Below are positions 1 through 64,000 of a stretch of DNA of 64,000 nucleotides, one piece after another (positions within the stretch are counted from its first letter, which is position 1; every line of letters begins with the position of its first letter). Both the position numbers and the translations under genes were made by a program. Source of the stretch: an uncultured virus (IMG/VR IMGVR_UViG_3300010885_062553) (Duplodnaviria; Heunggongvirae; Uroviricota; Caudoviricetes). The notes beneath the pieces are model-generated. The model made no database searches. It saw nothing but the letters and a program-made list of their open reading frames with translations, and was not told the DNA's origin. The stretch is taken from the IMG/VR virus record IMGVR_UViG_3300010885_062553; one strand, given 5' to 3'.

Positions 1-1
1 G

Positions 2-160
2 CCTTACATGATGGCTGAATCAATTCAGACTATCTCTGAAGGTACAATGTCTCCTAAGATCGCAGTTAAATCTAGATACGCTCTAGTTGAAGCTGGTTTC
101 TTACCTGAAACAATGTATATTACATTCTTCGTAAACATCCCATCAGGTGGTATAGTTTAA
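2..160 (+). CDS. Major capsid protein, T4 gp23-like, C-terminal fragment (5'-truncated by window)
   Basis: Frame 2 reads PYMMAESIQTISEGTMSPKIAVKSRYALVEAGFLPETMYITFFVNIPSGGIV*, matching the gp23-family C-terminal pattern PY...PK(I)x(F/V)K(T/S)RY; followed by a strong terminator. Not in the ORF track. Confidence 0.8.
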   Translation, partial: PYMMAESIQTISEGTMSPKIAVKSRYALVEAGFLPETMYITFFVNIPSGGIV

Positions 161-178
161 TCATTAAACTAAACATAC

Positions 179-208
179 AAAAAACCCTAAGTTGCCTTAG
201 GGTTTTTT
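179..208 (+). terminator. Intrinsic terminator after capsid gene
   Basis: AAAACCCTAAG-TTGC-CTTAGGGTTTT hairpin followed by T-run. Confidence 0.9.
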
Positions 209-263
209 ATTTGCCCCATGCTTACATTTTCCTCTTTAACATTAAGATACCGAAACTGAAAAG

Positions 264-271
264 GATATATA
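264..271 (+). promoter_or_regulatory. Putative late promoter GATATATA
   Basis: Same octamer recurs about 15-45 nt upstream of many operon starts; resembles T4 late promoter TATAAATA. Confidence 0.7.
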
Positions 272-299
272 CTAAGTAAAATTAGACTCGTGTAGTAAT

Positions 300-1442
300 A
301 TGAAAAATATTCCATCATTTAACGAATTCAAAAAATATGATTCACTTTTAGAATCTGTTGATTCCGATTTAATAAGGGGGTTTTCTGAACTTGAAAGAGC
401 AGACCCTTATTACACCGTAAACGAAGGTGCTTTAATGGATAGAATTAAAAATTCAGCTTCCAAGTTTTTTTTAGGTCCTTTATCTAGAACTGGGATGATC
501 GATGATACTAGAAAAATACTAGTTGATCTTGAAATAGATGTGATTGAACAAAGAGCAAATCTTGAAAATGAGATTGATGATATTCAGGACCAGATAAGTT
601 TACTGTCAAGATCTAACGATAGACAAAAAATGTTAGCGCTAACAAAAGACCGGGATTCCAAAATTAAAGAGCTAGAAACCTATTTAAAATCTCAAAAATT
701 GAAGATTAAAAAATGTTTAGAACATATTTCTAAGCTGGTTGCAAACAGTCCTAGAAGAAAGGAGTATTACGAAGCAGGACGCGCGGAGGATGAAATAGCT
801 ATAGCTGAAATTGAATACCAATTAGCTAAGGAAAGATCAAGCTCTTCGGAGATTAAAAAATACGAGGAGAAAATACTAAAAGCTAAACGTGAAGCTGCAG
901 AGAAGATTAAAGAGCTTGAAGATGATATTGAAGATAGTGCAGAGGAAGAAAAAAATATAAAACCTGTCGAAAGGGTTGATGCGCAAGAGGAGAAAAAGAA
1001 AATATCTTCTAAGAAATCATCTGATCTTATAAAGAGAAAAAATGAGCTAGCTAAAGAGATAATAGATATAAAGTCAGAGATGGAAACTGTACTAAAAGCT
1101 CTAGAAAAGAAGTTAAGCTCTAAAGGAAAAGCATCGGTTGGATTTGTTAATAATACAAAAATTCAACTTCTTGAATTAGCTTCAACTTTAGATTCTAAAA
1201 CTAATCTTTTGAGTGCTTTTAAATCTTTAGGTAGTAATCCTGATGAAATAAAATCTAAGCTATCTGGTAGTGGATTTTCTAATATTATAGATATGATCAA
1301 CTACTCAGTAATAGACGGACAAGATGCTAATACTGGAACTAAAAAAATTATAACTTCCCTGTTTGCTAAGAACCTAAAGGACGGAACTGGAGAAGTTGAA
1401 GTAGACAAGCTTAAAAATGCAATCAAAAAAATAACTAAATAA
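300..1442 (+). CDS. Coiled-coil putative internal head protein; paralogue of 1442..2353
   Basis: N-terminus MKNIPSFNEF...LLE...VNE; E/K-rich helical sequence; shares NE..M.DR.KN..S..F and R...Y.E......E..Y..AK blocks with the next ORF. Confidence 0.55.
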   Translation: MKNIPSFNEFKKYDSLLESVDSDLIRGFSELERADPYYTVNEGALMDRIKNSASKFFLGPLSRTGMIDDTRKILVDLEIDVIEQRANLENEIDDIQDQISLLSRSNDRQKMLALTKDRDSKIKELETYLKSQKLKIKKCLEHISKLVANSPRRKEYYEAGRAEDEIAIAEIEYQLAKERSSSSEIKKYEEKILKAKREAAEKIKELEDDIEDSAEEEKNIKPVERVDAQEEKKKISSKKSSDLIKRKNELAKEIIDIKSEMETVLKALEKKLSSKGKASVGFVNNTKIQLLELASTLDSKTNLLSAFKSLGSNPDEIKSKLSGSGFSNIIDMINYSVIDGQDANTGTKKIITSLFAKNLKDGTGEVEVDKLKNAIKKITK

Positions 1443-2353
1443 TGTCTTTGTTGAAATTTAAAGATTGGAGTGCATTAAACGAGTCATCAATGACGGATCG
1501 TCTGAAGAATTGGATAAGCTCAGCTTTCGGAGGTCATATTCAAAAGATTGATACATTATTAGGCGAATATAAAACTGCTGAATTAAGATATGTTGACGAG
1601 TGGGACGAAGTTAAAACTGAAATAGATAAACTTTCATTACAGAGAGGACAAACTTCGAGTGATCCTGCAGAGATAAAAAGGATTGAGCGTATGATAGATC
1701 GTAATCAATCTATATTACCTGCAGCAACTAAAGCTCATAAGGCTAAAACTGACGAGATTTTTTTAAAGGTTAAAAGAATTATAGGTGAGAATAAAAGGCT
1801 TCAAGATTACTGGGAAGTAAATAAATCAAGAATAGATTCAGAAGTTTCTGAGGAGATGTACAGAAGAGCTAAGATGCTGGCTGATGAGGATTTATCGAAA
1901 GATTTATATTCTAAATACAAAAGGGCAATAGTCCAATCAAGAGAGAAGGACAAAGAGTTCAAAGAAGAATATGGAGATTTCTTATCAATGAGATCACCGG
2001 AAAGATCCCCTAGGATTTCTAGAGTTCCTATGGATTTTGACGAAATAGGAACCCCTGATGTTAGATTTGAAATGCTAACTAAACTATCTGTGGTTGAATT
2101 TGCAGAAGCCGTAAAGGGATTCCCTCGCGACGTTGCTAAGAAGTTAGTTTCTTTTCTTATTAATGAAAGAGATGATAAATATGTCGCTCTAGATATGGAA
2201 AGAGATCTTCTAAACACTGAGATTGATAAGAATCCTGACGATGTCGCTAAAAGAAATTATGCCGCCAAAAGGATAAAAGAAATTAGAGAAAAATACATGT
2301 CTGAGATCAGAGATCTTAGATCTAAAATAACAATAGCTAAAAGATATGCTTAA
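1442..2353 (+). CDS. Coiled-coil putative internal head protein
   Basis: MSLLKFKDW..LNE N-terminus; TAATG stop/start overlap with upstream paralogue. Confidence 0.55.
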   Translation: MSLLKFKDWSALNESSMTDRLKNWISSAFGGHIQKIDTLLGEYKTAELRYVDEWDEVKTEIDKLSLQRGQTSSDPAEIKRIERMIDRNQSILPAATKAHKAKTDEIFLKVKRIIGENKRLQDYWEVNKSRIDSEVSEEMYRRAKMLADEDLSKDLYSKYKRAIVQSREKDKEFKEEYGDFLSMRSPERSPRISRVPMDFDEIGTPDVRFEMLTKLSVVEFAEAVKGFPRDVAKKLVSFLINERDDKYVALDMERDLLNTEIDKNPDDVAKRNYAAKRIKEIREKYMSEIRDLRSKITIAKRYA

Positions 2354-2618
2354 CTTTGACCAATTTGTAGTAAACGAAGCTGATAGCACGCACACTAAAA
2401 TTGAAAGAATCAGAACACAAATTTCTGAAACTTTTGATGCTATAAGTGATGCTAAAAAACTGAAAAAAGCTGGTGATGTTAATAGTGAGATCACTAGTTT
2501 AACTAAACAGTCTGAATTATATGCAAAGATTCCGAATTTAATGAAATCCCTTACAGATGCATTAAAATTAAAAAACACCACGCCGGGAGGAACTCCTGGA
2601 ACTACTCCTAGATATTAA
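2346..2618 (+). CDS. Small putative internal head protein
   Basis: MLNFDQFVVNE N-terminus; 8-nt overlap with upstream gene. Confidence 0.55.
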   Translation: MLNFDQFVVNEADSTHTKIERIRTQISETFDAISDAKKLKKAGDVNSEITSLTKQSELYAKIPNLMKSLTDALKLKNTTPGGTPGTTPRY

Positions 2619-2629
2619 AAAACTAAGAT

Positions 2630-5101
2630 ATGATGAATAAAAACCCGTATATTTACAATCCAGTTGCGAAGAGTATTTTAGGATTTTATAATGAGAATCT
2701 TTTTGAGAACGAGAAAGTTGAACCTGTACTTTCTAAAATATGTGATCAGGCACTGAACATTTTTAAGATTTTAAATTTTGATTTAGCTAAAAAGAGAGAT
2801 AGAAATCCCGATGTAATGAGGGATAAGCTTTCAGATTTAGCAAAATCTAAAACCGTAAAATCATTAACTGGAAAGCTATTAGATTATTCTAACGATGCGG
2901 ACGTGAGTGATTCTAGATTTGCAGAGGTTAAAAGACTGTATATAGAAAGTCTAAGCAAATTCTTAGATGCTTTAAATAGAGCTTCTGAAATAGGTAAAGG
3001 AAAAACTGATTCATTTATTCTTAAGAAGTTTAAAATAGATCCAATGAAAATTCAAAACACCTTGGATTCTATTGCACAGCAAGCAGAGGAGGAAGAAGAA
3101 AAGATGTTAAGGGCAGAAGCAGAATCCCTTAATGAATCTATCTTTATAGGATATTCGGGGAGAGTTAAAAATCTAAAAAAGATTTTAGCTAATCTGATAA
3201 CATCATCTGAGGGTAAGGATTCAAGTAGAGGCTATGCTAGAGACTGGAAAAGAACATTTATTGAATTAGACCAAAGAAGGCAGTCATTGGATTATAAAGG
3301 TGGAGGTGAGAAAAATAAAAAAATATTAGAGGATTTAGAAAAACAAGTTGAAAAGTTCCAAGATGAATTTAATAAATCCTTGGTAAATGCTTCAAATAAA
3401 GCTTTACAGAACTTGGAAGGCGAGGAAGAAGTTTACTCTTCTTATGTTGATGTTGCAGATTTAAATCGTCAGGCATTAGATAACCTAACAAGAGCTCAAA
3501 CTCAATATTCTATTGCAATAAAAGATATAAAAGACGGACACGAAGCTAGAGAAAATGAGATCAGCAAATCTCTTTTTCCTATAAAGAGAGGAGATTCAGA
3601 CACTGATCCTAGATTCAAAGATAGTGGTTTAATTTTTGCTATACAAACTGCATTATGCAACGGAATACCTTCAGCTGCAAGATTGATTAAATCTAAAAAG
3701 GGACTTAATGGTAAATTTGGTCCATCTACGCATGCAGTTGTTATGACCATCCAAAAAATGGCTGGTAACAAAAACACAAACGGTGAAATAGATAAAAGTC
3801 TATTAGATTCTTTTCTTTCTTCTGATTGGATTTCAAACAAGGATAAATTAGCAATAAGAGATGCTGTAGATAAGATTAAATCTCCAGTAAACGAATCAAG
3901 ATCATACGGTAGAAGATATTCTAGATTGAACGAGGAGAAAATATTTATCAACAACTCAGAGTTCGAAAAAGAATTAGACAGCCAATATAAATCAATTGCA
4001 GGAGCTGGTGTTCAGGTATCCCAATTGGAAGACACTGAATCTGATAGTACAAAAACTACAGGTGTTGATTCTTTAGCAAAGAAGCTTAGAAGAAAATACA
4101 GTCTAAAAATAGAAAGTGACGATTTTATTAAGGGTGATGGAAGTCTCAAATCTTCATATACCCCTGATTTTATTGCTGCTTGGAGCAAAGCTGTAGATGG
4201 AGCAGTACCTGAGGGTGAGTTTTCTTATTTCTACACTTCAGGTGGTGTTTATAATATCAACATATCAACGTCTTCAATAAAGACACCTTGCAACTGGAAA
4301 AAATGGGCAGAGTCTAGAAAGCTAACAACTTTAGATGATGAGGATTGCTTGGACTTCATTACAAACTATATGAACGGGTGGAGAACATTTGGTTTAATTA
4401 GACCTGAATGGAGATACTCTGGTATAAAAGAATTTAACAAAAAAGCGGGAGAATCTCTAAAAGGTTCTAAGGCATATCAAACTGTTTATTCTGCTTCCGT
4501 TGAAAACAGTACAATCCCTTTTATAAGCTATAACTTATTAAAAGGAGCAATTGCACAGTCAATTAAATCTGTTCTTCAGTCTGATGAGAAATCTCCAGAT
4601 TTAGACGATAAGGACTTCTCTATGCTAAATAATCTCTTGGTTATGCTTTCGAATTGTATAACTTTTGATGGTGATAAATTCGTAAGCTGCATAAAGTGGA
4701 TCCATGATAATATTATGGGTGAATCAACCTGTAACAGATTAGTTAAGGATAGCATAGATTCATCTTTAAGCGATGTTGATTCAGGAGATATATTTTTACT
4801 TGGTTTTGAAGGTGCTAAAATAGTGGTATCCGATCGTAATTCTCTTATAGATAAGCTGAGCACAGAAGAGTCTAAAGATCCTTCTAAGTCACTATCTGGA
4901 TTTTTATCCCTTATTAAACTGCCATCTAAAAAGTCTCCAGAAAATTCAGGGGTTAAAGAGATATTAGGAAAAACACTATATTATATAGCTTCAGATCTTT
5001 ATCCTTCAATTGCGGCACATGTTAAAAGAATGAATTCAACTTCCTTTGAGGATGTTCCTCAGTTCTCCCCTTTTAAATGTGTAAATTCGGATAGCCTATA
5101 A
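2630..5101 (+). CDS. Large putative internal/ejection protein with a peptidoglycan-binding-like (PGBD) domain
   Basis: FPIKRGD...AIQTAL...LNGKFGPSTHAVVMTIQK...NGEID fits the PG_binding_1 consensus (DG.FG..T..AV..FQ); internal LNES/VNES/LNEE sites. Confidence 0.6.
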   Translation: MMNKNPYIYNPVAKSILGFYNENLFENEKVEPVLSKICDQALNIFKILNFDLAKKRDRNPDVMRDKLSDLAKSKTVKSLTGKLLDYSNDADVSDSRFAEVKRLYIESLSKFLDALNRASEIGKGKTDSFILKKFKIDPMKIQNTLDSIAQQAEEEEEKMLRAEAESLNESIFIGYSGRVKNLKKILANLITSSEGKDSSRGYARDWKRTFIELDQRRQSLDYKGGGEKNKKILEDLEKQVEKFQDEFNKSLVNASNKALQNLEGEEEVYSSYVDVADLNRQALDNLTRAQTQYSIAIKDIKDGHEARENEISKSLFPIKRGDSDTDPRFKDSGLIFAIQTALCNGIPSAARLIKSKKGLNGKFGPSTHAVVMTIQKMAGNKNTNGEIDKSLLDSFLSSDWISNKDKLAIRDAVDKIKSPVNESRSYGRRYSRLNEEKIFINNSEFEKELDSQYKSIAGAGVQVSQLEDTESDSTKTTGVDSLAKKLRRKYSLKIESDDFIKGDGSLKSSYTPDFIAAWSKAVDGAVPEGEFSYFYTSGGVYNINISTSSIKTPCNWKKWAESRKLTTLDDEDCLDFITNYMNGWRTFGLIRPEWRYSGIKEFNKKAGESLKGSKAYQTVYSASVENSTIPFISYNLLKGAIAQSIKSVLQSDEKSPDLDDKDFSMLNNLLVMLSNCITFDGDKFVSCIKWIHDNIMGESTCNRLVKDSIDSSLSDVDSGDIFLLGFEGAKIVVSDRNSLIDKLSTEESKDPSKSLSGFLSLIKLPSKKSPENSGVKEILGKTLYYIASDLYPSIAAHVKRMNSTSFEDVPQFSPFKCVNSDSL

Positions 5102-5103
5102 AT

Positions 5104-5111
5104 GATATATA
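5104..5111 (+). promoter_or_regulatory. Putative late promoter GATATATA
   Basis: Exact octamer in the 27-nt gap before 5129. Confidence 0.7.
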
Positions 5112-5128
5112 CAAATATAAATTAAACT

Positions 5129-5857
5129 ATGAACAGTAATCTTTTTTCCTTTAACAACTATGCAGTTTTTAATACTGTGCAGAAAATACTAAAGAAGTCT
5201 TTTAATTTAAACGAGTCTAATGGAGGGTATGAAAAAATAAACGAGGATGATTTCTACCAATTAGATATGTTGGTTGAATCCTCAGATCTTTGCACACTTG
5301 ATGTTGTTTGTATGAACGAGCCGGAAAACTTTTCTTCTGATTATGAAATATATGAATCATCAGCACCAGGTTGGCTAGTAAAAACAGTTAATGAACAAAT
5401 TAACAAAATCAAGCCTGATGTAAAAAAAGCAATAGATGGTCTAAGTATAGATGGTGACAAGAAAAAAGAACCGATGCCACCAAAGACATTACAAACAATA
5501 AATAAAGTTGTTGATATGTACATAAAAGGTTTAAAGAAAGCCCTTGCAAAAGGACCTAAATCTTCGGAAGAACTTTACGATATTGCAAATAAAACTCCGG
5601 AGCATAAATATGTCGTTAATGTTTTGGTGAATACTTACGGTAAGGTTTTAAAAGATAATGAATCTAGAGCACAAAGTTCTCTTTTTAGCGAAGACAACAA
5701 ACGCTCTAGTATGGGCATAGGTATCATTCAAACCGCTATAAAAGAGGTGGTTTTTAATATAAAAGAAACAGGAAATAAGAACGGTGAAAAGAATAATGTA
5801 CCTAAGGCCGTAACTGATCCAAAGCCATGGTCATCTAGTGACATTCCGACAGCCTAA
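5129..5857 (+). CDS. Putative processed virion protein, paralogue family A member 1
   Basis: LD.L.E...CT.D..CM.E block shared with 5880..6596; acidic N-region with LNE/INE sites. Confidence 0.55.
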   Translation: MNSNLFSFNNYAVFNTVQKILKKSFNLNESNGGYEKINEDDFYQLDMLVESSDLCTLDVVCMNEPENFSSDYEIYESSAPGWLVKTVNEQINKIKPDVKKAIDGLSIDGDKKKEPMPPKTLQTINKVVDMYIKGLKKALAKGPKSSEELYDIANKTPEHKYVVNVLVNTYGKVLKDNESRAQSSLFSEDNKRSSMGIGIIQTAIKEVVFNIKETGNKNGEKNNVPKAVTDPKPWSSSDIPTA

Positions 5858-5879
5858 ATAAAAAAATAAAAATAGAAAA

Positions 5880-6596
5880 ATGAAAAACATCGTTGCATTT
5901 GAGAACTACGGTTCAGAAAAAGAAATCTCAGGATATTATAAAATAGATGAATCCGAGCTTTTAGAAAGCGTTAGTCATTTAGACTTCAATTCCCTAAACG
6001 AGCAGGAATTGGCAGATCTTGATAGATTGGCAGAAAATCACGGAATTTGTACATTTGACCTTATCTGTATGAGAGAGGGTATATCTGATGACTATGAATT
6101 TGATTTTGAAATGTTAGACGAATCTGATGAGTACAATATTAACGAGAAAGGTTGGTTGAAAAAAGCTTTTAATAAAGCAAAAGAAGTAGTAGCTAAGGTG
6201 AAAAGTATAGCTGGTCCTATTATATCAAAAGTGATTCCCGCTGATGCTAGTCCAAAACTTAAAGCTTTTCTTGGTAAATTCCAGGGTGGACTTGGAAAAC
6301 TAGCTGCTAAATATCCTAATATAACAAAATTGATTTCTAAATCGGATTCAAACCCAGAAATGGGAAAGACTGCTGATGTAGTTCAGGCAAGTTTAGGTAA
6401 AGTTTTTAATGATGTAAAGAAGAATGGAGCAAAAGCGCTTTTCAGTGCTGATAATATGCAAACAATTAAAAACATAGCTCCTGCTTTTACCGCTGCGGTT
6501 GAAACCGCTAAATCTGTAAAGAAACAGATTCCTCCTTCAACAGTACCAGAGAATGCAGCAGACCTTGAGCCAGAAGACGACGAAAATGACGGATAA
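5880..6596 (+). CDS. Putative processed virion protein, family A member 2 (acidic pro-region + cationic amphipathic helix)
   Basis: MKNIVAFENY start; INE|KGWLKKAFNKAKEVVAKVKSIAGPII. Confidence 0.55.
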   Translation: MKNIVAFENYGSEKEISGYYKIDESELLESVSHLDFNSLNEQELADLDRLAENHGICTFDLICMREGISDDYEFDFEMLDESDEYNINEKGWLKKAFNKAKEVVAKVKSIAGPIISKVIPADASPKLKAFLGKFQGGLGKLAAKYPNITKLISKSDSNPEMGKTADVVQASLGKVFNDVKKNGAKALFSADNMQTIKNIAPAFTAAVETAKSVKKQIPPSTVPENAADLEPEDDENDG

Positions 6597-6631
6597 TTAT
6601 CCAATATAGAATATAACAAACATAAAGACTT

Positions 6632-7537
6632 ATGAAAAATATATTGCCATTTAGCAGTTCTCAAGGATCTAACAAATCACCCCTTTTTGAGTCATGTAAG
6701 AGTTTTGATCTTGACAACCTAACCGTTGAACAGCTTCGTGCAATTGATGAGATGGTTCTTACAGAGGGTAAGGGTTACTTAGATTTAGTTGCAGAGAAGC
6801 TTGGATTTGATATGAATGACTTGAACGAGGATTTTGATATCCCTGAAGATATGTCTCTTTCTGAATTTTTAAAGGAGCACTTTGATGATTTCAGTGAAAG
6901 GGATTTCTTAAATTATCTTGCTGAAGATCTAGGTATAGATTCTGTTGAGAATTTAAGTGAGGAAGAGCTTAATGGATATTTAGCACTTAATGAAAAATTT
7001 TGGAAAAAACTAGGTGCGGGTCTTAAAAAGTTTGCACAAAAAGCAGTCAAGGTAATTAAAAAAGCCATGCCTATTATAATGATGGTTGCTTCTGTTGCAT
7101 TAACTGCTTGTGGCGTTCCTGCAGGTTTAATGTATGCTCAAAAAATCATTAGCTTCGTTAGTAAAGGATCTAAAGCTTTGAAAGCATTAAATGGTGTTCA
7201 AAAAGCAGTAAAAGGAGTAAAAGCTCTTAAAAACGTAGCTAAGGTAACATCCAAGCTAAAGAAAGTTAAATCTGCTTTCAATAACCTAAAATCTGTTAAG
7301 AAAATAAATACTTTAGCAAATAAATCAAAAGCTTTTAAACAAGCATTAGATCTTGCAAAACAGGGTGCAAAGAAGGTAAAGGACGATCTTTTAAAAAGAG
7401 GTGCGGAAGCTCTAGAAAGCCCAGACAATCAGCAGATAGCTGGTACTTTGGCTGCAACATATCAAACTTCTACTACAAGTGCAGACGAACTAGAAAAAGT
7501 TGGTGATATTGAGGGAACGACAGAAACATTAGGTTAA
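6632..7537 (+). CDS. Putative processed virion protein, family A member 3 (acidic pro-region, cationic helix, hydrophobic segment)
   Basis: LNE|KFWKKLGAGLKKFAQKAVKVIKKAMPIIMMVASVALTACGVPAG, followed by a Lys/Ala-rich tract. Confidence 0.55.
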   Translation: MKNILPFSSSQGSNKSPLFESCKSFDLDNLTVEQLRAIDEMVLTEGKGYLDLVAEKLGFDMNDLNEDFDIPEDMSLSEFLKEHFDDFSERDFLNYLAEDLGIDSVENLSEEELNGYLALNEKFWKKLGAGLKKFAQKAVKVIKKAMPIIMMVASVALTACGVPAGLMYAQKIISFVSKGSKALKALNGVQKAVKGVKALKNVAKVTSKLKKVKSAFNNLKSVKKINTLANKSKAFKQALDLAKQGAKKVKDDLLKRGAEALESPDNQQIAGTLAATYQTSTTSADELEKVGDIEGTTETLG

Positions 7538-7557
7538 TTTAAAAATATTCAAAATAC

Positions 7558-7586
7558 AAAAACCAGGAATAATCCTGGTTTTTTTT
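7558..7586 (+). terminator. Intrinsic terminator
   Basis: AAAAACCAGGA-ATAA-TCCTGGTTTTTTTT. Confidence 0.9.
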
Positions 7587-7635
7587 ATGTCCGTGGAATT
7601 TTATTACATTTGTAGAATATAAAAAATAAAGACCA

Positions 7636-8196
7636 ATGATCTATGTTTTTGAAGGTTCTCGAAATTCTGGTAAAACCTATCTCTCTACTGAGATCTCTAA
7701 GCTTGTTGGGATCCCAAGATTCCAGTTTGATTTTGGCAGCTATTTTAATCTCTTAGGGCTTTCCAGTAAGGACAACAGAGAGGCACATTCGTTTTCAATG
7801 GGTAAAGAACTCATGCTTATGCAAATGGCTAAGGATATAAATCTACCCGACTTCATACACGACCGCGGAATCCTAACTGTTTTAGCCTGGGGAATTTCTG
7901 AGAATAGAATATCAAAGTCTGATGCAGCTAAACAAATTCTTTATATTAAAAATTCAGGTTTAATGTCAGGAATTACCGTCCTTTATATAGATGGGGACAA
8001 TCCAAATAAATCCGATAGAAATAAAGATCAATGGGACTATGCCGATAAATCATCAGCAGAAAGGAAAGCTTTCGAGTTTGTTATTTCTAAATTTAACGAA
8101 ATAGGTATTGGAAACTTAAAGATCTTTAAAAATACTTTCGATACTAAAACTGTATCAGAACTTAAATCATTTTTTGAATCAGAATTTACCATTTAA
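7636..8196 (+). CDS. P-loop nucleoside monophosphate kinase-like protein (thymidylate/deoxynucleoside kinase fold)
   Basis: N-terminal YVFEGSRNSGKT Walker A and IHDRG motif typical of TMPK/dNK families. Confidence 0.7.
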   Translation: MIYVFEGSRNSGKTYLSTEISKLVGIPRFQFDFGSYFNLLGLSSKDNREAHSFSMGKELMLMQMAKDINLPDFIHDRGILTVLAWGISENRISKSDAAKQILYIKNSGLMSGITVLYIDGDNPNKSDRNKDQWDYADKSSAERKAFEFVISKFNEIGIGNLKIFKNTFDTKTVSELKSFFESEFTI

Positions 8197-8198
8197 TT

Positions 8199-9608
8199 AT
8201 GTGCGGAATACTGCTAACTACTAGGGCCAGCGAAATGCCCGAACTCTTAGATTCTATAGAACATAGAGGAATAGAAAAATCAATGGTTGATCTTGATGGT
8301 GTTACCCTATGCCACCATAGACTTCCCATCCAGACATTAGATGGTGATGAATGGGCACAGCCTCTAGAAATATCAGATGGAATATATTTGATGTTTAATG
8401 GTGAGATCTTTAATTATGATCAAACTAAATTTTCATCCGATACTGAGTATCTTTGTAATTTATTCTCTAGTTATAGAGGTGGAAGCGTGGAGTTCTTTAG
8501 TGCTATGTATATTCCTCATATTCAAACTTGGGATGGATTTTGGGCTATAATTATCTACAATTCTAAAACTGGTGATATTATCGCCTTTACCGATCCTCTT
8601 GGTAAGAAGTGCCTTTATAAAAATGAGCTTGGTGAGATTTGCTCAGAGATAAAAGGTCTATTTACAGGTCAAAGTGATCTTGACCAATCCTATATTAGTT
8701 CGGTTAGGAAATGGGGATATAATAAGGATGAAAGAACACCTTATCTAAACATTAAAAGACTTTTACCAAATAACATTTATTCCTACAATATAGCGTCTCC
8801 ACTTTTTAACCACATTTTCCCTAAGTATTATAGAGCTTGGGAAACCCCAATTAAAAGCTTAATAGGAGCTGATTACGAGGCTCATATGGAATGGCTTTGG
8901 GATAAAATGATAGAGAGCGTAAAGTTCCGTCTGGTGTCTAAGAACTATCCAATATCGGTGTTAGTTTCTGGGGGTCTAGATTCTTCGATCATAGCAGCAA
9001 TTCTTAAACAGCTTGAATCCAAGGTAACCTGGTTTTCTATAGAAAATGGGGAATCCCAGTATGTTAAAGCACTTAGTGAGCATTTAGAGACCCCGATTAA
9101 CTTTTTAGACTACAATATGGATTCTAGCAAACTGGCAGATATTTATTGTGATTGGAACGAAGGACCTATAGATCTAGGATCTGTTATACCGCAATACCAT
9201 TTATTTGAAGCAGTTAAGAAGGAAACAGGATATCGGATAGTTATTAGCGGGGACGGCTCTGATGAGCTCTTTGGCGGATATTCAAGAATCCACGAATACG
9301 ACTCCCAGCAGTCTGACATTTTTGAAGAGCTTACCTATTACCACTTGCCTAGACTTGATAAAATGTCTATGGCACATACCCTGGAGTTAAGAAATCCATT
9401 CCTGAATCTAGAAATAGTTAGATTTGCCTTGCATTTACCTATAGAATGGAGGACAGATAAAAAAATACTTAAGGACACATTTGGTCCACTTTTACCCGAA
9501 TCTATATTAAACAGGAAAAAAGAGGCACTTAAAAACCCTGAAATAAAAGAGGATAGAATTAAATATAGACAAAAAGCGGTTAATCTCTTTATAGAATCTA
9601 TTAAATAA
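8199..9608 (+). CDS. asnB: Asparagine synthetase B-like glutamine amidotransferase
   Basis: MCGI Ntn nucleophile, HRG, FNGEIFNY, SDTE, SGGLDSS PP-loop, SGDGSDELFGGY, DKMSMAHTLELRNPFL. Confidence 0.92.
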   Translation: MCGILLTTRASEMPELLDSIEHRGIEKSMVDLDGVTLCHHRLPIQTLDGDEWAQPLEISDGIYLMFNGEIFNYDQTKFSSDTEYLCNLFSSYRGGSVEFFSAMYIPHIQTWDGFWAIIIYNSKTGDIIAFTDPLGKKCLYKNELGEICSEIKGLFTGQSDLDQSYISSVRKWGYNKDERTPYLNIKRLLPNNIYSYNIASPLFNHIFPKYYRAWETPIKSLIGADYEAHMEWLWDKMIESVKFRLVSKNYPISVLVSGGLDSSIIAAILKQLESKVTWFSIENGESQYVKALSEHLETPINFLDYNMDSSKLADIYCDWNEGPIDLGSVIPQYHLFEAVKKETGYRIVISGDGSDELFGGYSRIHEYDSQQSDIFEELTYYHLPRLDKMSMAHTLELRNPFLNLEIVRFALHLPIEWRTDKKILKDTFGPLLPESILNRKKEALKNPEIKEDRIKYRQKAVNLFIESIK

Positions 9609-9629
9609 GAGGAATCCTAAACCTGTTTA

Positions 9630-9637
9630 GATATATA
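9630..9637 (+). promoter_or_regulatory. Putative late promoter GATATATA
   Basis: Exact octamer 18 nt before the ATG at 9656. Confidence 0.7.
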
Positions 9638-9655
9638 TAAGAAAAATTTTTTTCA

Positions 9656-10297
9656 ATGTCAAACATTAAAAAATTAAAAGAATTTCAGATAAATGAGGAC
9701 TTCAACTTCGGTGGATTTTTCTCAAATCTGTTTTCTGTAATGGGAACTGGATTCAAAGACACAATCAGGACAAAAATAACTGCTGCTCTTTTAGAGAAAT
9801 TGGGTCTTATGGAAGGATCCCTACTTTCTTCATTTGTTCAGAACTTCGTAACAGAAATTCCAATGGGTGATATCCCAAAAATACTTTCAGGGGATAATTT
9901 AAATTCAACTTATTGGGCTCCTAAACTTGCTGACTCTTTAAGAAGATTCGTAGAACAAAAAGGTATAGATACCGTAGCTGCTTCTATGGGGATTAAGACA
10001 ACTGGTTTAGCTTTTACTTTTCTAAGAAATATGCTTTTAAGTAAGGAAGGACAGGATAAAATGGTTAAAGCATTCGAGGAGCTATTAGGAAGCGCTCATA
10101 TCGGTAAAGAAGCTGTTGAAAATTTAAGCAGTAATGACAAAGAAAAACTTACCAATGCTCTTAGCCAAAGACTGGGACAATCATACACTTCAAGCCAGGT
10201 ATCGCCATCAACAGGAGCATCAAGAGGTGATTCAGGTTCTTCAGATGGAATTTGGGGGGCTTTACAAAGAATATGGAATTCAGCAGCTGCAGCATAA
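9656..10297 (+). CDS. Putative internal head protein with amphipathic helix after INE site
   Basis: MSNIKKLKEFQINE|DFNFGGFFSNLFSVMG; C-terminal GIWGALQRIWN. Confidence 0.6.
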   Translation: MSNIKKLKEFQINEDFNFGGFFSNLFSVMGTGFKDTIRTKITAALLEKLGLMEGSLLSSFVQNFVTEIPMGDIPKILSGDNLNSTYWAPKLADSLRRFVEQKGIDTVAASMGIKTTGLAFTFLRNMLLSKEGQDKMVKAFEELLGSAHIGKEAVENLSSNDKEKLTNALSQRLGQSYTSSQVSPSTGASRGDSGSSDGIWGALQRIWNSAAAA

Positions 10298-10312
10298 ATT
10301 AATTTTTTTAAT

Positions 10313-10657
10313 ATGAATTTACAAAACGTAGCCCAAAGGGAAATATTAAATTTTGATCAGTTTCTGAACAAGGTACATGACAATAAATACAAGCCACTTG
10401 CACCTTCTAACCAATCGCAAGGTGGGTTAATGAAATCAGGTCTTTCTACCATTAAAAGAGAGCCTGCATATGATCATGTTGGATATGCTAATGCTGTTTT
10501 TGCAAACACCTCAAACATAAATGTGCCTGGTGTAAGAATAGATAGAAATGAGCAAGGCATATTTAAAGATGCTACTAGTTTCGGTACCACCAGCATAATG
10601 CACACCACTGAATCCCTAGAATTTTCATCGGATTTAAAAAGATTGGAAGATTTTTAA
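10313..10657 (+). CDS. Hypothetical protein, possible head-targeted protein
   Basis: ILNFDQFLN near the N-terminus (compare MLNFDQF at 2346) and LKRLEDF at the C-terminus. Confidence 0.5.
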   Translation: MNLQNVAQREILNFDQFLNKVHDNKYKPLAPSNQSQGGLMKSGLSTIKREPAYDHVGYANAVFANTSNINVPGVRIDRNEQGIFKDATSFGTTSIMHTTESLEFSSDLKRLEDF

Positions 10658-10678
10658 TATTGATATGCTATTAAAAAG

Positions 10679-10703
10679 AAAAGGCCTTTATAGGCCTTTT
10701 TTT
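10679..10703. terminator. Bidirectional intrinsic terminator
   Basis: AAAAGGCCT-TTAT-AGGCCTTTT between convergent genes. Confidence 0.85.
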
Positions 10704-11439
10704 ATGTGGATTTTTTTGATAGTGTGTCTATGAATTTCTCCTTAGCTAATTTATAAATTTCGGATTCCTCCTCAAAATTCTCATATATTTCTATAACGTA
10801 TAAATGTGGGAAATGCTCACCATTTATGCTAAACTCGTTCAGAATCTCGTGATATATGTACTCGTAATTAAGTGAAAAAAATGGGTTCCTAACGGGAGCT
10901 TTTTTTAAGATAAAGACCTCTTTATCGCCATCCTCTGTTTTCATTATTATTTGAGCTCTGAAAAAATAATTTAAGATCTTATCAGTTGCCATATTTCTGA
11001 TTATGAGTATACCAGAGTCATCTTTTCTTATCGGCGGATCAAATTTTGATTGGATCTTGAATATTTTAATTTTAGATTCTTCCTCCTTTATCATCTCTAA
11101 ACAGATTCCTGAGTACCCATAAAGGGTGTCCAAAGAGCTCTTTATGATTGATTCTATGTTCTTTAAATCTTCATCATTTAAATCCTTTTTTGTGAATTCT
11201 TCCATAAATTCATTATCCTCTCTTTTCAAAAGATCAGTAACGGATTTGCTAAATTTTTTAGTTTCTTTATAGTCATTCAAGGACTTTATTATCCTTGAGA
11301 TCTCTTTTGTAATGGTAAAACAGTTGCTATGGTTTAGATCCTTACTTATTGCTTTCAAATAGTCCAATAGGATATACTCCTTGTGCTCTGGATCCAGTGG
11401 ATCCTTCAAAAACCATATAGGGCTTAACTTTTTTTTCAT
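10702..11439 (-). CDS. Hypothetical protein
   Basis: 245-aa ORF with its own upstream AATATATAC box and downstream terminator; WFLKDPLDPEHKEYILLDYL N-terminal block. Confidence 0.7.
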   Translation of the reverse strand: MKKKLSPIWFLKDPLDPEHKEYILLDYLKAISKDLNHSNCFTITKEISRIIKSLNDYKETKKFSKSVTDLLKREDNEFMEEFTKKDLNDEDLKNIESIIKSSLDTLYGYSGICLEMIKEEESKIKIFKIQSKFDPPIRKDDSGILIIRNMATDKILNYFFRAQIIMKTEDGDKEVFILKKAPVRNPFFSLNYEYIYHEILNEFSINGEHFPHLYVIEIYENFEEESEIYKLAKEKFIDTLSKKST

Positions 11440-11462
11440 CTCTGGACTTTTTTAAATCTAAT

Positions 11463-11503
11463 GTATATATTTGTCGCTCATTAGAAGAGCTTAAAGATAT
11501 ATA
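11463..11503. promoter_or_regulatory. Divergent pair of putative late promoters
   Basis: AATATATAC on the minus strand (11463-11471) and GATATATA on the plus strand (11496-11503) in the 81-nt divergent spacer. Confidence 0.6.
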
Positions 11504-11520
11504 CAAGAAAAGTCTTTTTA

Positions 11521-11964
11521 ATGTCTAGAATTTACGATTACGGAGCATTCACATATGCAAAAAAAGAGGGTCCTAGGGGTGAATATAGTTTCGGCACCGG
11601 GATAGAGTACATTGATATAGATATACACAATAGGCCTAAAGAATATCAGGATATCATAAACTCTAAGGCTTTTGTTGAATATTCAGTAAACTTAGATATC
11701 ACAAAAAAAGGAATCTCTGATGTTACTTTCTCAATAAAAAATGTGGAACTTGAATTTAGTGTAGACGATCATCCAAATCCAACCAAAGATTTTGATATAG
11801 ACCTTATACCTGGAAGAACTATAGATATTGGACAAATGCACGTTGAATATAAAGAATATAAAATTCCAACATATCCTTCTAAATTGGAAATTGATATGAA
11901 CGCGTCTACCGATCCTAAAAAATTCGATGTTACTATCCATTTCGGGAGTGACACTAATTATTAA
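11521..11964 (+). CDS. Hypothetical protein (beta-rich)
   Basis: 147-aa ORF directly downstream of a GATATATA box. Confidence 0.7.
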   Translation: MSRIYDYGAFTYAKKEGPRGEYSFGTGIEYIDIDIHNRPKEYQDIINSKAFVEYSVNLDITKKGISDVTFSIKNVELEFSVDDHPNPTKDFDIDLIPGRTIDIGQMHVEYKEYKIPTYPSKLEIDMNASTDPKKFDVTIHFGSDTNY

Positions 11965-11970
11965 TTACTA

Positions 11971-12915
11971 ATGTCAGTTAAAAAATTTTTAGATTTTTTT
12001 CAACTAAAGGAATCAATAAGTTACGGTTTTAAACACGTAAAGGACTCTGATGATTCTTGTGTTATTTCTGTTACTGACATCACCAGCAATCCAGACTCTA
12101 AAAAAAATAGAGCGATACTGTTTAACAGTACAGGTGGGTCTGCTTTATTGAGTTACGTTAATAAAGCTGGTGAAGAGCTAGATTCGATAGAAATTCCTCT
12201 TAGTATAATTAAAACAAAGAAGGGTGAGAACGGCAAGGTCTCAAGGGTATCTATTAACAAATATAAAAATCTAGAGGATCATGATACCACGGAAGATCTT
12301 ATAGATGATTTTATAGAGGGCTTTGCTAACTATTTAACGGTTAAGAACGGACAAAGAACAGAATCTACTAGATGTGATATTGAGATTCTTTTGGACCTAC
12401 TTGGTATTCCCGACGATGTAGATACAATTAAAAGAAAAGATAGAGATTCATGGGAGGCGGTTTTAAAAAATAAATCTTTGGTGGATTTAAAGAAAAGAAA
12501 TAAACATGATTTATTTGGATCTTTCAAGATTTACAAAACAAAGGATTCTACAATACCCTGCTTGCATATAGATAATAAAGGTGAAAGTAAAAAGACATCC
12601 TTTAATTTTGATGACGATCCATCCATGGGGATAGAGGAACCCATAGGTTTATCCGAATTAAAATCTAAAAACCCATATTATGATTATCTGATAAACAGAT
12701 GCACAGGACGCGATACCAAAACGCACAAGGATGGATTTGTTAATTATTTTATAGAAACCCTAAAAAACAATCGTTCCAACAACCAGAATAAATCTTCAGA
12801 TAATCCTATATACAGATCTGAAACTGATGATAGCATCAGGAGGATGAGAAAAGCTCTTTCTACATTTTTACCTAACGAGGAGATAGAGAGCATATATTTT
12901 AGGAATCAGAATTAA
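11971..12915 (+). CDS. Hypothetical protein, possibly head-targeted
   Basis: 314-aa ORF; N-terminus MSVKKFLDFFQLKES resembles the targeting motif. Confidence 0.6.
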   Translation: MSVKKFLDFFQLKESISYGFKHVKDSDDSCVISVTDITSNPDSKKNRAILFNSTGGSALLSYVNKAGEELDSIEIPLSIIKTKKGENGKVSRVSINKYKNLEDHDTTEDLIDDFIEGFANYLTVKNGQRTESTRCDIEILLDLLGIPDDVDTIKRKDRDSWEAVLKNKSLVDLKKRNKHDLFGSFKIYKTKDSTIPCLHIDNKGESKKTSFNFDDDPSMGIEEPIGLSELKSKNPYYDYLINRCTGRDTKTHKDGFVNYFIETLKNNRSNNQNKSSDNPIYRSETDDSIRRMRKALSTFLPNEEIESIYFRNQN

Positions 12916-12954
12916 TCATCGAAACAAAAAGGTCATCGAGTATTACAATTAAAG

Positions 12955-13233
12955 ATGAGCTTTGATTTAGACTTCAACTTAGAATACGGGTCTTCAATAA
13001 TCCTTAAAAAAAAGAAGGGCAATAAGGTTATTGAGTTTTCTAGACACAATGATAAAATACTAGATAATATAGTTGAAATGTGGAAGTATGATGGCAAGAA
13101 ATCAAATAAGGGAAAATCAACATGGCTTATTCTTAAGGATTTGCCTGTTTTTTTAGAAACTTATATGAACACTGGTGAATATGAGTTTATGAACTCTGGA
13201 ACAAATCACAATAAAAATAATAAAAAACAATAG
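12955..13233 (+). CDS. Hypothetical protein
   Basis: 92-aa ORF filling the gap in a co-oriented gene run. Confidence 0.6.
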   Translation: MSFDLDFNLEYGSSIILKKKKGNKVIEFSRHNDKILDNIVEMWKYDGKKSNKGKSTWLILKDLPVFLETYMNTGEYEFMNSGTNHNKNNKKQ

Positions 13234-13872
13234 ATGGGGAACTTATTCAAGTCCCTATTTGGGACAATAAAAAAAAATAAAAAAATGGAATCTCCTCAGA
13301 AAACAATTAAAGAGTATCAAGATCAGTATTCACCTTATGATTTTGAGTGGATAAAGGGTGAAAACGTGCCTGCTGTAGAAAGATACAAGGGTATTTCAAA
13401 TAATGGTGATTTCATTTTTATTGACTTCCAAAGTGGGAGAAAAATTAACATTGATCTAGTTGAAGAATACATGCTAATGTTTCCTGCTGCTCCTATAGTA
13501 AAAGAACAACCAATTCAACAAAGAGATATTATAAAAGAGTCTGCAGTTACCTCTATAGTTTACGAGGAGACTGGTGATCTCAATCCTGAATCTCCGATAT
13601 ATAAGTTGTTAAGAAAGCAGAAAAAGAATATGGTTGAGGTTTCGATTAAGATAAAATTGAATCTTCCTCCGAAGGATTTATACAATGTTCTTCTTTTATC
13701 TTTTGAAGAGGCAGAAAAGGAAATTATTGATTTTGTCTTAGATGGGATAGATATTAATAACATAAAAAAATCATTAGCTGATTCTGTTAAAAAATCTTAT
13801 TATTCTGACTCCGGAAAAAAATCTAAGATTAATGAGGATTCAGAGAAAGAACAAAAAGAAGTAGAAGAATAA
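13234..13872 (+). CDS. Hypothetical protein
   Basis: 212-aa ORF; the true start may be the second Met (MESPQ) after an A-rich leader. Confidence 0.65.
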   Translation: MGNLFKSLFGTIKKNKKMESPQKTIKEYQDQYSPYDFEWIKGENVPAVERYKGISNNGDFIFIDFQSGRKINIDLVEEYMLMFPAAPIVKEQPIQQRDIIKESAVTSIVYEETGDLNPESPIYKLLRKQKKNMVEVSIKIKLNLPPKDLYNVLLLSFEEAEKEIIDFVLDGIDINNIKKSLADSVKKSYYSDSGKKSKINEDSEKEQKEVEE

Positions 13873-13873
13873 A

Positions 13874-14464
13874 ATGCAAGAATCAATAAAAGAAAAAGTA
13901 CTCTATACAGCTCCAAGATTTGATGTAATAGATAGAGATGGATATATTGGATTAAGACCTAAAGATGATTCTGTTATCATATTACCATATGTTACCGACG
14001 AAAACAATCTTCCTATATCAATAGGTGTACTCAGGGAAAGAAATAATTTTAGGGAAGGTGGATATTCTTTAACCGTAGTTTCTGGAAGGACTGATGATGA
14101 TGATTCAGGATTTTTGGAAACAGCTAAAAGAGAGCTAAAGGAGGAAACTGGTTTTTCTGTTACTGAAAATGACAAATGGTTTTTTCTAGGAACAGTTACT
14201 GCTTCAAAGATGGTTGACACAGAGCATCCATGTTTTGCTGTTAATGTTACAGGAATTAAAAGAGGAACAGCTACTACAGACGGATCTGAGAATGAGAAGC
14301 AGTCTGAATTTTTATTTATTCCTTCTAATGATGTAGTTAAAACAAAAGACGTTTTTATACCTGCGCTATTTCTAAAACTGTTTAAGTATGTTGTCGGCAT
14401 GGATATGTACAACAGGGACGACTCAGTTTTTGGTAGACCTAGAGGATTTACTGCTGAAATTTAA
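13874..14464 (+). CDS. NUDIX hydrolase
   Basis: Nudix box SGRTDDDDSGFLETAKRELKEETG. Confidence 0.88.
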   Translation: MQESIKEKVLYTAPRFDVIDRDGYIGLRPKDDSVIILPYVTDENNLPISIGVLRERNNFREGGYSLTVVSGRTDDDDSGFLETAKRELKEETGFSVTENDKWFFLGTVTASKMVDTEHPCFAVNVTGIKRGTATTDGSENEKQSEFLFIPSNDVVKTKDVFIPALFLKLFKYVVGMDMYNRDDSVFGRPRGFTAEI

Positions 14465-14476
14465 TTTTGTAAAAAT

Positions 14477-14776
14477 ATGAGTGGACAAATTTCTAAGAAG
14501 GAACAAAGAAGAATATTAAAACAACTTGGAATCAATATTCCCCAAAAGAAAACCATCGATGACATTTCTAATAATATAGAGGAGGGAAAAAACAAGCATA
14601 GAATGTTTGTTCAGGAGATGAAGAATAGAGAGATTATGAAGAATGTCAATAGGGATGGGGTAAAATTGGAATTAGATTCTTTTAAAAATTGGAATCAAGA
14701 ATCCCCAGAGTATACCAGTTTTAAATCATTTATGATAAAATCAAACTGGGATGAATTGAGCGAAACCGAAGAATAA
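14477..14776 (+). CDS. Hypothetical protein
   Basis: 99-aa ORF, tightly packed with neighbours. Confidence 0.6.
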   Translation: MSGQISKKEQRRILKQLGINIPQKKTIDDISNNIEEGKNKHRMFVQEMKNREIMKNVNRDGVKLELDSFKNWNQESPEYTSFKSFMIKSNWDELSETEE

Positions 14777-14778
14777 AA

Positions 14779-15111
14779 ATGCCCAAAAAGCAAATATTTA
14801 ACATCTACTTATCTAAAAATTCTCCCAAAGAGTCTAGGAAAAAACCACGCATTAAAAAGCTGGACCCTTATATTGTAGACATCTCTAAAATAATAAGGGA
14901 TCTTGGATACGAAATAGATAATCTAGCAACAGAATCAGAATTTATATTAAACTACACTATTCGTAAGAAAATTGTTCAGGGAATATATAGTACGAAGTGT
15001 GATAGCATGCTTATTTGCTATAAGAACATAACCCCTGAATTTGAAAGTAATTTGGAGAACTTCTTATCCGAATTACCAAAAGAGGAAGAGTATGCTATCC
15101 ACCGACTATAA
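14779..15111 (+). CDS. Hypothetical protein
   Basis: 110-aa ORF, tightly packed with neighbours. Confidence 0.6.
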   Translation: MPKKQIFNIYLSKNSPKESRKKPRIKKLDPYIVDISKIIRDLGYEIDNLATESEFILNYTIRKKIVQGIYSTKCDSMLICYKNITPEFESNLENFLSELPKEEEYAIHRL

Positions 15112-15129
15112 AAAATAGTGATGGATTAA

Positions 15130-16941
15130 ATGATAGAAGATCTTCTCCGGGAACAGATACTCAAGACTGACTCCAATACTTTAATTTCCAAGTATAGCAA
15201 TATTGGTGCGAATCCCATTAAGAGAGAGACCGCTAAGTCGCTATTCTATGAAGCAGGAAAGAGGAACCCTGCAAAATATGGTCAATTTCTTTTCTACTCT
15301 CTAGGAAGCTACGAGAATGATTTTAAAAACGCTTATTATAGATCAGAATCCGTTTCTTTTAATAAGTCAATTTCTTCTATAGCATCAAAGAACCCCTCTG
15401 CAGGAATGCTAGTTAAGGAAACGATGTCTAACGAGTCAGTTGCTTCGCAAAACACTGGAAACTTAAGTGGGATAGTTTCTTCAACTACATATATTGGTAA
15501 TATTATAGGGGGACTTTCCGCACCCTATTACTGGAAGGATTTTCTTTATTGTAAATACTATGGATCTATTCCTAATAATTACATGATAACGTTAAGAAGA
15601 TTCCCAACTCCAGTTTTGGACAATATGTCTATCCCTGCAGCATTAAAAGATAATGAGGCTTATATAACGGAGGGGGTCGGAAGACCTGTCGCCCAGGCAA
15701 TAACTTGGTTTGGTGGAAATACTGGAAACTCCCTTTCGGGTATACTCAGTTTTACTACTGGATTAAAATGGCTTCCAGCAACACAAGAGGAGATAAAAAG
15801 GCAAGAGGCATTTTCTAAAGGTCTTTTTACTGGTGATCAGGGTATAGGCCCAATGTCATTTATAGGATCCACGTTAGATAAGATTAGTCCACAGGTAAAA
15901 AACATCTATGATGCGGGTAGAAGCATAGTTGAGGGTTTGACTATAGCTACTGATCCTAACGAAACAGTAACTAAAGCTAGACGAACAAGAGCACTTAGAG
16001 ATAAATCTAAGGATTTAGGTGGTGTGATGAGTGAATATATTTGGACGTCAGTTGACGTAGTTACAACAACACAGGTAAGAGCCACTGGACTTCCTTTCAC
16101 CTGGAATGATATCGTTTTGGTCTTTGATTATGATCTAACCTCCGTTGGTGAGGTAAACTCAAAAGCAGCTATGCTGGATATTTTAGCAAATCTTCTTTCA
16201 ATAGGAACAAACTATGGAAATTTCTTAACCCCTGATATTCGATACCAAGCAGACACCCCCGCAATCGCATTCCCTGGAGGAGACAGAGGCCTTGAACTGT
16301 ATTATTCGAATCCCATCAAATGGTTCACAGACTTTGGTAATAAACTTGCCGATGCTACAACAAAAACTTTAAACGATCCGGAATCAAATGCAGTCGACGA
16401 TGTAAGAGCAAAACTTTCTAATCTTCTCCTCGAGGGTGGAAACGATCCAGCAAAATTTGTCGATCAAATAAAGCAATTCGAAAACACACTAGGTACTGCA
16501 GCTGGAAGATTGATAAAACTTTCGGTATCAGGGGAGCTTACTGACAATTATAGGGCGCCATTGTCTCTTTTAACTGGTGCACCAGTGGGAGAATGGCACG
16601 TAACTGTTGGTAATCCTTGTAACCCTATTGCTATGATTGGAAATCTTGTTTGCGATGGGGTTAAAATAGAATTTACTGAATCGCTTGGACCTGATGATTT
16701 TCCAACCGGAGTAAAGGCGACGTTTACGTTAAAGCATGGAAGGGAGAGGGAGAGAGGTGAGATAGAAAGTATCTTTAATAGAGGTGACGGTAAACTTTAT
16801 CAATCTGTATTAAAGACCTCTGCTAATGCACAATCTTTTGCATCAACTGGAGATGTGAACGGAAACGTATTATCAGAAGCCACCAAGAATGCTTATTTGG
16901 ACGGTCAAAGTTGGCAAAAAATTCCTCCGGGTGGGGGTTAA
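15130..16941 (+). CDS. Putative baseplate tail-tube cap/initiator (gp48/gp54-like)
   Basis: C-terminal WHVTVGNP...IGNLVCDGVKIEF...DDFPTGVKATFTLK fits a tube-fold end; lies just before gp53-like and hub-like genes (synteny-based). Confidence 0.45.
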   Translation: MIEDLLREQILKTDSNTLISKYSNIGANPIKRETAKSLFYEAGKRNPAKYGQFLFYSLGSYENDFKNAYYRSESVSFNKSISSIASKNPSAGMLVKETMSNESVASQNTGNLSGIVSSTTYIGNIIGGLSAPYYWKDFLYCKYYGSIPNNYMITLRRFPTPVLDNMSIPAALKDNEAYITEGVGRPVAQAITWFGGNTGNSLSGILSFTTGLKWLPATQEEIKRQEAFSKGLFTGDQGIGPMSFIGSTLDKISPQVKNIYDAGRSIVEGLTIATDPNETVTKARRTRALRDKSKDLGGVMSEYIWTSVDVVTTTQVRATGLPFTWNDIVLVFDYDLTSVGEVNSKAAMLDILANLLSIGTNYGNFLTPDIRYQADTPAIAFPGGDRGLELYYSNPIKWFTDFGNKLADATTKTLNDPESNAVDDVRAKLSNLLLEGGNDPAKFVDQIKQFENTLGTAAGRLIKLSVSGELTDNYRAPLSLLTGAPVGEWHVTVGNPCNPIAMIGNLVCDGVKIEFTESLGPDDFPTGVKATFTLKHGRERERGEIESIFNRGDGKLYQSVLKTSANAQSFASTGDVNGNVLSEATKNAYLDGQSWQKIPPGGG

Positions 16942-16959
16942 TTAATTTAATTTTTTTTT

Positions 16960-17550
16960 ATGGCTTTAGAGATAGACACGCTTGTTAGAAATAAATCGGT
17001 ATTTAATCCATCATCTGGATTGACCCTTTGGAATTATGGAATTTGGGATTTAACTAAACCCTCTATTAGCTTTCAGGGGGTCGGTCCAGATTACAAGGCA
17101 CTTGCAATAGTTACCGAATATTTCCAAATGAGACCCGATTTAATTGCTACCATTAAAATGGGTAATCAAAATCAGATGGGCACCTTGCTTAAATTTAATG
17201 CAATAAGTAATCCGTTCTCACTAAATCAGGGACAACTTTTGGCTGTTCCTGATAACAGAACAATTGATGATATGTTTAATGCTAGACAGATTTTAAATCA
17301 GAAAATGGTATCTAGCGACACAAACACTAATCCAAATCAGGGATTTAGAAAAAATCAGGAGCAAAAAAAGTTTGAAATTAGCGACGGAAGAAAGAAATTT
17401 TTGAACAGCCAGATTAAAAACAATCCACAGATGATGCTACCTCCTAACGTTGCACAGCCAGGTGAATCTCCAATCGATAAGAAAAATGGATACCTTGTAT
17501 TAGCTCCTTCCGCAGGTGGAGGTGGATTCAATTTACCAAATAACTCTTAA
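16960..17550 (+). CDS. Baseplate wedge protein, gp53/LysM-like
   Basis: RPDLIA...G.......LLKFNAISNPFSLNQGQLLAVP. Confidence 0.75.
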   Translation: MALEIDTLVRNKSVFNPSSGLTLWNYGIWDLTKPSISFQGVGPDYKALAIVTEYFQMRPDLIATIKMGNQNQMGTLLKFNAISNPFSLNQGQLLAVPDNRTIDDMFNARQILNQKMVSSDTNTNPNQGFRKNQEQKKFEISDGRKKFLNSQIKNNPQMMLPPNVAQPGESPIDKKNGYLVLAPSAGGGGFNLPNNS

Positions 17551-17559
17551 TCCTTAATT

Positions 17560-19119
17560 ATGTCATTAGAGGATATCCAAATAGTAACTTTAGCTTTAAA
17601 CAATATCAAATTGGATGAACAGGTCCAAGTAGATAGAAGAAAGAACCCAGACGATCTACAGAAAGAAAGAGATGATGGATTTGTAGTCGAAAAGAATATA
17701 GGTCTTTATGTTCCCTTTATAACCATTAATGGATATAGTGTTACTAAATATTTAAAAAAGTTTGATCTGAATCTAGATGGATTTTTGCCCATTGTAAAAT
17801 TTACTTTCTATGCACTAGAAAGTGTTTTTATTTCTGTGAATTACCCAAAGGATGGTGATATAGCTTCTGTTTACATGAGATCACCTGGGGATTACTATAA
17901 ACCATTTAGAATGGATTTTAGTATTCTCTCTGTGAATAGTGAGCCTTCAAGTGTGATGGACCCCAGCGGGAAAGATGCCGAAGGCAGAGGTAAAAATTTA
18001 AAATTCACCATTATGGGTGAATGTAGAATCCCTGGACTCTATACTAATCGAATTAAATCATTTAGAGACGTTACCTCTTCTGAATGCTTGCTCCAGGTTT
18101 CTCAGGATTTAAACTTAGGATTTTCCACAAATGACAGGACCTTAAATGACAAGATGACTTGGATATGTCCATCATATTCATATTATGATTTTATACAAGA
18201 GGTTTCTTTGCGTGCTTACAAGGACGACGAAAAAAGTTTTTTTGATTGCTGGATAGATTGCTATTATAATCTCAATTTTGTTAATCTTGGCTCACAGTTT
18301 GATTATGGTGATCCACCTCAGCAAATTGCAGTTTACCTCCCCGGATATGTTGGAGGAGGCTATCAAGCTAGTAATGAATATGCTGCAACCCCAGATCCTG
18401 GACCTGTTCAAGGGCCTTTAGTTTTAACTAATCTTAGTGGGTATGGAACAATTCCTTATTTTATAATTGGATATACCTTGACTTCTAGAAGTGGTCTTAA
18501 CACTAATCAAATGGGATATGTTAATCAGATAGGATTTTATGATGAACACGCGAAAGAAAAAAATCTTTCTAACAAATACATAAAATATGATATAGAATCA
18601 CAGACGCCAGAGAAGATTGGAATAGACGCTATTCTTCAGAAAGGTAGAGCTAGAGATAATTCTTATAAGGAGGAAAAGAGAATAGAATGGCTTGGTGTTT
18701 TAAATTCTAAAATTTCACCAAGTGATGGAGTACATCCTAATTTTATTCATGCGAAGTTTCAAAATCTAATCAACATAAATGATGCAACTAAAATGACATT
18801 AGTTGTTGAATTAGAAAACTATTTTCCTGGAATCTATAGGGGTCAAGTGGTTCCTGTTCAAATTTATGTTAGTGAAACTGGGCTCAGACAACAGAATGCT
18901 GGTAATCAGAGTAATAGAGAAACGAATGACATCCCCTCGCCGGTTCAGGATTTATTTCTTTCTGGTAATTATGTTGTTATTGGGGTGAGTGTTTATTGGA
19001 GTTATTCGGGTGGAAGAATGAGACAGTCTTTAACTTTGGCCAAGAGGGTTTGGAATGCAAATAGCTCAGGTGCCCTACCTAAAGCATTTCCAATATCTCC
19101 AACGAGGGATTTATTTTAA
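17560..19119 (+). CDS. Putative baseplate hub protein (gp27/gpD-like)
   Basis: Position between gp53-like and spike genes; C-terminal PGIYRGQVVPV...LSGNYVVIGVSVYW...QSLTLAKR typical of hub proteins. Confidence 0.55.
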   Translation: MSLEDIQIVTLALNNIKLDEQVQVDRRKNPDDLQKERDDGFVVEKNIGLYVPFITINGYSVTKYLKKFDLNLDGFLPIVKFTFYALESVFISVNYPKDGDIASVYMRSPGDYYKPFRMDFSILSVNSEPSSVMDPSGKDAEGRGKNLKFTIMGECRIPGLYTNRIKSFRDVTSSECLLQVSQDLNLGFSTNDRTLNDKMTWICPSYSYYDFIQEVSLRAYKDDEKSFFDCWIDCYYNLNFVNLGSQFDYGDPPQQIAVYLPGYVGGGYQASNEYAATPDPGPVQGPLVLTNLSGYGTIPYFIIGYTLTSRSGLNTNQMGYVNQIGFYDEHAKEKNLSNKYIKYDIESQTPEKIGIDAILQKGRARDNSYKEEKRIEWLGVLNSKISPSDGVHPNFIHAKFQNLININDATKMTLVVELENYFPGIYRGQVVPVQIYVSETGLRQQNAGNQSNRETNDIPSPVQDLFLSGNYVVIGVSVYWSYSGGRMRQSLTLAKRVWNANSSGALPKAFPISPTRDLF

Positions 19120-19125
19120 TATAGG

Positions 19126-19133
19126 GATAAATA
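19126..19133 (+). promoter_or_regulatory. Putative late promoter variant GATAAATA
   Basis: In the 36-nt gap before 19156; one mismatch to GATATATA and one to T4 TATAAATA. Confidence 0.6.
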
Positions 19134-19155
19134 TACTAAATTTTTTAAACGTCAA

Positions 19156-22100
19156 ATGTCAGCAACAGATAAACAAAGGAGTCTCTTTTTAAAAGGGTTT
19201 AAACTTTCTAAACAGGGAAATTATGAGGACCCAACATACCTTGGGTTTAAAGTTGTTTTTGATTTTGGTGTTTTACCTGTTGATCCTGATGACGGTCTGC
19301 CTCCTAGTCCTCTTTTAAAAAAAGAAAACTATTTAACAGGAGCGGATCTTAGTAGTTTTGCTGCCAGAAATCCATTCAGCCAGCCAATGTACGAATTTAA
19401 AACACCAGGACCTGCTGGAGAAATCTCATTCTACTCAGCAAGCGGATATTTAGCTGACAGAGAGGATGGATTTAGAACAGGAGGAAAAAGATCGGATATG
19501 CTTCTTCAATTTCAGGAAACGCTGCGAGATCTTGTTGACAACTACCCTTGGTTTTTACAATCGATTACTGGGCTTGATGCCTTAGCTAAAGTTACCAGAG
19601 GTGGATTTCCTGACGATTCCGCTTCTAATTTTAATCCACAAAGAACTGCAGGAAAAGTCCTGGAATTTAAAACATTAGAATCTTTAAATCTAAGAATAAC
19701 CGCATTAGCTACTCTATACAATCAAGCCACTTTTGATTATGATAATATGAGAGAGCTGGTACCTAGAAACCTCAGAAGATTTATGATGTATATCTTTGTT
19801 ACGGAGATAAGAAATTTCTTTAAAACTTCTAGACTTATAGGGTCCTCTGCTACACTCAAAACAATAGACAACCTATCAACACTTCTTGGCAATGCAAAAA
19901 ATCCAGGAACTTCTCTTGGAGCGGAGGAAGCTGCAGCAGGACAGAATCAACAGTATGGAGTAGGGGGAGGAACAAATCCAGCTAATCCATTTAACTCTTT
20001 TGTCGGAGGTATTTTAAATACAGCTGGAGTTAATAACGATTTAGCTGCCTTTAAAAATCAACAGGATCAGTCTGGGATCAAACCCGTTATTGTTTTTGAG
20101 TGTAGAAATTGCGAATTTGATTTCAGTGAAAGTACTCCAGTCCAAAATATAATGACACCAGGAACTATCTCCCCTGATATAGTGACACAGGGATTCAAAA
20201 TACATGTTGGTCGTGTTAGAATGAGATCGCAGTTTCCTAATATTAGACTAGACGGAAATCCTTTAATACTTGGGGATAGCTGGGACGGATCAAGATCGTC
20301 TGTTCAACAAGCACCAAAAGCACCAAACCCCAAAACCGGACTACAAGGAATACTTGAACTTGGAAAGGATCTATTGACAAATTTTATAGGTAACTCTCTA
20401 AATGATTTGATCAACGAGGGGGTTTCATCCATTACTAGATCTCTATCTGGTGTAGATCGAACCATTTTAGGAAATGCCTATAATTTTAATACTGCTTTAC
20501 TGAATGGAAATAATCTTTCTTTTAATAATGCTCAAAACTTCTTGCAGGGTCTAGGCGGTGGAAACTCAAGGTTGGCTGGACCACAAGGGGGAGGACTGGG
20601 TGGACCTCCTCAAAGAGCATACAATAGTCCAAGTGGTGATGAATATCCAACATCACCCGGTCAAGATCTCGGAGTTCCTCAAAGAGTTTACCCTACTGTC
20701 AGGGATGATGCTTATAGATCTTCTCCAGGGGCAGATCTAGGATTACCAACAAGAGCTTATCTATCACCAGGTGGAGATGAATATCCAACAGTTCCTGGTC
20801 AGGATCTGGGATCACCACAAAGGGTTTATGTAAAACCAACAGGGGATGCATATCCAAACTCACCTGGTTCAGATTTAGGCCTTCCAACAAGGGCATATCC
20901 ATCACCTGGCGGTGACGAGTATCCAACAGTTCCTGGACAGGATCTTGGATCACCACAAAGAGTTTATGTAAAACCGACAGGTGATGTCTATTCAACTTCA
21001 CCAGGATCAGATTTGGGCCTACCAACAAGAGCTTATCCATCTCCTGGTGGCGACGAGTATCCAACCGTTCCTGGGCAGGATCTTGGATCTCCCCAAAGGG
21101 TTTATCAAACCCCATCAGGCGACGTTTATTCAAACAGTCCAGGTAATGATCTGGGTGTTCCTAGCAGAATTTATGGATCCCCAGGTGGTGATGTATATCC
21201 AACAGTTCCAGGTAAAGATCTTGGAGCTCCTGAGAGAGTCTATCAAGATCCTCAAGGAGATGTTTATTCAAACAGTCCAGGAAGAGATCTAGGTCTTCCT
21301 GACAGGGCTTATCCTGAAGCTTCTGGTGATGCTTATACCGGAGTTCCTGGAGCTGATCTAGGGATTCCTGATAGGATTTATAACAATCCATCTGGTGATG
21401 TTTATTCAGCATCTCCAGGACAGGATCTAGGTGTTCCAGATAGAGTTTATCAAGTAGCATCAGGTGATTTATATCCAACATCACCAGGAGAAGATTTAGG
21501 TGTTCCTGATAGGGTTTATCAAACCCCTTCAGGAGATGTCTATTCCAATTCTCCTGGGAGTGAATTAGGTCTTCCTAATAGGATATACGAATCTCCAGGT
21601 AATCGAGATGCTTATCCGGAGGTACCTGGAGATTCTCTAGGTGTTCCCAATAGAATATACCCGACACCGTCGGGAGATGTTTATTCAAATTCGCCAGGTA
21701 GGGATCTTGGATTACCTAACAGAGAGTACAATTTACCTAATGGTGATGCTTATCAAACCGTTCCTGGCGATGATCTTGGAGTTCCTAATAGGGTTTATCC
21801 AAATCCTGCTGGTGATGTTTACCAAAATTCTCCTGGCCCTGATTTAGGACTTCCTGGTAGGGTTTATGCACCCACTGAGGGAGATGTATACTCTAAAGTT
21901 CCTGGAGAAGATCTGGGTGTCCCTGGTAGAGTTTATCCAACCACATCAGGCGATGTTTACTCAAAGTCACCAGGCGAAGATCTTGGACTTCCTAATAGAA
22001 TTTATGGGTCATTGAATGAGGATATGTATTCTAAAGTTCCAGGGGAAGATCTAGGAGCTCCTGATAGAGTTTATCAAACTCCTTCTGGAGACGTCTATCC

Positions 22101-25100
22101 AAATAGCCCAGGGGAAGATCTAGGACTTCCGAATAGGGTTTACAAATCTCCAGAAGGCGATGCATACTATAAAGTTCCAGGAGAAGATCTAGGGGTTCCT
22201 GATAGAGTTTATCAAGCACCTTCTGGCGATGTTTATCCAAACAGCCCTGGAAGGGATTTGGGGGTTCCTAACAGACTATACGGTCAGCCTTCCGGGGATC
22301 TTTATACGAAGTCTCCAGGAGAAGATCTAGGGGTTCCTGATAGAGTTTATCAAGCACCTTCTGGCGATGTTTATCCAAACAGCCCTGGAAGGGATTTGGG
22401 GGTTCCTAATAGATTTTACGGATCTCCAAACGGTGATGCATATCCTAAAGTTATTGGTGATGATCTCGGGGTTCCTGATAGAGTTTATCAAGCACCTTCT
22501 GGCGATGTTTATCCAAACAGTCCAGGTAGTGATCTATCACTTCCAAATAGATTCTACGGATCTCCTGGAGGAGATGTATACCCTAAAGTTCCTGGCGACG
22601 ATCTTGGTTCTCCTGAGAGAATTTATCCTAAGACTACTGGTGACTCCTATCCAAATAATCCAGGGAATGATCTAGGTGTTCCTAATAGATTATATAGCCA
22701 GCCCTCTGGAGACGTATACCCTAAAGTTCCTGGCGAAGATCTTGGGGTTCCTGATAGAATTTACCCAAGAACATCTGGAGATGTTTATTCAGATAGCCCG
22801 GGAAGAGATTTGGGCGTTCCGAATAGACTATATGGTGGACCAGAAGGCGATGCTTATCCTAAAAACCCAGGTGAAGATTTAGGTGTTCCTGATAGAGTTT
22901 ACCCGACCACATCCGGTGATGTCTATCCGAACAGTCAAGGAAAGGCCCTTGGTTTGCCTAACAGATTTTACGAATCCCCTGATGGCGACGTCTATTCTAA
23001 AGTTCCAGGTGATGATCTTGGTGCTCCAAATAGAGTTTATCCAAGAACTCAGGGCGACGTTTATCCTGATAGTCAAGGAAAGGCTCTTGGGGTTCCTAAC
23101 AGATTTTACGAATCACCTTTCGGAGACGAGTACTCTAAATCTCCTGGTAAGGATCTAGGAGTCCCTGGTAGAATTTATCCGAATATTTTCGGAGATGTGT
23201 ATCCAAATTCTCCTGGGGATGATTTAGGACTACCCTCTAGAGCGTATCCTTCGTCTACTGGTGATGTTTATTCTAAAGTTCCTGGAAATGATCTTGGAGT
23301 TCCTGATAGAGTATATGGTAAAACTTCAGGAGATGTTTACCCAGAAAATCCAGGGAAAGACTTAGGACTACCATCTAGAACCTATACTCAATCAACAGGG
23401 GATGAGTATCCTAGAGTCACTGATAACAATACTGGATCGCCTCTTGAAAGTGTGTATTTCAGAACACCAGTTGACGTTTACCCAGAAACCCCCGGCAAAA
23501 ATTTAGGAGTTCCAAATAGAGCATACCCTCCGTCTTCAGGAGACGAGTACCCTAAAGTTCCTGGAAATGATCTTGGAGTTCCTGATAGAGTATATCCAGG
23601 AACGCCAGGCGATATTTATCCAGAAACCCCAGGTAAAGATTTAGGAAACCCTGATAGGGTTTATAAATCACCATATGGAAATGAATATCCTAAATCCAAT
23701 GTTGATGGTACAATATCTCCAGAAAAAGTATATGATAAAATCTCAGGTGACTTTTATCTAGAAACACCAGGTAAAGATTTAGGTGTTCCTAGTAGATTTT
23801 ACGGATCTCCCGGTGGAGATGTATATCCTAAAGTTCCTGGCGATGATCTTGGAGTTCCTGATAGGGTATATCCTAAAACTTCTGGCGATGCTTATCCAAA
23901 TAGAACAGAAAAGGATTTAGAGATCCCGAATAGATTTTATGAAACCCCCGGTATAGACTCATATCCTAAAGTTCCTGGTGATGATCTCGGTGTTCCTGAT
24001 AGGGTATATTCTAAAACTTTTGGTGATGTTTATCCAGGATCACCAGGAAATGATCTATCGGTTCCTAATAGAGTTTATAAATCTCCAGAGGGTTATGAAT
24101 ATCCTAATGTTCCTGGTGATGCTCTTGGAGATCCTAATAGCGTATACCCTAAAACTTTTGGTGATGTTTACCCAGAAACCCCGGGTAAAAATTTAGGTGT
24201 TCCTAATAGAGTTTATAAATCTCCAGAGGGTGATGAATATCCTAATGTTCCTGGAGAAGATCTAGGATCTCCTGATAGGGTATATTCTAAAACAACTGGG
24301 GATGTTTATCAGGATAGCCCAGGAAAAGATCTAGGATTACCTTCCAGAGCTTATCCCGGAATAAATGAAAAAGTGTATCCTGAATCGAGAGGAGGAAATT
24401 CTGATCCTATTGAAAGCGTGTATTCCAGAACACCAGGAGACGTTTATACAAATATTCCAGGAAAAGATCTGGGATTACCTGATAGAGCTTATCCAGGAAT
24501 AAACGAAAGGGCATACCCTAAAAATACAGAAGAAGGTTTTGATAAATTTAAAAGCGTGTATTCCAATATACAAAACTCAGATGTATATCCAACACATCCA
24601 GGGAAAGATCTCGGAAAAGAGAAGTCTAATTATGGGGCAGGTACAGATTTAAACCAGCAAGAAATTTTTGGTAGTATTTATAGAAATTCAAATCCAATAA
24701 TGGATTCAAATACATCCAGTCTCGGAGCGGGAAGCTATGGTTCTACTTACAAGAATGAATACGACAGCAATTCACTAAATACCCCTGGTGTTTACGATCA
24801 AAAATTATATTCGGATCCAGCTAAGGGATTAGGATCTAATCCGGTATATTCACAGCAGAGACCTGATCTTGATATGGGCAACCCTTTAAATACTTTTAAT
24901 AACGAGCCTCCAGGGACAGTGTATCCTCCAACGCCTTCTATCTCTTCATCCAGAGTAAGAGGTGATCTTGGAAGGGATTATCCGCCAGTATCTGGAGATT
25001 TTTTAATGGAACCCCCAATAAATTTAGGGAATCTAAAACCACCTGATAAATATAATATTAGCACAGGAGGACTTAATACTCCTAAATCTAAATTTGAATA

Positions 25101-25101
25101 A
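19156..25101 (+). CDS. 1981-aa baseplate-module protein: globular (possibly tube-fold) N-terminal domain + about 58 x 23-aa Pro/Gly/Tyr repeats
   Basis: Non-repetitive first ~490 aa, then tandem GD(V/A/E)YPxxPGxDLG(V/L)PxRxYxxxx units; located between hub and spike genes. Confidence 0.75.
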   Translation: MSATDKQRSLFLKGFKLSKQGNYEDPTYLGFKVVFDFGVLPVDPDDGLPPSPLLKKENYLTGADLSSFAARNPFSQPMYEFKTPGPAGEISFYSASGYLADREDGFRTGGKRSDMLLQFQETLRDLVDNYPWFLQSITGLDALAKVTRGGFPDDSASNFNPQRTAGKVLEFKTLESLNLRITALATLYNQATFDYDNMRELVPRNLRRFMMYIFVTEIRNFFKTSRLIGSSATLKTIDNLSTLLGNAKNPGTSLGAEEAAAGQNQQYGVGGGTNPANPFNSFVGGILNTAGVNNDLAAFKNQQDQSGIKPVIVFECRNCEFDFSESTPVQNIMTPGTISPDIVTQGFKIHVGRVRMRSQFPNIRLDGNPLILGDSWDGSRSSVQQAPKAPNPKTGLQGILELGKDLLTNFIGNSLNDLINEGVSSITRSLSGVDRTILGNAYNFNTALLNGNNLSFNNAQNFLQGLGGGNSRLAGPQGGGLGGPPQRAYNSPSGDEYPTSPGQDLGVPQRVYPTVRDDAYRSSPGADLGLPTRAYLSPGGDEYPTVPGQDLGSPQRVYVKPTGDAYPNSPGSDLGLPTRAYPSPGGDEYPTVPGQDLGSPQRVYVKPTGDVYSTSPGSDLGLPTRAYPSPGGDEYPTVPGQDLGSPQRVYQTPSGDVYSNSPGNDLGVPSRIYGSPGGDVYPTVPGKDLGAPERVYQDPQGDVYSNSPGRDLGLPDRAYPEASGDAYTGVPGADLGIPDRIYNNPSGDVYSASPGQDLGVPDRVYQVASGDLYPTSPGEDLGVPDRVYQTPSGDVYSNSPGSELGLPNRIYESPGNRDAYPEVPGDSLGVPNRIYPTPSGDVYSNSPGRDLGLPNREYNLPNGDAYQTVPGDDLGVPNRVYPNPAGDVYQNSPGPDLGLPGRVYAPTEGDVYSKVPGEDLGVPGRVYPTTSGDVYSKSPGEDLGLPNRIYGSLNEDMYSKVPGEDLGAPDRVYQTPSGDVYPNSPGEDLGLPNRVYKSPEGDAYYKVPGEDLGVPDRVYQAPSGDVYPNSPGRDLGVPNRLYGQPSGDLYTKSPGEDLGVPDRVYQAPSGDVYPNSPGRDLGVPNRFYGSPNGDAYPKVIGDDLGVPDRVYQAPSGDVYPNSPGSDLSLPNRFYGSPGGDVYPKVPGDDLGSPERIYPKTTGDSYPNNPGNDLGVPNRLYSQPSGDVYPKVPGEDLGVPDRIYPRTSGDVYSDSPGRDLGVPNRLYGGPEGDAYPKNPGEDLGVPDRVYPTTSGDVYPNSQGKALGLPNRFYESPDGDVYSKVPGDDLGAPNRVYPRTQGDVYPDSQGKALGVPNRFYESPFGDEYSKSPGKDLGVPGRIYPNIFGDVYPNSPGDDLGLPSRAYPSSTGDVYSKVPGNDLGVPDRVYGKTSGDVYPENPGKDLGLPSRTYTQSTGDEYPRVTDNNTGSPLESVYFRTPVDVYPETPGKNLGVPNRAYPPSSGDEYPKVPGNDLGVPDRVYPGTPGDIYPETPGKDLGNPDRVYKSPYGNEYPKSNVDGTISPEKVYDKISGDFYLETPGKDLGVPSRFYGSPGGDVYPKVPGDDLGVPDRVYPKTSGDAYPNRTEKDLEIPNRFYETPGIDSYPKVPGDDLGVPDRVYSKTFGDVYPGSPGNDLSVPNRVYKSPEGYEYPNVPGDALGDPNSVYPKTFGDVYPETPGKNLGVPNRVYKSPEGDEYPNVPGEDLGSPDRVYSKTTGDVYQDSPGKDLGLPSRAYPGINEKVYPESRGGNSDPIESVYSRTPGDVYTNIPGKDLGLPDRAYPGINERAYPKNTEEGFDKFKSVYSNIQNSDVYPTHPGKDLGKEKSNYGAGTDLNQQEIFGSIYRNSNPIMDSNTSSLGAGSYGSTYKNEYDSNSLNTPGVYDQKLYSDPAKGLGSNPVYSQQRPDLDMGNPLNTFNNEPPGTVYPPTPSISSSRVRGDLGRDYPPVSGDFLMEPPINLGNLKPPDKYNISTGGLNTPKSKFE
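20635..24640 (+). repeat. Coding tandem repeat, 69-bp unit (138-bp higher-order dimer), about 58 copies
   Basis: Counted by hand from the translation; exact DNA duplicate at a 138-bp offset, 22176-22271 = 22314-22409. Confidence 0.95.
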
Positions 25102-25103
25102 AA

Positions 25104-25805
25104 ATGCCAAGTGAAAAAACATACCTGGGTTCAGTTGTAGATAACAAGGACCCGCTTTATGAGGGAAGAGCCAGAGTGAGAGTCTTCGGAGTTCTTGATG
25201 ATATTCCTGTTGAAGATCTTCCTTGGGCAGAGCAAATCTCTGGTCTTTCTTTTGGTGGAAATGGCGGAGGGGGTAACCTTTCTATACCTAGAATTGGAGC
25301 TGTGGTTGGTGTACATTTTGAGGAGAATAATTATTATAAAATGAACTATCAATCGATTAAGGAGATCTCTGATGATCTTTTATCTGAGCTCAAAGATGAT
25401 AATTCTTATGAGGGTACGCAATCACTTATATACGATTCTGAAGCTCGACCTGGTCCACTTAAAATGATCTATACACGTAGGAAGGGATTGGTATTTCAAT
25501 TAGGGGAGGCAACAATACAACTAGATACTCAAAACGCAAAAGATGGATCTGAAAATCTTAGGATTGTTCTGAAAATGAACGACGATGAAATCCGCATGGA
25601 GAGGAAGAACGGAAAACAAACAGTTATTGTTAATAGCTCTAGCATAGAGCTTGGAGAAAATGCAATCGAGAGGTTAGTCCTTGGAGATTCTTTTATGAAG
25701 CTTTTTAATTCACACACTCATAAAACTGAAACTGGAGAAACTGAATCTCCTTCTCAAAAAATGGAAATAATTGCTCACCTTAGTAGAGTTTCCAAATCTA
25801 AATAA
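25104..25805 (+). CDS. Baseplate central spike, gp5 N-terminal OB-fold / gpV-like, without lysozyme domain
   Basis: YLGSVVDNKDPLYEGRARVRVFG...LPWA...IPRIGAVVGVHF; C-terminal FNSHTH (HxH tip motif). Confidence 0.85.
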   Translation: MPSEKTYLGSVVDNKDPLYEGRARVRVFGVLDDIPVEDLPWAEQISGLSFGGNGGGGNLSIPRIGAVVGVHFEENNYYKMNYQSIKEISDDLLSELKDDNSYEGTQSLIYDSEARPGPLKMIYTRRKGLVFQLGEATIQLDTQNAKDGSENLRIVLKMNDDEIRMERKNGKQTVIVNSSSIELGENAIERLVLGDSFMKLFNSHTHKTETGETESPSQKMEIIAHLSRVSKSK

Positions 25806-25835
25806 TCTTATTTCACTTAAAGGAACTTAAGATTT

Positions 25836-25843
25836 GATATATA
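25836..25843 (+). promoter_or_regulatory. Putative late promoter GATATATA
   Basis: Exact octamer upstream of the S1-like gene. Confidence 0.7.
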
Positions 25844-25887
25844 CTATAACTAAATAATTTATCACTAAACCTTTAAAAACAAAACGA

Positions 25888-27048
25888 ATGAGTTTTAATC
25901 TAGCAGAAGATTTCGATTGGACGCTACCAAACAAAAGAGCGGTTAATGCAAAAATTAAAGCCCCAGAGGGGTCAAGAGTTTATTCCCATGAAAAGTATGC
26001 TCAAGATTTGAGCAATTTATACTTTAGTGGGGTTTCTTATGAATTTGATAAAATAGGGAAAGACCTTAAAGATGGTGAGGTTTATCCATGTAAAATCACA
26101 AACATGAACGAGACTGAAGCATTGGCTCAGACTTCGGCAGGCCAGACGATTTATATAGACCTAAGAAAAGAGAGAAGAGATGCCGCTAAATTAAATTTAG
26201 AGGAGATAGACTTTCAAGTTGGAGCGGAATTTAAAGCTAGTGTTAGAAAAGTAGGAAGCAGCTATTTTGGCTCCGTTATTGATTTCTATATGCATAGTAT
26301 CAGAGACGAATTCTTTGCACAAATCAAAGAAGGATCTCATGCATACAGAGCTAAAATAGAAAGTATAAATAAAGGTGGCTATATCGCAAGCATTTCAGGA
26401 ATAAAATGTTTCCTTCCTGGATCATTAGCTGCGGCAAACAGAATTACAGATTTTGAGTCTTATATAGGAAAGGAACTTCCTGTTATGATCGAAGGTTATG
26501 TTGACGCAAAAGACATCTTTATTATCTCTTATAAGAAATACTTAAATAAGATCATGGATTCTAAAATACAGGAGCTTGATCTTACTAAAAAATATAAAGG
26601 ATTCGTTACAGGAACCAGCGACTTTGGAGTATTCGTAGAATGGGAAGAAGTTTACACTGGTCTAATCCATAAAACTGAATTTGAAAATGATTCTAGAGTT
26701 ACCTCGTTTATACCTGGTGATGAAATAGAATTCTATATCAAAGAGATAAAGGAAAATAACAGATTAACTCTAACTTTAGAAAAACCACTAGAGAAGAATG
26801 TAATCCTACAAGAGCTTGAGACAAAGATAAAAGACGGAGACTGCGAGTCATTTGAGGCTAGAATTAAGCACTTAAGAAAAAATGGAATTCTTGTTGAATT
26901 AATAGCTCTTGGTCTTATGGCACTAATACCTCAAGATAGAGTCGGTAAGAATAACAGAGGATTCAAACCTGGTGATTCCCTGACAGTTTCACTTTATGAA
27001 GTTGAGGTCAATGCAGGAAAAATATTTGCAGAACCAGTAAATGAGTAA
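25888..27048 (+). CDS. rpsA: Ribosomal protein S1-like protein (about 4 S1/OB domains)
   Basis: INKGGYIASISGIKCFLPGSLA and GFVTGTSDFGVFVEWEEVYTGLIHKTEF match bS1 repeats; shorter than six-domain bS1. Confidence 0.8.
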   Translation: MSFNLAEDFDWTLPNKRAVNAKIKAPEGSRVYSHEKYAQDLSNLYFSGVSYEFDKIGKDLKDGEVYPCKITNMNETEALAQTSAGQTIYIDLRKERRDAAKLNLEEIDFQVGAEFKASVRKVGSSYFGSVIDFYMHSIRDEFFAQIKEGSHAYRAKIESINKGGYIASISGIKCFLPGSLAAANRITDFESYIGKELPVMIEGYVDAKDIFIISYKKYLNKIMDSKIQELDLTKKYKGFVTGTSDFGVFVEWEEVYTGLIHKTEFENDSRVTSFIPGDEIEFYIKEIKENNRLTLTLEKPLEKNVILQELETKIKDGDCESFEARIKHLRKNGILVELIALGLMALIPQDRVGKNNRGFKPGDSLTVSLYEVEVNAGKIFAEPVNE

Positions 27049-28447
27049 CGAAAGAACCCATTTTGATAAATTGTATGCACTCAGTTCCGCCGAAATTGGA
27101 TTTGAATTTGAGTTCTATACAAATATGCTTAAGGGTAAAGCTTCCGAATCCCTAGGAAAACTTCTAAACAAAAAAGTTATAGTTTCAGAAAAGTATCACT
27201 CTAATATTTCTGTTAGCGGTAGTACTTTTAAACTCGAACCTGATTATTCTGGAGGTGGCAAAATGGTTGAATTTATAACCGGGCCACTTCCTTATAATGA
27301 GGCTATTCCTATAATGATCAAAACATTAAAGTGGATAGACGAAAACGGGTGGACCAACGATAGATGCGCTTTTCAGTTTTCAGTTAGCTTTGATAAATCT
27401 AGAAGGGATATTAAGGATAGAATGGAAACCTTAGATAGACTTAAATTTATTTTAGGTTTAGATGAAAACAAGATATACGACAAATTCGGAACAAGGATAA
27501 AAAATGTTTATGCTAAATCCATAAAGAGAATAGTTCCTAGAAATCGTTTCGCTATGTTAGAAAATATAACTAGCATAGATCCTAAGATGTACAAAATTCC
27601 TGATGACAAATACTACGGAGTAAATTTCACTAAACTTTCTAAAGGGTATCTTGAATTTAGATATCTTGGGAATCGCGATTATCAGAAGAAAATAAAGGAG
27701 ATAAGAGAGGTTGTTGATTATGTCTTATTATATCTATATGATATTCTTAGCCGTAGAATAAACGGTTACACTAAAGATGATTTGGCTAAGTTACAGAATA
27801 TGATGAAGGATTACACTAAGGTTGTTAAATCCTTTAATAATCCAAACTTCTTCTTTAAAAATTATCCTGACTTCCATATATTTATAGATCTTAAGGGATG
27901 GGAAGAAAATGTTACTACATATTTCCCGGTAATCAGAGATAAACTATTTGAACTTATTGTTGAGGGAAACGTAACCTCTGGTTTTTTCAATTATGACACA
28001 ACCACGGGCAAATATCAACTTAAAGATTCCAGAAGCAGAGAAGCGGTTTTAATTGACGGAATGGATTTAATTCTTTGCGATATTAAAAATGGGATTTTGA
28101 AAAATTGCAACATTCATAATTGTGAGATAAAGAAATCCTCTTTAGAAGATTGTAACGTAGTTGGAGGATCTAAGATCTTCTCAAGCAAAGTTAAATCATC
28201 TATAGTAGAATTCACAAACGAATTAAAAGATTGTTTTATAGATTGCGAAAAAAAGAACATCAATTGTAAAATAATTGGTGGGGTTTTTAGAGCTGGAACC
28301 CTTGGTGAAAATTCTGAGGTTAGCAAAGAAACCTATAAAGTTAAAGGGTGGGATGAAATCAGAAACAATAGATTCGTAACCGATAGTAGGCTAAAAGATC
28401 TTAATGATCAGTTTGCTGTTTCGAGATTCGGAAATATGAATTACTAA
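27041..28447 (+). CDS. Putative amidoligase (COOH-NH2 ligase fold) with C-terminal Cys/Ile beta-helix-like repeats
   Basis: IGFEFEF, LEPDYS, VEFITGPL, KYYGVNF, YLEFRYLG; C-terminal LCDIKNGILKNCNIHNCEIKKSSLEDCNV; 8-nt overlap with the S1-like gene. Confidence 0.7.
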   Translation: MSNERTHFDKLYALSSAEIGFEFEFYTNMLKGKASESLGKLLNKKVIVSEKYHSNISVSGSTFKLEPDYSGGGKMVEFITGPLPYNEAIPIMIKTLKWIDENGWTNDRCAFQFSVSFDKSRRDIKDRMETLDRLKFILGLDENKIYDKFGTRIKNVYAKSIKRIVPRNRFAMLENITSIDPKMYKIPDDKYYGVNFTKLSKGYLEFRYLGNRDYQKKIKEIREVVDYVLLYLYDILSRRINGYTKDDLAKLQNMMKDYTKVVKSFNNPNFFFKNYPDFHIFIDLKGWEENVTTYFPVIRDKLFELIVEGNVTSGFFNYDTTTGKYQLKDSRSREAVLIDGMDLILCDIKNGILKNCNIHNCEIKKSSLEDCNVVGGSKIFSSKVKSSIVEFTNELKDCFIDCEKKNINCKIIGGVFRAGTLGENSEVSKETYKVKGWDEIRNNRFVTDSRLKDLNDQFAVSRFGNMNY

Positions 28448-28462
28448 AATAACCCTAAGAAA

Positions 28463-29263
28463 ATGATATTAGATGGTTTAATTCAGGAAATAGAAGACGC
28501 GCTATCCTTTAGCTGTGCTCTCCCATATAACCTAAACAAACAAGAGGTTGAAAGAATTATAGGACGTGCTAAGTCATGGTTTAGAGACAATTACCAGTAT
28601 GCTGTGGAGGATAGAGTTTTTATTCTTAAAAATGCAATATTTAAACATAAAGAATTTAGAGCAACCAGACAAATTAAATTGCCTGAGTCTATCGTGACTG
28701 TTTATGATGTAAGGGAAGTTGGAGGATCAGGAATTTCAGGAAATCCGGATAGAGATTTTAGCGACTCTAAACTTTTAGGATCTGAACTTTTACTTTCTCC
28801 TTTTGTTGGAGATAATCTAGTTTATAGAACGGTAATGTACTCCTATTTTGATTTATCTAGAGCTTACCTTCTAAATACTTTTGCATTTAAATGGAACAAG
28901 AACACAAAGAACTTAACCATCCTGGGTAGGGATCCATCAAGATCTGGTAAGGGTGGAACATCCGCTAATTCAAATGGACAGCTAGCTCAGGGATTTGGGG
29001 TAGGTGGGGTTGACGTAGCAGTTAGATGCTTTGTTGCTATAAATGACGAAGACCTTTTTAAAGATGAATTGTTTGTTAGATACTGTATAGCTAAATCTAA
29101 GATAGCGTTAGCTAATATGCTTTCCGTGTTTAACTATAATCTTCCTGGTGGAATACAAGTAAATTCTGGTGATATAAAAGCTACGGGTGAAGCGGAGCTT
29201 CAGGAGGTTATGGAAATGATTAATGGTGAGAATACACCTAGCTATTTCTTGCAGTGGAATTAA
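28463..29263 (+). CDS. Neck protein, T4 gp13-like
   Basis: C-terminal FVRYCIAKSK...FNYNLPGGIQVNSGDIKATGEAELQE fits the gp13 LPGG motif. Confidence 0.7.
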   Translation: MILDGLIQEIEDALSFSCALPYNLNKQEVERIIGRAKSWFRDNYQYAVEDRVFILKNAIFKHKEFRATRQIKLPESIVTVYDVREVGGSGISGNPDRDFSDSKLLGSELLLSPFVGDNLVYRTVMYSYFDLSRAYLLNTFAFKWNKNTKNLTILGRDPSRSGKGGTSANSNGQLAQGFGVGGVDVAVRCFVAINDEDLFKDELFVRYCIAKSKIALANMLSVFNYNLPGGIQVNSGDIKATGEAELQEVMEMINGENTPSYFLQWN

Positions 29264-29287
29264 AGAATACCGAAAAAATATCCAAAG

Positions 29288-29311
29288 ACCCCGGAATTTC
29301 CGGGGTTTTTT
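29288..29311 (+). terminator. Intrinsic terminator
   Basis: ACCCCGGA-ATT-TCCGGGGTTTTTT. Confidence 0.9.
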
Positions 29312-29337
29312 ATTTGTTGTGGCTCTTATGAAATTGA

Positions 29338-29345
29338 GATATATA
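29338..29345 (+). promoter_or_regulatory. Putative late promoter GATATATA
   Basis: Directly after the terminator and before the gp25-like gene. Confidence 0.75.
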
Positions 29346-29367
29346 ATATCAGTATTAGCATTTAAGT

Positions 29368-29739
29368 ATGAAAGAACTTTACAATAGGGATCCACAAGAC
29401 CCAAAATATAATCCATATCAGATAGAGACGACAGATCCTGTAGAGATTTGTACTGGCCAATTGAAGATGTTGCTTCTAACAAACAAAGGTGAAGTGTTAG
29501 GAGATCCTAGATTTGGACTAAATCTGGAGGATCTTATCTTTAATCTTAATGTATCAGAATCAGGTCTTAAGAATGAACTTGATACTTTTTTAACGACCTA
29601 CATTCCTCTTTTTTCAACACTTGGCGGAAGTTACGATCTCAATTTTTTTCAAGGAACTCAAAGAGACGTAGCAACTTTAGATTTTATGCTCCCTTCTGAT
29701 GGAGGATTAAGTCCAACAATAACTTTAAGAATAACATAA
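29368..29739 (+). CDS. Baseplate wedge/sheath initiator, gp25-like
   Basis: LKMLLLTNKGEVLGDPRFGLNLEDLIF. Confidence 0.85.
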   Translation: MKELYNRDPQDPKYNPYQIETTDPVEICTGQLKMLLLTNKGEVLGDPRFGLNLEDLIFNLNVSESGLKNELDTFLTTYIPLFSTLGGSYDLNFFQGTQRDVATLDFMLPSDGGLSPTITLRIT

Positions 29740-29747
29740 TTTAGAAA

Positions 29748-31475
29748 ATGAATATTTTTAAGAAAAATAACATCCTGATTAACGGACTCTTAACTGACAC
29801 CTTTAATTTTCTACAGGATACTTATAACCAGACCGTAAATTTGTTCACAGTTGCTTCTGCATGGGGACAAATTTTGTTTGTCGTTCAGAATCTATCGCAA
29901 ATGATATTATACTTTATCGAGGATTCTATTACGGAGCTAAATATAGAAAATGCTACAAGGGATTATTCAGTAAGAAGCTTGGCTAGAATTTCTGGATATG
30001 ATCCGGGAAGATCGACATCGGCTCAGGGTGAAGTTTTTGTTTCCTGGAACACATTACAGTCTGATGTTGGAGGGGGATGTATCATTCTAAGTAACCACAC
30101 ACAAATAAGATGTCAAGAGAACGGTAGAACTTACTCGCTCGTTCTAGGAGCTCAGAAATTAACAATTCCGCTTACAGGAGGAACTAATCCAATTAGATGT
30201 AAAATAGTTCAGGGTGTATTTAATTCTTTTACAGTTACAGGAACAGGTCTTTCTCTACAGAGCTTTAGTATTCCTATACAATCCGCTTCATTTGTAGATC
30301 AATTTTATGTTGATGTTTATGTTAATGAGGAAAAATGGAAAAGATACGATTCTCTTTATGACATCCCTCTAAACAAAAAGGGATATCTCGTCAAGAGTGG
30401 AATTCAGGAAGGCATAGATATTTATTTCGGTAATTCTAATTTTGGAATGGTTCCCCAGAAGGGATCTAAAATAAGAATAGAATACCTTCAAAATGTAGGA
30501 ACAGGAGGTAATGTTGCATCCACTAAAGATAATCCAATAAGTTATAAATTCAACCAAACAGGCACAGATCTTTTTGGTAAAGAAGTGGATCTTGGAAATT
30601 ATTTAGATATTAAACAAAGTATAGATCCGATGTTTGGAACAAATCCAGACTCTACCAATTTAATAAGACTGGTTGCTCCTAAAGTTAGTAGATCGTTTGT
30701 TTTTGCAAATGCCCAAAATTATGAGATCTTTCTAGATAAACTTGGTATATTTTCTCAAATACAAGCATTCTCTACTTTTGACGACGATTACTTGGACGAT
30801 GATAATGTTGTTTATCTTTATTTGATACCTAATATTACACTTAACATCTCGTCTAATCAAGATTATTTCAGTGTTCCTGTTGAAGATTTTCTATTAACAG
30901 AACCACAGAAAAAAATGATAGTTAAACTTATTCAGGATTCAGGATCTATGATAGCTACAACGGTAATACAAATAGTTGATCCTGTAATATCTAGATATGT
31001 TACGAATGTTGTTTTTACTATTTTTGAAGGGTATGATCCAGAATCAGTAAAGAAAGAAATTAGGAAAAGAATATCTACGTATATGCTAAATACGACAAGA
31101 AGGGATTATATTCCTAAATCCGATTTGATAGCTATAGTTGAATCTATAGATGGTGTCGATTCAGTCAATCTCTACTTTGTTGGTCAAAAGAACGAGGAGA
31201 ATCAGTCAAAGATGAAGGATCTTACAAATATATCCGATCAACAAATGTCGCAGTTGTTAGGACTTAATGATTTCGGAGATATAGTTATAGGTAGAAATGA
31301 GCTTGTAGTTTTAAGAGGTGGTTGGACAGATAGAAACGGTATAACTTATACGGAGGGTATAGTAGAAGGAAAACCAGGACCATTAAATATGAGTGTATCT
31401 TCTACTACTAAGAAAGATTACAGAGCGGAATTAAATGCTAACACCAAGGCTCAAATTACAAAATCTTCTAACTAA
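29748..31475 (+). CDS. Baseplate wedge protein, gp6/baseplate-J-like
   Basis: ATRDYSVRSLARISGYDP...SAQG, IYFGNSNFGMVP..GSKIRIEY...G..GN, IDGVDSV; follows the gp25-like gene. Confidence 0.85.
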   Translation: MNIFKKNNILINGLLTDTFNFLQDTYNQTVNLFTVASAWGQILFVVQNLSQMILYFIEDSITELNIENATRDYSVRSLARISGYDPGRSTSAQGEVFVSWNTLQSDVGGGCIILSNHTQIRCQENGRTYSLVLGAQKLTIPLTGGTNPIRCKIVQGVFNSFTVTGTGLSLQSFSIPIQSASFVDQFYVDVYVNEEKWKRYDSLYDIPLNKKGYLVKSGIQEGIDIYFGNSNFGMVPQKGSKIRIEYLQNVGTGGNVASTKDNPISYKFNQTGTDLFGKEVDLGNYLDIKQSIDPMFGTNPDSTNLIRLVAPKVSRSFVFANAQNYEIFLDKLGIFSQIQAFSTFDDDYLDDDNVVYLYLIPNITLNISSNQDYFSVPVEDFLLTEPQKKMIVKLIQDSGSMIATTVIQIVDPVISRYVTNVVFTIFEGYDPESVKKEIRKRISTYMLNTTRRDYIPKSDLIAIVESIDGVDSVNLYFVGQKNEENQSKMKDLTNISDQQMSQLLGLNDFGDIVIGRNELVVLRGGWTDRNGITYTEGIVEGKPGPLNMSVSSTTKKDYRAELNANTKAQITKSSN

Positions 31476-31477
31476 GA

Positions 31478-32011
31478 ATGGCAGAAAAAGAATACTCCCC
31501 GTTTTTCCCCGATCCCGATAAAGGGATAAACTATACTCAGGTAGGGATAAAGCCTCAGACATCATCATCAACTTTCTATAATTCTAGAGATATTTATGAT
31601 ACACAAGATCTGGCAGAATCTAGAGCCTATAATATAGGATGCTCTGGGTACAGATTAATTTTAGCAAATAGTAAAGAGTATAAATTTGCACCTTGTTCGG
31701 ATAGTAAAGATTATCGCAAATTGATGAAAGAACTTCCTAAAATTCCAATGGAAAGGCATTGGTATGAATATGATCCAACCCAGAATATTTATGATATAAG
31801 GGATAGCGTAAATGATAACGTTCAGGAGGGATTTATCTATAAGGAACAGATTTTAAAAAGAACTCTTTCAAGTGTAATATACAAAGATCCCATTAAAGAG
31901 GGAATACTTCATTACTTTGATATGGTGATATATGGATTAGTAGAAAGTACAAAACAAATTAAAAACTTTTTTAACTACACAGTTAAAAAAAATAACAGAA
32001 GAGTATTTTAA
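31478..32011 (+). CDS. Hypothetical baseplate-region protein with small Cys-pair domain
   Basis: YDTQDLAESRAYNIGCSGY...FAPC. Confidence 0.6.
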   Translation: MAEKEYSPFFPDPDKGINYTQVGIKPQTSSSTFYNSRDIYDTQDLAESRAYNIGCSGYRLILANSKEYKFAPCSDSKDYRKLMKELPKIPMERHWYEYDPTQNIYDIRDSVNDNVQEGFIYKEQILKRTLSSVIYKDPIKEGILHYFDMVIYGLVESTKQIKNFFNYTVKKNNRRVF

Positions 32012-32014
32012 GAT

Positions 32015-35000
32015 ATGTCTAATTTTTTTTATAGAAGGCTTAACTTTTTTAATAAACACGGGGATCCCCTGAATTTTGATTATGTTGGCCCGACTGGACC
32101 AACCCCACTTGACTCTAAATTCACTTTTAGAAGTTCTTCTGGATCTTCGAGTGTTGGTGAATTTGATGTGGATCTTCTTGATTCCGATCCAGCATCTTTA
32201 ACATTTAATCTTAATGATTTAAATGGGTTTAATATATCTGATTGGGCTAAAGAGATTTTTGACTTTCTGTTAAAAGGAGCGGACGTTTATCTATATGGTA
32301 GAATTGCTGGACAACAAGAATTCAAAGGTAAAATATCATCAATTTCAACTAATGTTGGAACGTATACTGTTAACTTTTATCCTGGGCAAGTTTCAGGTCA
32401 GAAGACAATAAGTCAAGGATATCAAGTTTATTTTAAAACATCCTACGAGTACAGACCAGGCGGATATTTTAAGGGAAGCATTTATTTTGATCCAGTTTCT
32501 TCTGGACTCTATGAGAATGAGCAAATTTTTATTGTTCAAGAAATGTATAATCCTTTAGGATCTATTGAATATGGGTTACCGCATACTGGATTCACTGGAG
32601 GGACAGGTGGAACCGCCCAGGGAAAATGGAGAACGAGATGGTATAATGACAAATATGGTGAAACTGATGTATCTGAGATCATATTCACTTATAAAATAGA
32701 GGATAGGTTACCTGGCGGAGAAGGACAGCCAATAATAATAAATTATCCAAATGTAGTTTATCCGATAGATGCAATAGCTAGTGATGACTACTACTCTAAT
32801 GTTGGTGGGTATATCGAGTCATCAAATATCACATCAGAATCATTATCGATAAATGTTGCCCTTAACTCTAGTGATCTTTATTCTGATATTTATGAGAGAA
32901 GACTTGTAGTAGAGGATATAACAGGACCTAGCCCAGTTAAGGTTTTAGAGGTGAATTTCTACGGTGAGATTGTAGGGGAAGACGAAAGATTTAACGTTCT
33001 TCTTAAAAATCTAGGACGAGCTTTTTACCAGTCAGATTCGATTATTCTTAGAGACCATGACCCGGAGGAACCAATGCCAAACTACCTTGAAATAAACCAG
33101 AAAAGGAAAGAGCTAATGGTGGCTGGTGAAAGCATATTCCCATATGCAGGTAGTTATAAAGGTCTAGTTAATGCCCTTAAGTTCTTTGGTTATCAAGATT
33201 TAAGAATAAAGGAGTATTGGCTTAATCTAGAATATGGTAAAACTCAAGTCACATCACCTCTTCAAAGTAATCAAGAGTTTCTAGATCAAATAAATGCAGA
33301 TCAAGAAGCAAATGGATACAGTCAGAACTATAAAATATCTGATCTTATAAATAATGAGAACACTGGAAAGTATAAGTTAACACAAACGTATGGCCCGGAT
33401 TCGGACGGAAACTATGTTCTTAATCTTTCCTCGCAGGATACACTACTTCCAAGTAAAACATATAAAAAAACTGCTTTATTTGGATTGTATTACGATCTCA
33501 ACAAAGTGACAGGGAATGATTCAGATTATGGGTATCCTGAAGTTACTGACGCTTTTGCATTTACGCAGGAGGAAGTTCTGATAAAACTGTTTGCATTAAA
33601 AGAGAGGCTCAAAAGAGACTATCTCCCTCTAAATGCTAGAATAGTTGATATTACTGGAGAGGGAGTTTATTTTGACATTTATAATACCCGTGTTTGGACT
33701 GATACTATGGACAGATCAGAAATAAGTGCTGGGTTTGATTTTCAAATAAAAGCAAATCCTGATTTTGGATTTTTAGAGGATCTTAGAAATTTTTCAACTA
33801 GACCTTATTCTAATTCTATACAAGCTCCGTCCAATTATTACAATAAGTATGAAATAACAGCTAGCGTTGCTGGTGGCACCGGCAGTGCTTTATACTTTAA
33901 AGGAATTTCAGATTCACTTAATCTTACACCAAATCCAACTTTCTCGGTAACCTCTGGTAAATCCTATGAATTCTCTATAGGTACCACTGGATTTGATTTT
34001 TATATAACAACAGATCCAACTTTATCCTCTATTGTTGCTCCGACTGGTCTTACCGGAAATGGTGCTATATCAGGGGGATCGCCAATGACCTGGTATGTTA
34101 ATCCTACCCAAACATCGCCTGTTTATTATTTTTCATCGAATAATAAATCTCTACTAAATGGACAGATCACAGTTTTACCTTCCACCATATCAGATCTTGG
34201 AAATACTGTAGATCCGCTTTCTTCGCAACAAAGATTTTCCCCATCACAGAACTCCTCGATGATTTCTGCAATCTCAAATTTTTATGATTTAAAGCAGCAG
34301 GGAAAAATAAAGGATCTTGGAGATGGTGCATACAATTACGATTACCCTGTTTACGTTGATCCTGTTACTGGTCTTCCATATCAGAATCCTATAGGAATGC
34401 CAGTAGTTTTAGAACTTATCCCTGATAGATGGACATGGGATGAATTGAATTTTACCTGGACCTCCGTTATACTTCCTATATTTTCAATAGGAACAAGAGT
34501 TAATGTAAAATCCCCAAATAGCTCTTATTACGGTCAGAATGGAACTGTAGTTGCGGTTGTTAGTTATCTTGATGAAACTTATAGCATTAAGCTGGATGGG
34601 GGTCCAACAGTAACATTTGACTCGTATTCCCTCTATGCAACATCACAAAAATATGGATTGCTAACCTGGACGAATATTGATTTCTCCAACATGGTGGAGA
34701 TAGAGTGGATCGTAAATAAATCAACAACTCAGAGCGGAAGCCCATATAATTTTATTTTCAGAGGACCAATATCAGACTTCTACCGTTTATCGCATTTTGT
34801 TCCTTATACAGGAGAGTACAAAGTTACCTGCAATGTTATAGATGGATTTAATTTTAAAAATACAGTAATAAAAGATGGGGCAATAAAGGTTAGTCCAAAA
34901 ACAATTAAAGTCGATGCTTGGACAAGATTCAGAGAAGTTGAAACGTATGACTGGAAAGACACTTACAAAGCATGGGAGGAATACAACTCAATTTGGGAAT

Positions 35001-36268
35001 TCCCTGCCGAAGGATCCTCTATAGAGGTTCTTAAAAAATCAATTCCTGAAGAGATCCTTAATTTTTCAAATTATGGAAACAAGGCAGAAGAGGGACAGGA
35101 TGTTTACGTAAAAATAAAAACACAGCCTTCATCTGCTTATAGCAATATTGTTATTACCCAGAATGTTTTGGGAATACTCGACATTTCTTCGTATCTAATA
35201 ACTGGTATTCAGTATGGATTTGCTACGGTAACAACAGCATCCACACATAATTTAACTACTGGCGACGTAGTTTCTATCCAAAATTCAGTTCCACAGATAA
35301 TGGGGAGATGGAATTGTATTGTTACATCGGACACAACATTTGAGATTCCTATAATTCTTGAACTTGGTTGGAGCTCTGTGTATACTGCTTCTTCTCCAAC
35401 TAGACTTACCGTAGACGTTTCCGCCTCTTGGTACCCAAATCAAAAGATGACCTCAGCAGGGAAAATGTCTATTTATATAAACGATAGACTTATTGGATCC
35501 TCCGAGGCTGGTGATACACTTCACTCAACAGTAAACTCGATAGTTTCCTCCGTTAATTCATTAAGAACCTATCCTGACTATTTTGCATCCTGCGATAATC
35601 CGACAGCAGATCCGGCAACAATTAAAATTACAGCACCATCTGATCTGGGGGCAAACCAGAATGGATCAAAAGTATCATTATCTGTTTCTGGCTCGATAAT
35701 TTTAAATTCCTATGATACTGGAATGACAGGTGGATTGAACGTTGATTCCAAATATGTTTACTGGCCAGAGTACTCACTGACCTTTCCCAATAAGAATCTT
35801 AAGTATTGGGGAACTAAAAGGATTAACTGGAATACGTTTGAAGATAACACGTGGGATAATGGATACGCTCACGGTTGGTATGATTTTGAATTTAATAATG
35901 ATTGGTTAGGAGGGTACGAGCTTCATAATATAAGACCGGGTGATAATATATTATTAAGCACAGCTAATGAATCTTATCCATTTCCTACAGGAATAACTAT
36001 ACAGCAAGGGATTGCAGGTTTAAGTATCCAAGAATTAGCAGATCAGTTAAATTCGTCCTCCGACATGTACGTTTCTAATTTTTATTATAGACCAATTCCT
36101 ACTGAATCAGGACCGCTCTCAACGGATACACCGCCTACAAATTTGAGCGTTAATAATTTTTCTATAACAAATTCTTCGTACCTTCCTCCTAGTAGTGTTC
36201 CTGGGGGTAGTCCTTTATTTAAAGTCTCTTTTGGCTCTACCGGAGGTACCACTAGTATGATAATTTAA
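32015..36268 (+). CDS. Large baseplate wedge/tail protein (gp7-like segment plus accessory domains)
   Basis: AGSYKGLVNALKFFGY...IKEYW segment typical of gp7/tail protein I; ATVTTASTHNLTTGDVVSI fibre-type module. Confidence 0.55.
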   Translation: MSNFFYRRLNFFNKHGDPLNFDYVGPTGPTPLDSKFTFRSSSGSSSVGEFDVDLLDSDPASLTFNLNDLNGFNISDWAKEIFDFLLKGADVYLYGRIAGQQEFKGKISSISTNVGTYTVNFYPGQVSGQKTISQGYQVYFKTSYEYRPGGYFKGSIYFDPVSSGLYENEQIFIVQEMYNPLGSIEYGLPHTGFTGGTGGTAQGKWRTRWYNDKYGETDVSEIIFTYKIEDRLPGGEGQPIIINYPNVVYPIDAIASDDYYSNVGGYIESSNITSESLSINVALNSSDLYSDIYERRLVVEDITGPSPVKVLEVNFYGEIVGEDERFNVLLKNLGRAFYQSDSIILRDHDPEEPMPNYLEINQKRKELMVAGESIFPYAGSYKGLVNALKFFGYQDLRIKEYWLNLEYGKTQVTSPLQSNQEFLDQINADQEANGYSQNYKISDLINNENTGKYKLTQTYGPDSDGNYVLNLSSQDTLLPSKTYKKTALFGLYYDLNKVTGNDSDYGYPEVTDAFAFTQEEVLIKLFALKERLKRDYLPLNARIVDITGEGVYFDIYNTRVWTDTMDRSEISAGFDFQIKANPDFGFLEDLRNFSTRPYSNSIQAPSNYYNKYEITASVAGGTGSALYFKGISDSLNLTPNPTFSVTSGKSYEFSIGTTGFDFYITTDPTLSSIVAPTGLTGNGAISGGSPMTWYVNPTQTSPVYYFSSNNKSLLNGQITVLPSTISDLGNTVDPLSSQQRFSPSQNSSMISAISNFYDLKQQGKIKDLGDGAYNYDYPVYVDPVTGLPYQNPIGMPVVLELIPDRWTWDELNFTWTSVILPIFSIGTRVNVKSPNSSYYGQNGTVVAVVSYLDETYSIKLDGGPTVTFDSYSLYATSQKYGLLTWTNIDFSNMVEIEWIVNKSTTQSGSPYNFIFRGPISDFYRLSHFVPYTGEYKVTCNVIDGFNFKNTVIKDGAIKVSPKTIKVDAWTRFREVETYDWKDTYKAWEEYNSIWEFPAEGSSIEVLKKSIPEEILNFSNYGNKAEEGQDVYVKIKTQPSSAYSNIVITQNVLGILDISSYLITGIQYGFATVTTASTHNLTTGDVVSIQNSVPQIMGRWNCIVTSDTTFEIPIILELGWSSVYTASSPTRLTVDVSASWYPNQKMTSAGKMSIYINDRLIGSSEAGDTLHSTVNSIVSSVNSLRTYPDYFASCDNPTADPATIKITAPSDLGANQNGSKVSLSVSGSIILNSYDTGMTGGLNVDSKYVYWPEYSLTFPNKNLKYWGTKRINWNTFEDNTWDNGYAHGWYDFEFNNDWLGGYELHNIRPGDNILLSTANESYPFPTGITIQQGIAGLSIQELADQLNSSSDMYVSNFYYRPIPTESGPLSTDTPPTNLSVNNFSITNSSYLPPSSVPGGSPLFKVSFGSTGGTTSMII

Positions 36269-36276
36269 AATATATA
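36269..36276 (+). promoter_or_regulatory. Putative late promoter variant AATATATA
   Basis: In the short gap before 36298; the same variant occurs at 38331-38338. Confidence 0.5.
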
Positions 36277-36297
36277 ATTTAAGAAATCTGATTTAAA

Positions 36298-38319
36298 ATG
36301 GCATACAATAAAGTTTATATAGTTCAAGGAGATTACATTTACTACTATGACACTACCCCAGGAACTGTGGTTACTAGAACGTGGAATCTGCCTGGGGGAT
36401 CACCGTCAACTGGAAGTTCTCCAAACATTACGACAAGATATATTGTAAAGAACCCATCTGGATACGGAGCAGGATTGACAGCAACAGATTCTATTGGAGC
36501 AACCGATACAATTTTTATTCCCTCTTACGTTTCCGTTGTATCTGAAATTGAAAACCTCTCTATAATTACCCTTACAACAGCAGGTGCTCCTATAGGATCT
36601 CCTTCCAATGTTGTCGATATGAGTCAAAATGTAAAATTCCAGGCTACTGGCACAATCAGGAGTTCTGCTACAGGGTCTTATTATTATCAGTTTTTAATAC
36701 CTGGAACTGGTGGAGCTGTGGGATTTACAGGAACATCTAAACAGAACATATCAGTAACAAAAAACATTTTCGACTGGGGAGATCTAACAGGCTCTGAATC
36801 TGGATCGACTTATTCGCCATATACTGCATCAGCTATTCTTACTGTAACGAGCCCGACAGGAAATCTTTATAGTGCATCAACCAGTGTCACGTACAACAAA
36901 AGTGGGATCACAGACTTTTTAAATCTAGCAGACTATCCAGCTGCAAATAGCACAACGCCACATAAGACGCAAAGATTTTTATCAGCTGTTGTTGATCCTT
37001 ATGATTTTGTATCTACAACTAACGTTGGACTGGGCGGAAATGGTCCTATTATATGTGTAAATCTTCTTCAACCGGGCGGATCTGGTATGTCAAACCTATC
37101 CTTTCATTCTCAGGGAGAACCTATTTATTATTACAGTCCATTTTTCGAATTTAGTTATCCTGGTCTTACCCCAGGTATGCTTACCGGACAGACGATTTCT
37201 TCTGGGTCCATTCTAACTACTTTAGAGCCTTATAGTGGTTCTGGCTTGATCAAATTGACTATATACCAATGGAACAATAGCGATTTTGGTTATGATGCAA
37301 CCGATTTATCAGTATCCCCTTTTAACATTTCAGGACTATCTAGATATTCTGTGGGAAATTACATGTACCCTGGTGATATTTATAGTAGTGTTTTGGGGTA
37401 TAAGTTTTATTATGCGGATACTAACAATCAAATTCCGCTTGATCCCTATTATCGGGAAGATAACACCCCGAATACTAACAGATATTGGTCAAATTATGCA
37501 ATAACCAATTACATAAATGATACAAGCTTTGCTTGTCTAACATCCAGAGGATATGAATCAACAACTACTCGTTTAACCCCTGCTGCTACTCTTTTGCTAA
37601 ATGGTGGTGAGTCGCGACTCGATACAAGTGTTGGATACTACAGTAAACTACCATTCAGAATGGGCGGAGTTTTACCATCCGGAAAGTGGGCTCAGTCTGA
37701 TATTATTTTAACTTTTACGTTTTATTTTAACAATTCTCGTAGCTTTACTCCCCAGACAGTAAGAGCAGTTACTATTACCATCGGGGCTTCAGGTGCTACT
37801 GGAAATTCTTATGATGGAAATTTAATGTATGCTAATAACAGACCGACGAATATGGGTGTACCTCCTCACGGAGTCACTGGTGGATTTGTTGATATTATTA
37901 ATTCTAAGCTTGCCACTACAGCTCCAAATGGTTATGGTGTTACCGGAGGGATTAATCTTAAATATTATTTTGGAGCCACTGCTGCTCCGGAATACCAATG
38001 GAGAGAAACCGCTTATGCCTCAACTGTTAGTGCTGAGGAGCCTGCTTGTTGGTATGTTCAAGGCGTGAAATTTTCAATCTATGAGGATTATGTATTTAAT
38101 ACTAAAACGGGTAATCCTAACCCATATGGTGTGACCAATGGATTTTATCTTGTTAAAGTTCTTATTACTGATAACTCTGCTTCTTGGTTTCCTGGAACAA
38201 CTGGGCCAAAATACACAGCCGTCGACTGGATGGGGCTAGGGCAAAGCACTATAGCAAATCCTTATCAATACACAGTGGGGGGAACTTCTGCCAGAAGAGG
38301 ATGGTATTTCCCAGGATAA
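36298..38319 (+). CDS. Tail-associated protein with N-terminal PKD-like domain
   Basis: YYDTTPGTVVTRTWNLPGGSPSTGSSPNITTRY...YGAGLTAT; S/T/G/Y-rich. Confidence 0.55.
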   Translation: MAYNKVYIVQGDYIYYYDTTPGTVVTRTWNLPGGSPSTGSSPNITTRYIVKNPSGYGAGLTATDSIGATDTIFIPSYVSVVSEIENLSIITLTTAGAPIGSPSNVVDMSQNVKFQATGTIRSSATGSYYYQFLIPGTGGAVGFTGTSKQNISVTKNIFDWGDLTGSESGSTYSPYTASAILTVTSPTGNLYSASTSVTYNKSGITDFLNLADYPAANSTTPHKTQRFLSAVVDPYDFVSTTNVGLGGNGPIICVNLLQPGGSGMSNLSFHSQGEPIYYYSPFFEFSYPGLTPGMLTGQTISSGSILTTLEPYSGSGLIKLTIYQWNNSDFGYDATDLSVSPFNISGLSRYSVGNYMYPGDIYSSVLGYKFYYADTNNQIPLDPYYREDNTPNTNRYWSNYAITNYINDTSFACLTSRGYESTTTRLTPAATLLLNGGESRLDTSVGYYSKLPFRMGGVLPSGKWAQSDIILTFTFYFNNSRSFTPQTVRAVTITIGASGATGNSYDGNLMYANNRPTNMGVPPHGVTGGFVDIINSKLATTAPNGYGVTGGINLKYYFGATAAPEYQWRETAYASTVSAEEPACWYVQGVKFSIYEDYVFNTKTGNPNPYGVTNGFYLVKVLITDNSASWFPGTTGPKYTAVDWMGLGQSTIANPYQYTVGGTSARRGWYFPG

Positions 38320-38345
38320 TTTTCTAATTTAATATATAAAATCGA

Positions 38346-41300
38346 ATGCCAACAGCAAATTTATACATAAATCAAATAGACGTAGATAACGAGTTCTATG
38401 TTTGGGGTTCTGGACAAGATATAAGAAGATTCAATGGGATGTCCTGGGAATATTACGGATACCAGAATTCTGCTGTCCCTCAACCAAATGGAAGCCCTTA
38501 CTATTTAGACACCAGATGTCTTTCCATAGACAATGAAGAGACGCTATGGTGTGGAGTTGCACAAGGGGTGGAATCTGGATATAATCAGGTTGCTGTTTTC
38601 AACATTGACACCAACAATCCTGAAATTGGAAATTCTTGGAAATTTTCAGACTTAGGAACATTTGACGTTCAACAAGAGATCTCTCTCATATATGCTTGTC
38701 CTTTTGGTGATGATATCCTTGCTTTCTGCAGTCCATTAAACGGAACTGGTTTAACCGCTGCTGCATCAACATATAGTAGGATTCAGGGTTCTACAGGCGG
38801 AAGACTTTTTTATTATCTGAAGGAAATTGATAGATGGTATGAAGAAGTTGAAGGCTATATATGGCCTCATATTTATGATATTAAAACGAAGGGTGTAGAT
38901 GGAAAAAGCTATCTCTATTATATTGGAACAAAAGAGGGTTTATATGTTTTTCCTCAAGGAAGTCTTTCTACAATCTCTTTAAACGATGGAACTAAAATTA
39001 TAAAACAAGCCACTGTTTATAACACAAAAACATCAGGCATAATATCTGATACCGTATATTCACTTGACTTTGATGAAGATGGAAATCTCTGGATAGGTAC
39101 GGATATAGGTTTATCTTATTTCAATGGGGTCTCTTTTTGGAACTATGGAACGACCGGTCCAGTAACATTAGTGAAAGCTAGAAAGAATGGTCACGTATTT
39201 TATTCTAAGGGAGATGGCGAGCTTAGCCAGGGTACTGGTATTTGGCATTTTAACGGCACTTCACACACTCAGTTTAATTCTTCTAATTCTTCCTTATCTA
39301 GCGACAATGTGCTTGGTATCGAGCTCGTAGGTGATAATATAGGTCAAAATTCTTTTGACGTAAGAGCCGGTTCTTTATGGGTTCTTGGCTATAACACGCT
39401 TGCATCGTTTGAATATGACGTTCCTCACGTTTATGCATCTTCTAAGTATTCAGGAGCCACAGGATGGAATTTCGTTTATTATAGCCCAACAGGAGGAGCA
39501 TCACCTTCACCTATTCCAAAAGTTAACAAATACACTTGGACTTACCCAGAATGGAGGGTTTATCAAAATGATGAGCTTGAATATAAGCATCCTGGTTTAG
39601 ATCCGAGAAATCTTTTTCTAACCACAAAGCTATCTGATATTGCAGATGGTCGTGCGGGAGAACAAGCCTATTGGAATAACTACCCAATCCCAACATATGA
39701 TCAGGATTTACTTATCAATAAAATACAATCTCCAAAATGGATTACTCAGCTTAATCCTAATATCGGGAATGATTATGAATTTAAAATAACTTCATCAGCG
39801 ACCCTTACGATAAATGGATCCAACAGACTGTATATAGGAGGAAAAATAGCTCAAAACAAATCAATTAATTTTGGATCATATAACGATGGGACTCCTTTAA
39901 CTATTACCGGGACTAATGGATTTAATATAAATTCTACCGATACTGGCGTTTCTTATACTGGATTTGTAGTTTCGTATGATGATTGCGGATGTGTTAAATC
40001 AAGTATAACATTCAATGGAAGTAGTACTGAAGTAACATCAATAAAACCTTCCCCCGATGGAAATTCTATTGTTTTAGCAGGAACCTATAATCTGTTAATT
40101 GAGAATGGATCGTATGTTTATTCCGGCTTGGCTTCCGCTGTTACTGGATACTCTAATGGACCTAGCGGTGCTCCCTTGGGGATTACTAATTCAGGTTTAA
40201 CAGGAGCAACCTCTGGAGCTTATCCCTGGATATATTCTGCAACAGGAGCAACTGGATCTAAATATACTAATGGTGCGGTTTCATCATTAACCTATAGATA
40301 TTCACCCGGCAATTCTGCAACATCAGGGAATTGTGATTTCTTGATTCCGACCGGAGCAACAGCTGGGTCATTTGGAAGTGTGTCAACAATATTATTAAAT
40401 GAAACACAGTATACCAGTGTGTCGGCTTATTCGTATTTAGATAACCTTCCATTCAGATATGCAATGACGATCGGAACAGCAGCTTCCCCTAGCTTATATG
40501 GATATTATTCTATATTGTCTGGATATAAGGAAATAATTGCAACAAAAACTCGTTTTGTTTTTCAAGTTTCTTTCCAGTCTGGATCGGGTTCAACATCAAT
40601 TCCAACCACTTCAGACTTAGTTTTTAATGTCTATACATATTCCAATAAAACTTTTCCTTTAATACCTTCCCTTTCAAGTTTACTAAGCAATACCGTTTTA
40701 TCAAGTAAACAAGCACCCGGTGTTTTTGTTGCGGAGGTTGAAAAAGATTTAGGAGAGATAACATCTTTTACTGGAATCACCGGCGGATATAATGAATCGA
40801 TCAGAAAATCGTATAGAGTTATAAATTTCAGATCATTTCCAAGTACCTCTATTTGGTCTGGCTCCTATGATAGCTCAAGTGTTACCTGTGATGTTACTGA
40901 TTACACCGTTAATGTTTTAATCCCCCATTACAATAAACTATCAACGCTAAAAAATCTATGGCTAAGAAATAATGATTCTTATAAAAGCCCTGAATATTTA
41001 ACAGACCTGACATTCGATTGGAGATTTCTTTCTTGTTTAAGCCTAAACAGAGACGATTTTTCCATTAGATCAGGTATTAATTCAGCATCCAATCAGGACT
41101 TATTTTATAACGATCATACTCTTTCAATCTCTTCGTTAAATACCGGAAGTAGCTTAATAACTGGATATTTGCCATACATTATTCCGTATGTCCCACCTGC
41201 CTTTAATTTTGGCGGTACTGATTTAACAAGCTCTTCTGGATATGAATCACAGCCATATTATATTCTTGTTAGCTCAGAGGGGTTTGGTGTAACTGGTGGA

Positions 41301-42395
41301 TTTATAGAAAATGGTCTAACCGCGGGAGCTACTGCAGAGATCTATTCCACTAAAACTGGAACTTCCTATTATATAACAACTGCTTTTGGTCCGACTGCAT
41401 CTTATTTTGGAGCTAATGTTAATAGTTGGTCTGTTGGAACTGGGGGCAATCCTATAAAAAGAGCAATAACTGCACAAATAACAGAACAAGCTTCAGTGAG
41501 AAGAATATTTTCATTCGATCTTGGTGAGAGCTATAACGGTGCACCATTTTTAAAAGATGCGAGAATTCTTTCTAATGGTCAATATTTTATGAGTTATTCT
41601 AATTTCAATTCCACCAAAACTAAGTATGTAACAAATATAGTTAAAACGGACACTAAAGGAAATATATTAGATTCAAACAATTTTGGAACTAGATCTATAG
41701 ACTTGATTTTTTCAACATCTAAGAGTTCTGATATTTATATGACATCTAGTTCATATGGGACAACTGGAGCAGGAACTGGTTTCATCTCCCCAATTTATCC
41801 AGCATACTTTACACTTAAATCTGAACAATATAAACCTGAACTTGGGATAAACCTTGGAAACATTATATCCCGCCCGGGCTCGGGAGCGTGGACCTGGTGC
41901 GACGTGCACTCGTCCAATAATCATCTAGAAATTCCTCTTATGTCTACTGTTGTTTTTAACAACTATTCTTCTGACATATATGGTAAGAAGAATAATGTTT
42001 GGATTCTTTCAGATTCGCTCACAGGTGAAGAAATACTTAATGTTAAATCTACTCCTTACTTTATATACACATTTACTAAGAGTGGATATTACCAAATATA
42101 CAATCAGGTTGAGGATTCTTTTGGGAATGTTTACGAAGCATCACTACCTGGATTTATCCAAGTTATTGATCATAAAAACAAAAGACCTGATGACAATAAT
42201 CCTAATTTTGTTGATTCAACTGATTATGGATACCCTGAACCTTCCTTCGTTAGTAGAGATTATGATGTGAGAAAATTAGAGGATGATCTTATGGTTCAAG
42301 AAAAAGAGATTCTCGAGAATAACAGAATTCAATTTGGTGTTGAAGTTGTTATTCCCGATAATCCTGATGCTACGTTCGATTCTGAACCTGCTTAG
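38346..42395 (+). CDS. Large tail-associated beta-propeller protein (two-component-regulator-propeller-like repeats)
   Basis: GIISDTVYSLDFDEDGNLWIGTDIGLSYFNG, FNSSNSSLSSDNVLGI, LSIDNEETLWCG. Confidence 0.65.
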   Translation: MPTANLYINQIDVDNEFYVWGSGQDIRRFNGMSWEYYGYQNSAVPQPNGSPYYLDTRCLSIDNEETLWCGVAQGVESGYNQVAVFNIDTNNPEIGNSWKFSDLGTFDVQQEISLIYACPFGDDILAFCSPLNGTGLTAAASTYSRIQGSTGGRLFYYLKEIDRWYEEVEGYIWPHIYDIKTKGVDGKSYLYYIGTKEGLYVFPQGSLSTISLNDGTKIIKQATVYNTKTSGIISDTVYSLDFDEDGNLWIGTDIGLSYFNGVSFWNYGTTGPVTLVKARKNGHVFYSKGDGELSQGTGIWHFNGTSHTQFNSSNSSLSSDNVLGIELVGDNIGQNSFDVRAGSLWVLGYNTLASFEYDVPHVYASSKYSGATGWNFVYYSPTGGASPSPIPKVNKYTWTYPEWRVYQNDELEYKHPGLDPRNLFLTTKLSDIADGRAGEQAYWNNYPIPTYDQDLLINKIQSPKWITQLNPNIGNDYEFKITSSATLTINGSNRLYIGGKIAQNKSINFGSYNDGTPLTITGTNGFNINSTDTGVSYTGFVVSYDDCGCVKSSITFNGSSTEVTSIKPSPDGNSIVLAGTYNLLIENGSYVYSGLASAVTGYSNGPSGAPLGITNSGLTGATSGAYPWIYSATGATGSKYTNGAVSSLTYRYSPGNSATSGNCDFLIPTGATAGSFGSVSTILLNETQYTSVSAYSYLDNLPFRYAMTIGTAASPSLYGYYSILSGYKEIIATKTRFVFQVSFQSGSGSTSIPTTSDLVFNVYTYSNKTFPLIPSLSSLLSNTVLSSKQAPGVFVAEVEKDLGEITSFTGITGGYNESIRKSYRVINFRSFPSTSIWSGSYDSSSVTCDVTDYTVNVLIPHYNKLSTLKNLWLRNNDSYKSPEYLTDLTFDWRFLSCLSLNRDDFSIRSGINSASNQDLFYNDHTLSISSLNTGSSLITGYLPYIIPYVPPAFNFGGTDLTSSSGYESQPYYILVSSEGFGVTGGFIENGLTAGATAEIYSTKTGTSYYITTAFGPTASYFGANVNSWSVGTGGNPIKRAITAQITEQASVRRIFSFDLGESYNGAPFLKDARILSNGQYFMSYSNFNSTKTKYVTNIVKTDTKGNILDSNNFGTRSIDLIFSTSKSSDIYMTSSSYGTTGAGTGFISPIYPAYFTLKSEQYKPELGINLGNIISRPGSGAWTWCDVHSSNNHLEIPLMSTVVFNNYSSDIYGKKNNVWILSDSLTGEEILNVKSTPYFIYTFTKSGYYQIYNQVEDSFGNVYEASLPGFIQVIDHKNKRPDDNNPNFVDSTDYGYPEPSFVSRDYDVRKLEDDLMVQEKEILENNRIQFGVEVVIPDNPDATFDSEPA

Positions 42396-43054
42396 TCGTT
42401 TAAAACTTTAAGAATTTCTTCTACTATTGGATCTCTGTGATTTGTTTTAAGAGATATAACAGAAACACCTTCAACAAAACTTAGTTTTTTTGATAACCAG
42501 TCGAATCCGCTTAGCCTTTTGTCTTTTAGATCTATTTGTGAGTTATCACCAACAAAAACCATTTTAGCACCTACACAAAGCCTGGTTATAATTAGCTCTA
42601 ATTGATTTTGAGTGATATTTTGAGATTCGTCTATAACTACACAACAATCAGAGAAATTTCTACCCCTCATAAAGCCAATAGGTATAACCTCTATATTTCC
42701 TTCTGAGATCTCTTTATCTATTTTTTCTTTATTGTACAGCATGTACATGTTGTCATAGATAGCAGCTGTGTATGGAGCTAATTTAGCGTCTTTGTCGCCT
42801 GGCAGAAATCCAATTTCCTCACCAGCGGTAACTGCAGGCCTGGTAAGTATTATTTTTTTAACATCTTTTTTAAAGAGTAGATCCAAAGCTATCTGAGCTG
42901 CTAGTAGTGATTTACCGCTACCTGCTTGACCCTTTAGAAAGGATACTTTTGATTGCAATATCTTCTCCTTAGCCGCTTTTTGTTCCTCATTTAAGGTGAT
43001 ATTAAACCTTATTGAATTTTTTGGCTTTTTTGGCTGGTTTTGCATAGGTGACAT
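42392..43054 (-). CDS. phoH: PhoH-family ATPase
   Basis: GQAGSGKS, KIILTRPAV, IGFLPGD, FMRGRNF, IDESQN, GDNSQIDL, HRDPIV. Confidence 0.95.
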   Translation of the reverse strand: MSPMQNQPKKPKNSIRFNITLNEEQKAAKEKILQSKVSFLKGQAGSGKSLLAAQIALDLLFKKDVKKIILTRPAVTAGEEIGFLPGDKDAKLAPYTAAIYDNMYMLYNKEKIDKEISEGNIEVIPIGFMRGRNFSDCCVVIDESQNITQNQLELIITRLCVGAKMVFVGDNSQIDLKDKRLSGFDWLSKKLSFVEGVSVISLKTNHRDPIVEEILKVLND

Positions 43055-43223
43055 TATTTTTTTTAGATTTGTTGACGGATCTCTCTTTTTATAAGAGGAA
43101 TAAAAAATATATCCTTTTTATTGGAATAATTCCAAAGGTTTGCAGTTAAATTAAAGTCAGTGATCTCATTGTCTGAGATCTTATCTCTTTGTATTATCAT
43201 ATTTAGGAGTTGTCTGAGATATT

Positions 43224-43231
43224 GATATATA
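43224..43231 (+). promoter_or_regulatory. Putative late promoter GATATATA
   Basis: Exact octamer 29 nt before the ATG at 43261. Confidence 0.7.
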
Positions 43232-43260
43232 TTCGGATTAAAAAGAAATAAAACAAAAAA

Positions 43261-44169
43261 ATGGCAACAGTAAACACCACAGAAATTTTAGGATCAGATT
43301 CCATCTCCGGATCAAGGATAACCATTAATTCTAATTTTTTAATTTTGCAAAATTGGATCAATGGATACGTATCTGTTTTCGGAGTAGATAGCGTTAATGG
43401 AATACTCGATCTAACCAACGCCTCAACAGGAAAGGTTTCAGCTAAAATAGGGGCATTTAGCTCTTTATCAATCCCAGCATCAGGAACTGTGACCGCCTCT
43501 GTCGATTCTGCGGGACAGGCATCTTTTTCCTCTGTAAGCTCAACATCTCTCACCGCTTCTGGTAATGTTACCCTCAGCGGAAGTCTTTCAGTAACTTCTG
43601 CAGCTACTATGACAGTAGGAGCAACTGCAAGTTTTAACGGTAGTCTTTCTGCTAATGGTGCATTTTATTTAGGCGTACAAGGTCACGTTATTAGCAGTAA
43701 TACCACTGTTCGTACAGGTCTAACAGCAGGCTCAGCTTTCCAGGTAAACACTGCAAATATTGGCGGCGGAGGTTATGTAACCTCTGTGAATTCCCCGTAT
43801 ACAATAACTGGATTGGAAGATGTTATTTATGCTAATTGTCAGGGTCCAACTGGATTCCACCTAAAGGTTGTTGGTGGTACGGGTGCAACTGCAGCAAGCA
43901 TAGCTCAGGGAACAAGAATCACTATAGTTAATACTAGTGCTGCTGCTGGTTATATTTGGACAGGTGCTACAGGAACTTCCTCTACATACTATACTGGATT
44001 TAATAACGTCTCTACCCATGGAGGATTCTCAACAAGCGGAATAACAGTAACTGCAAGTAAAGCTTATAGATCATCTATTCAACTTCAATGGGAACCAAGA
44101 ATAGCAGCAGATCAAACAACTCAAAAAGGATCTTGGGTAGTTTTAGGAGCAACAAACATGACAGTTTAA
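43261..44169 (+). CDS. Virion structural/fibre-like protein
   Basis: N-terminal ILGSDSISGSRITINSNF attachment-type motif; S/T/A/G-rich beta-strand repeats. Confidence 0.55.
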   Translation: MATVNTTEILGSDSISGSRITINSNFLILQNWINGYVSVFGVDSVNGILDLTNASTGKVSAKIGAFSSLSIPASGTVTASVDSAGQASFSSVSSTSLTASGNVTLSGSLSVTSAATMTVGATASFNGSLSANGAFYLGVQGHVISSNTTVRTGLTAGSAFQVNTANIGGGGYVTSVNSPYTITGLEDVIYANCQGPTGFHLKVVGGTGATAASIAQGTRITIVNTSAAAGYIWTGATGTSSTYYTGFNNVSTHGGFSTSGITVTASKAYRSSIQLQWEPRIAADQTTQKGSWVVLGATNMTV

Positions 44170-44193
44170 TCGAAGGAAAAATAAAATAATTTA

Positions 44194-46395
44194 ATGGCAA
44201 AAACACCTTTTATAAGACCTCTCCAAGTTCAAGGAGGAACCTTCTATTCTTTTTCTTCTTCCGCCGAGGATTTATCTTTTACTTTTAACAACTCGGCAAA
44301 TAAGTTTAAGTTCTCTAAATTTGCACTTCTTAATATACCAAATATAGATAACACCTATAAGGGGCAGTCAAATAAAATTAGATTAAATGCACCCGATAGT
44401 GCTTTTATTGATTATGTTACTAATGCCAAAAAAATAATTACCGGAGATCCTAATGTTGATTTCTCTCAAAGCTTCCAAAGTTACTGTTTAAACTTAGAGT
44501 CAACCGTTACTGGAAATTCTGGATATGATCCCTCACTAAAAAGTAATATTTCAGAGAGAGTCTTTTTTAAATGGCTAAAAGAAATAGGAGCTATTAGATA
44601 TAGACCTGCAACTTCCGATGAAGTATCTGCTTCATTAGATCAAAGTACCGTTACAATAACTAACGGACTTCCAGTTACTCAAAAAAGATATGCAGAGGGT
44701 GATACAACTGTTGGTACGACAGGATCCTATGGAATTACAGGGGCTAATTATAGCAAAGTTGTTCAGTATATAGGAAATCTGGATATAGTAAATAGTGTAA
44801 AAAACTCTTCTAATACATATTCAGAGGTTTACGTTTATATTCCAACTAAAGATGGTAATACCCCAACAGTTTTATTTAAGAATGTTGTTGATAAAAATTA
44901 CTATTCAAACTATCAATGGACAAATTCTCCTAACAATCCTTTAGATGTTGAGTATCTTTACGGAAGATCCTATAGTGATATTAATCCTAGCGGTCTTACA
45001 ACTCTTTCAATATTCGATGATGACGTTTTAGGAGCACCAACATCAACTTTTTTTTACACTGGAACCAATGGCTCAACACAAACTGGAAATTGGTATACCC
45101 CGAGAGACACACCAAACACGTATTTTAGTGATCTAATTTTTACCGATGCATCTAATGACATATTAACTAAAACCTACAATGGAGCTAGTGGATCTTACGT
45201 TAGATCAAGATTAGATTCAATAGGAATAGACTTCGACCCTAATTCATACCAACAGATTTTAGAGAATCCTAGTATTAGCACTCTTGAAGAATTTAACGCT
45301 ACCCCAATTGCTAACGATTTTGAGTTTAATTGCGTGCTTGTTTATTACGATGTTTATGATCCAGCTAATATAACAGATAGCGCAACGAATCTTTTCGGTG
45401 TTCTTTTCTTGGATGATGTTAACAGTACAGGGGGTGAAATTTATATACCTAGACTTAAAAAATATAAACCAAATCCTGTAACTAAGCTTAACGGTAACTC
45501 TTATGGATTTAAAATAAACCTCAGATTTGATACTGACGTTAGCCAAACTGGGGTTGAACAATCTATAAATGATTATTCGCCATTCTCGTTGTCCATGTTT
45601 ATGGATGCTATGAATGTTTTGCAGGAGGCAAGTTCCACTTTAAATAATTCATCATACGATTTTGTTCAGCTAAGCAACAGAGTCACGAATATTGAGAATA
45701 TTACACTGAGCTCTTCTACAGCTTTAAATCTCGATAGAAGAATATCAGATCTAGAGCAAACCCTTGCTTCTAATCAGGCTTTATTTAGAAACACTAGCTC
45801 TATAATGCAGCTTATTAATCAAAATTACGATCTCGTAAGATCCATTTTGAATAATCAGACTAACGTTCAGATCTCTTATGATCTTGACTTGATCAAGCAG
45901 GGATCGGGTATTATAGTTGATAGAAGCGTTAAAAATGAATTGACCCTATATAATGCCAATCAGGATTTCACAATAGGCTCTAATAAATCTAAAGGTACCT
46001 TTGTCCCTGGGTCCTCTAATATAATCGATCTCTTACCATTTTCTAATTATTTTAAATACGTTAATAACAGTCAGGTTTTAACCCTTGCTAGCGATTTAAC
46101 TATCAGAATTAATGACGGAGGTTTAAATCAATGGAAAACTGGTCAAAGATTTAGAATTTCTTTTGGTGATAAAATATATCCTGGAGATTTTATAATTAGA
46201 ATATTGACTAATGCTTTAGGAAATTATCCTTTATCAAATCCTTCTGGTGTACAATATTCAACTTCTATAATAACATTAAAAGATTCTGATTTTTCTCTCT
46301 TTTCATATTTACCAGTAATAGAGATAGTTTGTATAGATGGAGACAATCTCACTTTCCAGGTTGATCTTTTAGGAAAAAGTTTAACAAATAATTAA
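44194..46395 (+). CDS. Putative virion structural protein
   Basis: 733-aa ORF in the late operon, with a coiled-coil segment (LDRRISDLEQTL). Confidence 0.5.
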   Translation: MAKTPFIRPLQVQGGTFYSFSSSAEDLSFTFNNSANKFKFSKFALLNIPNIDNTYKGQSNKIRLNAPDSAFIDYVTNAKKIITGDPNVDFSQSFQSYCLNLESTVTGNSGYDPSLKSNISERVFFKWLKEIGAIRYRPATSDEVSASLDQSTVTITNGLPVTQKRYAEGDTTVGTTGSYGITGANYSKVVQYIGNLDIVNSVKNSSNTYSEVYVYIPTKDGNTPTVLFKNVVDKNYYSNYQWTNSPNNPLDVEYLYGRSYSDINPSGLTTLSIFDDDVLGAPTSTFFYTGTNGSTQTGNWYTPRDTPNTYFSDLIFTDASNDILTKTYNGASGSYVRSRLDSIGIDFDPNSYQQILENPSISTLEEFNATPIANDFEFNCVLVYYDVYDPANITDSATNLFGVLFLDDVNSTGGEIYIPRLKKYKPNPVTKLNGNSYGFKINLRFDTDVSQTGVEQSINDYSPFSLSMFMDAMNVLQEASSTLNNSSYDFVQLSNRVTNIENITLSSSTALNLDRRISDLEQTLASNQALFRNTSSIMQLINQNYDLVRSILNNQTNVQISYDLDLIKQGSGIIVDRSVKNELTLYNANQDFTIGSNKSKGTFVPGSSNIIDLLPFSNYFKYVNNSQVLTLASDLTIRINDGGLNQWKTGQRFRISFGDKIYPGDFIIRILTNALGNYPLSNPSGVQYSTSIITLKDSDFSLFSYLPVIEIVCIDGDNLTFQVDLLGKSLTNN

Positions 46396-46405
46396 TAATT
46401 AAGAA

Positions 46406-49400
46406 ATGGCAGGTACACAAAATTCAGTAAGTTCATTAATAGCTCAGTTTTTAAGACTGCAGAAGAATTCATTGGAGATATTAAACGGTTTAAACGAAGC
46501 CGCAGTTTCCACTAATGCTACTGTATCTATAGAAGTTTTGGATGAAAACGGTTTACCAAAAAATGCAAACATACCTTCGTATGGATATCTAAGAGGTGAA
46601 ATCCAAAGACTTGATAATAACATAAAAGCCCTTGCAGGCCTAGGTGATAATTCTGCAACAATCAGAAATCCTGACGGAACATATTCGCAAGTTTATAAAA
46701 CTGAAACACTTAAAGATCCTGTAGCTCTTTCAAATCTGCCAGTACCTAAAACATTCTACGTAAAGGATAATTGGTTCTTTGAAAGTTTTCTAAGTCCTCT
46801 TCTTTATATAAATGTTAATGTAACTGATAAAATCCCAGATTCAGAGGATCGAGTTCAGATTAAAAGAATAATTGCCAACACTGACACGGTAACTAAACAA
46901 AGTTACTTTGATAAAAATCTAAGTGGAAGAAACGATCTTTCACATGATCAATTTATAAATTATCTATCAGATGCTGGTATTGATTATTTTGTAGATGAAG
47001 ATATTATCCAGTTGCCTTTAAGATCAATTAGATTTTTTGGAAATTTTAGTGTTATCTCTTATTATGATGATGTCATAACAATGACAGATAAGAACGGTAA
47101 AACATTTAAAGAAACAAGAAGAAATTATAAGCTTAATACACTTAAATATACCGATTCACTTTCCGGAGTTAATGACGGTAGATATCTAGACGTTAATGAT
47201 AAAATATCAACACCGGGGGGAACACTTTATTTAATAACATCAGTTAACAAGGATCAATCTTCAATACAAGCTAAACGAATTTCAGGGTATGATCCAATAG
47301 CTCTTGGGGCAAATACCCTTTCTATTTCTTCAACCGATTTCGGACCAAGATATATTCAGGTTAATATTGGGTATAACGAAAGACAAGGGATTTTCTTTAA
47401 AACAATAGATGATAATTTTAATATAGTTGGATCTAATTGGTCATCCGGTATTGTTTTCTGGAGTAATAATCTGGAGACAAAAGATTCTAACGGAAACGTA
47501 GTTTCACTGGAGAGCTATTATCTGTCAGATGTTTCGGATCTGGGTAAAATATTTTTGGGAATGTCTAAGGAGAAAAAAATCCCTGCGGTTCAAGGGCTTC
47601 TCCCCGATACGCCCCAAGTTTCTTCTGATAACTTTAAGGTTGTTCAAATCAATAAACAGGTTACTGACTCGACATCAGTAAAAACAATAAACGAAAAGCT
47701 ACAGGCTAAGTCCACTTTAAAAAGCGAGATATCATCTTTAGATGATTCGATTAATAAAGTTAGACTACAATTAAATACAGGAATCGGTACTTCTAATCAG
47801 TCATCTTCTCAATTAAATACCCAGAACAATGAAATTAATGCAATTCTTGGAGCAAATCTAACACAATCCCAAAACAGACAGGTTACTAATCCTATTGGGG
47901 TTAATGTTAATTCTTTGAGAGCAAGTTTAAATAATTTGATAGAGGAGAGAAGTAAAAAAGTTCAGCTTTATTCTTCTATTGTAGCTGACGTGAATTCTCT
48001 TACTACGGACGTTCCTCAGCTGTTAGAAACACCAAAGTACAGGGTTAGAGGATTTTGGCCAATCCCTTTACCTAGATATAGCTCTCAGACAGGAAATCAG
48101 GAGGTGATTCAATTTTCTGTTAGGTATAGATATTTAAGCGATTCAGGTTCAGCTCAGCCTTCTGAGACGATAGAATATATGGACACTGACGGTACGCTAA
48201 AAACCGGCACTTTTTCGAACTGGATTGAATACAAAACCGACATTAGAAAAAAAGAGTATTTAACCTCTAAGGGGGTGTATGTTTGGTCTCCAGAAATAAC
48301 AGCAGATGGGAATGCGCAAAATATAAATCAATTAGATCTTCCTATTACGAAAGGAGAAAGGCTGGAAATTCAGATTGCTTCAGTCTCTGAAGCTGGCTGG
48401 CCAGATAATCCTTTAGTGTCAGATTATTCTACTTCTGTTATAATATCTTTCCCTGATAATCTATCAGTTTCCGGGGTTTCTGATATAGTAAAGGTGAATA
48501 ATCAAGATGCTGCAGTCGTTAAAATGCAATCTGATCTTGATGCACAGGGTCTTCCGATTCACCTTTCCCAACAGTTTACTTCCGGAGATAAAACATATTT
48601 TCATGATACTAGTGGAATAGCTAGTGGATTTTTTACAAGTAATGGTGTGGTGATAAATCTTTTTGAAAAGCTTACTGATCTGCAAAATCAAATAAATCTA
48701 ATTAAGTCTAATATAAGTAATGCTAGAGGTGTTCTTGAAGTTTATATAGTTGATTCATCAGGCAATAAGCTTAAAGTTTCTAAAGGATCTTCGATTAAGC
48801 TAAATGCTGGATTTACAAGTGACTTTTTTACCTCACCTTTAAATTATGACGCTGGAAAGATTGCTTCCATTACTTATTCTATTCAGCTATACAATTCACA
48901 GGCATCCCCGGTTGAGCTAGGATCATCTATTCCTGGTGGGCTTGATACTAGAGCTCCTCTAACAGTCGAGAATAACTATCCGTCGGGATATGATACCAAT
49001 CTTAGATACAGTGATGCTCCTATTTCTTTAACATCTGTAACACAGTCTGCTCTTGTTGCTGACGGAAGATCTAATACGTTTTTTAGACAACAGCCACCCT
49101 ATGCATCGGCAAGTTCTTATTCGCAATTTATTTATCAAAGGTATAAAAGTGTTGGATTTGATCAGATCCTTCTTAATAATTCATCCGCACCACAGAATCT
49201 TTCTACGTATTTTAGTAATACCTATTTTACAAGTTATCTCTATGATGCTATAACTCAGACAAATTTTGGGGTAACAGATAGATATCCGCAAAACGGAACT
49301 ATAATGACCCCTTACGATCCTCGAAATATTGACCCAACCATATCTGGTGCAACGTCATCTAATATTTGGTCTGGTTATTTTTCAGATACCAGTGGCGGAT

Positions 49401-50056
49401 CACCTTTAGGGGGAGGAGCAATTTCAGAGTTTTGTATAGATGTAAGACATCCATATTTAATAGAGGTTGGAAACCAGAATACTTATAACGGGGATTATCC
49501 TACCTTGGTAAAGCCTTATGCAGATCCAACACAAGCAATATCATATGCTCCTTTTAGACACACTCAATGTTTTTGGGGAGACACTTCATTAAATTACTAT
49601 TGGGTTCAGAGCTCATACAGATCCCCTGGTGTGTTTCCCACTGATGATCAAACTCCAAGGGCTGATAACATGTATTCAGATAAGCTAGGGTTTACCTCAA
49701 ACGATGAATACTTAATAGGTAAATATTCGTGCGGTGCTTATTTATTCTTGGCTCCGTCTTTAGCAAATAAAATACAGGTTCCTGGAAACACAAGTCTTTC
49801 TTCTACTAATCTTTTTGATGGTGATTCTAATGCGATAAACATTCCTCTTGTTTTTCAATTCAGAACAGTGGATAAGGCTGGATATATTGGCGGATGGAGA
49901 AAAACAGGTAACATCACAAATATAACCTATACTAAAAAAATAGGTATAGATGTAAAAGTACTGAACGAGGATCCATTTTCTTTTGATGTACAAGTAACTG
50001 GATCATATAAAAACGACACTCTAGTTTCCCCTAATTTTAGTAGTGGGAGAGTGTAA
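46406..50056 (+). CDS. Putative virion structural protein
   Basis: 1216-aa ORF with coiled-coil stretches and a beta-sandwich-like region. Confidence 0.5.
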   Translation: MAGTQNSVSSLIAQFLRLQKNSLEILNGLNEAAVSTNATVSIEVLDENGLPKNANIPSYGYLRGEIQRLDNNIKALAGLGDNSATIRNPDGTYSQVYKTETLKDPVALSNLPVPKTFYVKDNWFFESFLSPLLYINVNVTDKIPDSEDRVQIKRIIANTDTVTKQSYFDKNLSGRNDLSHDQFINYLSDAGIDYFVDEDIIQLPLRSIRFFGNFSVISYYDDVITMTDKNGKTFKETRRNYKLNTLKYTDSLSGVNDGRYLDVNDKISTPGGTLYLITSVNKDQSSIQAKRISGYDPIALGANTLSISSTDFGPRYIQVNIGYNERQGIFFKTIDDNFNIVGSNWSSGIVFWSNNLETKDSNGNVVSLESYYLSDVSDLGKIFLGMSKEKKIPAVQGLLPDTPQVSSDNFKVVQINKQVTDSTSVKTINEKLQAKSTLKSEISSLDDSINKVRLQLNTGIGTSNQSSSQLNTQNNEINAILGANLTQSQNRQVTNPIGVNVNSLRASLNNLIEERSKKVQLYSSIVADVNSLTTDVPQLLETPKYRVRGFWPIPLPRYSSQTGNQEVIQFSVRYRYLSDSGSAQPSETIEYMDTDGTLKTGTFSNWIEYKTDIRKKEYLTSKGVYVWSPEITADGNAQNINQLDLPITKGERLEIQIASVSEAGWPDNPLVSDYSTSVIISFPDNLSVSGVSDIVKVNNQDAAVVKMQSDLDAQGLPIHLSQQFTSGDKTYFHDTSGIASGFFTSNGVVINLFEKLTDLQNQINLIKSNISNARGVLEVYIVDSSGNKLKVSKGSSIKLNAGFTSDFFTSPLNYDAGKIASITYSIQLYNSQASPVELGSSIPGGLDTRAPLTVENNYPSGYDTNLRYSDAPISLTSVTQSALVADGRSNTFFRQQPPYASASSYSQFIYQRYKSVGFDQILLNNSSAPQNLSTYFSNTYFTSYLYDAITQTNFGVTDRYPQNGTIMTPYDPRNIDPTISGATSSNIWSGYFSDTSGGSPLGGGAISEFCIDVRHPYLIEVGNQNTYNGDYPTLVKPYADPTQAISYAPFRHTQCFWGDTSLNYYWVQSSYRSPGVFPTDDQTPRADNMYSDKLGFTSNDEYLIGKYSCGAYLFLAPSLANKIQVPGNTSLSSTNLFDGDSNAINIPLVFQFRTVDKAGYIGGWRKTGNITNITYTKKIGIDVKVLNEDPFSFDVQVTGSYKNDTLVSPNFSSGRV

Positions 50057-50086
50057 ATTAGGTAATAGATAAAATCAAAGGATAAT

Positions 50087-53000
50087 ATGTCCCAATCTAA
50101 ACTTTTTGATTATAATACATCATTCTCAGTAATTAGAACTAATCCTAAAATTTCTGGAAATTTTAAAATTACTGTTGATTCTTCCGGAGGTGTTTGGTTT
50201 AATTCTATGAATGCTAATCAAACATTAAGTTCATCACGTTTTAAGAGATTTAATATAACAGGTGATAATAGTTACTCCGTTGATCTATTTAATTATTTTG
50301 ATAAGGGTACACTTTCTAATAGCATAGTTTTTGATGTTGCTAAATTTACCGACGGTGATAAAAGATCTGCTGAGAATTTTTCAGGACAATATGATTTTTT
50401 CTATTCTAGTGGAGCTTCTTTATTAATTGATGGTAATTATAATGAAGATTTTTCGTACTTCCAGCCTCTTTGGGTTAAAAATGAAATACCAGATTTTTTT
50501 GTTGTGTTTAAAGTTCCTGGACCTTTAAGCTATTCTTACACAGAAAACCAAACTAAAATATCAGAGGGTACTTCTTACAAGGTTATCCAAGATTATTCAT
50601 CGGATGGTGATTTTATTATACAATATGGGATTGATCCATACGGTAATCCAAAGAGTTATAAAAGTGGTGATATTTTTAAAGGGGTTTTAAATGTTGATTC
50701 GTATTCAATACTAAGTGGAAGTGGAAAAGTTGCTATATTTAATGAGTTAAATAACATCTCACTTGTTGATAATATTGATTCGACATTTAGAGAAAAAATT
50801 CTTCCGAATTGCAGGGTAATTAAAACATTTGACCTTAGGGAATCAACTAAAATTGGAAAGTATATAAGATCTATTTTTAATAATCCAGGGTTTTCCACAT
50901 CACCATTAGAGATTAACTGGGGAAATGATTCATATAGCTATTTTAAAGGAGTTAGCTATTCAGAAGGGGTTTTTTCTAAAAAAGGAGAACAGCTAAGTTC
51001 GTTTTTATCCTCTTCTAAATCTGATCCAATGATAGATCTAGAAGATTATATCACTTCGGGGTTTTCAAGAAATGGTTTAATTTGTCCAAATCTTCTTAAT
51101 CTAGAGTTTCTTTTTAATGATGAAGACTCTGATCTCTATACTATAAATAGGTATTTTGGTCTTTATGTTTCACGTAATGATGTTTCCGAATTACAGTTAA
51201 ACGGTAATTTCTTTTTTAAGCACAAAAACGATGCGGGTAATTTAAATCTTCCAAAGCCATCCGTAAATAATGTTGGATACTATGACAATAATTTTTCTAA
51301 TCCAATATCATCTTCTTGCGGGGTTAGACTTTACTACGAGGGTGCCAGCGGATATCTACCAGGATCTGATAATGTAAATGTTGAATATTCAGATAAACTT
51401 TTTTATTTAACAGATAAGTATGATAATTTTTACAGCTTAAAAAGAATTGAAAAATATTCGGAAGAACTGGCATCTGGTACTGACATCTCTTGCTATCAAT
51501 ATGGTCCTTATCGTCCAGAAACGGATTCATTTGGAACTACTGGATCTTTCCACTCTAATTCAAGCGGATCCCTGGTAATACATAACACTAAGACAGATCT
51601 TTTGAATTTTACCGGGAGTGATAAAAAAATTGCTACCGTTCCAGGTTCAAATGCTTCTAAAGCAGGAAACCCGTATTTTGAAGTTGAGTTTTTGAAGAAT
51701 TGGGAATTCCCGGAGCATCTTACATTTAAAATATATTGGCCTAATGGGTCTATTAGGGAAGGTGGAAGAAAATATGATCTTGTTAAATCTGGAGATTTTT
51801 CAGCTGTTCTCATTTGGACTGGAGGATCTTATTATTCTAGTGGTACTTCGTACTACTTTAATGCTATCACCGGATCTACTACTGAAATAGCATCGGCATT
51901 TTCATCCTTAATAAGAAGTGTAGACACCTCAACTTGGGATTCTGCAAATAATTCAGCATCCTCTATTATTAGATCAAAATTCAGGGGCATACAAACGGAT
52001 AAATCTTATTCTGTTAGTATCTTTGATAACTATGATGAATTTACTTCAAGATTTAAAGGATCATGGGATAGTACTTCTTCATACTCACAATCTGATATTG
52101 TTCTTTATAATGAGACCTATTATTCAGCTTTAAATAACATAGTAGCGTCTACTAGTCTAAGTCCATCACCTGATGATGATATTGATAACTGGGAAATCTA
52201 TTACACCTTTTCAAAATCAGGATATGTTAAAATAAATGGGGCTGATGCTTCTCAGATATTCAAAAATGTTAATTTTATTGGCGGATCGGATACTAAAGAA
52301 TGTAGAGTAGTTTTCAGCAACAAGTACTCAAACATAGTTAAACCAGGCTATTTCATAAACAGTTTAACAGGAACCTCTGAAATTTTAGAAGTGACTAAGT
52401 ATGTTGACGAACCAATAATTGATCCATTGACTGGTCAAATAACGTCATTTAACAATTTTGATAGCCTCCTGGTTGCTAATCTTGCTAATCAATTTGCAAC
52501 AGTTCAGTTAGGATCTGATGGATCGTTTAATGTGTATAGCTCAAATAAAAGCCATATAGGGGTATTTACATTCTTTGACGTCAAGGAATTTGATTTTGAT
52601 TTCTGGAGTTCTGAGTATTCTTATACGCCAACCCCGGAAACATATAAGTATTATCAATTAGAAGTTAATAGAACTGGTGAGATTAAAGCTAATATACCTT
52701 ATTTTGTAAAGAGTGGACAGATTCTGTATTCTGGCTCAATTTATAATACAGGAGATTTATTTTATGGTATAACAGGATCAACATCTTTTATTAATTCTGC
52801 TCCATCTTTGAATTCTTTGCCTGTTGTTTTTCCTGCTCAGTATTCTAACGTCACATATACTGGTAATATGAATTATTCTAATATTGACTATTATCAGGAC
52901 TTTAATACGTTTGATGGGTTTATAGGGATTCAAAGTTTAGATCCTACCAGATTAAGTTCTTCCGCCTCTAAATTGGACGTTTTCAATAACGGTAAATTGA

Positions 53001-55891
53001 ATACCGAATATGAGTATTTGTGGGAAAATTACACTATAGAAAGATCTAACATCTCCAGAATAGTTCCTTATATAAACAAATGGGGCTATTTTAATGGATA
53101 CGATGCAAGAGGTAATCAATACAGGCTAAATTCAAGCCCAGCTTTCACACCACTTAATTTTTCTCCAAGCTTAGATAAAATATCTATAGATACTAGATAT
53201 CTAACAATGGAGTGGTTTTTGTTGGAGCAACCTCCTAGAAACTTCCCCGTAGAAGATATGGGTGATCAAAAAAGTTATTTGTCAGGTAAAATAGATCTGG
53301 ATAAAGCTAGAAGTGCAAATCCTGAAGATTCCCTTTATCTTTCTTCTTATTTTACGGTTGAGCCTGGTGATTATCCGCAAGAATATGTTAACGAAAAGAA
53401 TTACACTAAGGAGCTTTTCTCTTCTTTTCAATATAATCCGGCATCTTCTTATTATGAAACAATCTTTAGAGGAATTAAGGTTGTTCTTAAAAAAAAGGTA
53501 GAAAATTATACCAACTCAACTAGTAAATATATTCCTAATTATAGAGGCTATGAAGATTATAAATTTTCAGCGATATTAAGAATAGTTAATGAGGACGATT
53601 CTATAATTCAAGCTCCAGTTTCCTACGAAGTTATTGAGAACGCCCAGCAAAAATTCGTTTTGTTTGTTTGCAATCTGATAATGAAAGACCAAAGGCTATT
53701 TCCTCTAGGATCTATCCAATCTGATGATTATATAATAGATTATACCACTTTATATTCTGCTAAGAATAAAACTAGTGTTACCCCACCTACTTTAATTACT
53801 ACTGGATCAGGAGATGGCTGGACAGGAACTGATTTTTCTAGCGGATATACCCACGAGTATAACTCCTCCGCTGACCCTTTAATATCCGATGTTTTCTCCG
53901 CAGCCACTGGTGCTTTTTATAATCTGGTATACGAAATCTCCGGCGTAACTGCAGGTTCTGTGTCTATAGGATTTTGTGGAGTTAATATAGGCTCTGGTAT
54001 AACAGCATCAGGAAATTCCGTTATAAAAGCTGCAGCAAATTCTGGATTAGAAGTAACCCCAACATTGGATTTCACGGGAGCATTCTCTGCATACCTAGAA
54101 TATCCTATCACTACCGGATCTAAATTTACTTATATTGATGACGTCAAATTGAGCTCTGGGTTAGATCTATCACTAGCAGCGGGTAGTTTAGTTGATACGA
54201 ATACCGGGGTGAATGGGAGAATAAACATAGCTAAAAATAACTCTTACGATACAGATCTAAGGGAAGAGATCCATCTTTTTTATGTACAGAATCCAATAGG
54301 AGCTACTGCACCAACAATCTTAGCAACTGGAATTGGTAGTTTTAGTGTACCCTCTATTTCTTGCACGTACCCTTGGCCTACTGGTATTGGTCCTTCCTAT
54401 GTCAATTTTGGTCAGGTTTCAGAGGCTCAAAATTATATTTTCAACGTTCCTTTTTCAATATCTTCGCCAGTAATTGTCCCTGTTGGTTCTAATGTAATAT
54501 ATAAAGATGCACCGGTTTTTCAGGTGGGCGGAGGGGAAAAATATTTTAGCGGAATTCTAAACAGATGCACAGCAGCATACATTTCTCAAAAAATAAACAG
54601 CAGCTCTAGCTATATCACTTACACTTCTTATTTTTGGAATGATGTAGATTTAAGTACTGATTCTAAAAGTAATGGATTTGAGATCTATTTTGAACCGCCA
54701 ACTAAAATAATAAAACCATTAGGTACAAGTTTTTCTAAATCATATACTGGTCCTCAAGATCTTAGGGGTACCTCCAAAGTAACAAATTACGTTTTAAATC
54801 CGGGTGATGGTAAATATTCTTCCATTTTAGTTAGATACTCTGGATTCTATGAGCCCATTTTTAGAAAGGTGATTCATTTTAACAAGGACAAGATCGATTC
54901 TATTTCAGAAGGAACACACTCCATAGATCTATCATATAGAAATTGCAATTTTGATTCTGGTAAATATTACTTTGGGGTTTCCAGAAATCTAAGCTATACC
55001 AAGGTTTCATTAGGAAATCCAATTTTGGCTTTATCTAGCTCCATACCAGAAGGACCTGTTTATCCTCTAGTAGGTCAAACCCCAATAGCAATTAGGGACT
55101 TTAATTTATTCTCATCTTCTTGGGATCCTGGATATTATAGGGGTTACACAAGTGCAACAACTTACCTCAAAATGGCAGGAACCAGATCTATGAAGGAGAT
55201 AAAAACTTTCTTTGGCTCTAAAATAATGAAGACCCCAGACTCTATATCAGCCCCGAATTACATAACTTTGGAAATATCAAGAACTTCAGGCTCTACAAGC
55301 ATATCTTCTTTAAATTCTATAATAAGCGGATTTATAAAACCAATTCAAAACATCACATCTTCAAATTCAGGGAAAGGCATAGGATCCGTTGGGCCATATC
55401 TTTCGGGGGTAGATTTCAATAAATTGGATTTAAGCATATTTCCTGAGAGTGAAATCTTTTGGCAGTATTTTAAAGACATAAATAAGTTAAAGGGAATCAT
55501 TAGATTGGATAGAATTTTAAGAAGATTTCTGCTTAATTCTGGAATAAAAAACGTTTTTATTGATAATATAATATCAGAGTTCGGAGTAGGGGATCCAAAT
55601 TCAATAAATGATGATATAAATTCCTATATAGATCTAAACGTTTCTCCAGCATTCCAGGGTGGATCTTTTAATCTATACGTAAAGAAAACTGCTAGTCAGG
55701 AAAATTTATCATCAATTAAAGAAGCCGTTAGAGGGGATTTGCTTCAGAGTGATTTGATTAATAACGGTTATATCTTAGATAATAACTATAGCCTAACTAG
55801 TATTAGTAGTTTAGTGTATGAATTTGAGTATCCTCTAGAAAAAAATTACAATTATTCAATCCAATTTGATTTAAGTATAATCAAGATATAA
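50087..55891 (+). CDS. Giant putative virion structural protein with CBM5/12-like module
   Basis: 1934 aa; WDSTSSYSQSDIVLYNETYYSAL...P....NW at about 52064-52195. Confidence 0.55.
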   Translation: MSQSKLFDYNTSFSVIRTNPKISGNFKITVDSSGGVWFNSMNANQTLSSSRFKRFNITGDNSYSVDLFNYFDKGTLSNSIVFDVAKFTDGDKRSAENFSGQYDFFYSSGASLLIDGNYNEDFSYFQPLWVKNEIPDFFVVFKVPGPLSYSYTENQTKISEGTSYKVIQDYSSDGDFIIQYGIDPYGNPKSYKSGDIFKGVLNVDSYSILSGSGKVAIFNELNNISLVDNIDSTFREKILPNCRVIKTFDLRESTKIGKYIRSIFNNPGFSTSPLEINWGNDSYSYFKGVSYSEGVFSKKGEQLSSFLSSSKSDPMIDLEDYITSGFSRNGLICPNLLNLEFLFNDEDSDLYTINRYFGLYVSRNDVSELQLNGNFFFKHKNDAGNLNLPKPSVNNVGYYDNNFSNPISSSCGVRLYYEGASGYLPGSDNVNVEYSDKLFYLTDKYDNFYSLKRIEKYSEELASGTDISCYQYGPYRPETDSFGTTGSFHSNSSGSLVIHNTKTDLLNFTGSDKKIATVPGSNASKAGNPYFEVEFLKNWEFPEHLTFKIYWPNGSIREGGRKYDLVKSGDFSAVLIWTGGSYYSSGTSYYFNAITGSTTEIASAFSSLIRSVDTSTWDSANNSASSIIRSKFRGIQTDKSYSVSIFDNYDEFTSRFKGSWDSTSSYSQSDIVLYNETYYSALNNIVASTSLSPSPDDDIDNWEIYYTFSKSGYVKINGADASQIFKNVNFIGGSDTKECRVVFSNKYSNIVKPGYFINSLTGTSEILEVTKYVDEPIIDPLTGQITSFNNFDSLLVANLANQFATVQLGSDGSFNVYSSNKSHIGVFTFFDVKEFDFDFWSSEYSYTPTPETYKYYQLEVNRTGEIKANIPYFVKSGQILYSGSIYNTGDLFYGITGSTSFINSAPSLNSLPVVFPAQYSNVTYTGNMNYSNIDYYQDFNTFDGFIGIQSLDPTRLSSSASKLDVFNNGKLNTEYEYLWENYTIERSNISRIVPYINKWGYFNGYDARGNQYRLNSSPAFTPLNFSPSLDKISIDTRYLTMEWFLLEQPPRNFPVEDMGDQKSYLSGKIDLDKARSANPEDSLYLSSYFTVEPGDYPQEYVNEKNYTKELFSSFQYNPASSYYETIFRGIKVVLKKKVENYTNSTSKYIPNYRGYEDYKFSAILRIVNEDDSIIQAPVSYEVIENAQQKFVLFVCNLIMKDQRLFPLGSIQSDDYIIDYTTLYSAKNKTSVTPPTLITTGSGDGWTGTDFSSGYTHEYNSSADPLISDVFSAATGAFYNLVYEISGVTAGSVSIGFCGVNIGSGITASGNSVIKAAANSGLEVTPTLDFTGAFSAYLEYPITTGSKFTYIDDVKLSSGLDLSLAAGSLVDTNTGVNGRINIAKNNSYDTDLREEIHLFYVQNPIGATAPTILATGIGSFSVPSISCTYPWPTGIGPSYVNFGQVSEAQNYIFNVPFSISSPVIVPVGSNVIYKDAPVFQVGGGEKYFSGILNRCTAAYISQKINSSSSYITYTSYFWNDVDLSTDSKSNGFEIYFEPPTKIIKPLGTSFSKSYTGPQDLRGTSKVTNYVLNPGDGKYSSILVRYSGFYEPIFRKVIHFNKDKIDSISEGTHSIDLSYRNCNFDSGKYYFGVSRNLSYTKVSLGNPILALSSSIPEGPVYPLVGQTPIAIRDFNLFSSSWDPGYYRGYTSATTYLKMAGTRSMKEIKTFFGSKIMKTPDSISAPNYITLEISRTSGSTSISSLNSIISGFIKPIQNITSSNSGKGIGSVGPYLSGVDFNKLDLSIFPESEIFWQYFKDINKLKGIIRLDRILRRFLLNSGIKNVFIDNIISEFGVGDPNSINDDINSYIDLNVSPAFQGGSFNLYVKKTASQENLSSIKEAVRGDLLQSDLINNGYILDNNYSLTSISSLVYEFEYPLEKNYNYSIQFDLSIIKI

Positions 55892-55892
55892 A

Positions 55893-57677
55893 ATGCCAAA
55901 AACGAATATATTAGCTATAAATTATAATGACGATCAGAGCTCTATTATAAATAAGTTAAATAATAATTTTGATGAAACGTTGGAGCTTCATGGGGGATCT
56001 CAGGGAATTCAGGGTGAAACCGGTCCCGCTGGTCCTATAGGTGAGATTGGGCCAAAGGGACAAACAGGAAATTCTGGAGTCAGAGGGAGCAAGTGGTTAA
56101 TCTCATCTTCAGCTCCAATAGGTGGTATTGATAATCCGATTATATTAAGTGACTATTGGGTTAATAGCAATGATGGTGAGATTAGCATTTTTACTGATTA
56201 TGGCTGGACCCCTACTGGATATAATTTAAATTCGACTGGTGAGGTTTTTTCTATAGTGGAAAGTAGGTATAGAGATAATGCAAGTCCAGCTTCCGGATTG
56301 ACCGGATCTTCTCTAATAATAAATCAGATAGATCCTAGCTTATATTCTTTTATTTTTTCAGACAGTAATCCAGAAGCAGGACCAACAAATCCGGATCTTT
56401 CCAAATTTGTGATATCCACTGATTCGTCAGTAAATTCAGGAGCACTTCTTGAGTTTTCTAAAACAAATCTAGAAACAGGTTCACCTTTAGATTATGGACA
56501 GCATCCAGTATTTAAATGGACTTCACCAGGCATTAATAATAGCTCATTGCTATGGGGAATTCCGGGAGGATCATTTTCTCTTGGAGCTTCTGGTGGAATT
56601 TCTTTCTCTTTTGATTCCTCTACTTTATCCTCAGGAAGAAGCATGTTTATTAATTATGGAGTCGGGGTTACTGGAACTTCCGGATTTAATGGGATCTATG
56701 CCACTGGAGGTATACAGATAAATTCGTCTAACTTCGTCATCGATTCTAAATTTTTGACTTACAATAAGGGATACTACAGTGGACCTAATTATGGAAGCTC
56801 ACTTCAAATTAGGAATTCTTTTAATCTCAATTACCCTAATTCTGTTTCTGAAATTCCTGTACTAAGAATAAATGGATTACCTGGATCACTTCTTTCTGTA
56901 GAGAGAGAAAATGATTCATTGTCAGCATCTTCCCTCCAGAACTATGCTTTTTCTTTCAAATCTCAAAATGTAAACAAATCATATCTTGATTCTAGAGGCA
57001 AACTTTTGACTGGTGCTTCATATTCGCCTATAATTTTTCCAGGAAATCTCTCAGGAATAACAGCATCTGCCAGTGGTCCAACGGGAACAAATGAAGTTGT
57101 TTCGTGGTATTTATTATCTCAGCCATATACGGAAACACTCACAATCACACAGCAGAATGGGATTCTAGGTGTAGTTCCGGTTACTAGCGGGAATACTTTA
57201 GTTTTTACTCCGAATTTTCCAAATTTAGGAGGAGCTAAAGGATCTTATGTTGGGATTGGATTTTATTCAGGATCAGGAGGATGGAATGACACATATTCGT
57301 CAACAGGGCCTACTGCTAGCAGAAATTTCCTTCTCTCCGGGGAATCTGTTAGCTTTACTGCATATTGTGTATCTGATACTTATTCAGGGTATGGCTACCC
57401 TTCCAGCCCTTCCAGCTTTTCTGACACTTCAAACTATAATGGGTTTGGCTATATCGGATATGGAGGGACATCAGGAACTGTCAATAGAGTAGTTAATCTC
57501 CCATTCAAAGCTCAAGCAATGGATTTTACCATTTATAGGCCAGCTACGGGAGGGGGATTTACAGGGGGAATTGGTGTTTATTGGAGAGCTTATAGTACTG
57601 GAATAACCCCAGGAACAACTAGCACAGTAAATACAGGAGGATCAGGAGGCTTTTTTACTATACCTGATATATATTAA
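55893..57677 (+). CDS. Collagen-repeat tail fibre-like protein, paralogue 1
   Basis: 11 Gly-X-Y triplets after K.N.NF motif; shared NP..SK.VIST, LEFSK and P.F.W blocks. Confidence 0.7.
   Translation: MPKTNILAINYNDDQSSIINKLNNNFDETLELHGGSQGIQGETGPAGPIGEIGPKGQTGNSGVRGSKWLISSSAPIGGIDNPIILSDYWVNSNDGEISIFTDYGWTPTGYNLNSTGEVFSIVESRYRDNASPASGLTGSSLIINQIDPSLYSFIFSDSNPEAGPTNPDLSKFVISTDSSVNSGALLEFSKTNLETGSPLDYGQHPVFKWTSPGINNSSLLWGIPGGSFSLGASGGISFSFDSSTLSSGRSMFINYGVGVTGTSGFNGIYATGGIQINSSNFVIDSKFLTYNKGYYSGPNYGSSLQIRNSFNLNYPNSVSEIPVLRINGLPGSLLSVERENDSLSASSLQNYAFSFKSQNVNKSYLDSRGKLLTGASYSPIIFPGNLSGITASASGPTGTNEVVSWYLLSQPYTETLTITQQNGILGVVPVTSGNTLVFTPNFPNLGGAKGSYVGIGFYSGSGGWNDTYSSTGPTASRNFLLSGESVSFTAYCVSDTYSGYGYPSSPSSFSDTSNYNGFGYIGYGGTSGTVNRVVNLPFKAQAMDFTIYRPATGGGFTGGIGVYWRAYSTGITPGTTSTVNTGGSGGFFTIPDIY
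57666..57673 (+). promoter_or_regulatory. Putative late promoter GATATATA overlapping the end of the upstream CDS
   Basis: Exact octamer 25 nt before the ATG at 57699. Confidence 0.55.
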
Positions 57678-57698
57678 ACAGTAAACCATTAAACCTAA

Positions 57699-59468
57699 AT
57701 GTCAGATCTAAAGATATTAAAAATAGATAGAGGCGATTCTCAAAAAACTCTAATAGATAAGGTAAATTATAATTTTTCTAGTATCGTTTCTTTTGGAGGA
57801 GGACCTTATGGAAAAACTGGAAAAGCGGGGACTCAGGGGGATCAAGGTGGTATTGGACCAACTGGGTCTTATGGAGATCCGGGTGTAAGAGGTCAAACCT
57901 GGTTTGTTGGAGCCAACAATCCTACCAGTCCAATCCAGGGGGATCTGTGGTTAAATACAGGAAATTATAATACTGTCTATAAATATGAGAGTTCTTCCTG
58001 GAATTTATACGATCTAAATCTAAGAGCACAAGATGTTTTTAGAATCTATACTCCGATAGTATCCGGATTTTCTAATTCTGGGTATTTCAATTCTTCAGTA
58101 AATCCATTAAACTATACTCTTGTATTATCGGACTCCTCTTTTTCTCTTGCTGGAAACAGTCTAAATGCTTTTAACCCGCAGTCCAGTAAGGTTGTTATCT
58201 CTACGAATAGTCTGATAGCTCAAAGAAAAATTTTAGAATTCTCTAAATCAGATTCCGACTCATTAGCATTTTCTAAATCACCATCTTTTTATTGGGTGGT
58301 TGGACCAACAACAGGTAAGGAAACATGGGAAACTGGAACCCCTGCTACTAGTGGAAATTATGGATTGATCTTAAATTCTCCTGAAGGATTTCTAGTTAAT
58401 AGTAAAAAATCATTTAACATAAATTCCTCTTCCAATTTTTATTCGTATTCAAATGGAATCTCTATAAACACGTCTTCAAATTCACCTATTGTGTTTAATT
58501 CTGGATCTTATTTTAGCCTTTCGCTTTCTGGTGGAGTTTTAAAATTATCATCTTCTAATCTATACGCATCATCATCTAATATATTAAACTATTCAGGAGC
58601 ATTTCTTTATAATAATTTATACGATAACTCTAGAGACTCTAAAGCTTTTAGAATAAGTAGTTCAGGAAACACTTCAAATTTAATAGTTAATAATTCTCTG
58701 GCTCCAAGCAGAAATTCTACTCTTCTCCATATAAGGGACACCTATTACGGAAATGACGTTTTAAAATTATATTCAAATGGTGATCTTTACGCTTTAAGAA
58801 AATTTAATGCAATCCAAAATCCAGTATGGGTTAATAACGGGGGAACATCCTCAGTGGAGTTACCTGGAACTGGTGGGAGTCCGAGTCTGCCAAAAAGTAC
58901 TGTATATTGGCTTAATGTTGTTCCTTCGGTAGCTAGTGGAGGAACTGGACCTTTTGAAAGCTGTCTTTTCTGTAGCTCTGGTACTGATTTTATAGTGGAT
59001 CCTGCTAACTATGGACCTAATGTCAATCTTGGGATATCTTTATGGACACCAGCATATTCTTCAAATTCTATGGACTCTGTATCAAATGGAGGATGGCTTA
59101 ATCTTTTAAATGATCTGGAATCGATAACTTTTACCGTTAGAATGAAAACTCCAGGAAGATATTTTAGATTCGTTGGGTTAAATACAAATACTGGATTAAC
59201 CGGAGCGCCTGATGGAGCTGGACCTACTGGTCCTGCTGATACATATGGAAATTATCAAGTTCATATGCTTTCTGCAACAGGAGCTCCTGGTGCAACAAAT
59301 ATAGAATTCACAATACTTAATTTATCAAATGGAGTTGCTAGATCGCAAACTGATAGATGGTTTAAAGTCTACTATTCAGCTTACGGTGGTCTTTCTTCGG
59401 CTACTGGAAGTTCAGAATATAGCGTTTCGGGTGTTTTGTGTAAGAATGGAACAATAACTTATATTTAA
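57699..59468 (+). CDS. Collagen-repeat tail fibre-like protein, paralogue 2
   Basis: 11 Gly-X-Y triplets, same architecture as paralogue 1. Confidence 0.7.
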   Translation: MSDLKILKIDRGDSQKTLIDKVNYNFSSIVSFGGGPYGKTGKAGTQGDQGGIGPTGSYGDPGVRGQTWFVGANNPTSPIQGDLWLNTGNYNTVYKYESSSWNLYDLNLRAQDVFRIYTPIVSGFSNSGYFNSSVNPLNYTLVLSDSSFSLAGNSLNAFNPQSSKVVISTNSLIAQRKILEFSKSDSDSLAFSKSPSFYWVVGPTTGKETWETGTPATSGNYGLILNSPEGFLVNSKKSFNINSSSNFYSYSNGISINTSSNSPIVFNSGSYFSLSLSGGVLKLSSSNLYASSSNILNYSGAFLYNNLYDNSRDSKAFRISSSGNTSNLIVNNSLAPSRNSTLLHIRDTYYGNDVLKLYSNGDLYALRKFNAIQNPVWVNNGGTSSVELPGTGGSPSLPKSTVYWLNVVPSVASGGTGPFESCLFCSSGTDFIVDPANYGPNVNLGISLWTPAYSSNSMDSVSNGGWLNLLNDLESITFTVRMKTPGRYFRFVGLNTNTGLTGAPDGAGPTGPADTYGNYQVHMLSATGAPGATNIEFTILNLSNGVARSQTDRWFKVYYSAYGGLSSATGSSEYSVSGVLCKNGTITYI

Positions 59469-59475
59469 AATAGAT

Positions 59476-61263
59476 ATGCACTTTAATACAAAATATATTT
59501 TTCAGGGGGATTCAGAGGATGAGATTGTCAGAAAGACCAATTATAATTTTGGTCAGATTATATCTTTTGCTTGTGGTGTGGACGGACATTTTGGACCCAA
59601 AGGATCAACCGGACAAATTGGGCCTTCCGGTAAGAAAGGGGCGGCCGGAATTTCCGGTCCAAGAGGATCTCTTTGGTTTAGACAAAATTTACAACCGGAT
59701 TCCAATTTAATAAATCCTGGGGATCTATGGATAGACACCTCAACTTTATATGGAGCGGTTAATTCTTTAAGTGCTACCGGAGCCTGGAATCCTACTGGAT
59801 ACTCTGTTTTATTTTCTCCTTATTTTAAAACGTACGATGGTGTACTTGGACCTGGTCGTTTTTTTGATAAATATGCTATAGGTTTAAGCAATTCTGGTAA
59901 ATTAATAGAGAGCGAGACAAGTTTGGTTTTTAGTGACAAAGATGTTTCTTTATTAGACTCTAATCCAAACAGAAGCAAATTAGTCATTTCAACTTTAGAT
60001 CAATCTAGTAAACCTATATTATCTTTTATTAAGTCGAATAGAGTGGTGTCAGGTGGACCTTCTTTTTATTGGACCTCCCCAGGATCTTACTCTTTAACTT
60101 TTAAAACAGATTCAGACCTTTCAATAAACTCTCTCTTTTCAGCTAATTTATTTGCTCTAGGTCCTACTGGGAGTCCGAGTCTTTTAGCCAGTCCATCCCT
60201 AAGCTTTTCTGGAAATTCTATGTCATTTTCTCAGTTAAGCCCTACCGGGGGAATTTATTTTAGCGGGACTGGAGATTTTTCTTTATATTCAAACACCACA
60301 GTTGGATCAGGTTCAAATTTTGTAGTGAATTCCAATTTGATTTCAATCAGCTCCTCATATTTCAGTCTTTCTGCTTCATCCGCAGAATCCTCTTGGGTAG
60401 ATATAAGCAGCACGGGGGGTACCCCAGGGGTTGGGTCTTATATTATGAATATTTCTAAAACCCCAACAACAAGTTTACCTAGCTCTACAGTTACTTCAGG
60501 AACATATCCAACTGTTTTAATTGATGCTAGTAAAAATAATTATGCACTAAATGTCTCACAGAAATTTACAGGTGGGGCTACCGCTTATACTATTTTTTCT
60601 TCTAGCCCCAGAAAATATGAGGTCTATTCAAATGCAGAGATCATAAACAAGCCTTTTGTTTCCCAAACGAAATTTGGTGCTATAAACCCCAGTGCTACCG
60701 GGGGAACCGGCGGACCTTATTTTTATCATGTTAAAAAGGTTTCAAGGGTTTATCAATTTTCTCCCCTTAGCTATCTGGGAACCATTGATTATTATAGCAA
60801 AGCAACTGCCCAATATGTATATTATGGACTTGACCTTTCCAATCCAAATTATTGGCTCGGTAATGATATTATAGTACTTAGTCAGCGTTTGGTATTTGGT
60901 GCGGTTTCAAACCCCTATATAAAAATACCAGGGTCTGAGATATTCTCTTACGGTGGATTCGAATCGAATAAAACTTATCGTATTATATTTGACGCTAACA
61001 ACCCTTATTACACTTACTATAATACTCAAAGAAATACATATTCGATCGGAAGATTTAGAGGACTTATGTGGCAATCTTCCGCTGGGATATATCGTTTATC
61101 TTTTCCTTCTCGTATAGGTGTAGCAGGTTCTTATGGTGCTCATTATGTTGATATTACTTATGTGGACATTCCAGGATTAAGCCAGGGAAAAAGAGTTCTT
61201 TATAAATTATCTACCGGATCTGCTGGTTTTGCAATATTGGGCAATCAGCTTTTTGTAGAATAA
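59476..61263 (+). CDS. Collagen-repeat tail fibre-like protein, paralogue 3
   Basis: 11 Gly-X-Y triplets, same architecture as paralogue 1. Confidence 0.7.
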   Translation: MHFNTKYIFQGDSEDEIVRKTNYNFGQIISFACGVDGHFGPKGSTGQIGPSGKKGAAGISGPRGSLWFRQNLQPDSNLINPGDLWIDTSTLYGAVNSLSATGAWNPTGYSVLFSPYFKTYDGVLGPGRFFDKYAIGLSNSGKLIESETSLVFSDKDVSLLDSNPNRSKLVISTLDQSSKPILSFIKSNRVVSGGPSFYWTSPGSYSLTFKTDSDLSINSLFSANLFALGPTGSPSLLASPSLSFSGNSMSFSQLSPTGGIYFSGTGDFSLYSNTTVGSGSNFVVNSNLISISSSYFSLSASSAESSWVDISSTGGTPGVGSYIMNISKTPTTSLPSSTVTSGTYPTVLIDASKNNYALNVSQKFTGGATAYTIFSSSPRKYEVYSNAEIINKPFVSQTKFGAINPSATGGTGGPYFYHVKKVSRVYQFSPLSYLGTIDYYSKATAQYVYYGLDLSNPNYWLGNDIIVLSQRLVFGAVSNPYIKIPGSEIFSYGGFESNKTYRIIFDANNPYYTYYNTQRNTYSIGRFRGLMWQSSAGIYRLSFPSRIGVAGSYGAHYVDITYVDIPGLSQGKRVLYKLSTGSAGFAILGNQLFVE

Positions 61264-61309
61264 TGGGAATAAGAATAAAAAATAGACAATAAACAAAAAA
61301 GAGATAAAT

Positions 61310-61573
61310 ATGATAAATCTAACAAAAAAAGAAAAGAAAGAGATCCTCAGATTTTCTAGTAATTATATAAATCTTCACAATGAAATAGTGAAGGTAGAAA
61401 GTGAAATAAAAAACCTAGAAGAAAGATCATCTGAGCTTATCCAAGATCTCGAAGCTTGCAGAGAAGAGGAGTCAAGATTCATGGAAGCACTAAATAAAAA
61501 ATATGGTGAAGGCCAAATAGATCCGATGAGTTTGTGTTGGAGCCAAAAAAAATTGATACAAAATGACTTATAA
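61310..61573 (+). CDS. Small coiled-coil protein
   Basis: 87 aa with heptad pattern, ends KKYGEGQIDP; overlaps the next gene. Confidence 0.6.
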   Translation: MINLTKKEKKEILRFSSNYINLHNEIVKVESEIKNLEERSSELIQDLEACREEESRFMEALNKKYGEGQIDPMSLCWSQKKLIQNDL

Positions 61574-62396
61574 AAACGAAGAAGGAACCATTAAATTTCT
61601 ATCTAGCAGGCTCTTCTTAATAATTGCTATAGCGATTTTAATTATGCTGCTGCTAAGACAGTGTAAAGCAACATCATCGGCAGAAGCTGAAGCAAAAAGG
61701 GAGCATAACAACTATTTAGCCGAAATGGATAGCGTTAGATTAATTTCAAAAAGTAAAGATAAAGTTGTATACGAAAAATCCGCATTTGAAAGAAAGGTTT
61801 CTGAATTAACACAGAAAGAAAAGGATCTAATACATCAGCTTGAACTTAAATCTAATGGAAAGGGAACAACACCAAAAACTGTTATTCAAACGGTTACCCA
61901 ATATGTTGACACTTTTAGAAATATTGCAAGTAGTGTAGTCGAGGATACTAGCGGAGGGACATCTTTGACCTTTAAATACGAACCAAAATTGCCGGGTAAT
62001 AATAAATTCTCTCTTACTGGTAAAACCCCTTATGTTATAGAATTTACAAGAAATCAAAAGGACACTGCAGAAGTTTTTGCTAAACTTAATCCAGGAAATA
62101 CCGAGGTGTCCATGTCGCAGAATATTGATCTAGTAACTGGAATTTATAGGGATCCTAAATCAAAAAGACTTATGACTCGTGTTAGTACAACATATCCTAA
62201 TATGACTTTCAGTAGCATAAACTCTTTTGATATAACCGATAATCCAGATACCAGAGATATTATGAAGAAAGCTAGAAAAGAATGGGGCGTAGGATTTACC
62301 ATTGGATATGGAATAGCAGGTTCTTCAACAGGAATAAAAACAGGACTTATACTCGGTATTGGTCTTCATTATACGCCAAAGTGGCTTCAATTCTGA
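61563..62396 (+). CDS. Membrane-anchored envelope protein, candidate spanin-like lysis protein
   Basis: N-terminal hydrophobic helix LFLIIAIAILIMLLLRQC, coiled coil, C-terminal Gly/aromatic beta-hairpin WGVGFTIGYG...GLILGIGLHYTPKWLQF. Confidence 0.5.
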   Translation: MTYKNEEGTIKFLSSRLFLIIAIAILIMLLLRQCKATSSAEAEAKREHNNYLAEMDSVRLISKSKDKVVYEKSAFERKVSELTQKEKDLIHQLELKSNGKGTTPKTVIQTVTQYVDTFRNIASSVVEDTSGGTSLTFKYEPKLPGNNKFSLTGKTPYVIEFTRNQKDTAEVFAKLNPGNTEVSMSQNIDLVTGIYRDPKSKRLMTRVSTTYPNMTFSSINSFDITDNPDTRDIMKKARKEWGVGFTIGYGIAGSSTGIKTGLILGIGLHYTPKWLQF

Positions 62397-62412
62397 AAAT
62401 AATTAAAACTGA

Positions 62413-64000
62413 ATGTCTTATAGCACAACCTCTAAATTTGTTCAACTTACTCCGTATTTACTTATGGAGTACATGTATGCTTCTACACCCACGCCAGAGG
62501 CTCACTTCACCAATACCGGAACAGATGTAGTTGGGTATGATAAATTGGTGAATGGATTTAGAGGAAATTCTATCCAGATATTTAACCCTAAAACAAACTT
62601 TTCTATAACTCAGAATTCACCACAGAATAGTGTGGTTAAGATATCTGAAAATTCTTTCGTTACCCTTGATTCGAATTTAATTATTCCGTTTAATGATTAC
62701 TCTGAAAATTTAACTAAATCGGATAATCTGCCGGTTAATTTCCAGTACAATCTTAGTGTTGTTTATGATAGCATTAGATACCATTTAAGAGCTGGATATG
62801 TGCTTCAAAATATAGATGGTATCATACTAGGTGTTGAGTATCAAGATGCTAATACAGACTATGTTACGATGTCTCAGATCCTTTTAAAGAAGGGAACTGA
62901 GCAAGATTATGTGCTCAATCCGAATCCAGTTACAATTGGAGCTGATATTTATGACAAGTATTTTGAAATAAAAATACCATCTCTTAAGAGCATGAATGAC
63001 ACTTATCTGTCAACTGCTCCAGCTTTTCAACCACAATCACTTGGAGCTTTATTAAGTGGCAGCGGTAATGGTTTTTATTATGGAGCTCCAATGAGAATAT
63101 CTGTTTGGCAGGTACAGAGCACGGATAGTTATGATGGATATGCTAGATACAACTGTGCTCGTGCTGCTCTTTTATCCCTCGAGGAGCAAGATCCATTTGG
63201 GAATATTGGTGCTGTTATACAAGAGTCTGATAAAGGTCAATTCTTCGAGTACTTTGCTACAGATAGCGATGGCTTTATAGAGGATTTTATACTCTTCCAG
63301 AATTCAATAGGAAACAGCTACTATATAAATCATCAGATAGAAGTTTTAGAACAAATAGGAGCAGCTCTTATAGAGACATCTAAATTTGATTCGGTTCAAA
63401 CCACAGCCTATGATAGTCCTAGCTATTATAGACCAATAGTTAGAAATGCTGCCTATTCATCTGCTTTTGTTCTAAGGTACACAATGTCTTTAGTTAATAG
63501 CAAGGATCAAACCAGAACAGTTAGAGTTGCAACCTACACCTCCGACGATCCTGCAAAATGGGGGATGACAATAACACCTATACAGTTAAGTAAATATCCT
63601 CAGATCCAAAAAATTTACAATAGAATATTCAGTCAACCTCAGATAAAACTTGGCGGATCTAATACACCGCAAAGTAAAGAGGTTTATAAATTTACCAATG
63701 TTTTCATCCAGCAATACTACGTTACTGCCTCTATGAGTAATCTAGCTCTTCAGGATGGTGTTCTCACCGAAGATTCAAGTTCTTCTCAGAATCTAGCTTT
63801 AGGGAATGGAAAATTGACTATATCCATTTCACCTTTTGATAATTATTACAAATTTAAATTTCTTAAGGGTGGAACAGATGGAGATGCAGTTGCAATGGAT
63901 TTAAGTAGTTCCCCTTATTATATTTCTTTTATAGATGATAGTGGGAAAAAGAGCTATATACCATCACTTTCAGATACCACTATAGCAGTTCCTTCTATGG
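62413..64000 (+). CDS. Putative structural protein, 3'-truncated by window end
   Basis: Open frame from the ATG at 62413 (MSYSTTSKFVQLTPYLLMEYMY...) to the window edge; absent from the ORF track because it has no stop codon in the window. Confidence 0.75.
   Translation, partial: MSYSTTSKFVQLTPYLLMEYMYASTPTPEAHFTNTGTDVVGYDKLVNGFRGNSIQIFNPKTNFSITQNSPQNSVVKISENSFVTLDSNLIIPFNDYSENLTKSDNLPVNFQYNLSVVYDSIRYHLRAGYVLQNIDGIILGVEYQDANTDYVTMSQILLKKGTEQDYVLNPNPVTIGADIYDKYFEIKIPSLKSMNDTYLSTAPAFQPQSLGALLSGSGNGFYYGAPMRISVWQVQSTDSYDGYARYNCARAALLSLEEQDPFGNIGAVIQESDKGQFFEYFATDSDGFIEDFILFQNSIGNSYYINHQIEVLEQIGAALIETSKFDSVQTTAYDSPSYYRPIVRNAAYSSAFVLRYTMSLVNSKDQTRTVRVATYTSDDPAKWGMTITPIQLSKYPQIQKIYNRIFSQPQIKLGGSNTPQSKEVYKFTNVFIQQYYVTASMSNLALQDGVLTEDSSSSQNLALGNGKLTISISPFDNYYKFKFLKGGTDGDAVAMDLSSSPYYISFIDDSGKKSYIPSLSDTTIAVPSM

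Follow-up and report, generated by a model that had tools for sequence, protein, structure and literature searches.

The window, a 64,000-nucleotide stretch of DNA from an uncultured tailed virus (IMG/VR record IMGVR_UViG_3300010885_062553), carries among its baseplate genes one that encodes a 1981-residue protein, in which a globular head domain is followed by a long tandem repeat (referred to below as the arm protein). The features of the locus are as follows.

15130–16941 (+): 603-residue protein, probably a gp48-like second initiator (a lead only, from a link to PF11091)
16960–19119 (+): genes for a 196-residue (gp53-like) and a 519-residue (hub-like) protein, roles assigned from position
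19126–19133 (+): GATAAATA box, probable late promoter, from the recurrence of ATAAATA across loci
19156–25101 (+): ORF of the repeat-arm protein, 1981 residues
19156–20310 (+): tail-tube-fold domain, residues 1–385, baseplate tube initiator, probably gp54-like (AF2, VIA-align)
20311–20634 (+): conserved linker, residues 386–493, with the family's first LGN(A/V)Y motif (alignment); amphipathic-helix-like by inspection
20635–24645 (+): 58-unit array, residues 494–1830 (unit count; no autonomous fold by AF2)
24646–25101 (+): low-complexity C-terminal tail with degenerate xVY motifs and a clade-conserved end segment (homologue sequences)
25104–25805 (+): gp5/VgrG-type OB-fold spike gene (phrog_430, E 8e-18; PF04717, E 8e-4)
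28463–31475 (+): neck adaptor, gp25-like and gp6-like wedge genes (phrog_211, phrog_261, phrog_219)

The phage is a large contractile-tailed (jumbo) phage, and its host is probably a member of the Bacteroidota, judging from cultured homologues. An earlier note on this DNA had placed the gene between hub and spike genes; the spike is borne out by its profile matches, and the hub by position only, its PHROG match being unnamed. For the 196- and 519-residue genes, PHROG matches are weak or unnamed and the gene order is kept in relatives. The gene does have its own upstream box, a probable promoter, as had been proposed: ATAAATA occurs 5' of the arm gene in 19 of the 20 loci examined (the window phage being one of them), and of the 122 ORFs on the contig 7 have it on their 5' side, where 1.5 would be expected. 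The GATAAATA box presumably resembles the T4 late promoter, and a scan for sigma-70 promoters found 53 where chance predicts 47, no real excess. The array is unlikely to be an artefact of assembly: synonymous codons vary at its invariant residues, and L001, a separate record, has a gene for a protein of the identical length of 1981 residues.

The 23-residue array and its probable origin

The array comprises 58 units, 55 of 23 and three of 24 residues, with the consensus GDVYPxxPGxDLGVPxRVYxxPS and Tyr at both positions in 58/58 units, in agreement with the repeat number, near-invariant length and two Tyr per unit given in the earlier note. A 59th row of the unit listing, scoring 1 of 16, is not counted as a unit. 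Apart from four degenerate units (at residues 1415, 1508, 1738 and 1784), 54 of the 58 keep at least 10 of the 16 consensus positions and the exact spacing, with diverged synonymous codons. The array is rich in Pro (14.8%), Gly (13.9%), Asp (10.3%) and Tyr (8.9%), Pro and Gly together making up 29%; it contains neither Cys nor Trp and bears a net charge of −74. Identity between units is higher at lag 2 than at lag 1 (0.65 vs 0.49), revealing a 46-residue double period, and the underlying DNA has a 138-bp period with duplication signatures at 69 and 138 bp.

The unit appears to be of unrecognised type, as had been stated: no match was found in Pfam or among annotated phages, three unnamed PHROGs were returned without a passing stretch, and the best score against the Atlas (0.78) was at chance level. 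A search of the literature outside subscription journals yielded no description of the 23-residue repeat. When six units were modelled alone by AF2 with a 101-row alignment, as the earlier note had advised, no autonomous fold resulted (pLDDT 38, pTM 0.14); the absence of such a fold for several units in this monomer model also speaks against a beta-solenoid. A collagen-like repeat was rejected in accord with the original description, there being no Gly-X-Y triplet register, only 13.9% Gly and no PF01391 match in the arm protein. Two other window proteins gave weak matches to PF01391.

The head-domain family contains 893 cluster representatives at E ≤ 0.001. A search with the array alone returned 114 new proteins, 112 with the same head domain and the other two N-truncated members; the 23-residue repeat is thus confined to this family. 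LGNxY is present in the consensus of 102 members, and among 126 representatives of at least 340 residues a motif of the LG(N/D)VY type occurs in 78 (3.5 in shuffles) and forms the C-terminal end in 42 (3.0 in shuffles). From these sequences we infer that the array probably arose by expansion of the LG(N/D)VY motif, of which array-less relatives carry one to a few. Close relatives have about 5–13 units, and unit number varies up to about eightfold among relatives whose head domains are 57–76% identical. L003, the other long-array phage, has an arm protein of 1642 residues and belongs to a sister lineage of the window phage.

The head domain as a probable tube initiator

Residues 1–385 adopt a tube fold in the AF2 model (pLDDT 76.7), interrupted near residues 222–305 by an insert that is helical and in part disordered; the array lies behind this globular domain, as the earlier note had described. 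The best VIA-align match of this model was 5iv5_BG (Z 9.8, rmsd 5.5, 181 residues aligned), which from its range of 2–254 and the chain naming we infer to be a copy of T4 gp54; the first 40 rows were all tail, baseplate, neck or Hcp-containing entries, with tube/Hcp folds throughout. On the comparison with gp54, gp48 and tube folds suggested in the earlier note, VIA-align supports a tube fold; Foldseek of the model against the PDB gave no match at E ≤ 0.001, hhalign profile comparisons with T4 gp54 and T4 gp48 were null, and no useful match came from searching PDB, Pfam and PHROGs with the head-domain profile.

The arm gene lies among baseplate genes, and the major tube genes (184 and 191 residues) are found elsewhere, 3' of the sheath gene in its operon. 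Collectively, the arm protein is very likely a tail-tube initiator and, among initiators, its head domain is probably gp54-like. The 603-residue neighbour has PF11091 (T4_tail_cap) as its nearest named Atlas family (score 0.88, in 25% of that cluster) and was null against T4 gp48 by hhalign; as a lead only, it is the likelier gp48 of the two. Like T4 gp54 (PDB 5IV5; KP1 homologue, 9F4A/9F4B chain BQ), the arm protein shares the tube fold, is encoded by the second of two initiator-like genes in the baseplate cluster and extends beyond the tube domain. T4 gp54, however, has 320 residues and a short C-terminal extension in place of about 1500 residues of repeats, and the two show no detectable sequence similarity.

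Homologues occur in cultured Bacteroidota phages (PTm1 gp235, MA9V-1_111 and MaF61 ORF80; head domains 28–31% identical). They have 401–435 residues (417 in MA9V-1_111) and lack the array; in PTm1 and MA9V-1 the gene lies directly 5' of a spike-like gene, as in the window phage, and PTm1 gp235 carries LGNVY motifs, one of them at the C-terminus.

The tape-measure candidate and its length

The earlier note saw no tape-measure gene in the window, and there is none; another contig of this phage, overlapping the window, does carry a candidate (L094:9263-13093, minus strand, 1276 residues). The gene order on L094 is sheath, tube, tube, a hub-chaperone-type gene (phrog_150) and then the candidate, whose assignment rests on this order and on weak PHROG matches (phrog_19914, E 2e-4, for the 1276-residue protein; E 5e-6 to 2e-4 against tape-measure PHROGs in four of five candidate proteins). 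It had no match among annotated phages. Among the 50 records searched out of 62 selected, a candidate occupies the canonical position in 25, including 9/9 near-complete ones. Its length is 1276 residues in the window phage, identically in three assemblies, vs 483–584 in 24 other records (lengths across records being stop-to-stop frames). The expansion is repeat-based with a period of 22–23 residues, and no 23-residue period was found in the candidates of short-array phages.

Among 98 orthologues compared, a set leaving out a 931-residue ORF (723–877 residues in relatives), only the arm protein and the tape-measure candidate are more than 1.5 times longer in the window phage, and 86 are within 10%. 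Across 19 distinct short-array records (L161 dropped for a truncated arm; L016, L022, L023 and L025 as duplicates), arm and tape-measure lengths are correlated (Pearson r 0.75, Spearman 0.49), and the line extrapolates to 1227 ± 148 residues for the window phage, where 1276 are observed. Among 12 neighbouring genes taken as controls, p<0.05 was attained for just one, the near-invariant S1 gene, and in the Pearson test only. After correction for relatedness the trend is weak: independent contrasts without the window phage gave r 0.61 (p 0.006), yet only 8 of 18 contrasts share sign, and for nine clade means r was 0.62 (p 0.07), with a Spearman value of 0.30 (p 0.43). The window phage represents a single expansion event. 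A pair in a second clade breaks the trend, with arms of 481 and 312 residues and stop-to-stop tape-measure frames of 604 and 602; in that clade the tape-measure query matched only 1 of 40 records and the chaperone 2 of 34.

For the L003 phage, the tape-measure gene is absent from its contig and no bridging contig was found. L215, at 85% identity the closest relative when sheaths are compared, shows a tape-measure frame of only 611 residues, the arm gene lying off its contig. L215 is probably a different phage, because the sequencing runs holding L003 cover it only in short pieces, mostly below 95%; holes in the contig prove nothing. A contig present in the L003 runs pointed to a distant clade.

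Proposed placement and role of the arm

The reading we favour, to which we give an even chance, is a tube initiator with a disordered multivalent arm that would dock along a putative partner, the sheath or the tube, and be longer where the tail is longer. The tube domain would build the ring from which the tube starts, each initiator subunit extending one disordered arm, whose half-motifs, D-x-Y and DLG-x-P-x-R-x-Y, may be repeats of the LG(N/D)VY motif. The arm would fold as it binds one tail subunit after another at equivalent positions, either on the sheath or on the outside of the tube, and, once bound, could nucleate, register or brace the sheath; the tape-measure protein would set tail length, and the arm would tend to lengthen alongside. 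Initiator extensions that become ordered through contact with the tail have a precedent in the KP1 gp54 homologue, whose model covers 295 residues when tube and sheath are present vs 220 in the baseplate cup alone. The T4 gp48 anchor loop, a baseplate-proximal extension, clamps tube, sheath and baseplate (10.64898/2026.03.06.709160), and the same is described in PMC13338283 for the P7-1 sheath-initiator extension loop; both differ from the arm in having tens of residues in a single copy that reaches the first rings only.

Lengthening of the arm together with the likely ruler protein hints that it runs along the tail, binding ring by ring. Binding along the tail with coupled length, to a putative partner, is a tentative proposal, at slightly under an even chance. 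About 14 tape-measure residues are gained per added arm unit; with the usual rise values for tape-measure proteins and a ring height of 4 nm, this would equal about 2 nm for a helical ruler, or two units (one 46-residue pair) per ring, and about 4 nm for an extended one, or one unit per ring. A specific form, in which six external arms climb the tail with one 23-residue unit or 46-residue pair per ring and template or restrain the sheath, is possible but doubtful; it would mean that a tail approximately twice as long required joint expansion of inner tape measure and outer arm.

That the array is itself a ruler, as the earlier note had offered, is not supported. With one unit per ring, the post-chaperone protein having some other job, the near-invariant unit length and the weak PHROG matches of the 1276-residue candidate would make sense, and, as with tape-measure proteins of the T4 gp29 type, length may track tail length and the repeats are about 23 residues long. 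The array is, however, attached to a tube domain, has a Pro/Gly-rich composition and belongs to a protein without a tape-measure match in PHROGs or Pfam, a separate candidate sits in the canonical position, and relatives with about 5–13 units, amid the eightfold variation in unit number, would have very short tails. The array-less homologue of MA9V-1 goes with a tail of about 170 nm (PMC10537231). Since array-less homologues build long tails, the wider family can do without the array. The array is thus very probably not the primary ruler, and its being the tape measure proper is very improbable; the link to tail length survives as the joint expansion of arm and tape-measure candidate. Tether or multivalent scaffold, also among the earlier proposals, fits best as a reading, with a putative partner.

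Three other explanations share the evidence. The same initiator may dock by its first few motifs near the baseplate, the rest being tolerated duplication and the parallel growth functionally unlinked, arm and tape-measure candidate being disordered proteins that both tolerate changes in length and both expanded in the one lineage. We judge this unlikely, though worth serious weight: the array's duplication signatures, the likewise repeat-based tape-measure expansion, the weak clade-level trend with its one expansion event and the second-clade pair (equal frames, arms differing by 169 residues) agree with it, but not the 54 units that keep consensus and exact spacing despite diverged codons, the unexpanded state of other variable-length neighbours or the short-array line, which predicts 1276 residues within error. 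An arm inside the tube lumen, pairing with the tape-measure protein or co-ejected and hence scaling with its length, would account for the length covariation and for the period near 23 residues in both expansions; the lumen of a tail tube is tight, however, and the short-array candidates lack that period, leaving this improbable. T4 gp48 does bind the tape-measure protein (10.64898/2026.03.06.709160), but the contact is made by gp48, for which the 603-residue neighbour is the likelier counterpart.

We give similarly little credence to a filament that would stand exposed at the baseplate or the tip of the tail, serving host contact or as an elastomer, possibly dityrosine-linked, and perhaps replacing a post-spike protein missing at that site in both long-array phages. 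Resilin-like elastomers combine dityrosine cross-links with elasticity, and composition (Pro plus Gly 29%, Tyr 9%) is the one point in favour of the Tyr-crosslinked elastomer-like filament of the earlier note. A 474–642-residue gene lies 3' of the spike in 37 of 41 loci, two others ending too early, and is missing there in L001 and L003; this counts as one event, because the window phage and L003 are sister lineages, and the gene may lie elsewhere, because the contigs are incomplete. The fixed 23-residue spacing and invariant Asp, Leu, Arg and Tyr would better suit a lattice-binding motif, and a filament leaves the tape-measure expansion unexplained.

In the textbook view, the length of a tail is set by a single tape-measure protein inside it, and the sheath becomes as long as the tube. 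An arm whose length tracks the tape measure would, if true, point to a further rule, one that can be read from sequence, for how the sheaths of large contractile tails assemble or stay stable, and such coupling would be useful for the design of longer contractile machines. Even without coupling, a fold and a probable role are provided for a family of 893 cluster representatives hitherto unnamed in both Pfam and PHROGs.

Head domain and gene context

The gene at 19156–25101 encodes a protein of 1981 aa, whose head domain (residues 1–385) was predicted to fold with pLDDT 76.7 (102-row alignment). The fold comparison proposed in the earlier note was borne out in part: among 48,161 chains, the top structural match (Z 9.8, rmsd 5.5, 181 aligned) came from the T4 baseplate-tube complex, and we infer this chain to be a gp54 copy. 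It was followed by tail tubes, baseplate and tube chains of contractile systems, and Hcp. Foldseek against the PDB gave zero matches at E ≤ 0.001, and profile comparisons with T4 gp54 and with T4 gp48 were null. Taken together with the gp48-family lead of a 603-aa neighbour and the location of the major tube genes in the sheath operon, apart from this gene, the tube fold argues that the protein is very probably a tube initiator, and probably a gp54-like one.

Neighbouring genes include those for spike, neck adaptor and wedge proteins, and the box claimed earlier as a promoter, now a probable one, was located as GATAAATA at 19126–19133, conserved upstream in 19/20 loci. The window sits on a fragment of 141 kb from a large phage, the complete relatives of which measure 290–430 kb. 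Homologues of the head domain occur in cultured phages of Tenacibaculum, Chryseobacterium and Flavobacterium (28–31% identity), so that a Bacteroidota host is likely. Other features are as follows.

Window 25888–27048: S1 RNA-binding-domain protein (PF00575, E 5e-18), within the baseplate cluster; same position kept in relatives
Window 55893–61263: three tandem paralogues of ~590 aa each, with short collagen-like starts and tail-fibre PHROG matches
Contig G000:C1:133611–138334, outside the window: tandem pair of similar genes (564 and 542 aa), also paired in relatives; they look like duplicated, putative portal-type genes
Overlapping viral contig L094:14482–15633, minus strand: tube paralogues of 184 and 191 aa in tandem, following a ~1120-aa sheath throughout the clade
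L094:9263–13093, minus strand: tape-measure candidate of 1276 aa

The repeat arm

Residues 494–1830 comprise 58 units, as the earlier estimate had it; 55 of them measure 23 aa and the other three 24 aa, with two tyrosines kept in 58/58 and four units degenerate. A 46-aa double period is evident from the identity between alternate units (0.65) versus adjacent ones (0.49), and synonymous codons vary at the invariant residues, which points to selection at the protein level. In line with the earlier view of the repeat type as unrecognised, Pfam gave no match, residues 700–1000 matched the Atlas at chance level only, and no account of this 23-aa repeat was found in the literature searched. Structure prediction of six units alone, with a 101-row alignment, gave no fold (pLDDT 38).

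Array copy number is highly variable across the 41 viral loci, the protein being 743–891 aa in 38 complete genes, 1642 aa in one and 1981 aa in one, with one gene truncated. An array-only query retrieved 450 proteins; among the 120 matches listed, 114 were new, and 112 of these contained the head domain, the other two being N-truncated members. PGxxLG is missing from 131/149 family representatives, the majority of distant members being devoid of the array. Among representatives of 340 aa or more (n = 126), the array core, an LG(N/D)VY-type motif, was present in 78 (3.5 in shuffles) and formed the very C-terminal end in 42 (3.0 in shuffles); the array may be read as an expanded docking motif. 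In one relative (L069:1216), the homologue ends after 294 aa with array units present downstream, possibly by frameshift or assembly error. The protein would be of a known baseplate type, with an apparently uncatalogued, family-specific repeat arm as its new part.

Co-expansion of the arm and a tape-measure candidate

The search for a tape measure elsewhere yielded a candidate on the overlapping contig, which matches that of the window at 99.97–100% over about 35 kb and carries, in order, genes for the sheath (1131 aa), for two tube proteins and for a hub-type protein, then the low-complexity candidate, which has weak matches to tape-measure PHROGs. The candidate gene was found in 25/50 records searched (9/9 near-complete ones). 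Moreover, phage MA9V-1, whose homologue carries no array, has a tail of about 170 nm (PMC10537231). Hence the array is unlikely to be the tail-length ruler suggested earlier, a role to which we give hardly any credence.

The candidate is 1276 aa in three assemblies of the window phage, 483–584 aa in 24 other records and 458–611 aa in another 47 complete frames, some of which are redundant. It has a 22–23-aa repeat block at residues 400–790 and two copies of VGENGPE, versus one in short relatives. When 98 orthologues were compared with three relatives, 86 lay within 10% in length, and only the array protein (2.49) and the candidate (2.32) were >1.5-fold longer. Arm length correlated with candidate length across 19 distinct short-array records (Pearson 0.75, Spearman 0.49), and the regression line predicts 1227 ± 148 aa for the window phage; of 12 neighbouring control genes, S1 alone reached p < 0.05, by Pearson only. 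Each added array unit went with a gain of about 14 candidate residues.

Placement of the arm

The arm may tentatively be regarded as a second, external length-coupled element. A tolerated duplication leaving arm and tape measure uncoupled is a less likely reading. Several results speak against coupling: the long form represents a single event, the window phage being left out, independent contrasts gave r 0.61 with the sign shared in just 8/18, and clade means gave p 0.07 (Pearson) and 0.43 (Spearman). In a second-clade pair, the arms measure 481 and 312 aa versus tape-measure frames of 604 and 602 aa, and the closest relative by sheath (L215:13778–15823) has a frame of 611 aa, also counted against coupling, on a contig that does not include its arm gene. 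The first Met of this frame comes only after 117 codons, so that translation may begin at a non-ATG codon; it is separated from the hub-type gene by a small open frame. No tape-measure gene was found on the contig of the other long-array phage, L003.

We consider it improbable that the arm lies inside the lumen, paired with the tape measure, and similarly doubtful that it is an exposed filament, perhaps in place of a lost gene. The latter would fit the gene of 474–642 aa after the spike in 37/41 loci (e.g. L005:13011 and L006:13006), which both long-array phages lack, the window phage at 25805–25888 and L003 alike; a PHROG search with one copy gave no match, and the second clade mostly has a gene of 1550–1720 aa there.

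Most likely, the arm binds along the sheath or tube above the baseplate. Short extensions like the proposed arm have been reported for T4 gp48 (10.64898/2026.03.06.709160) and the P7-1 sheath initiator (PMC13338283), and in the KP1 gp54 homologue 295 residues were modelled with tube and sheath versus 220 without. Beyond the fold, gene context and co-expansion, which the results show, the tube domain subunits would presumably build an initiator ring, from which the arm of each subunit would bind repeating sites, each tail ring engaging a single unit or a pair; the bound arms may nucleate or brace the sheath, while the tape measure would set the length.
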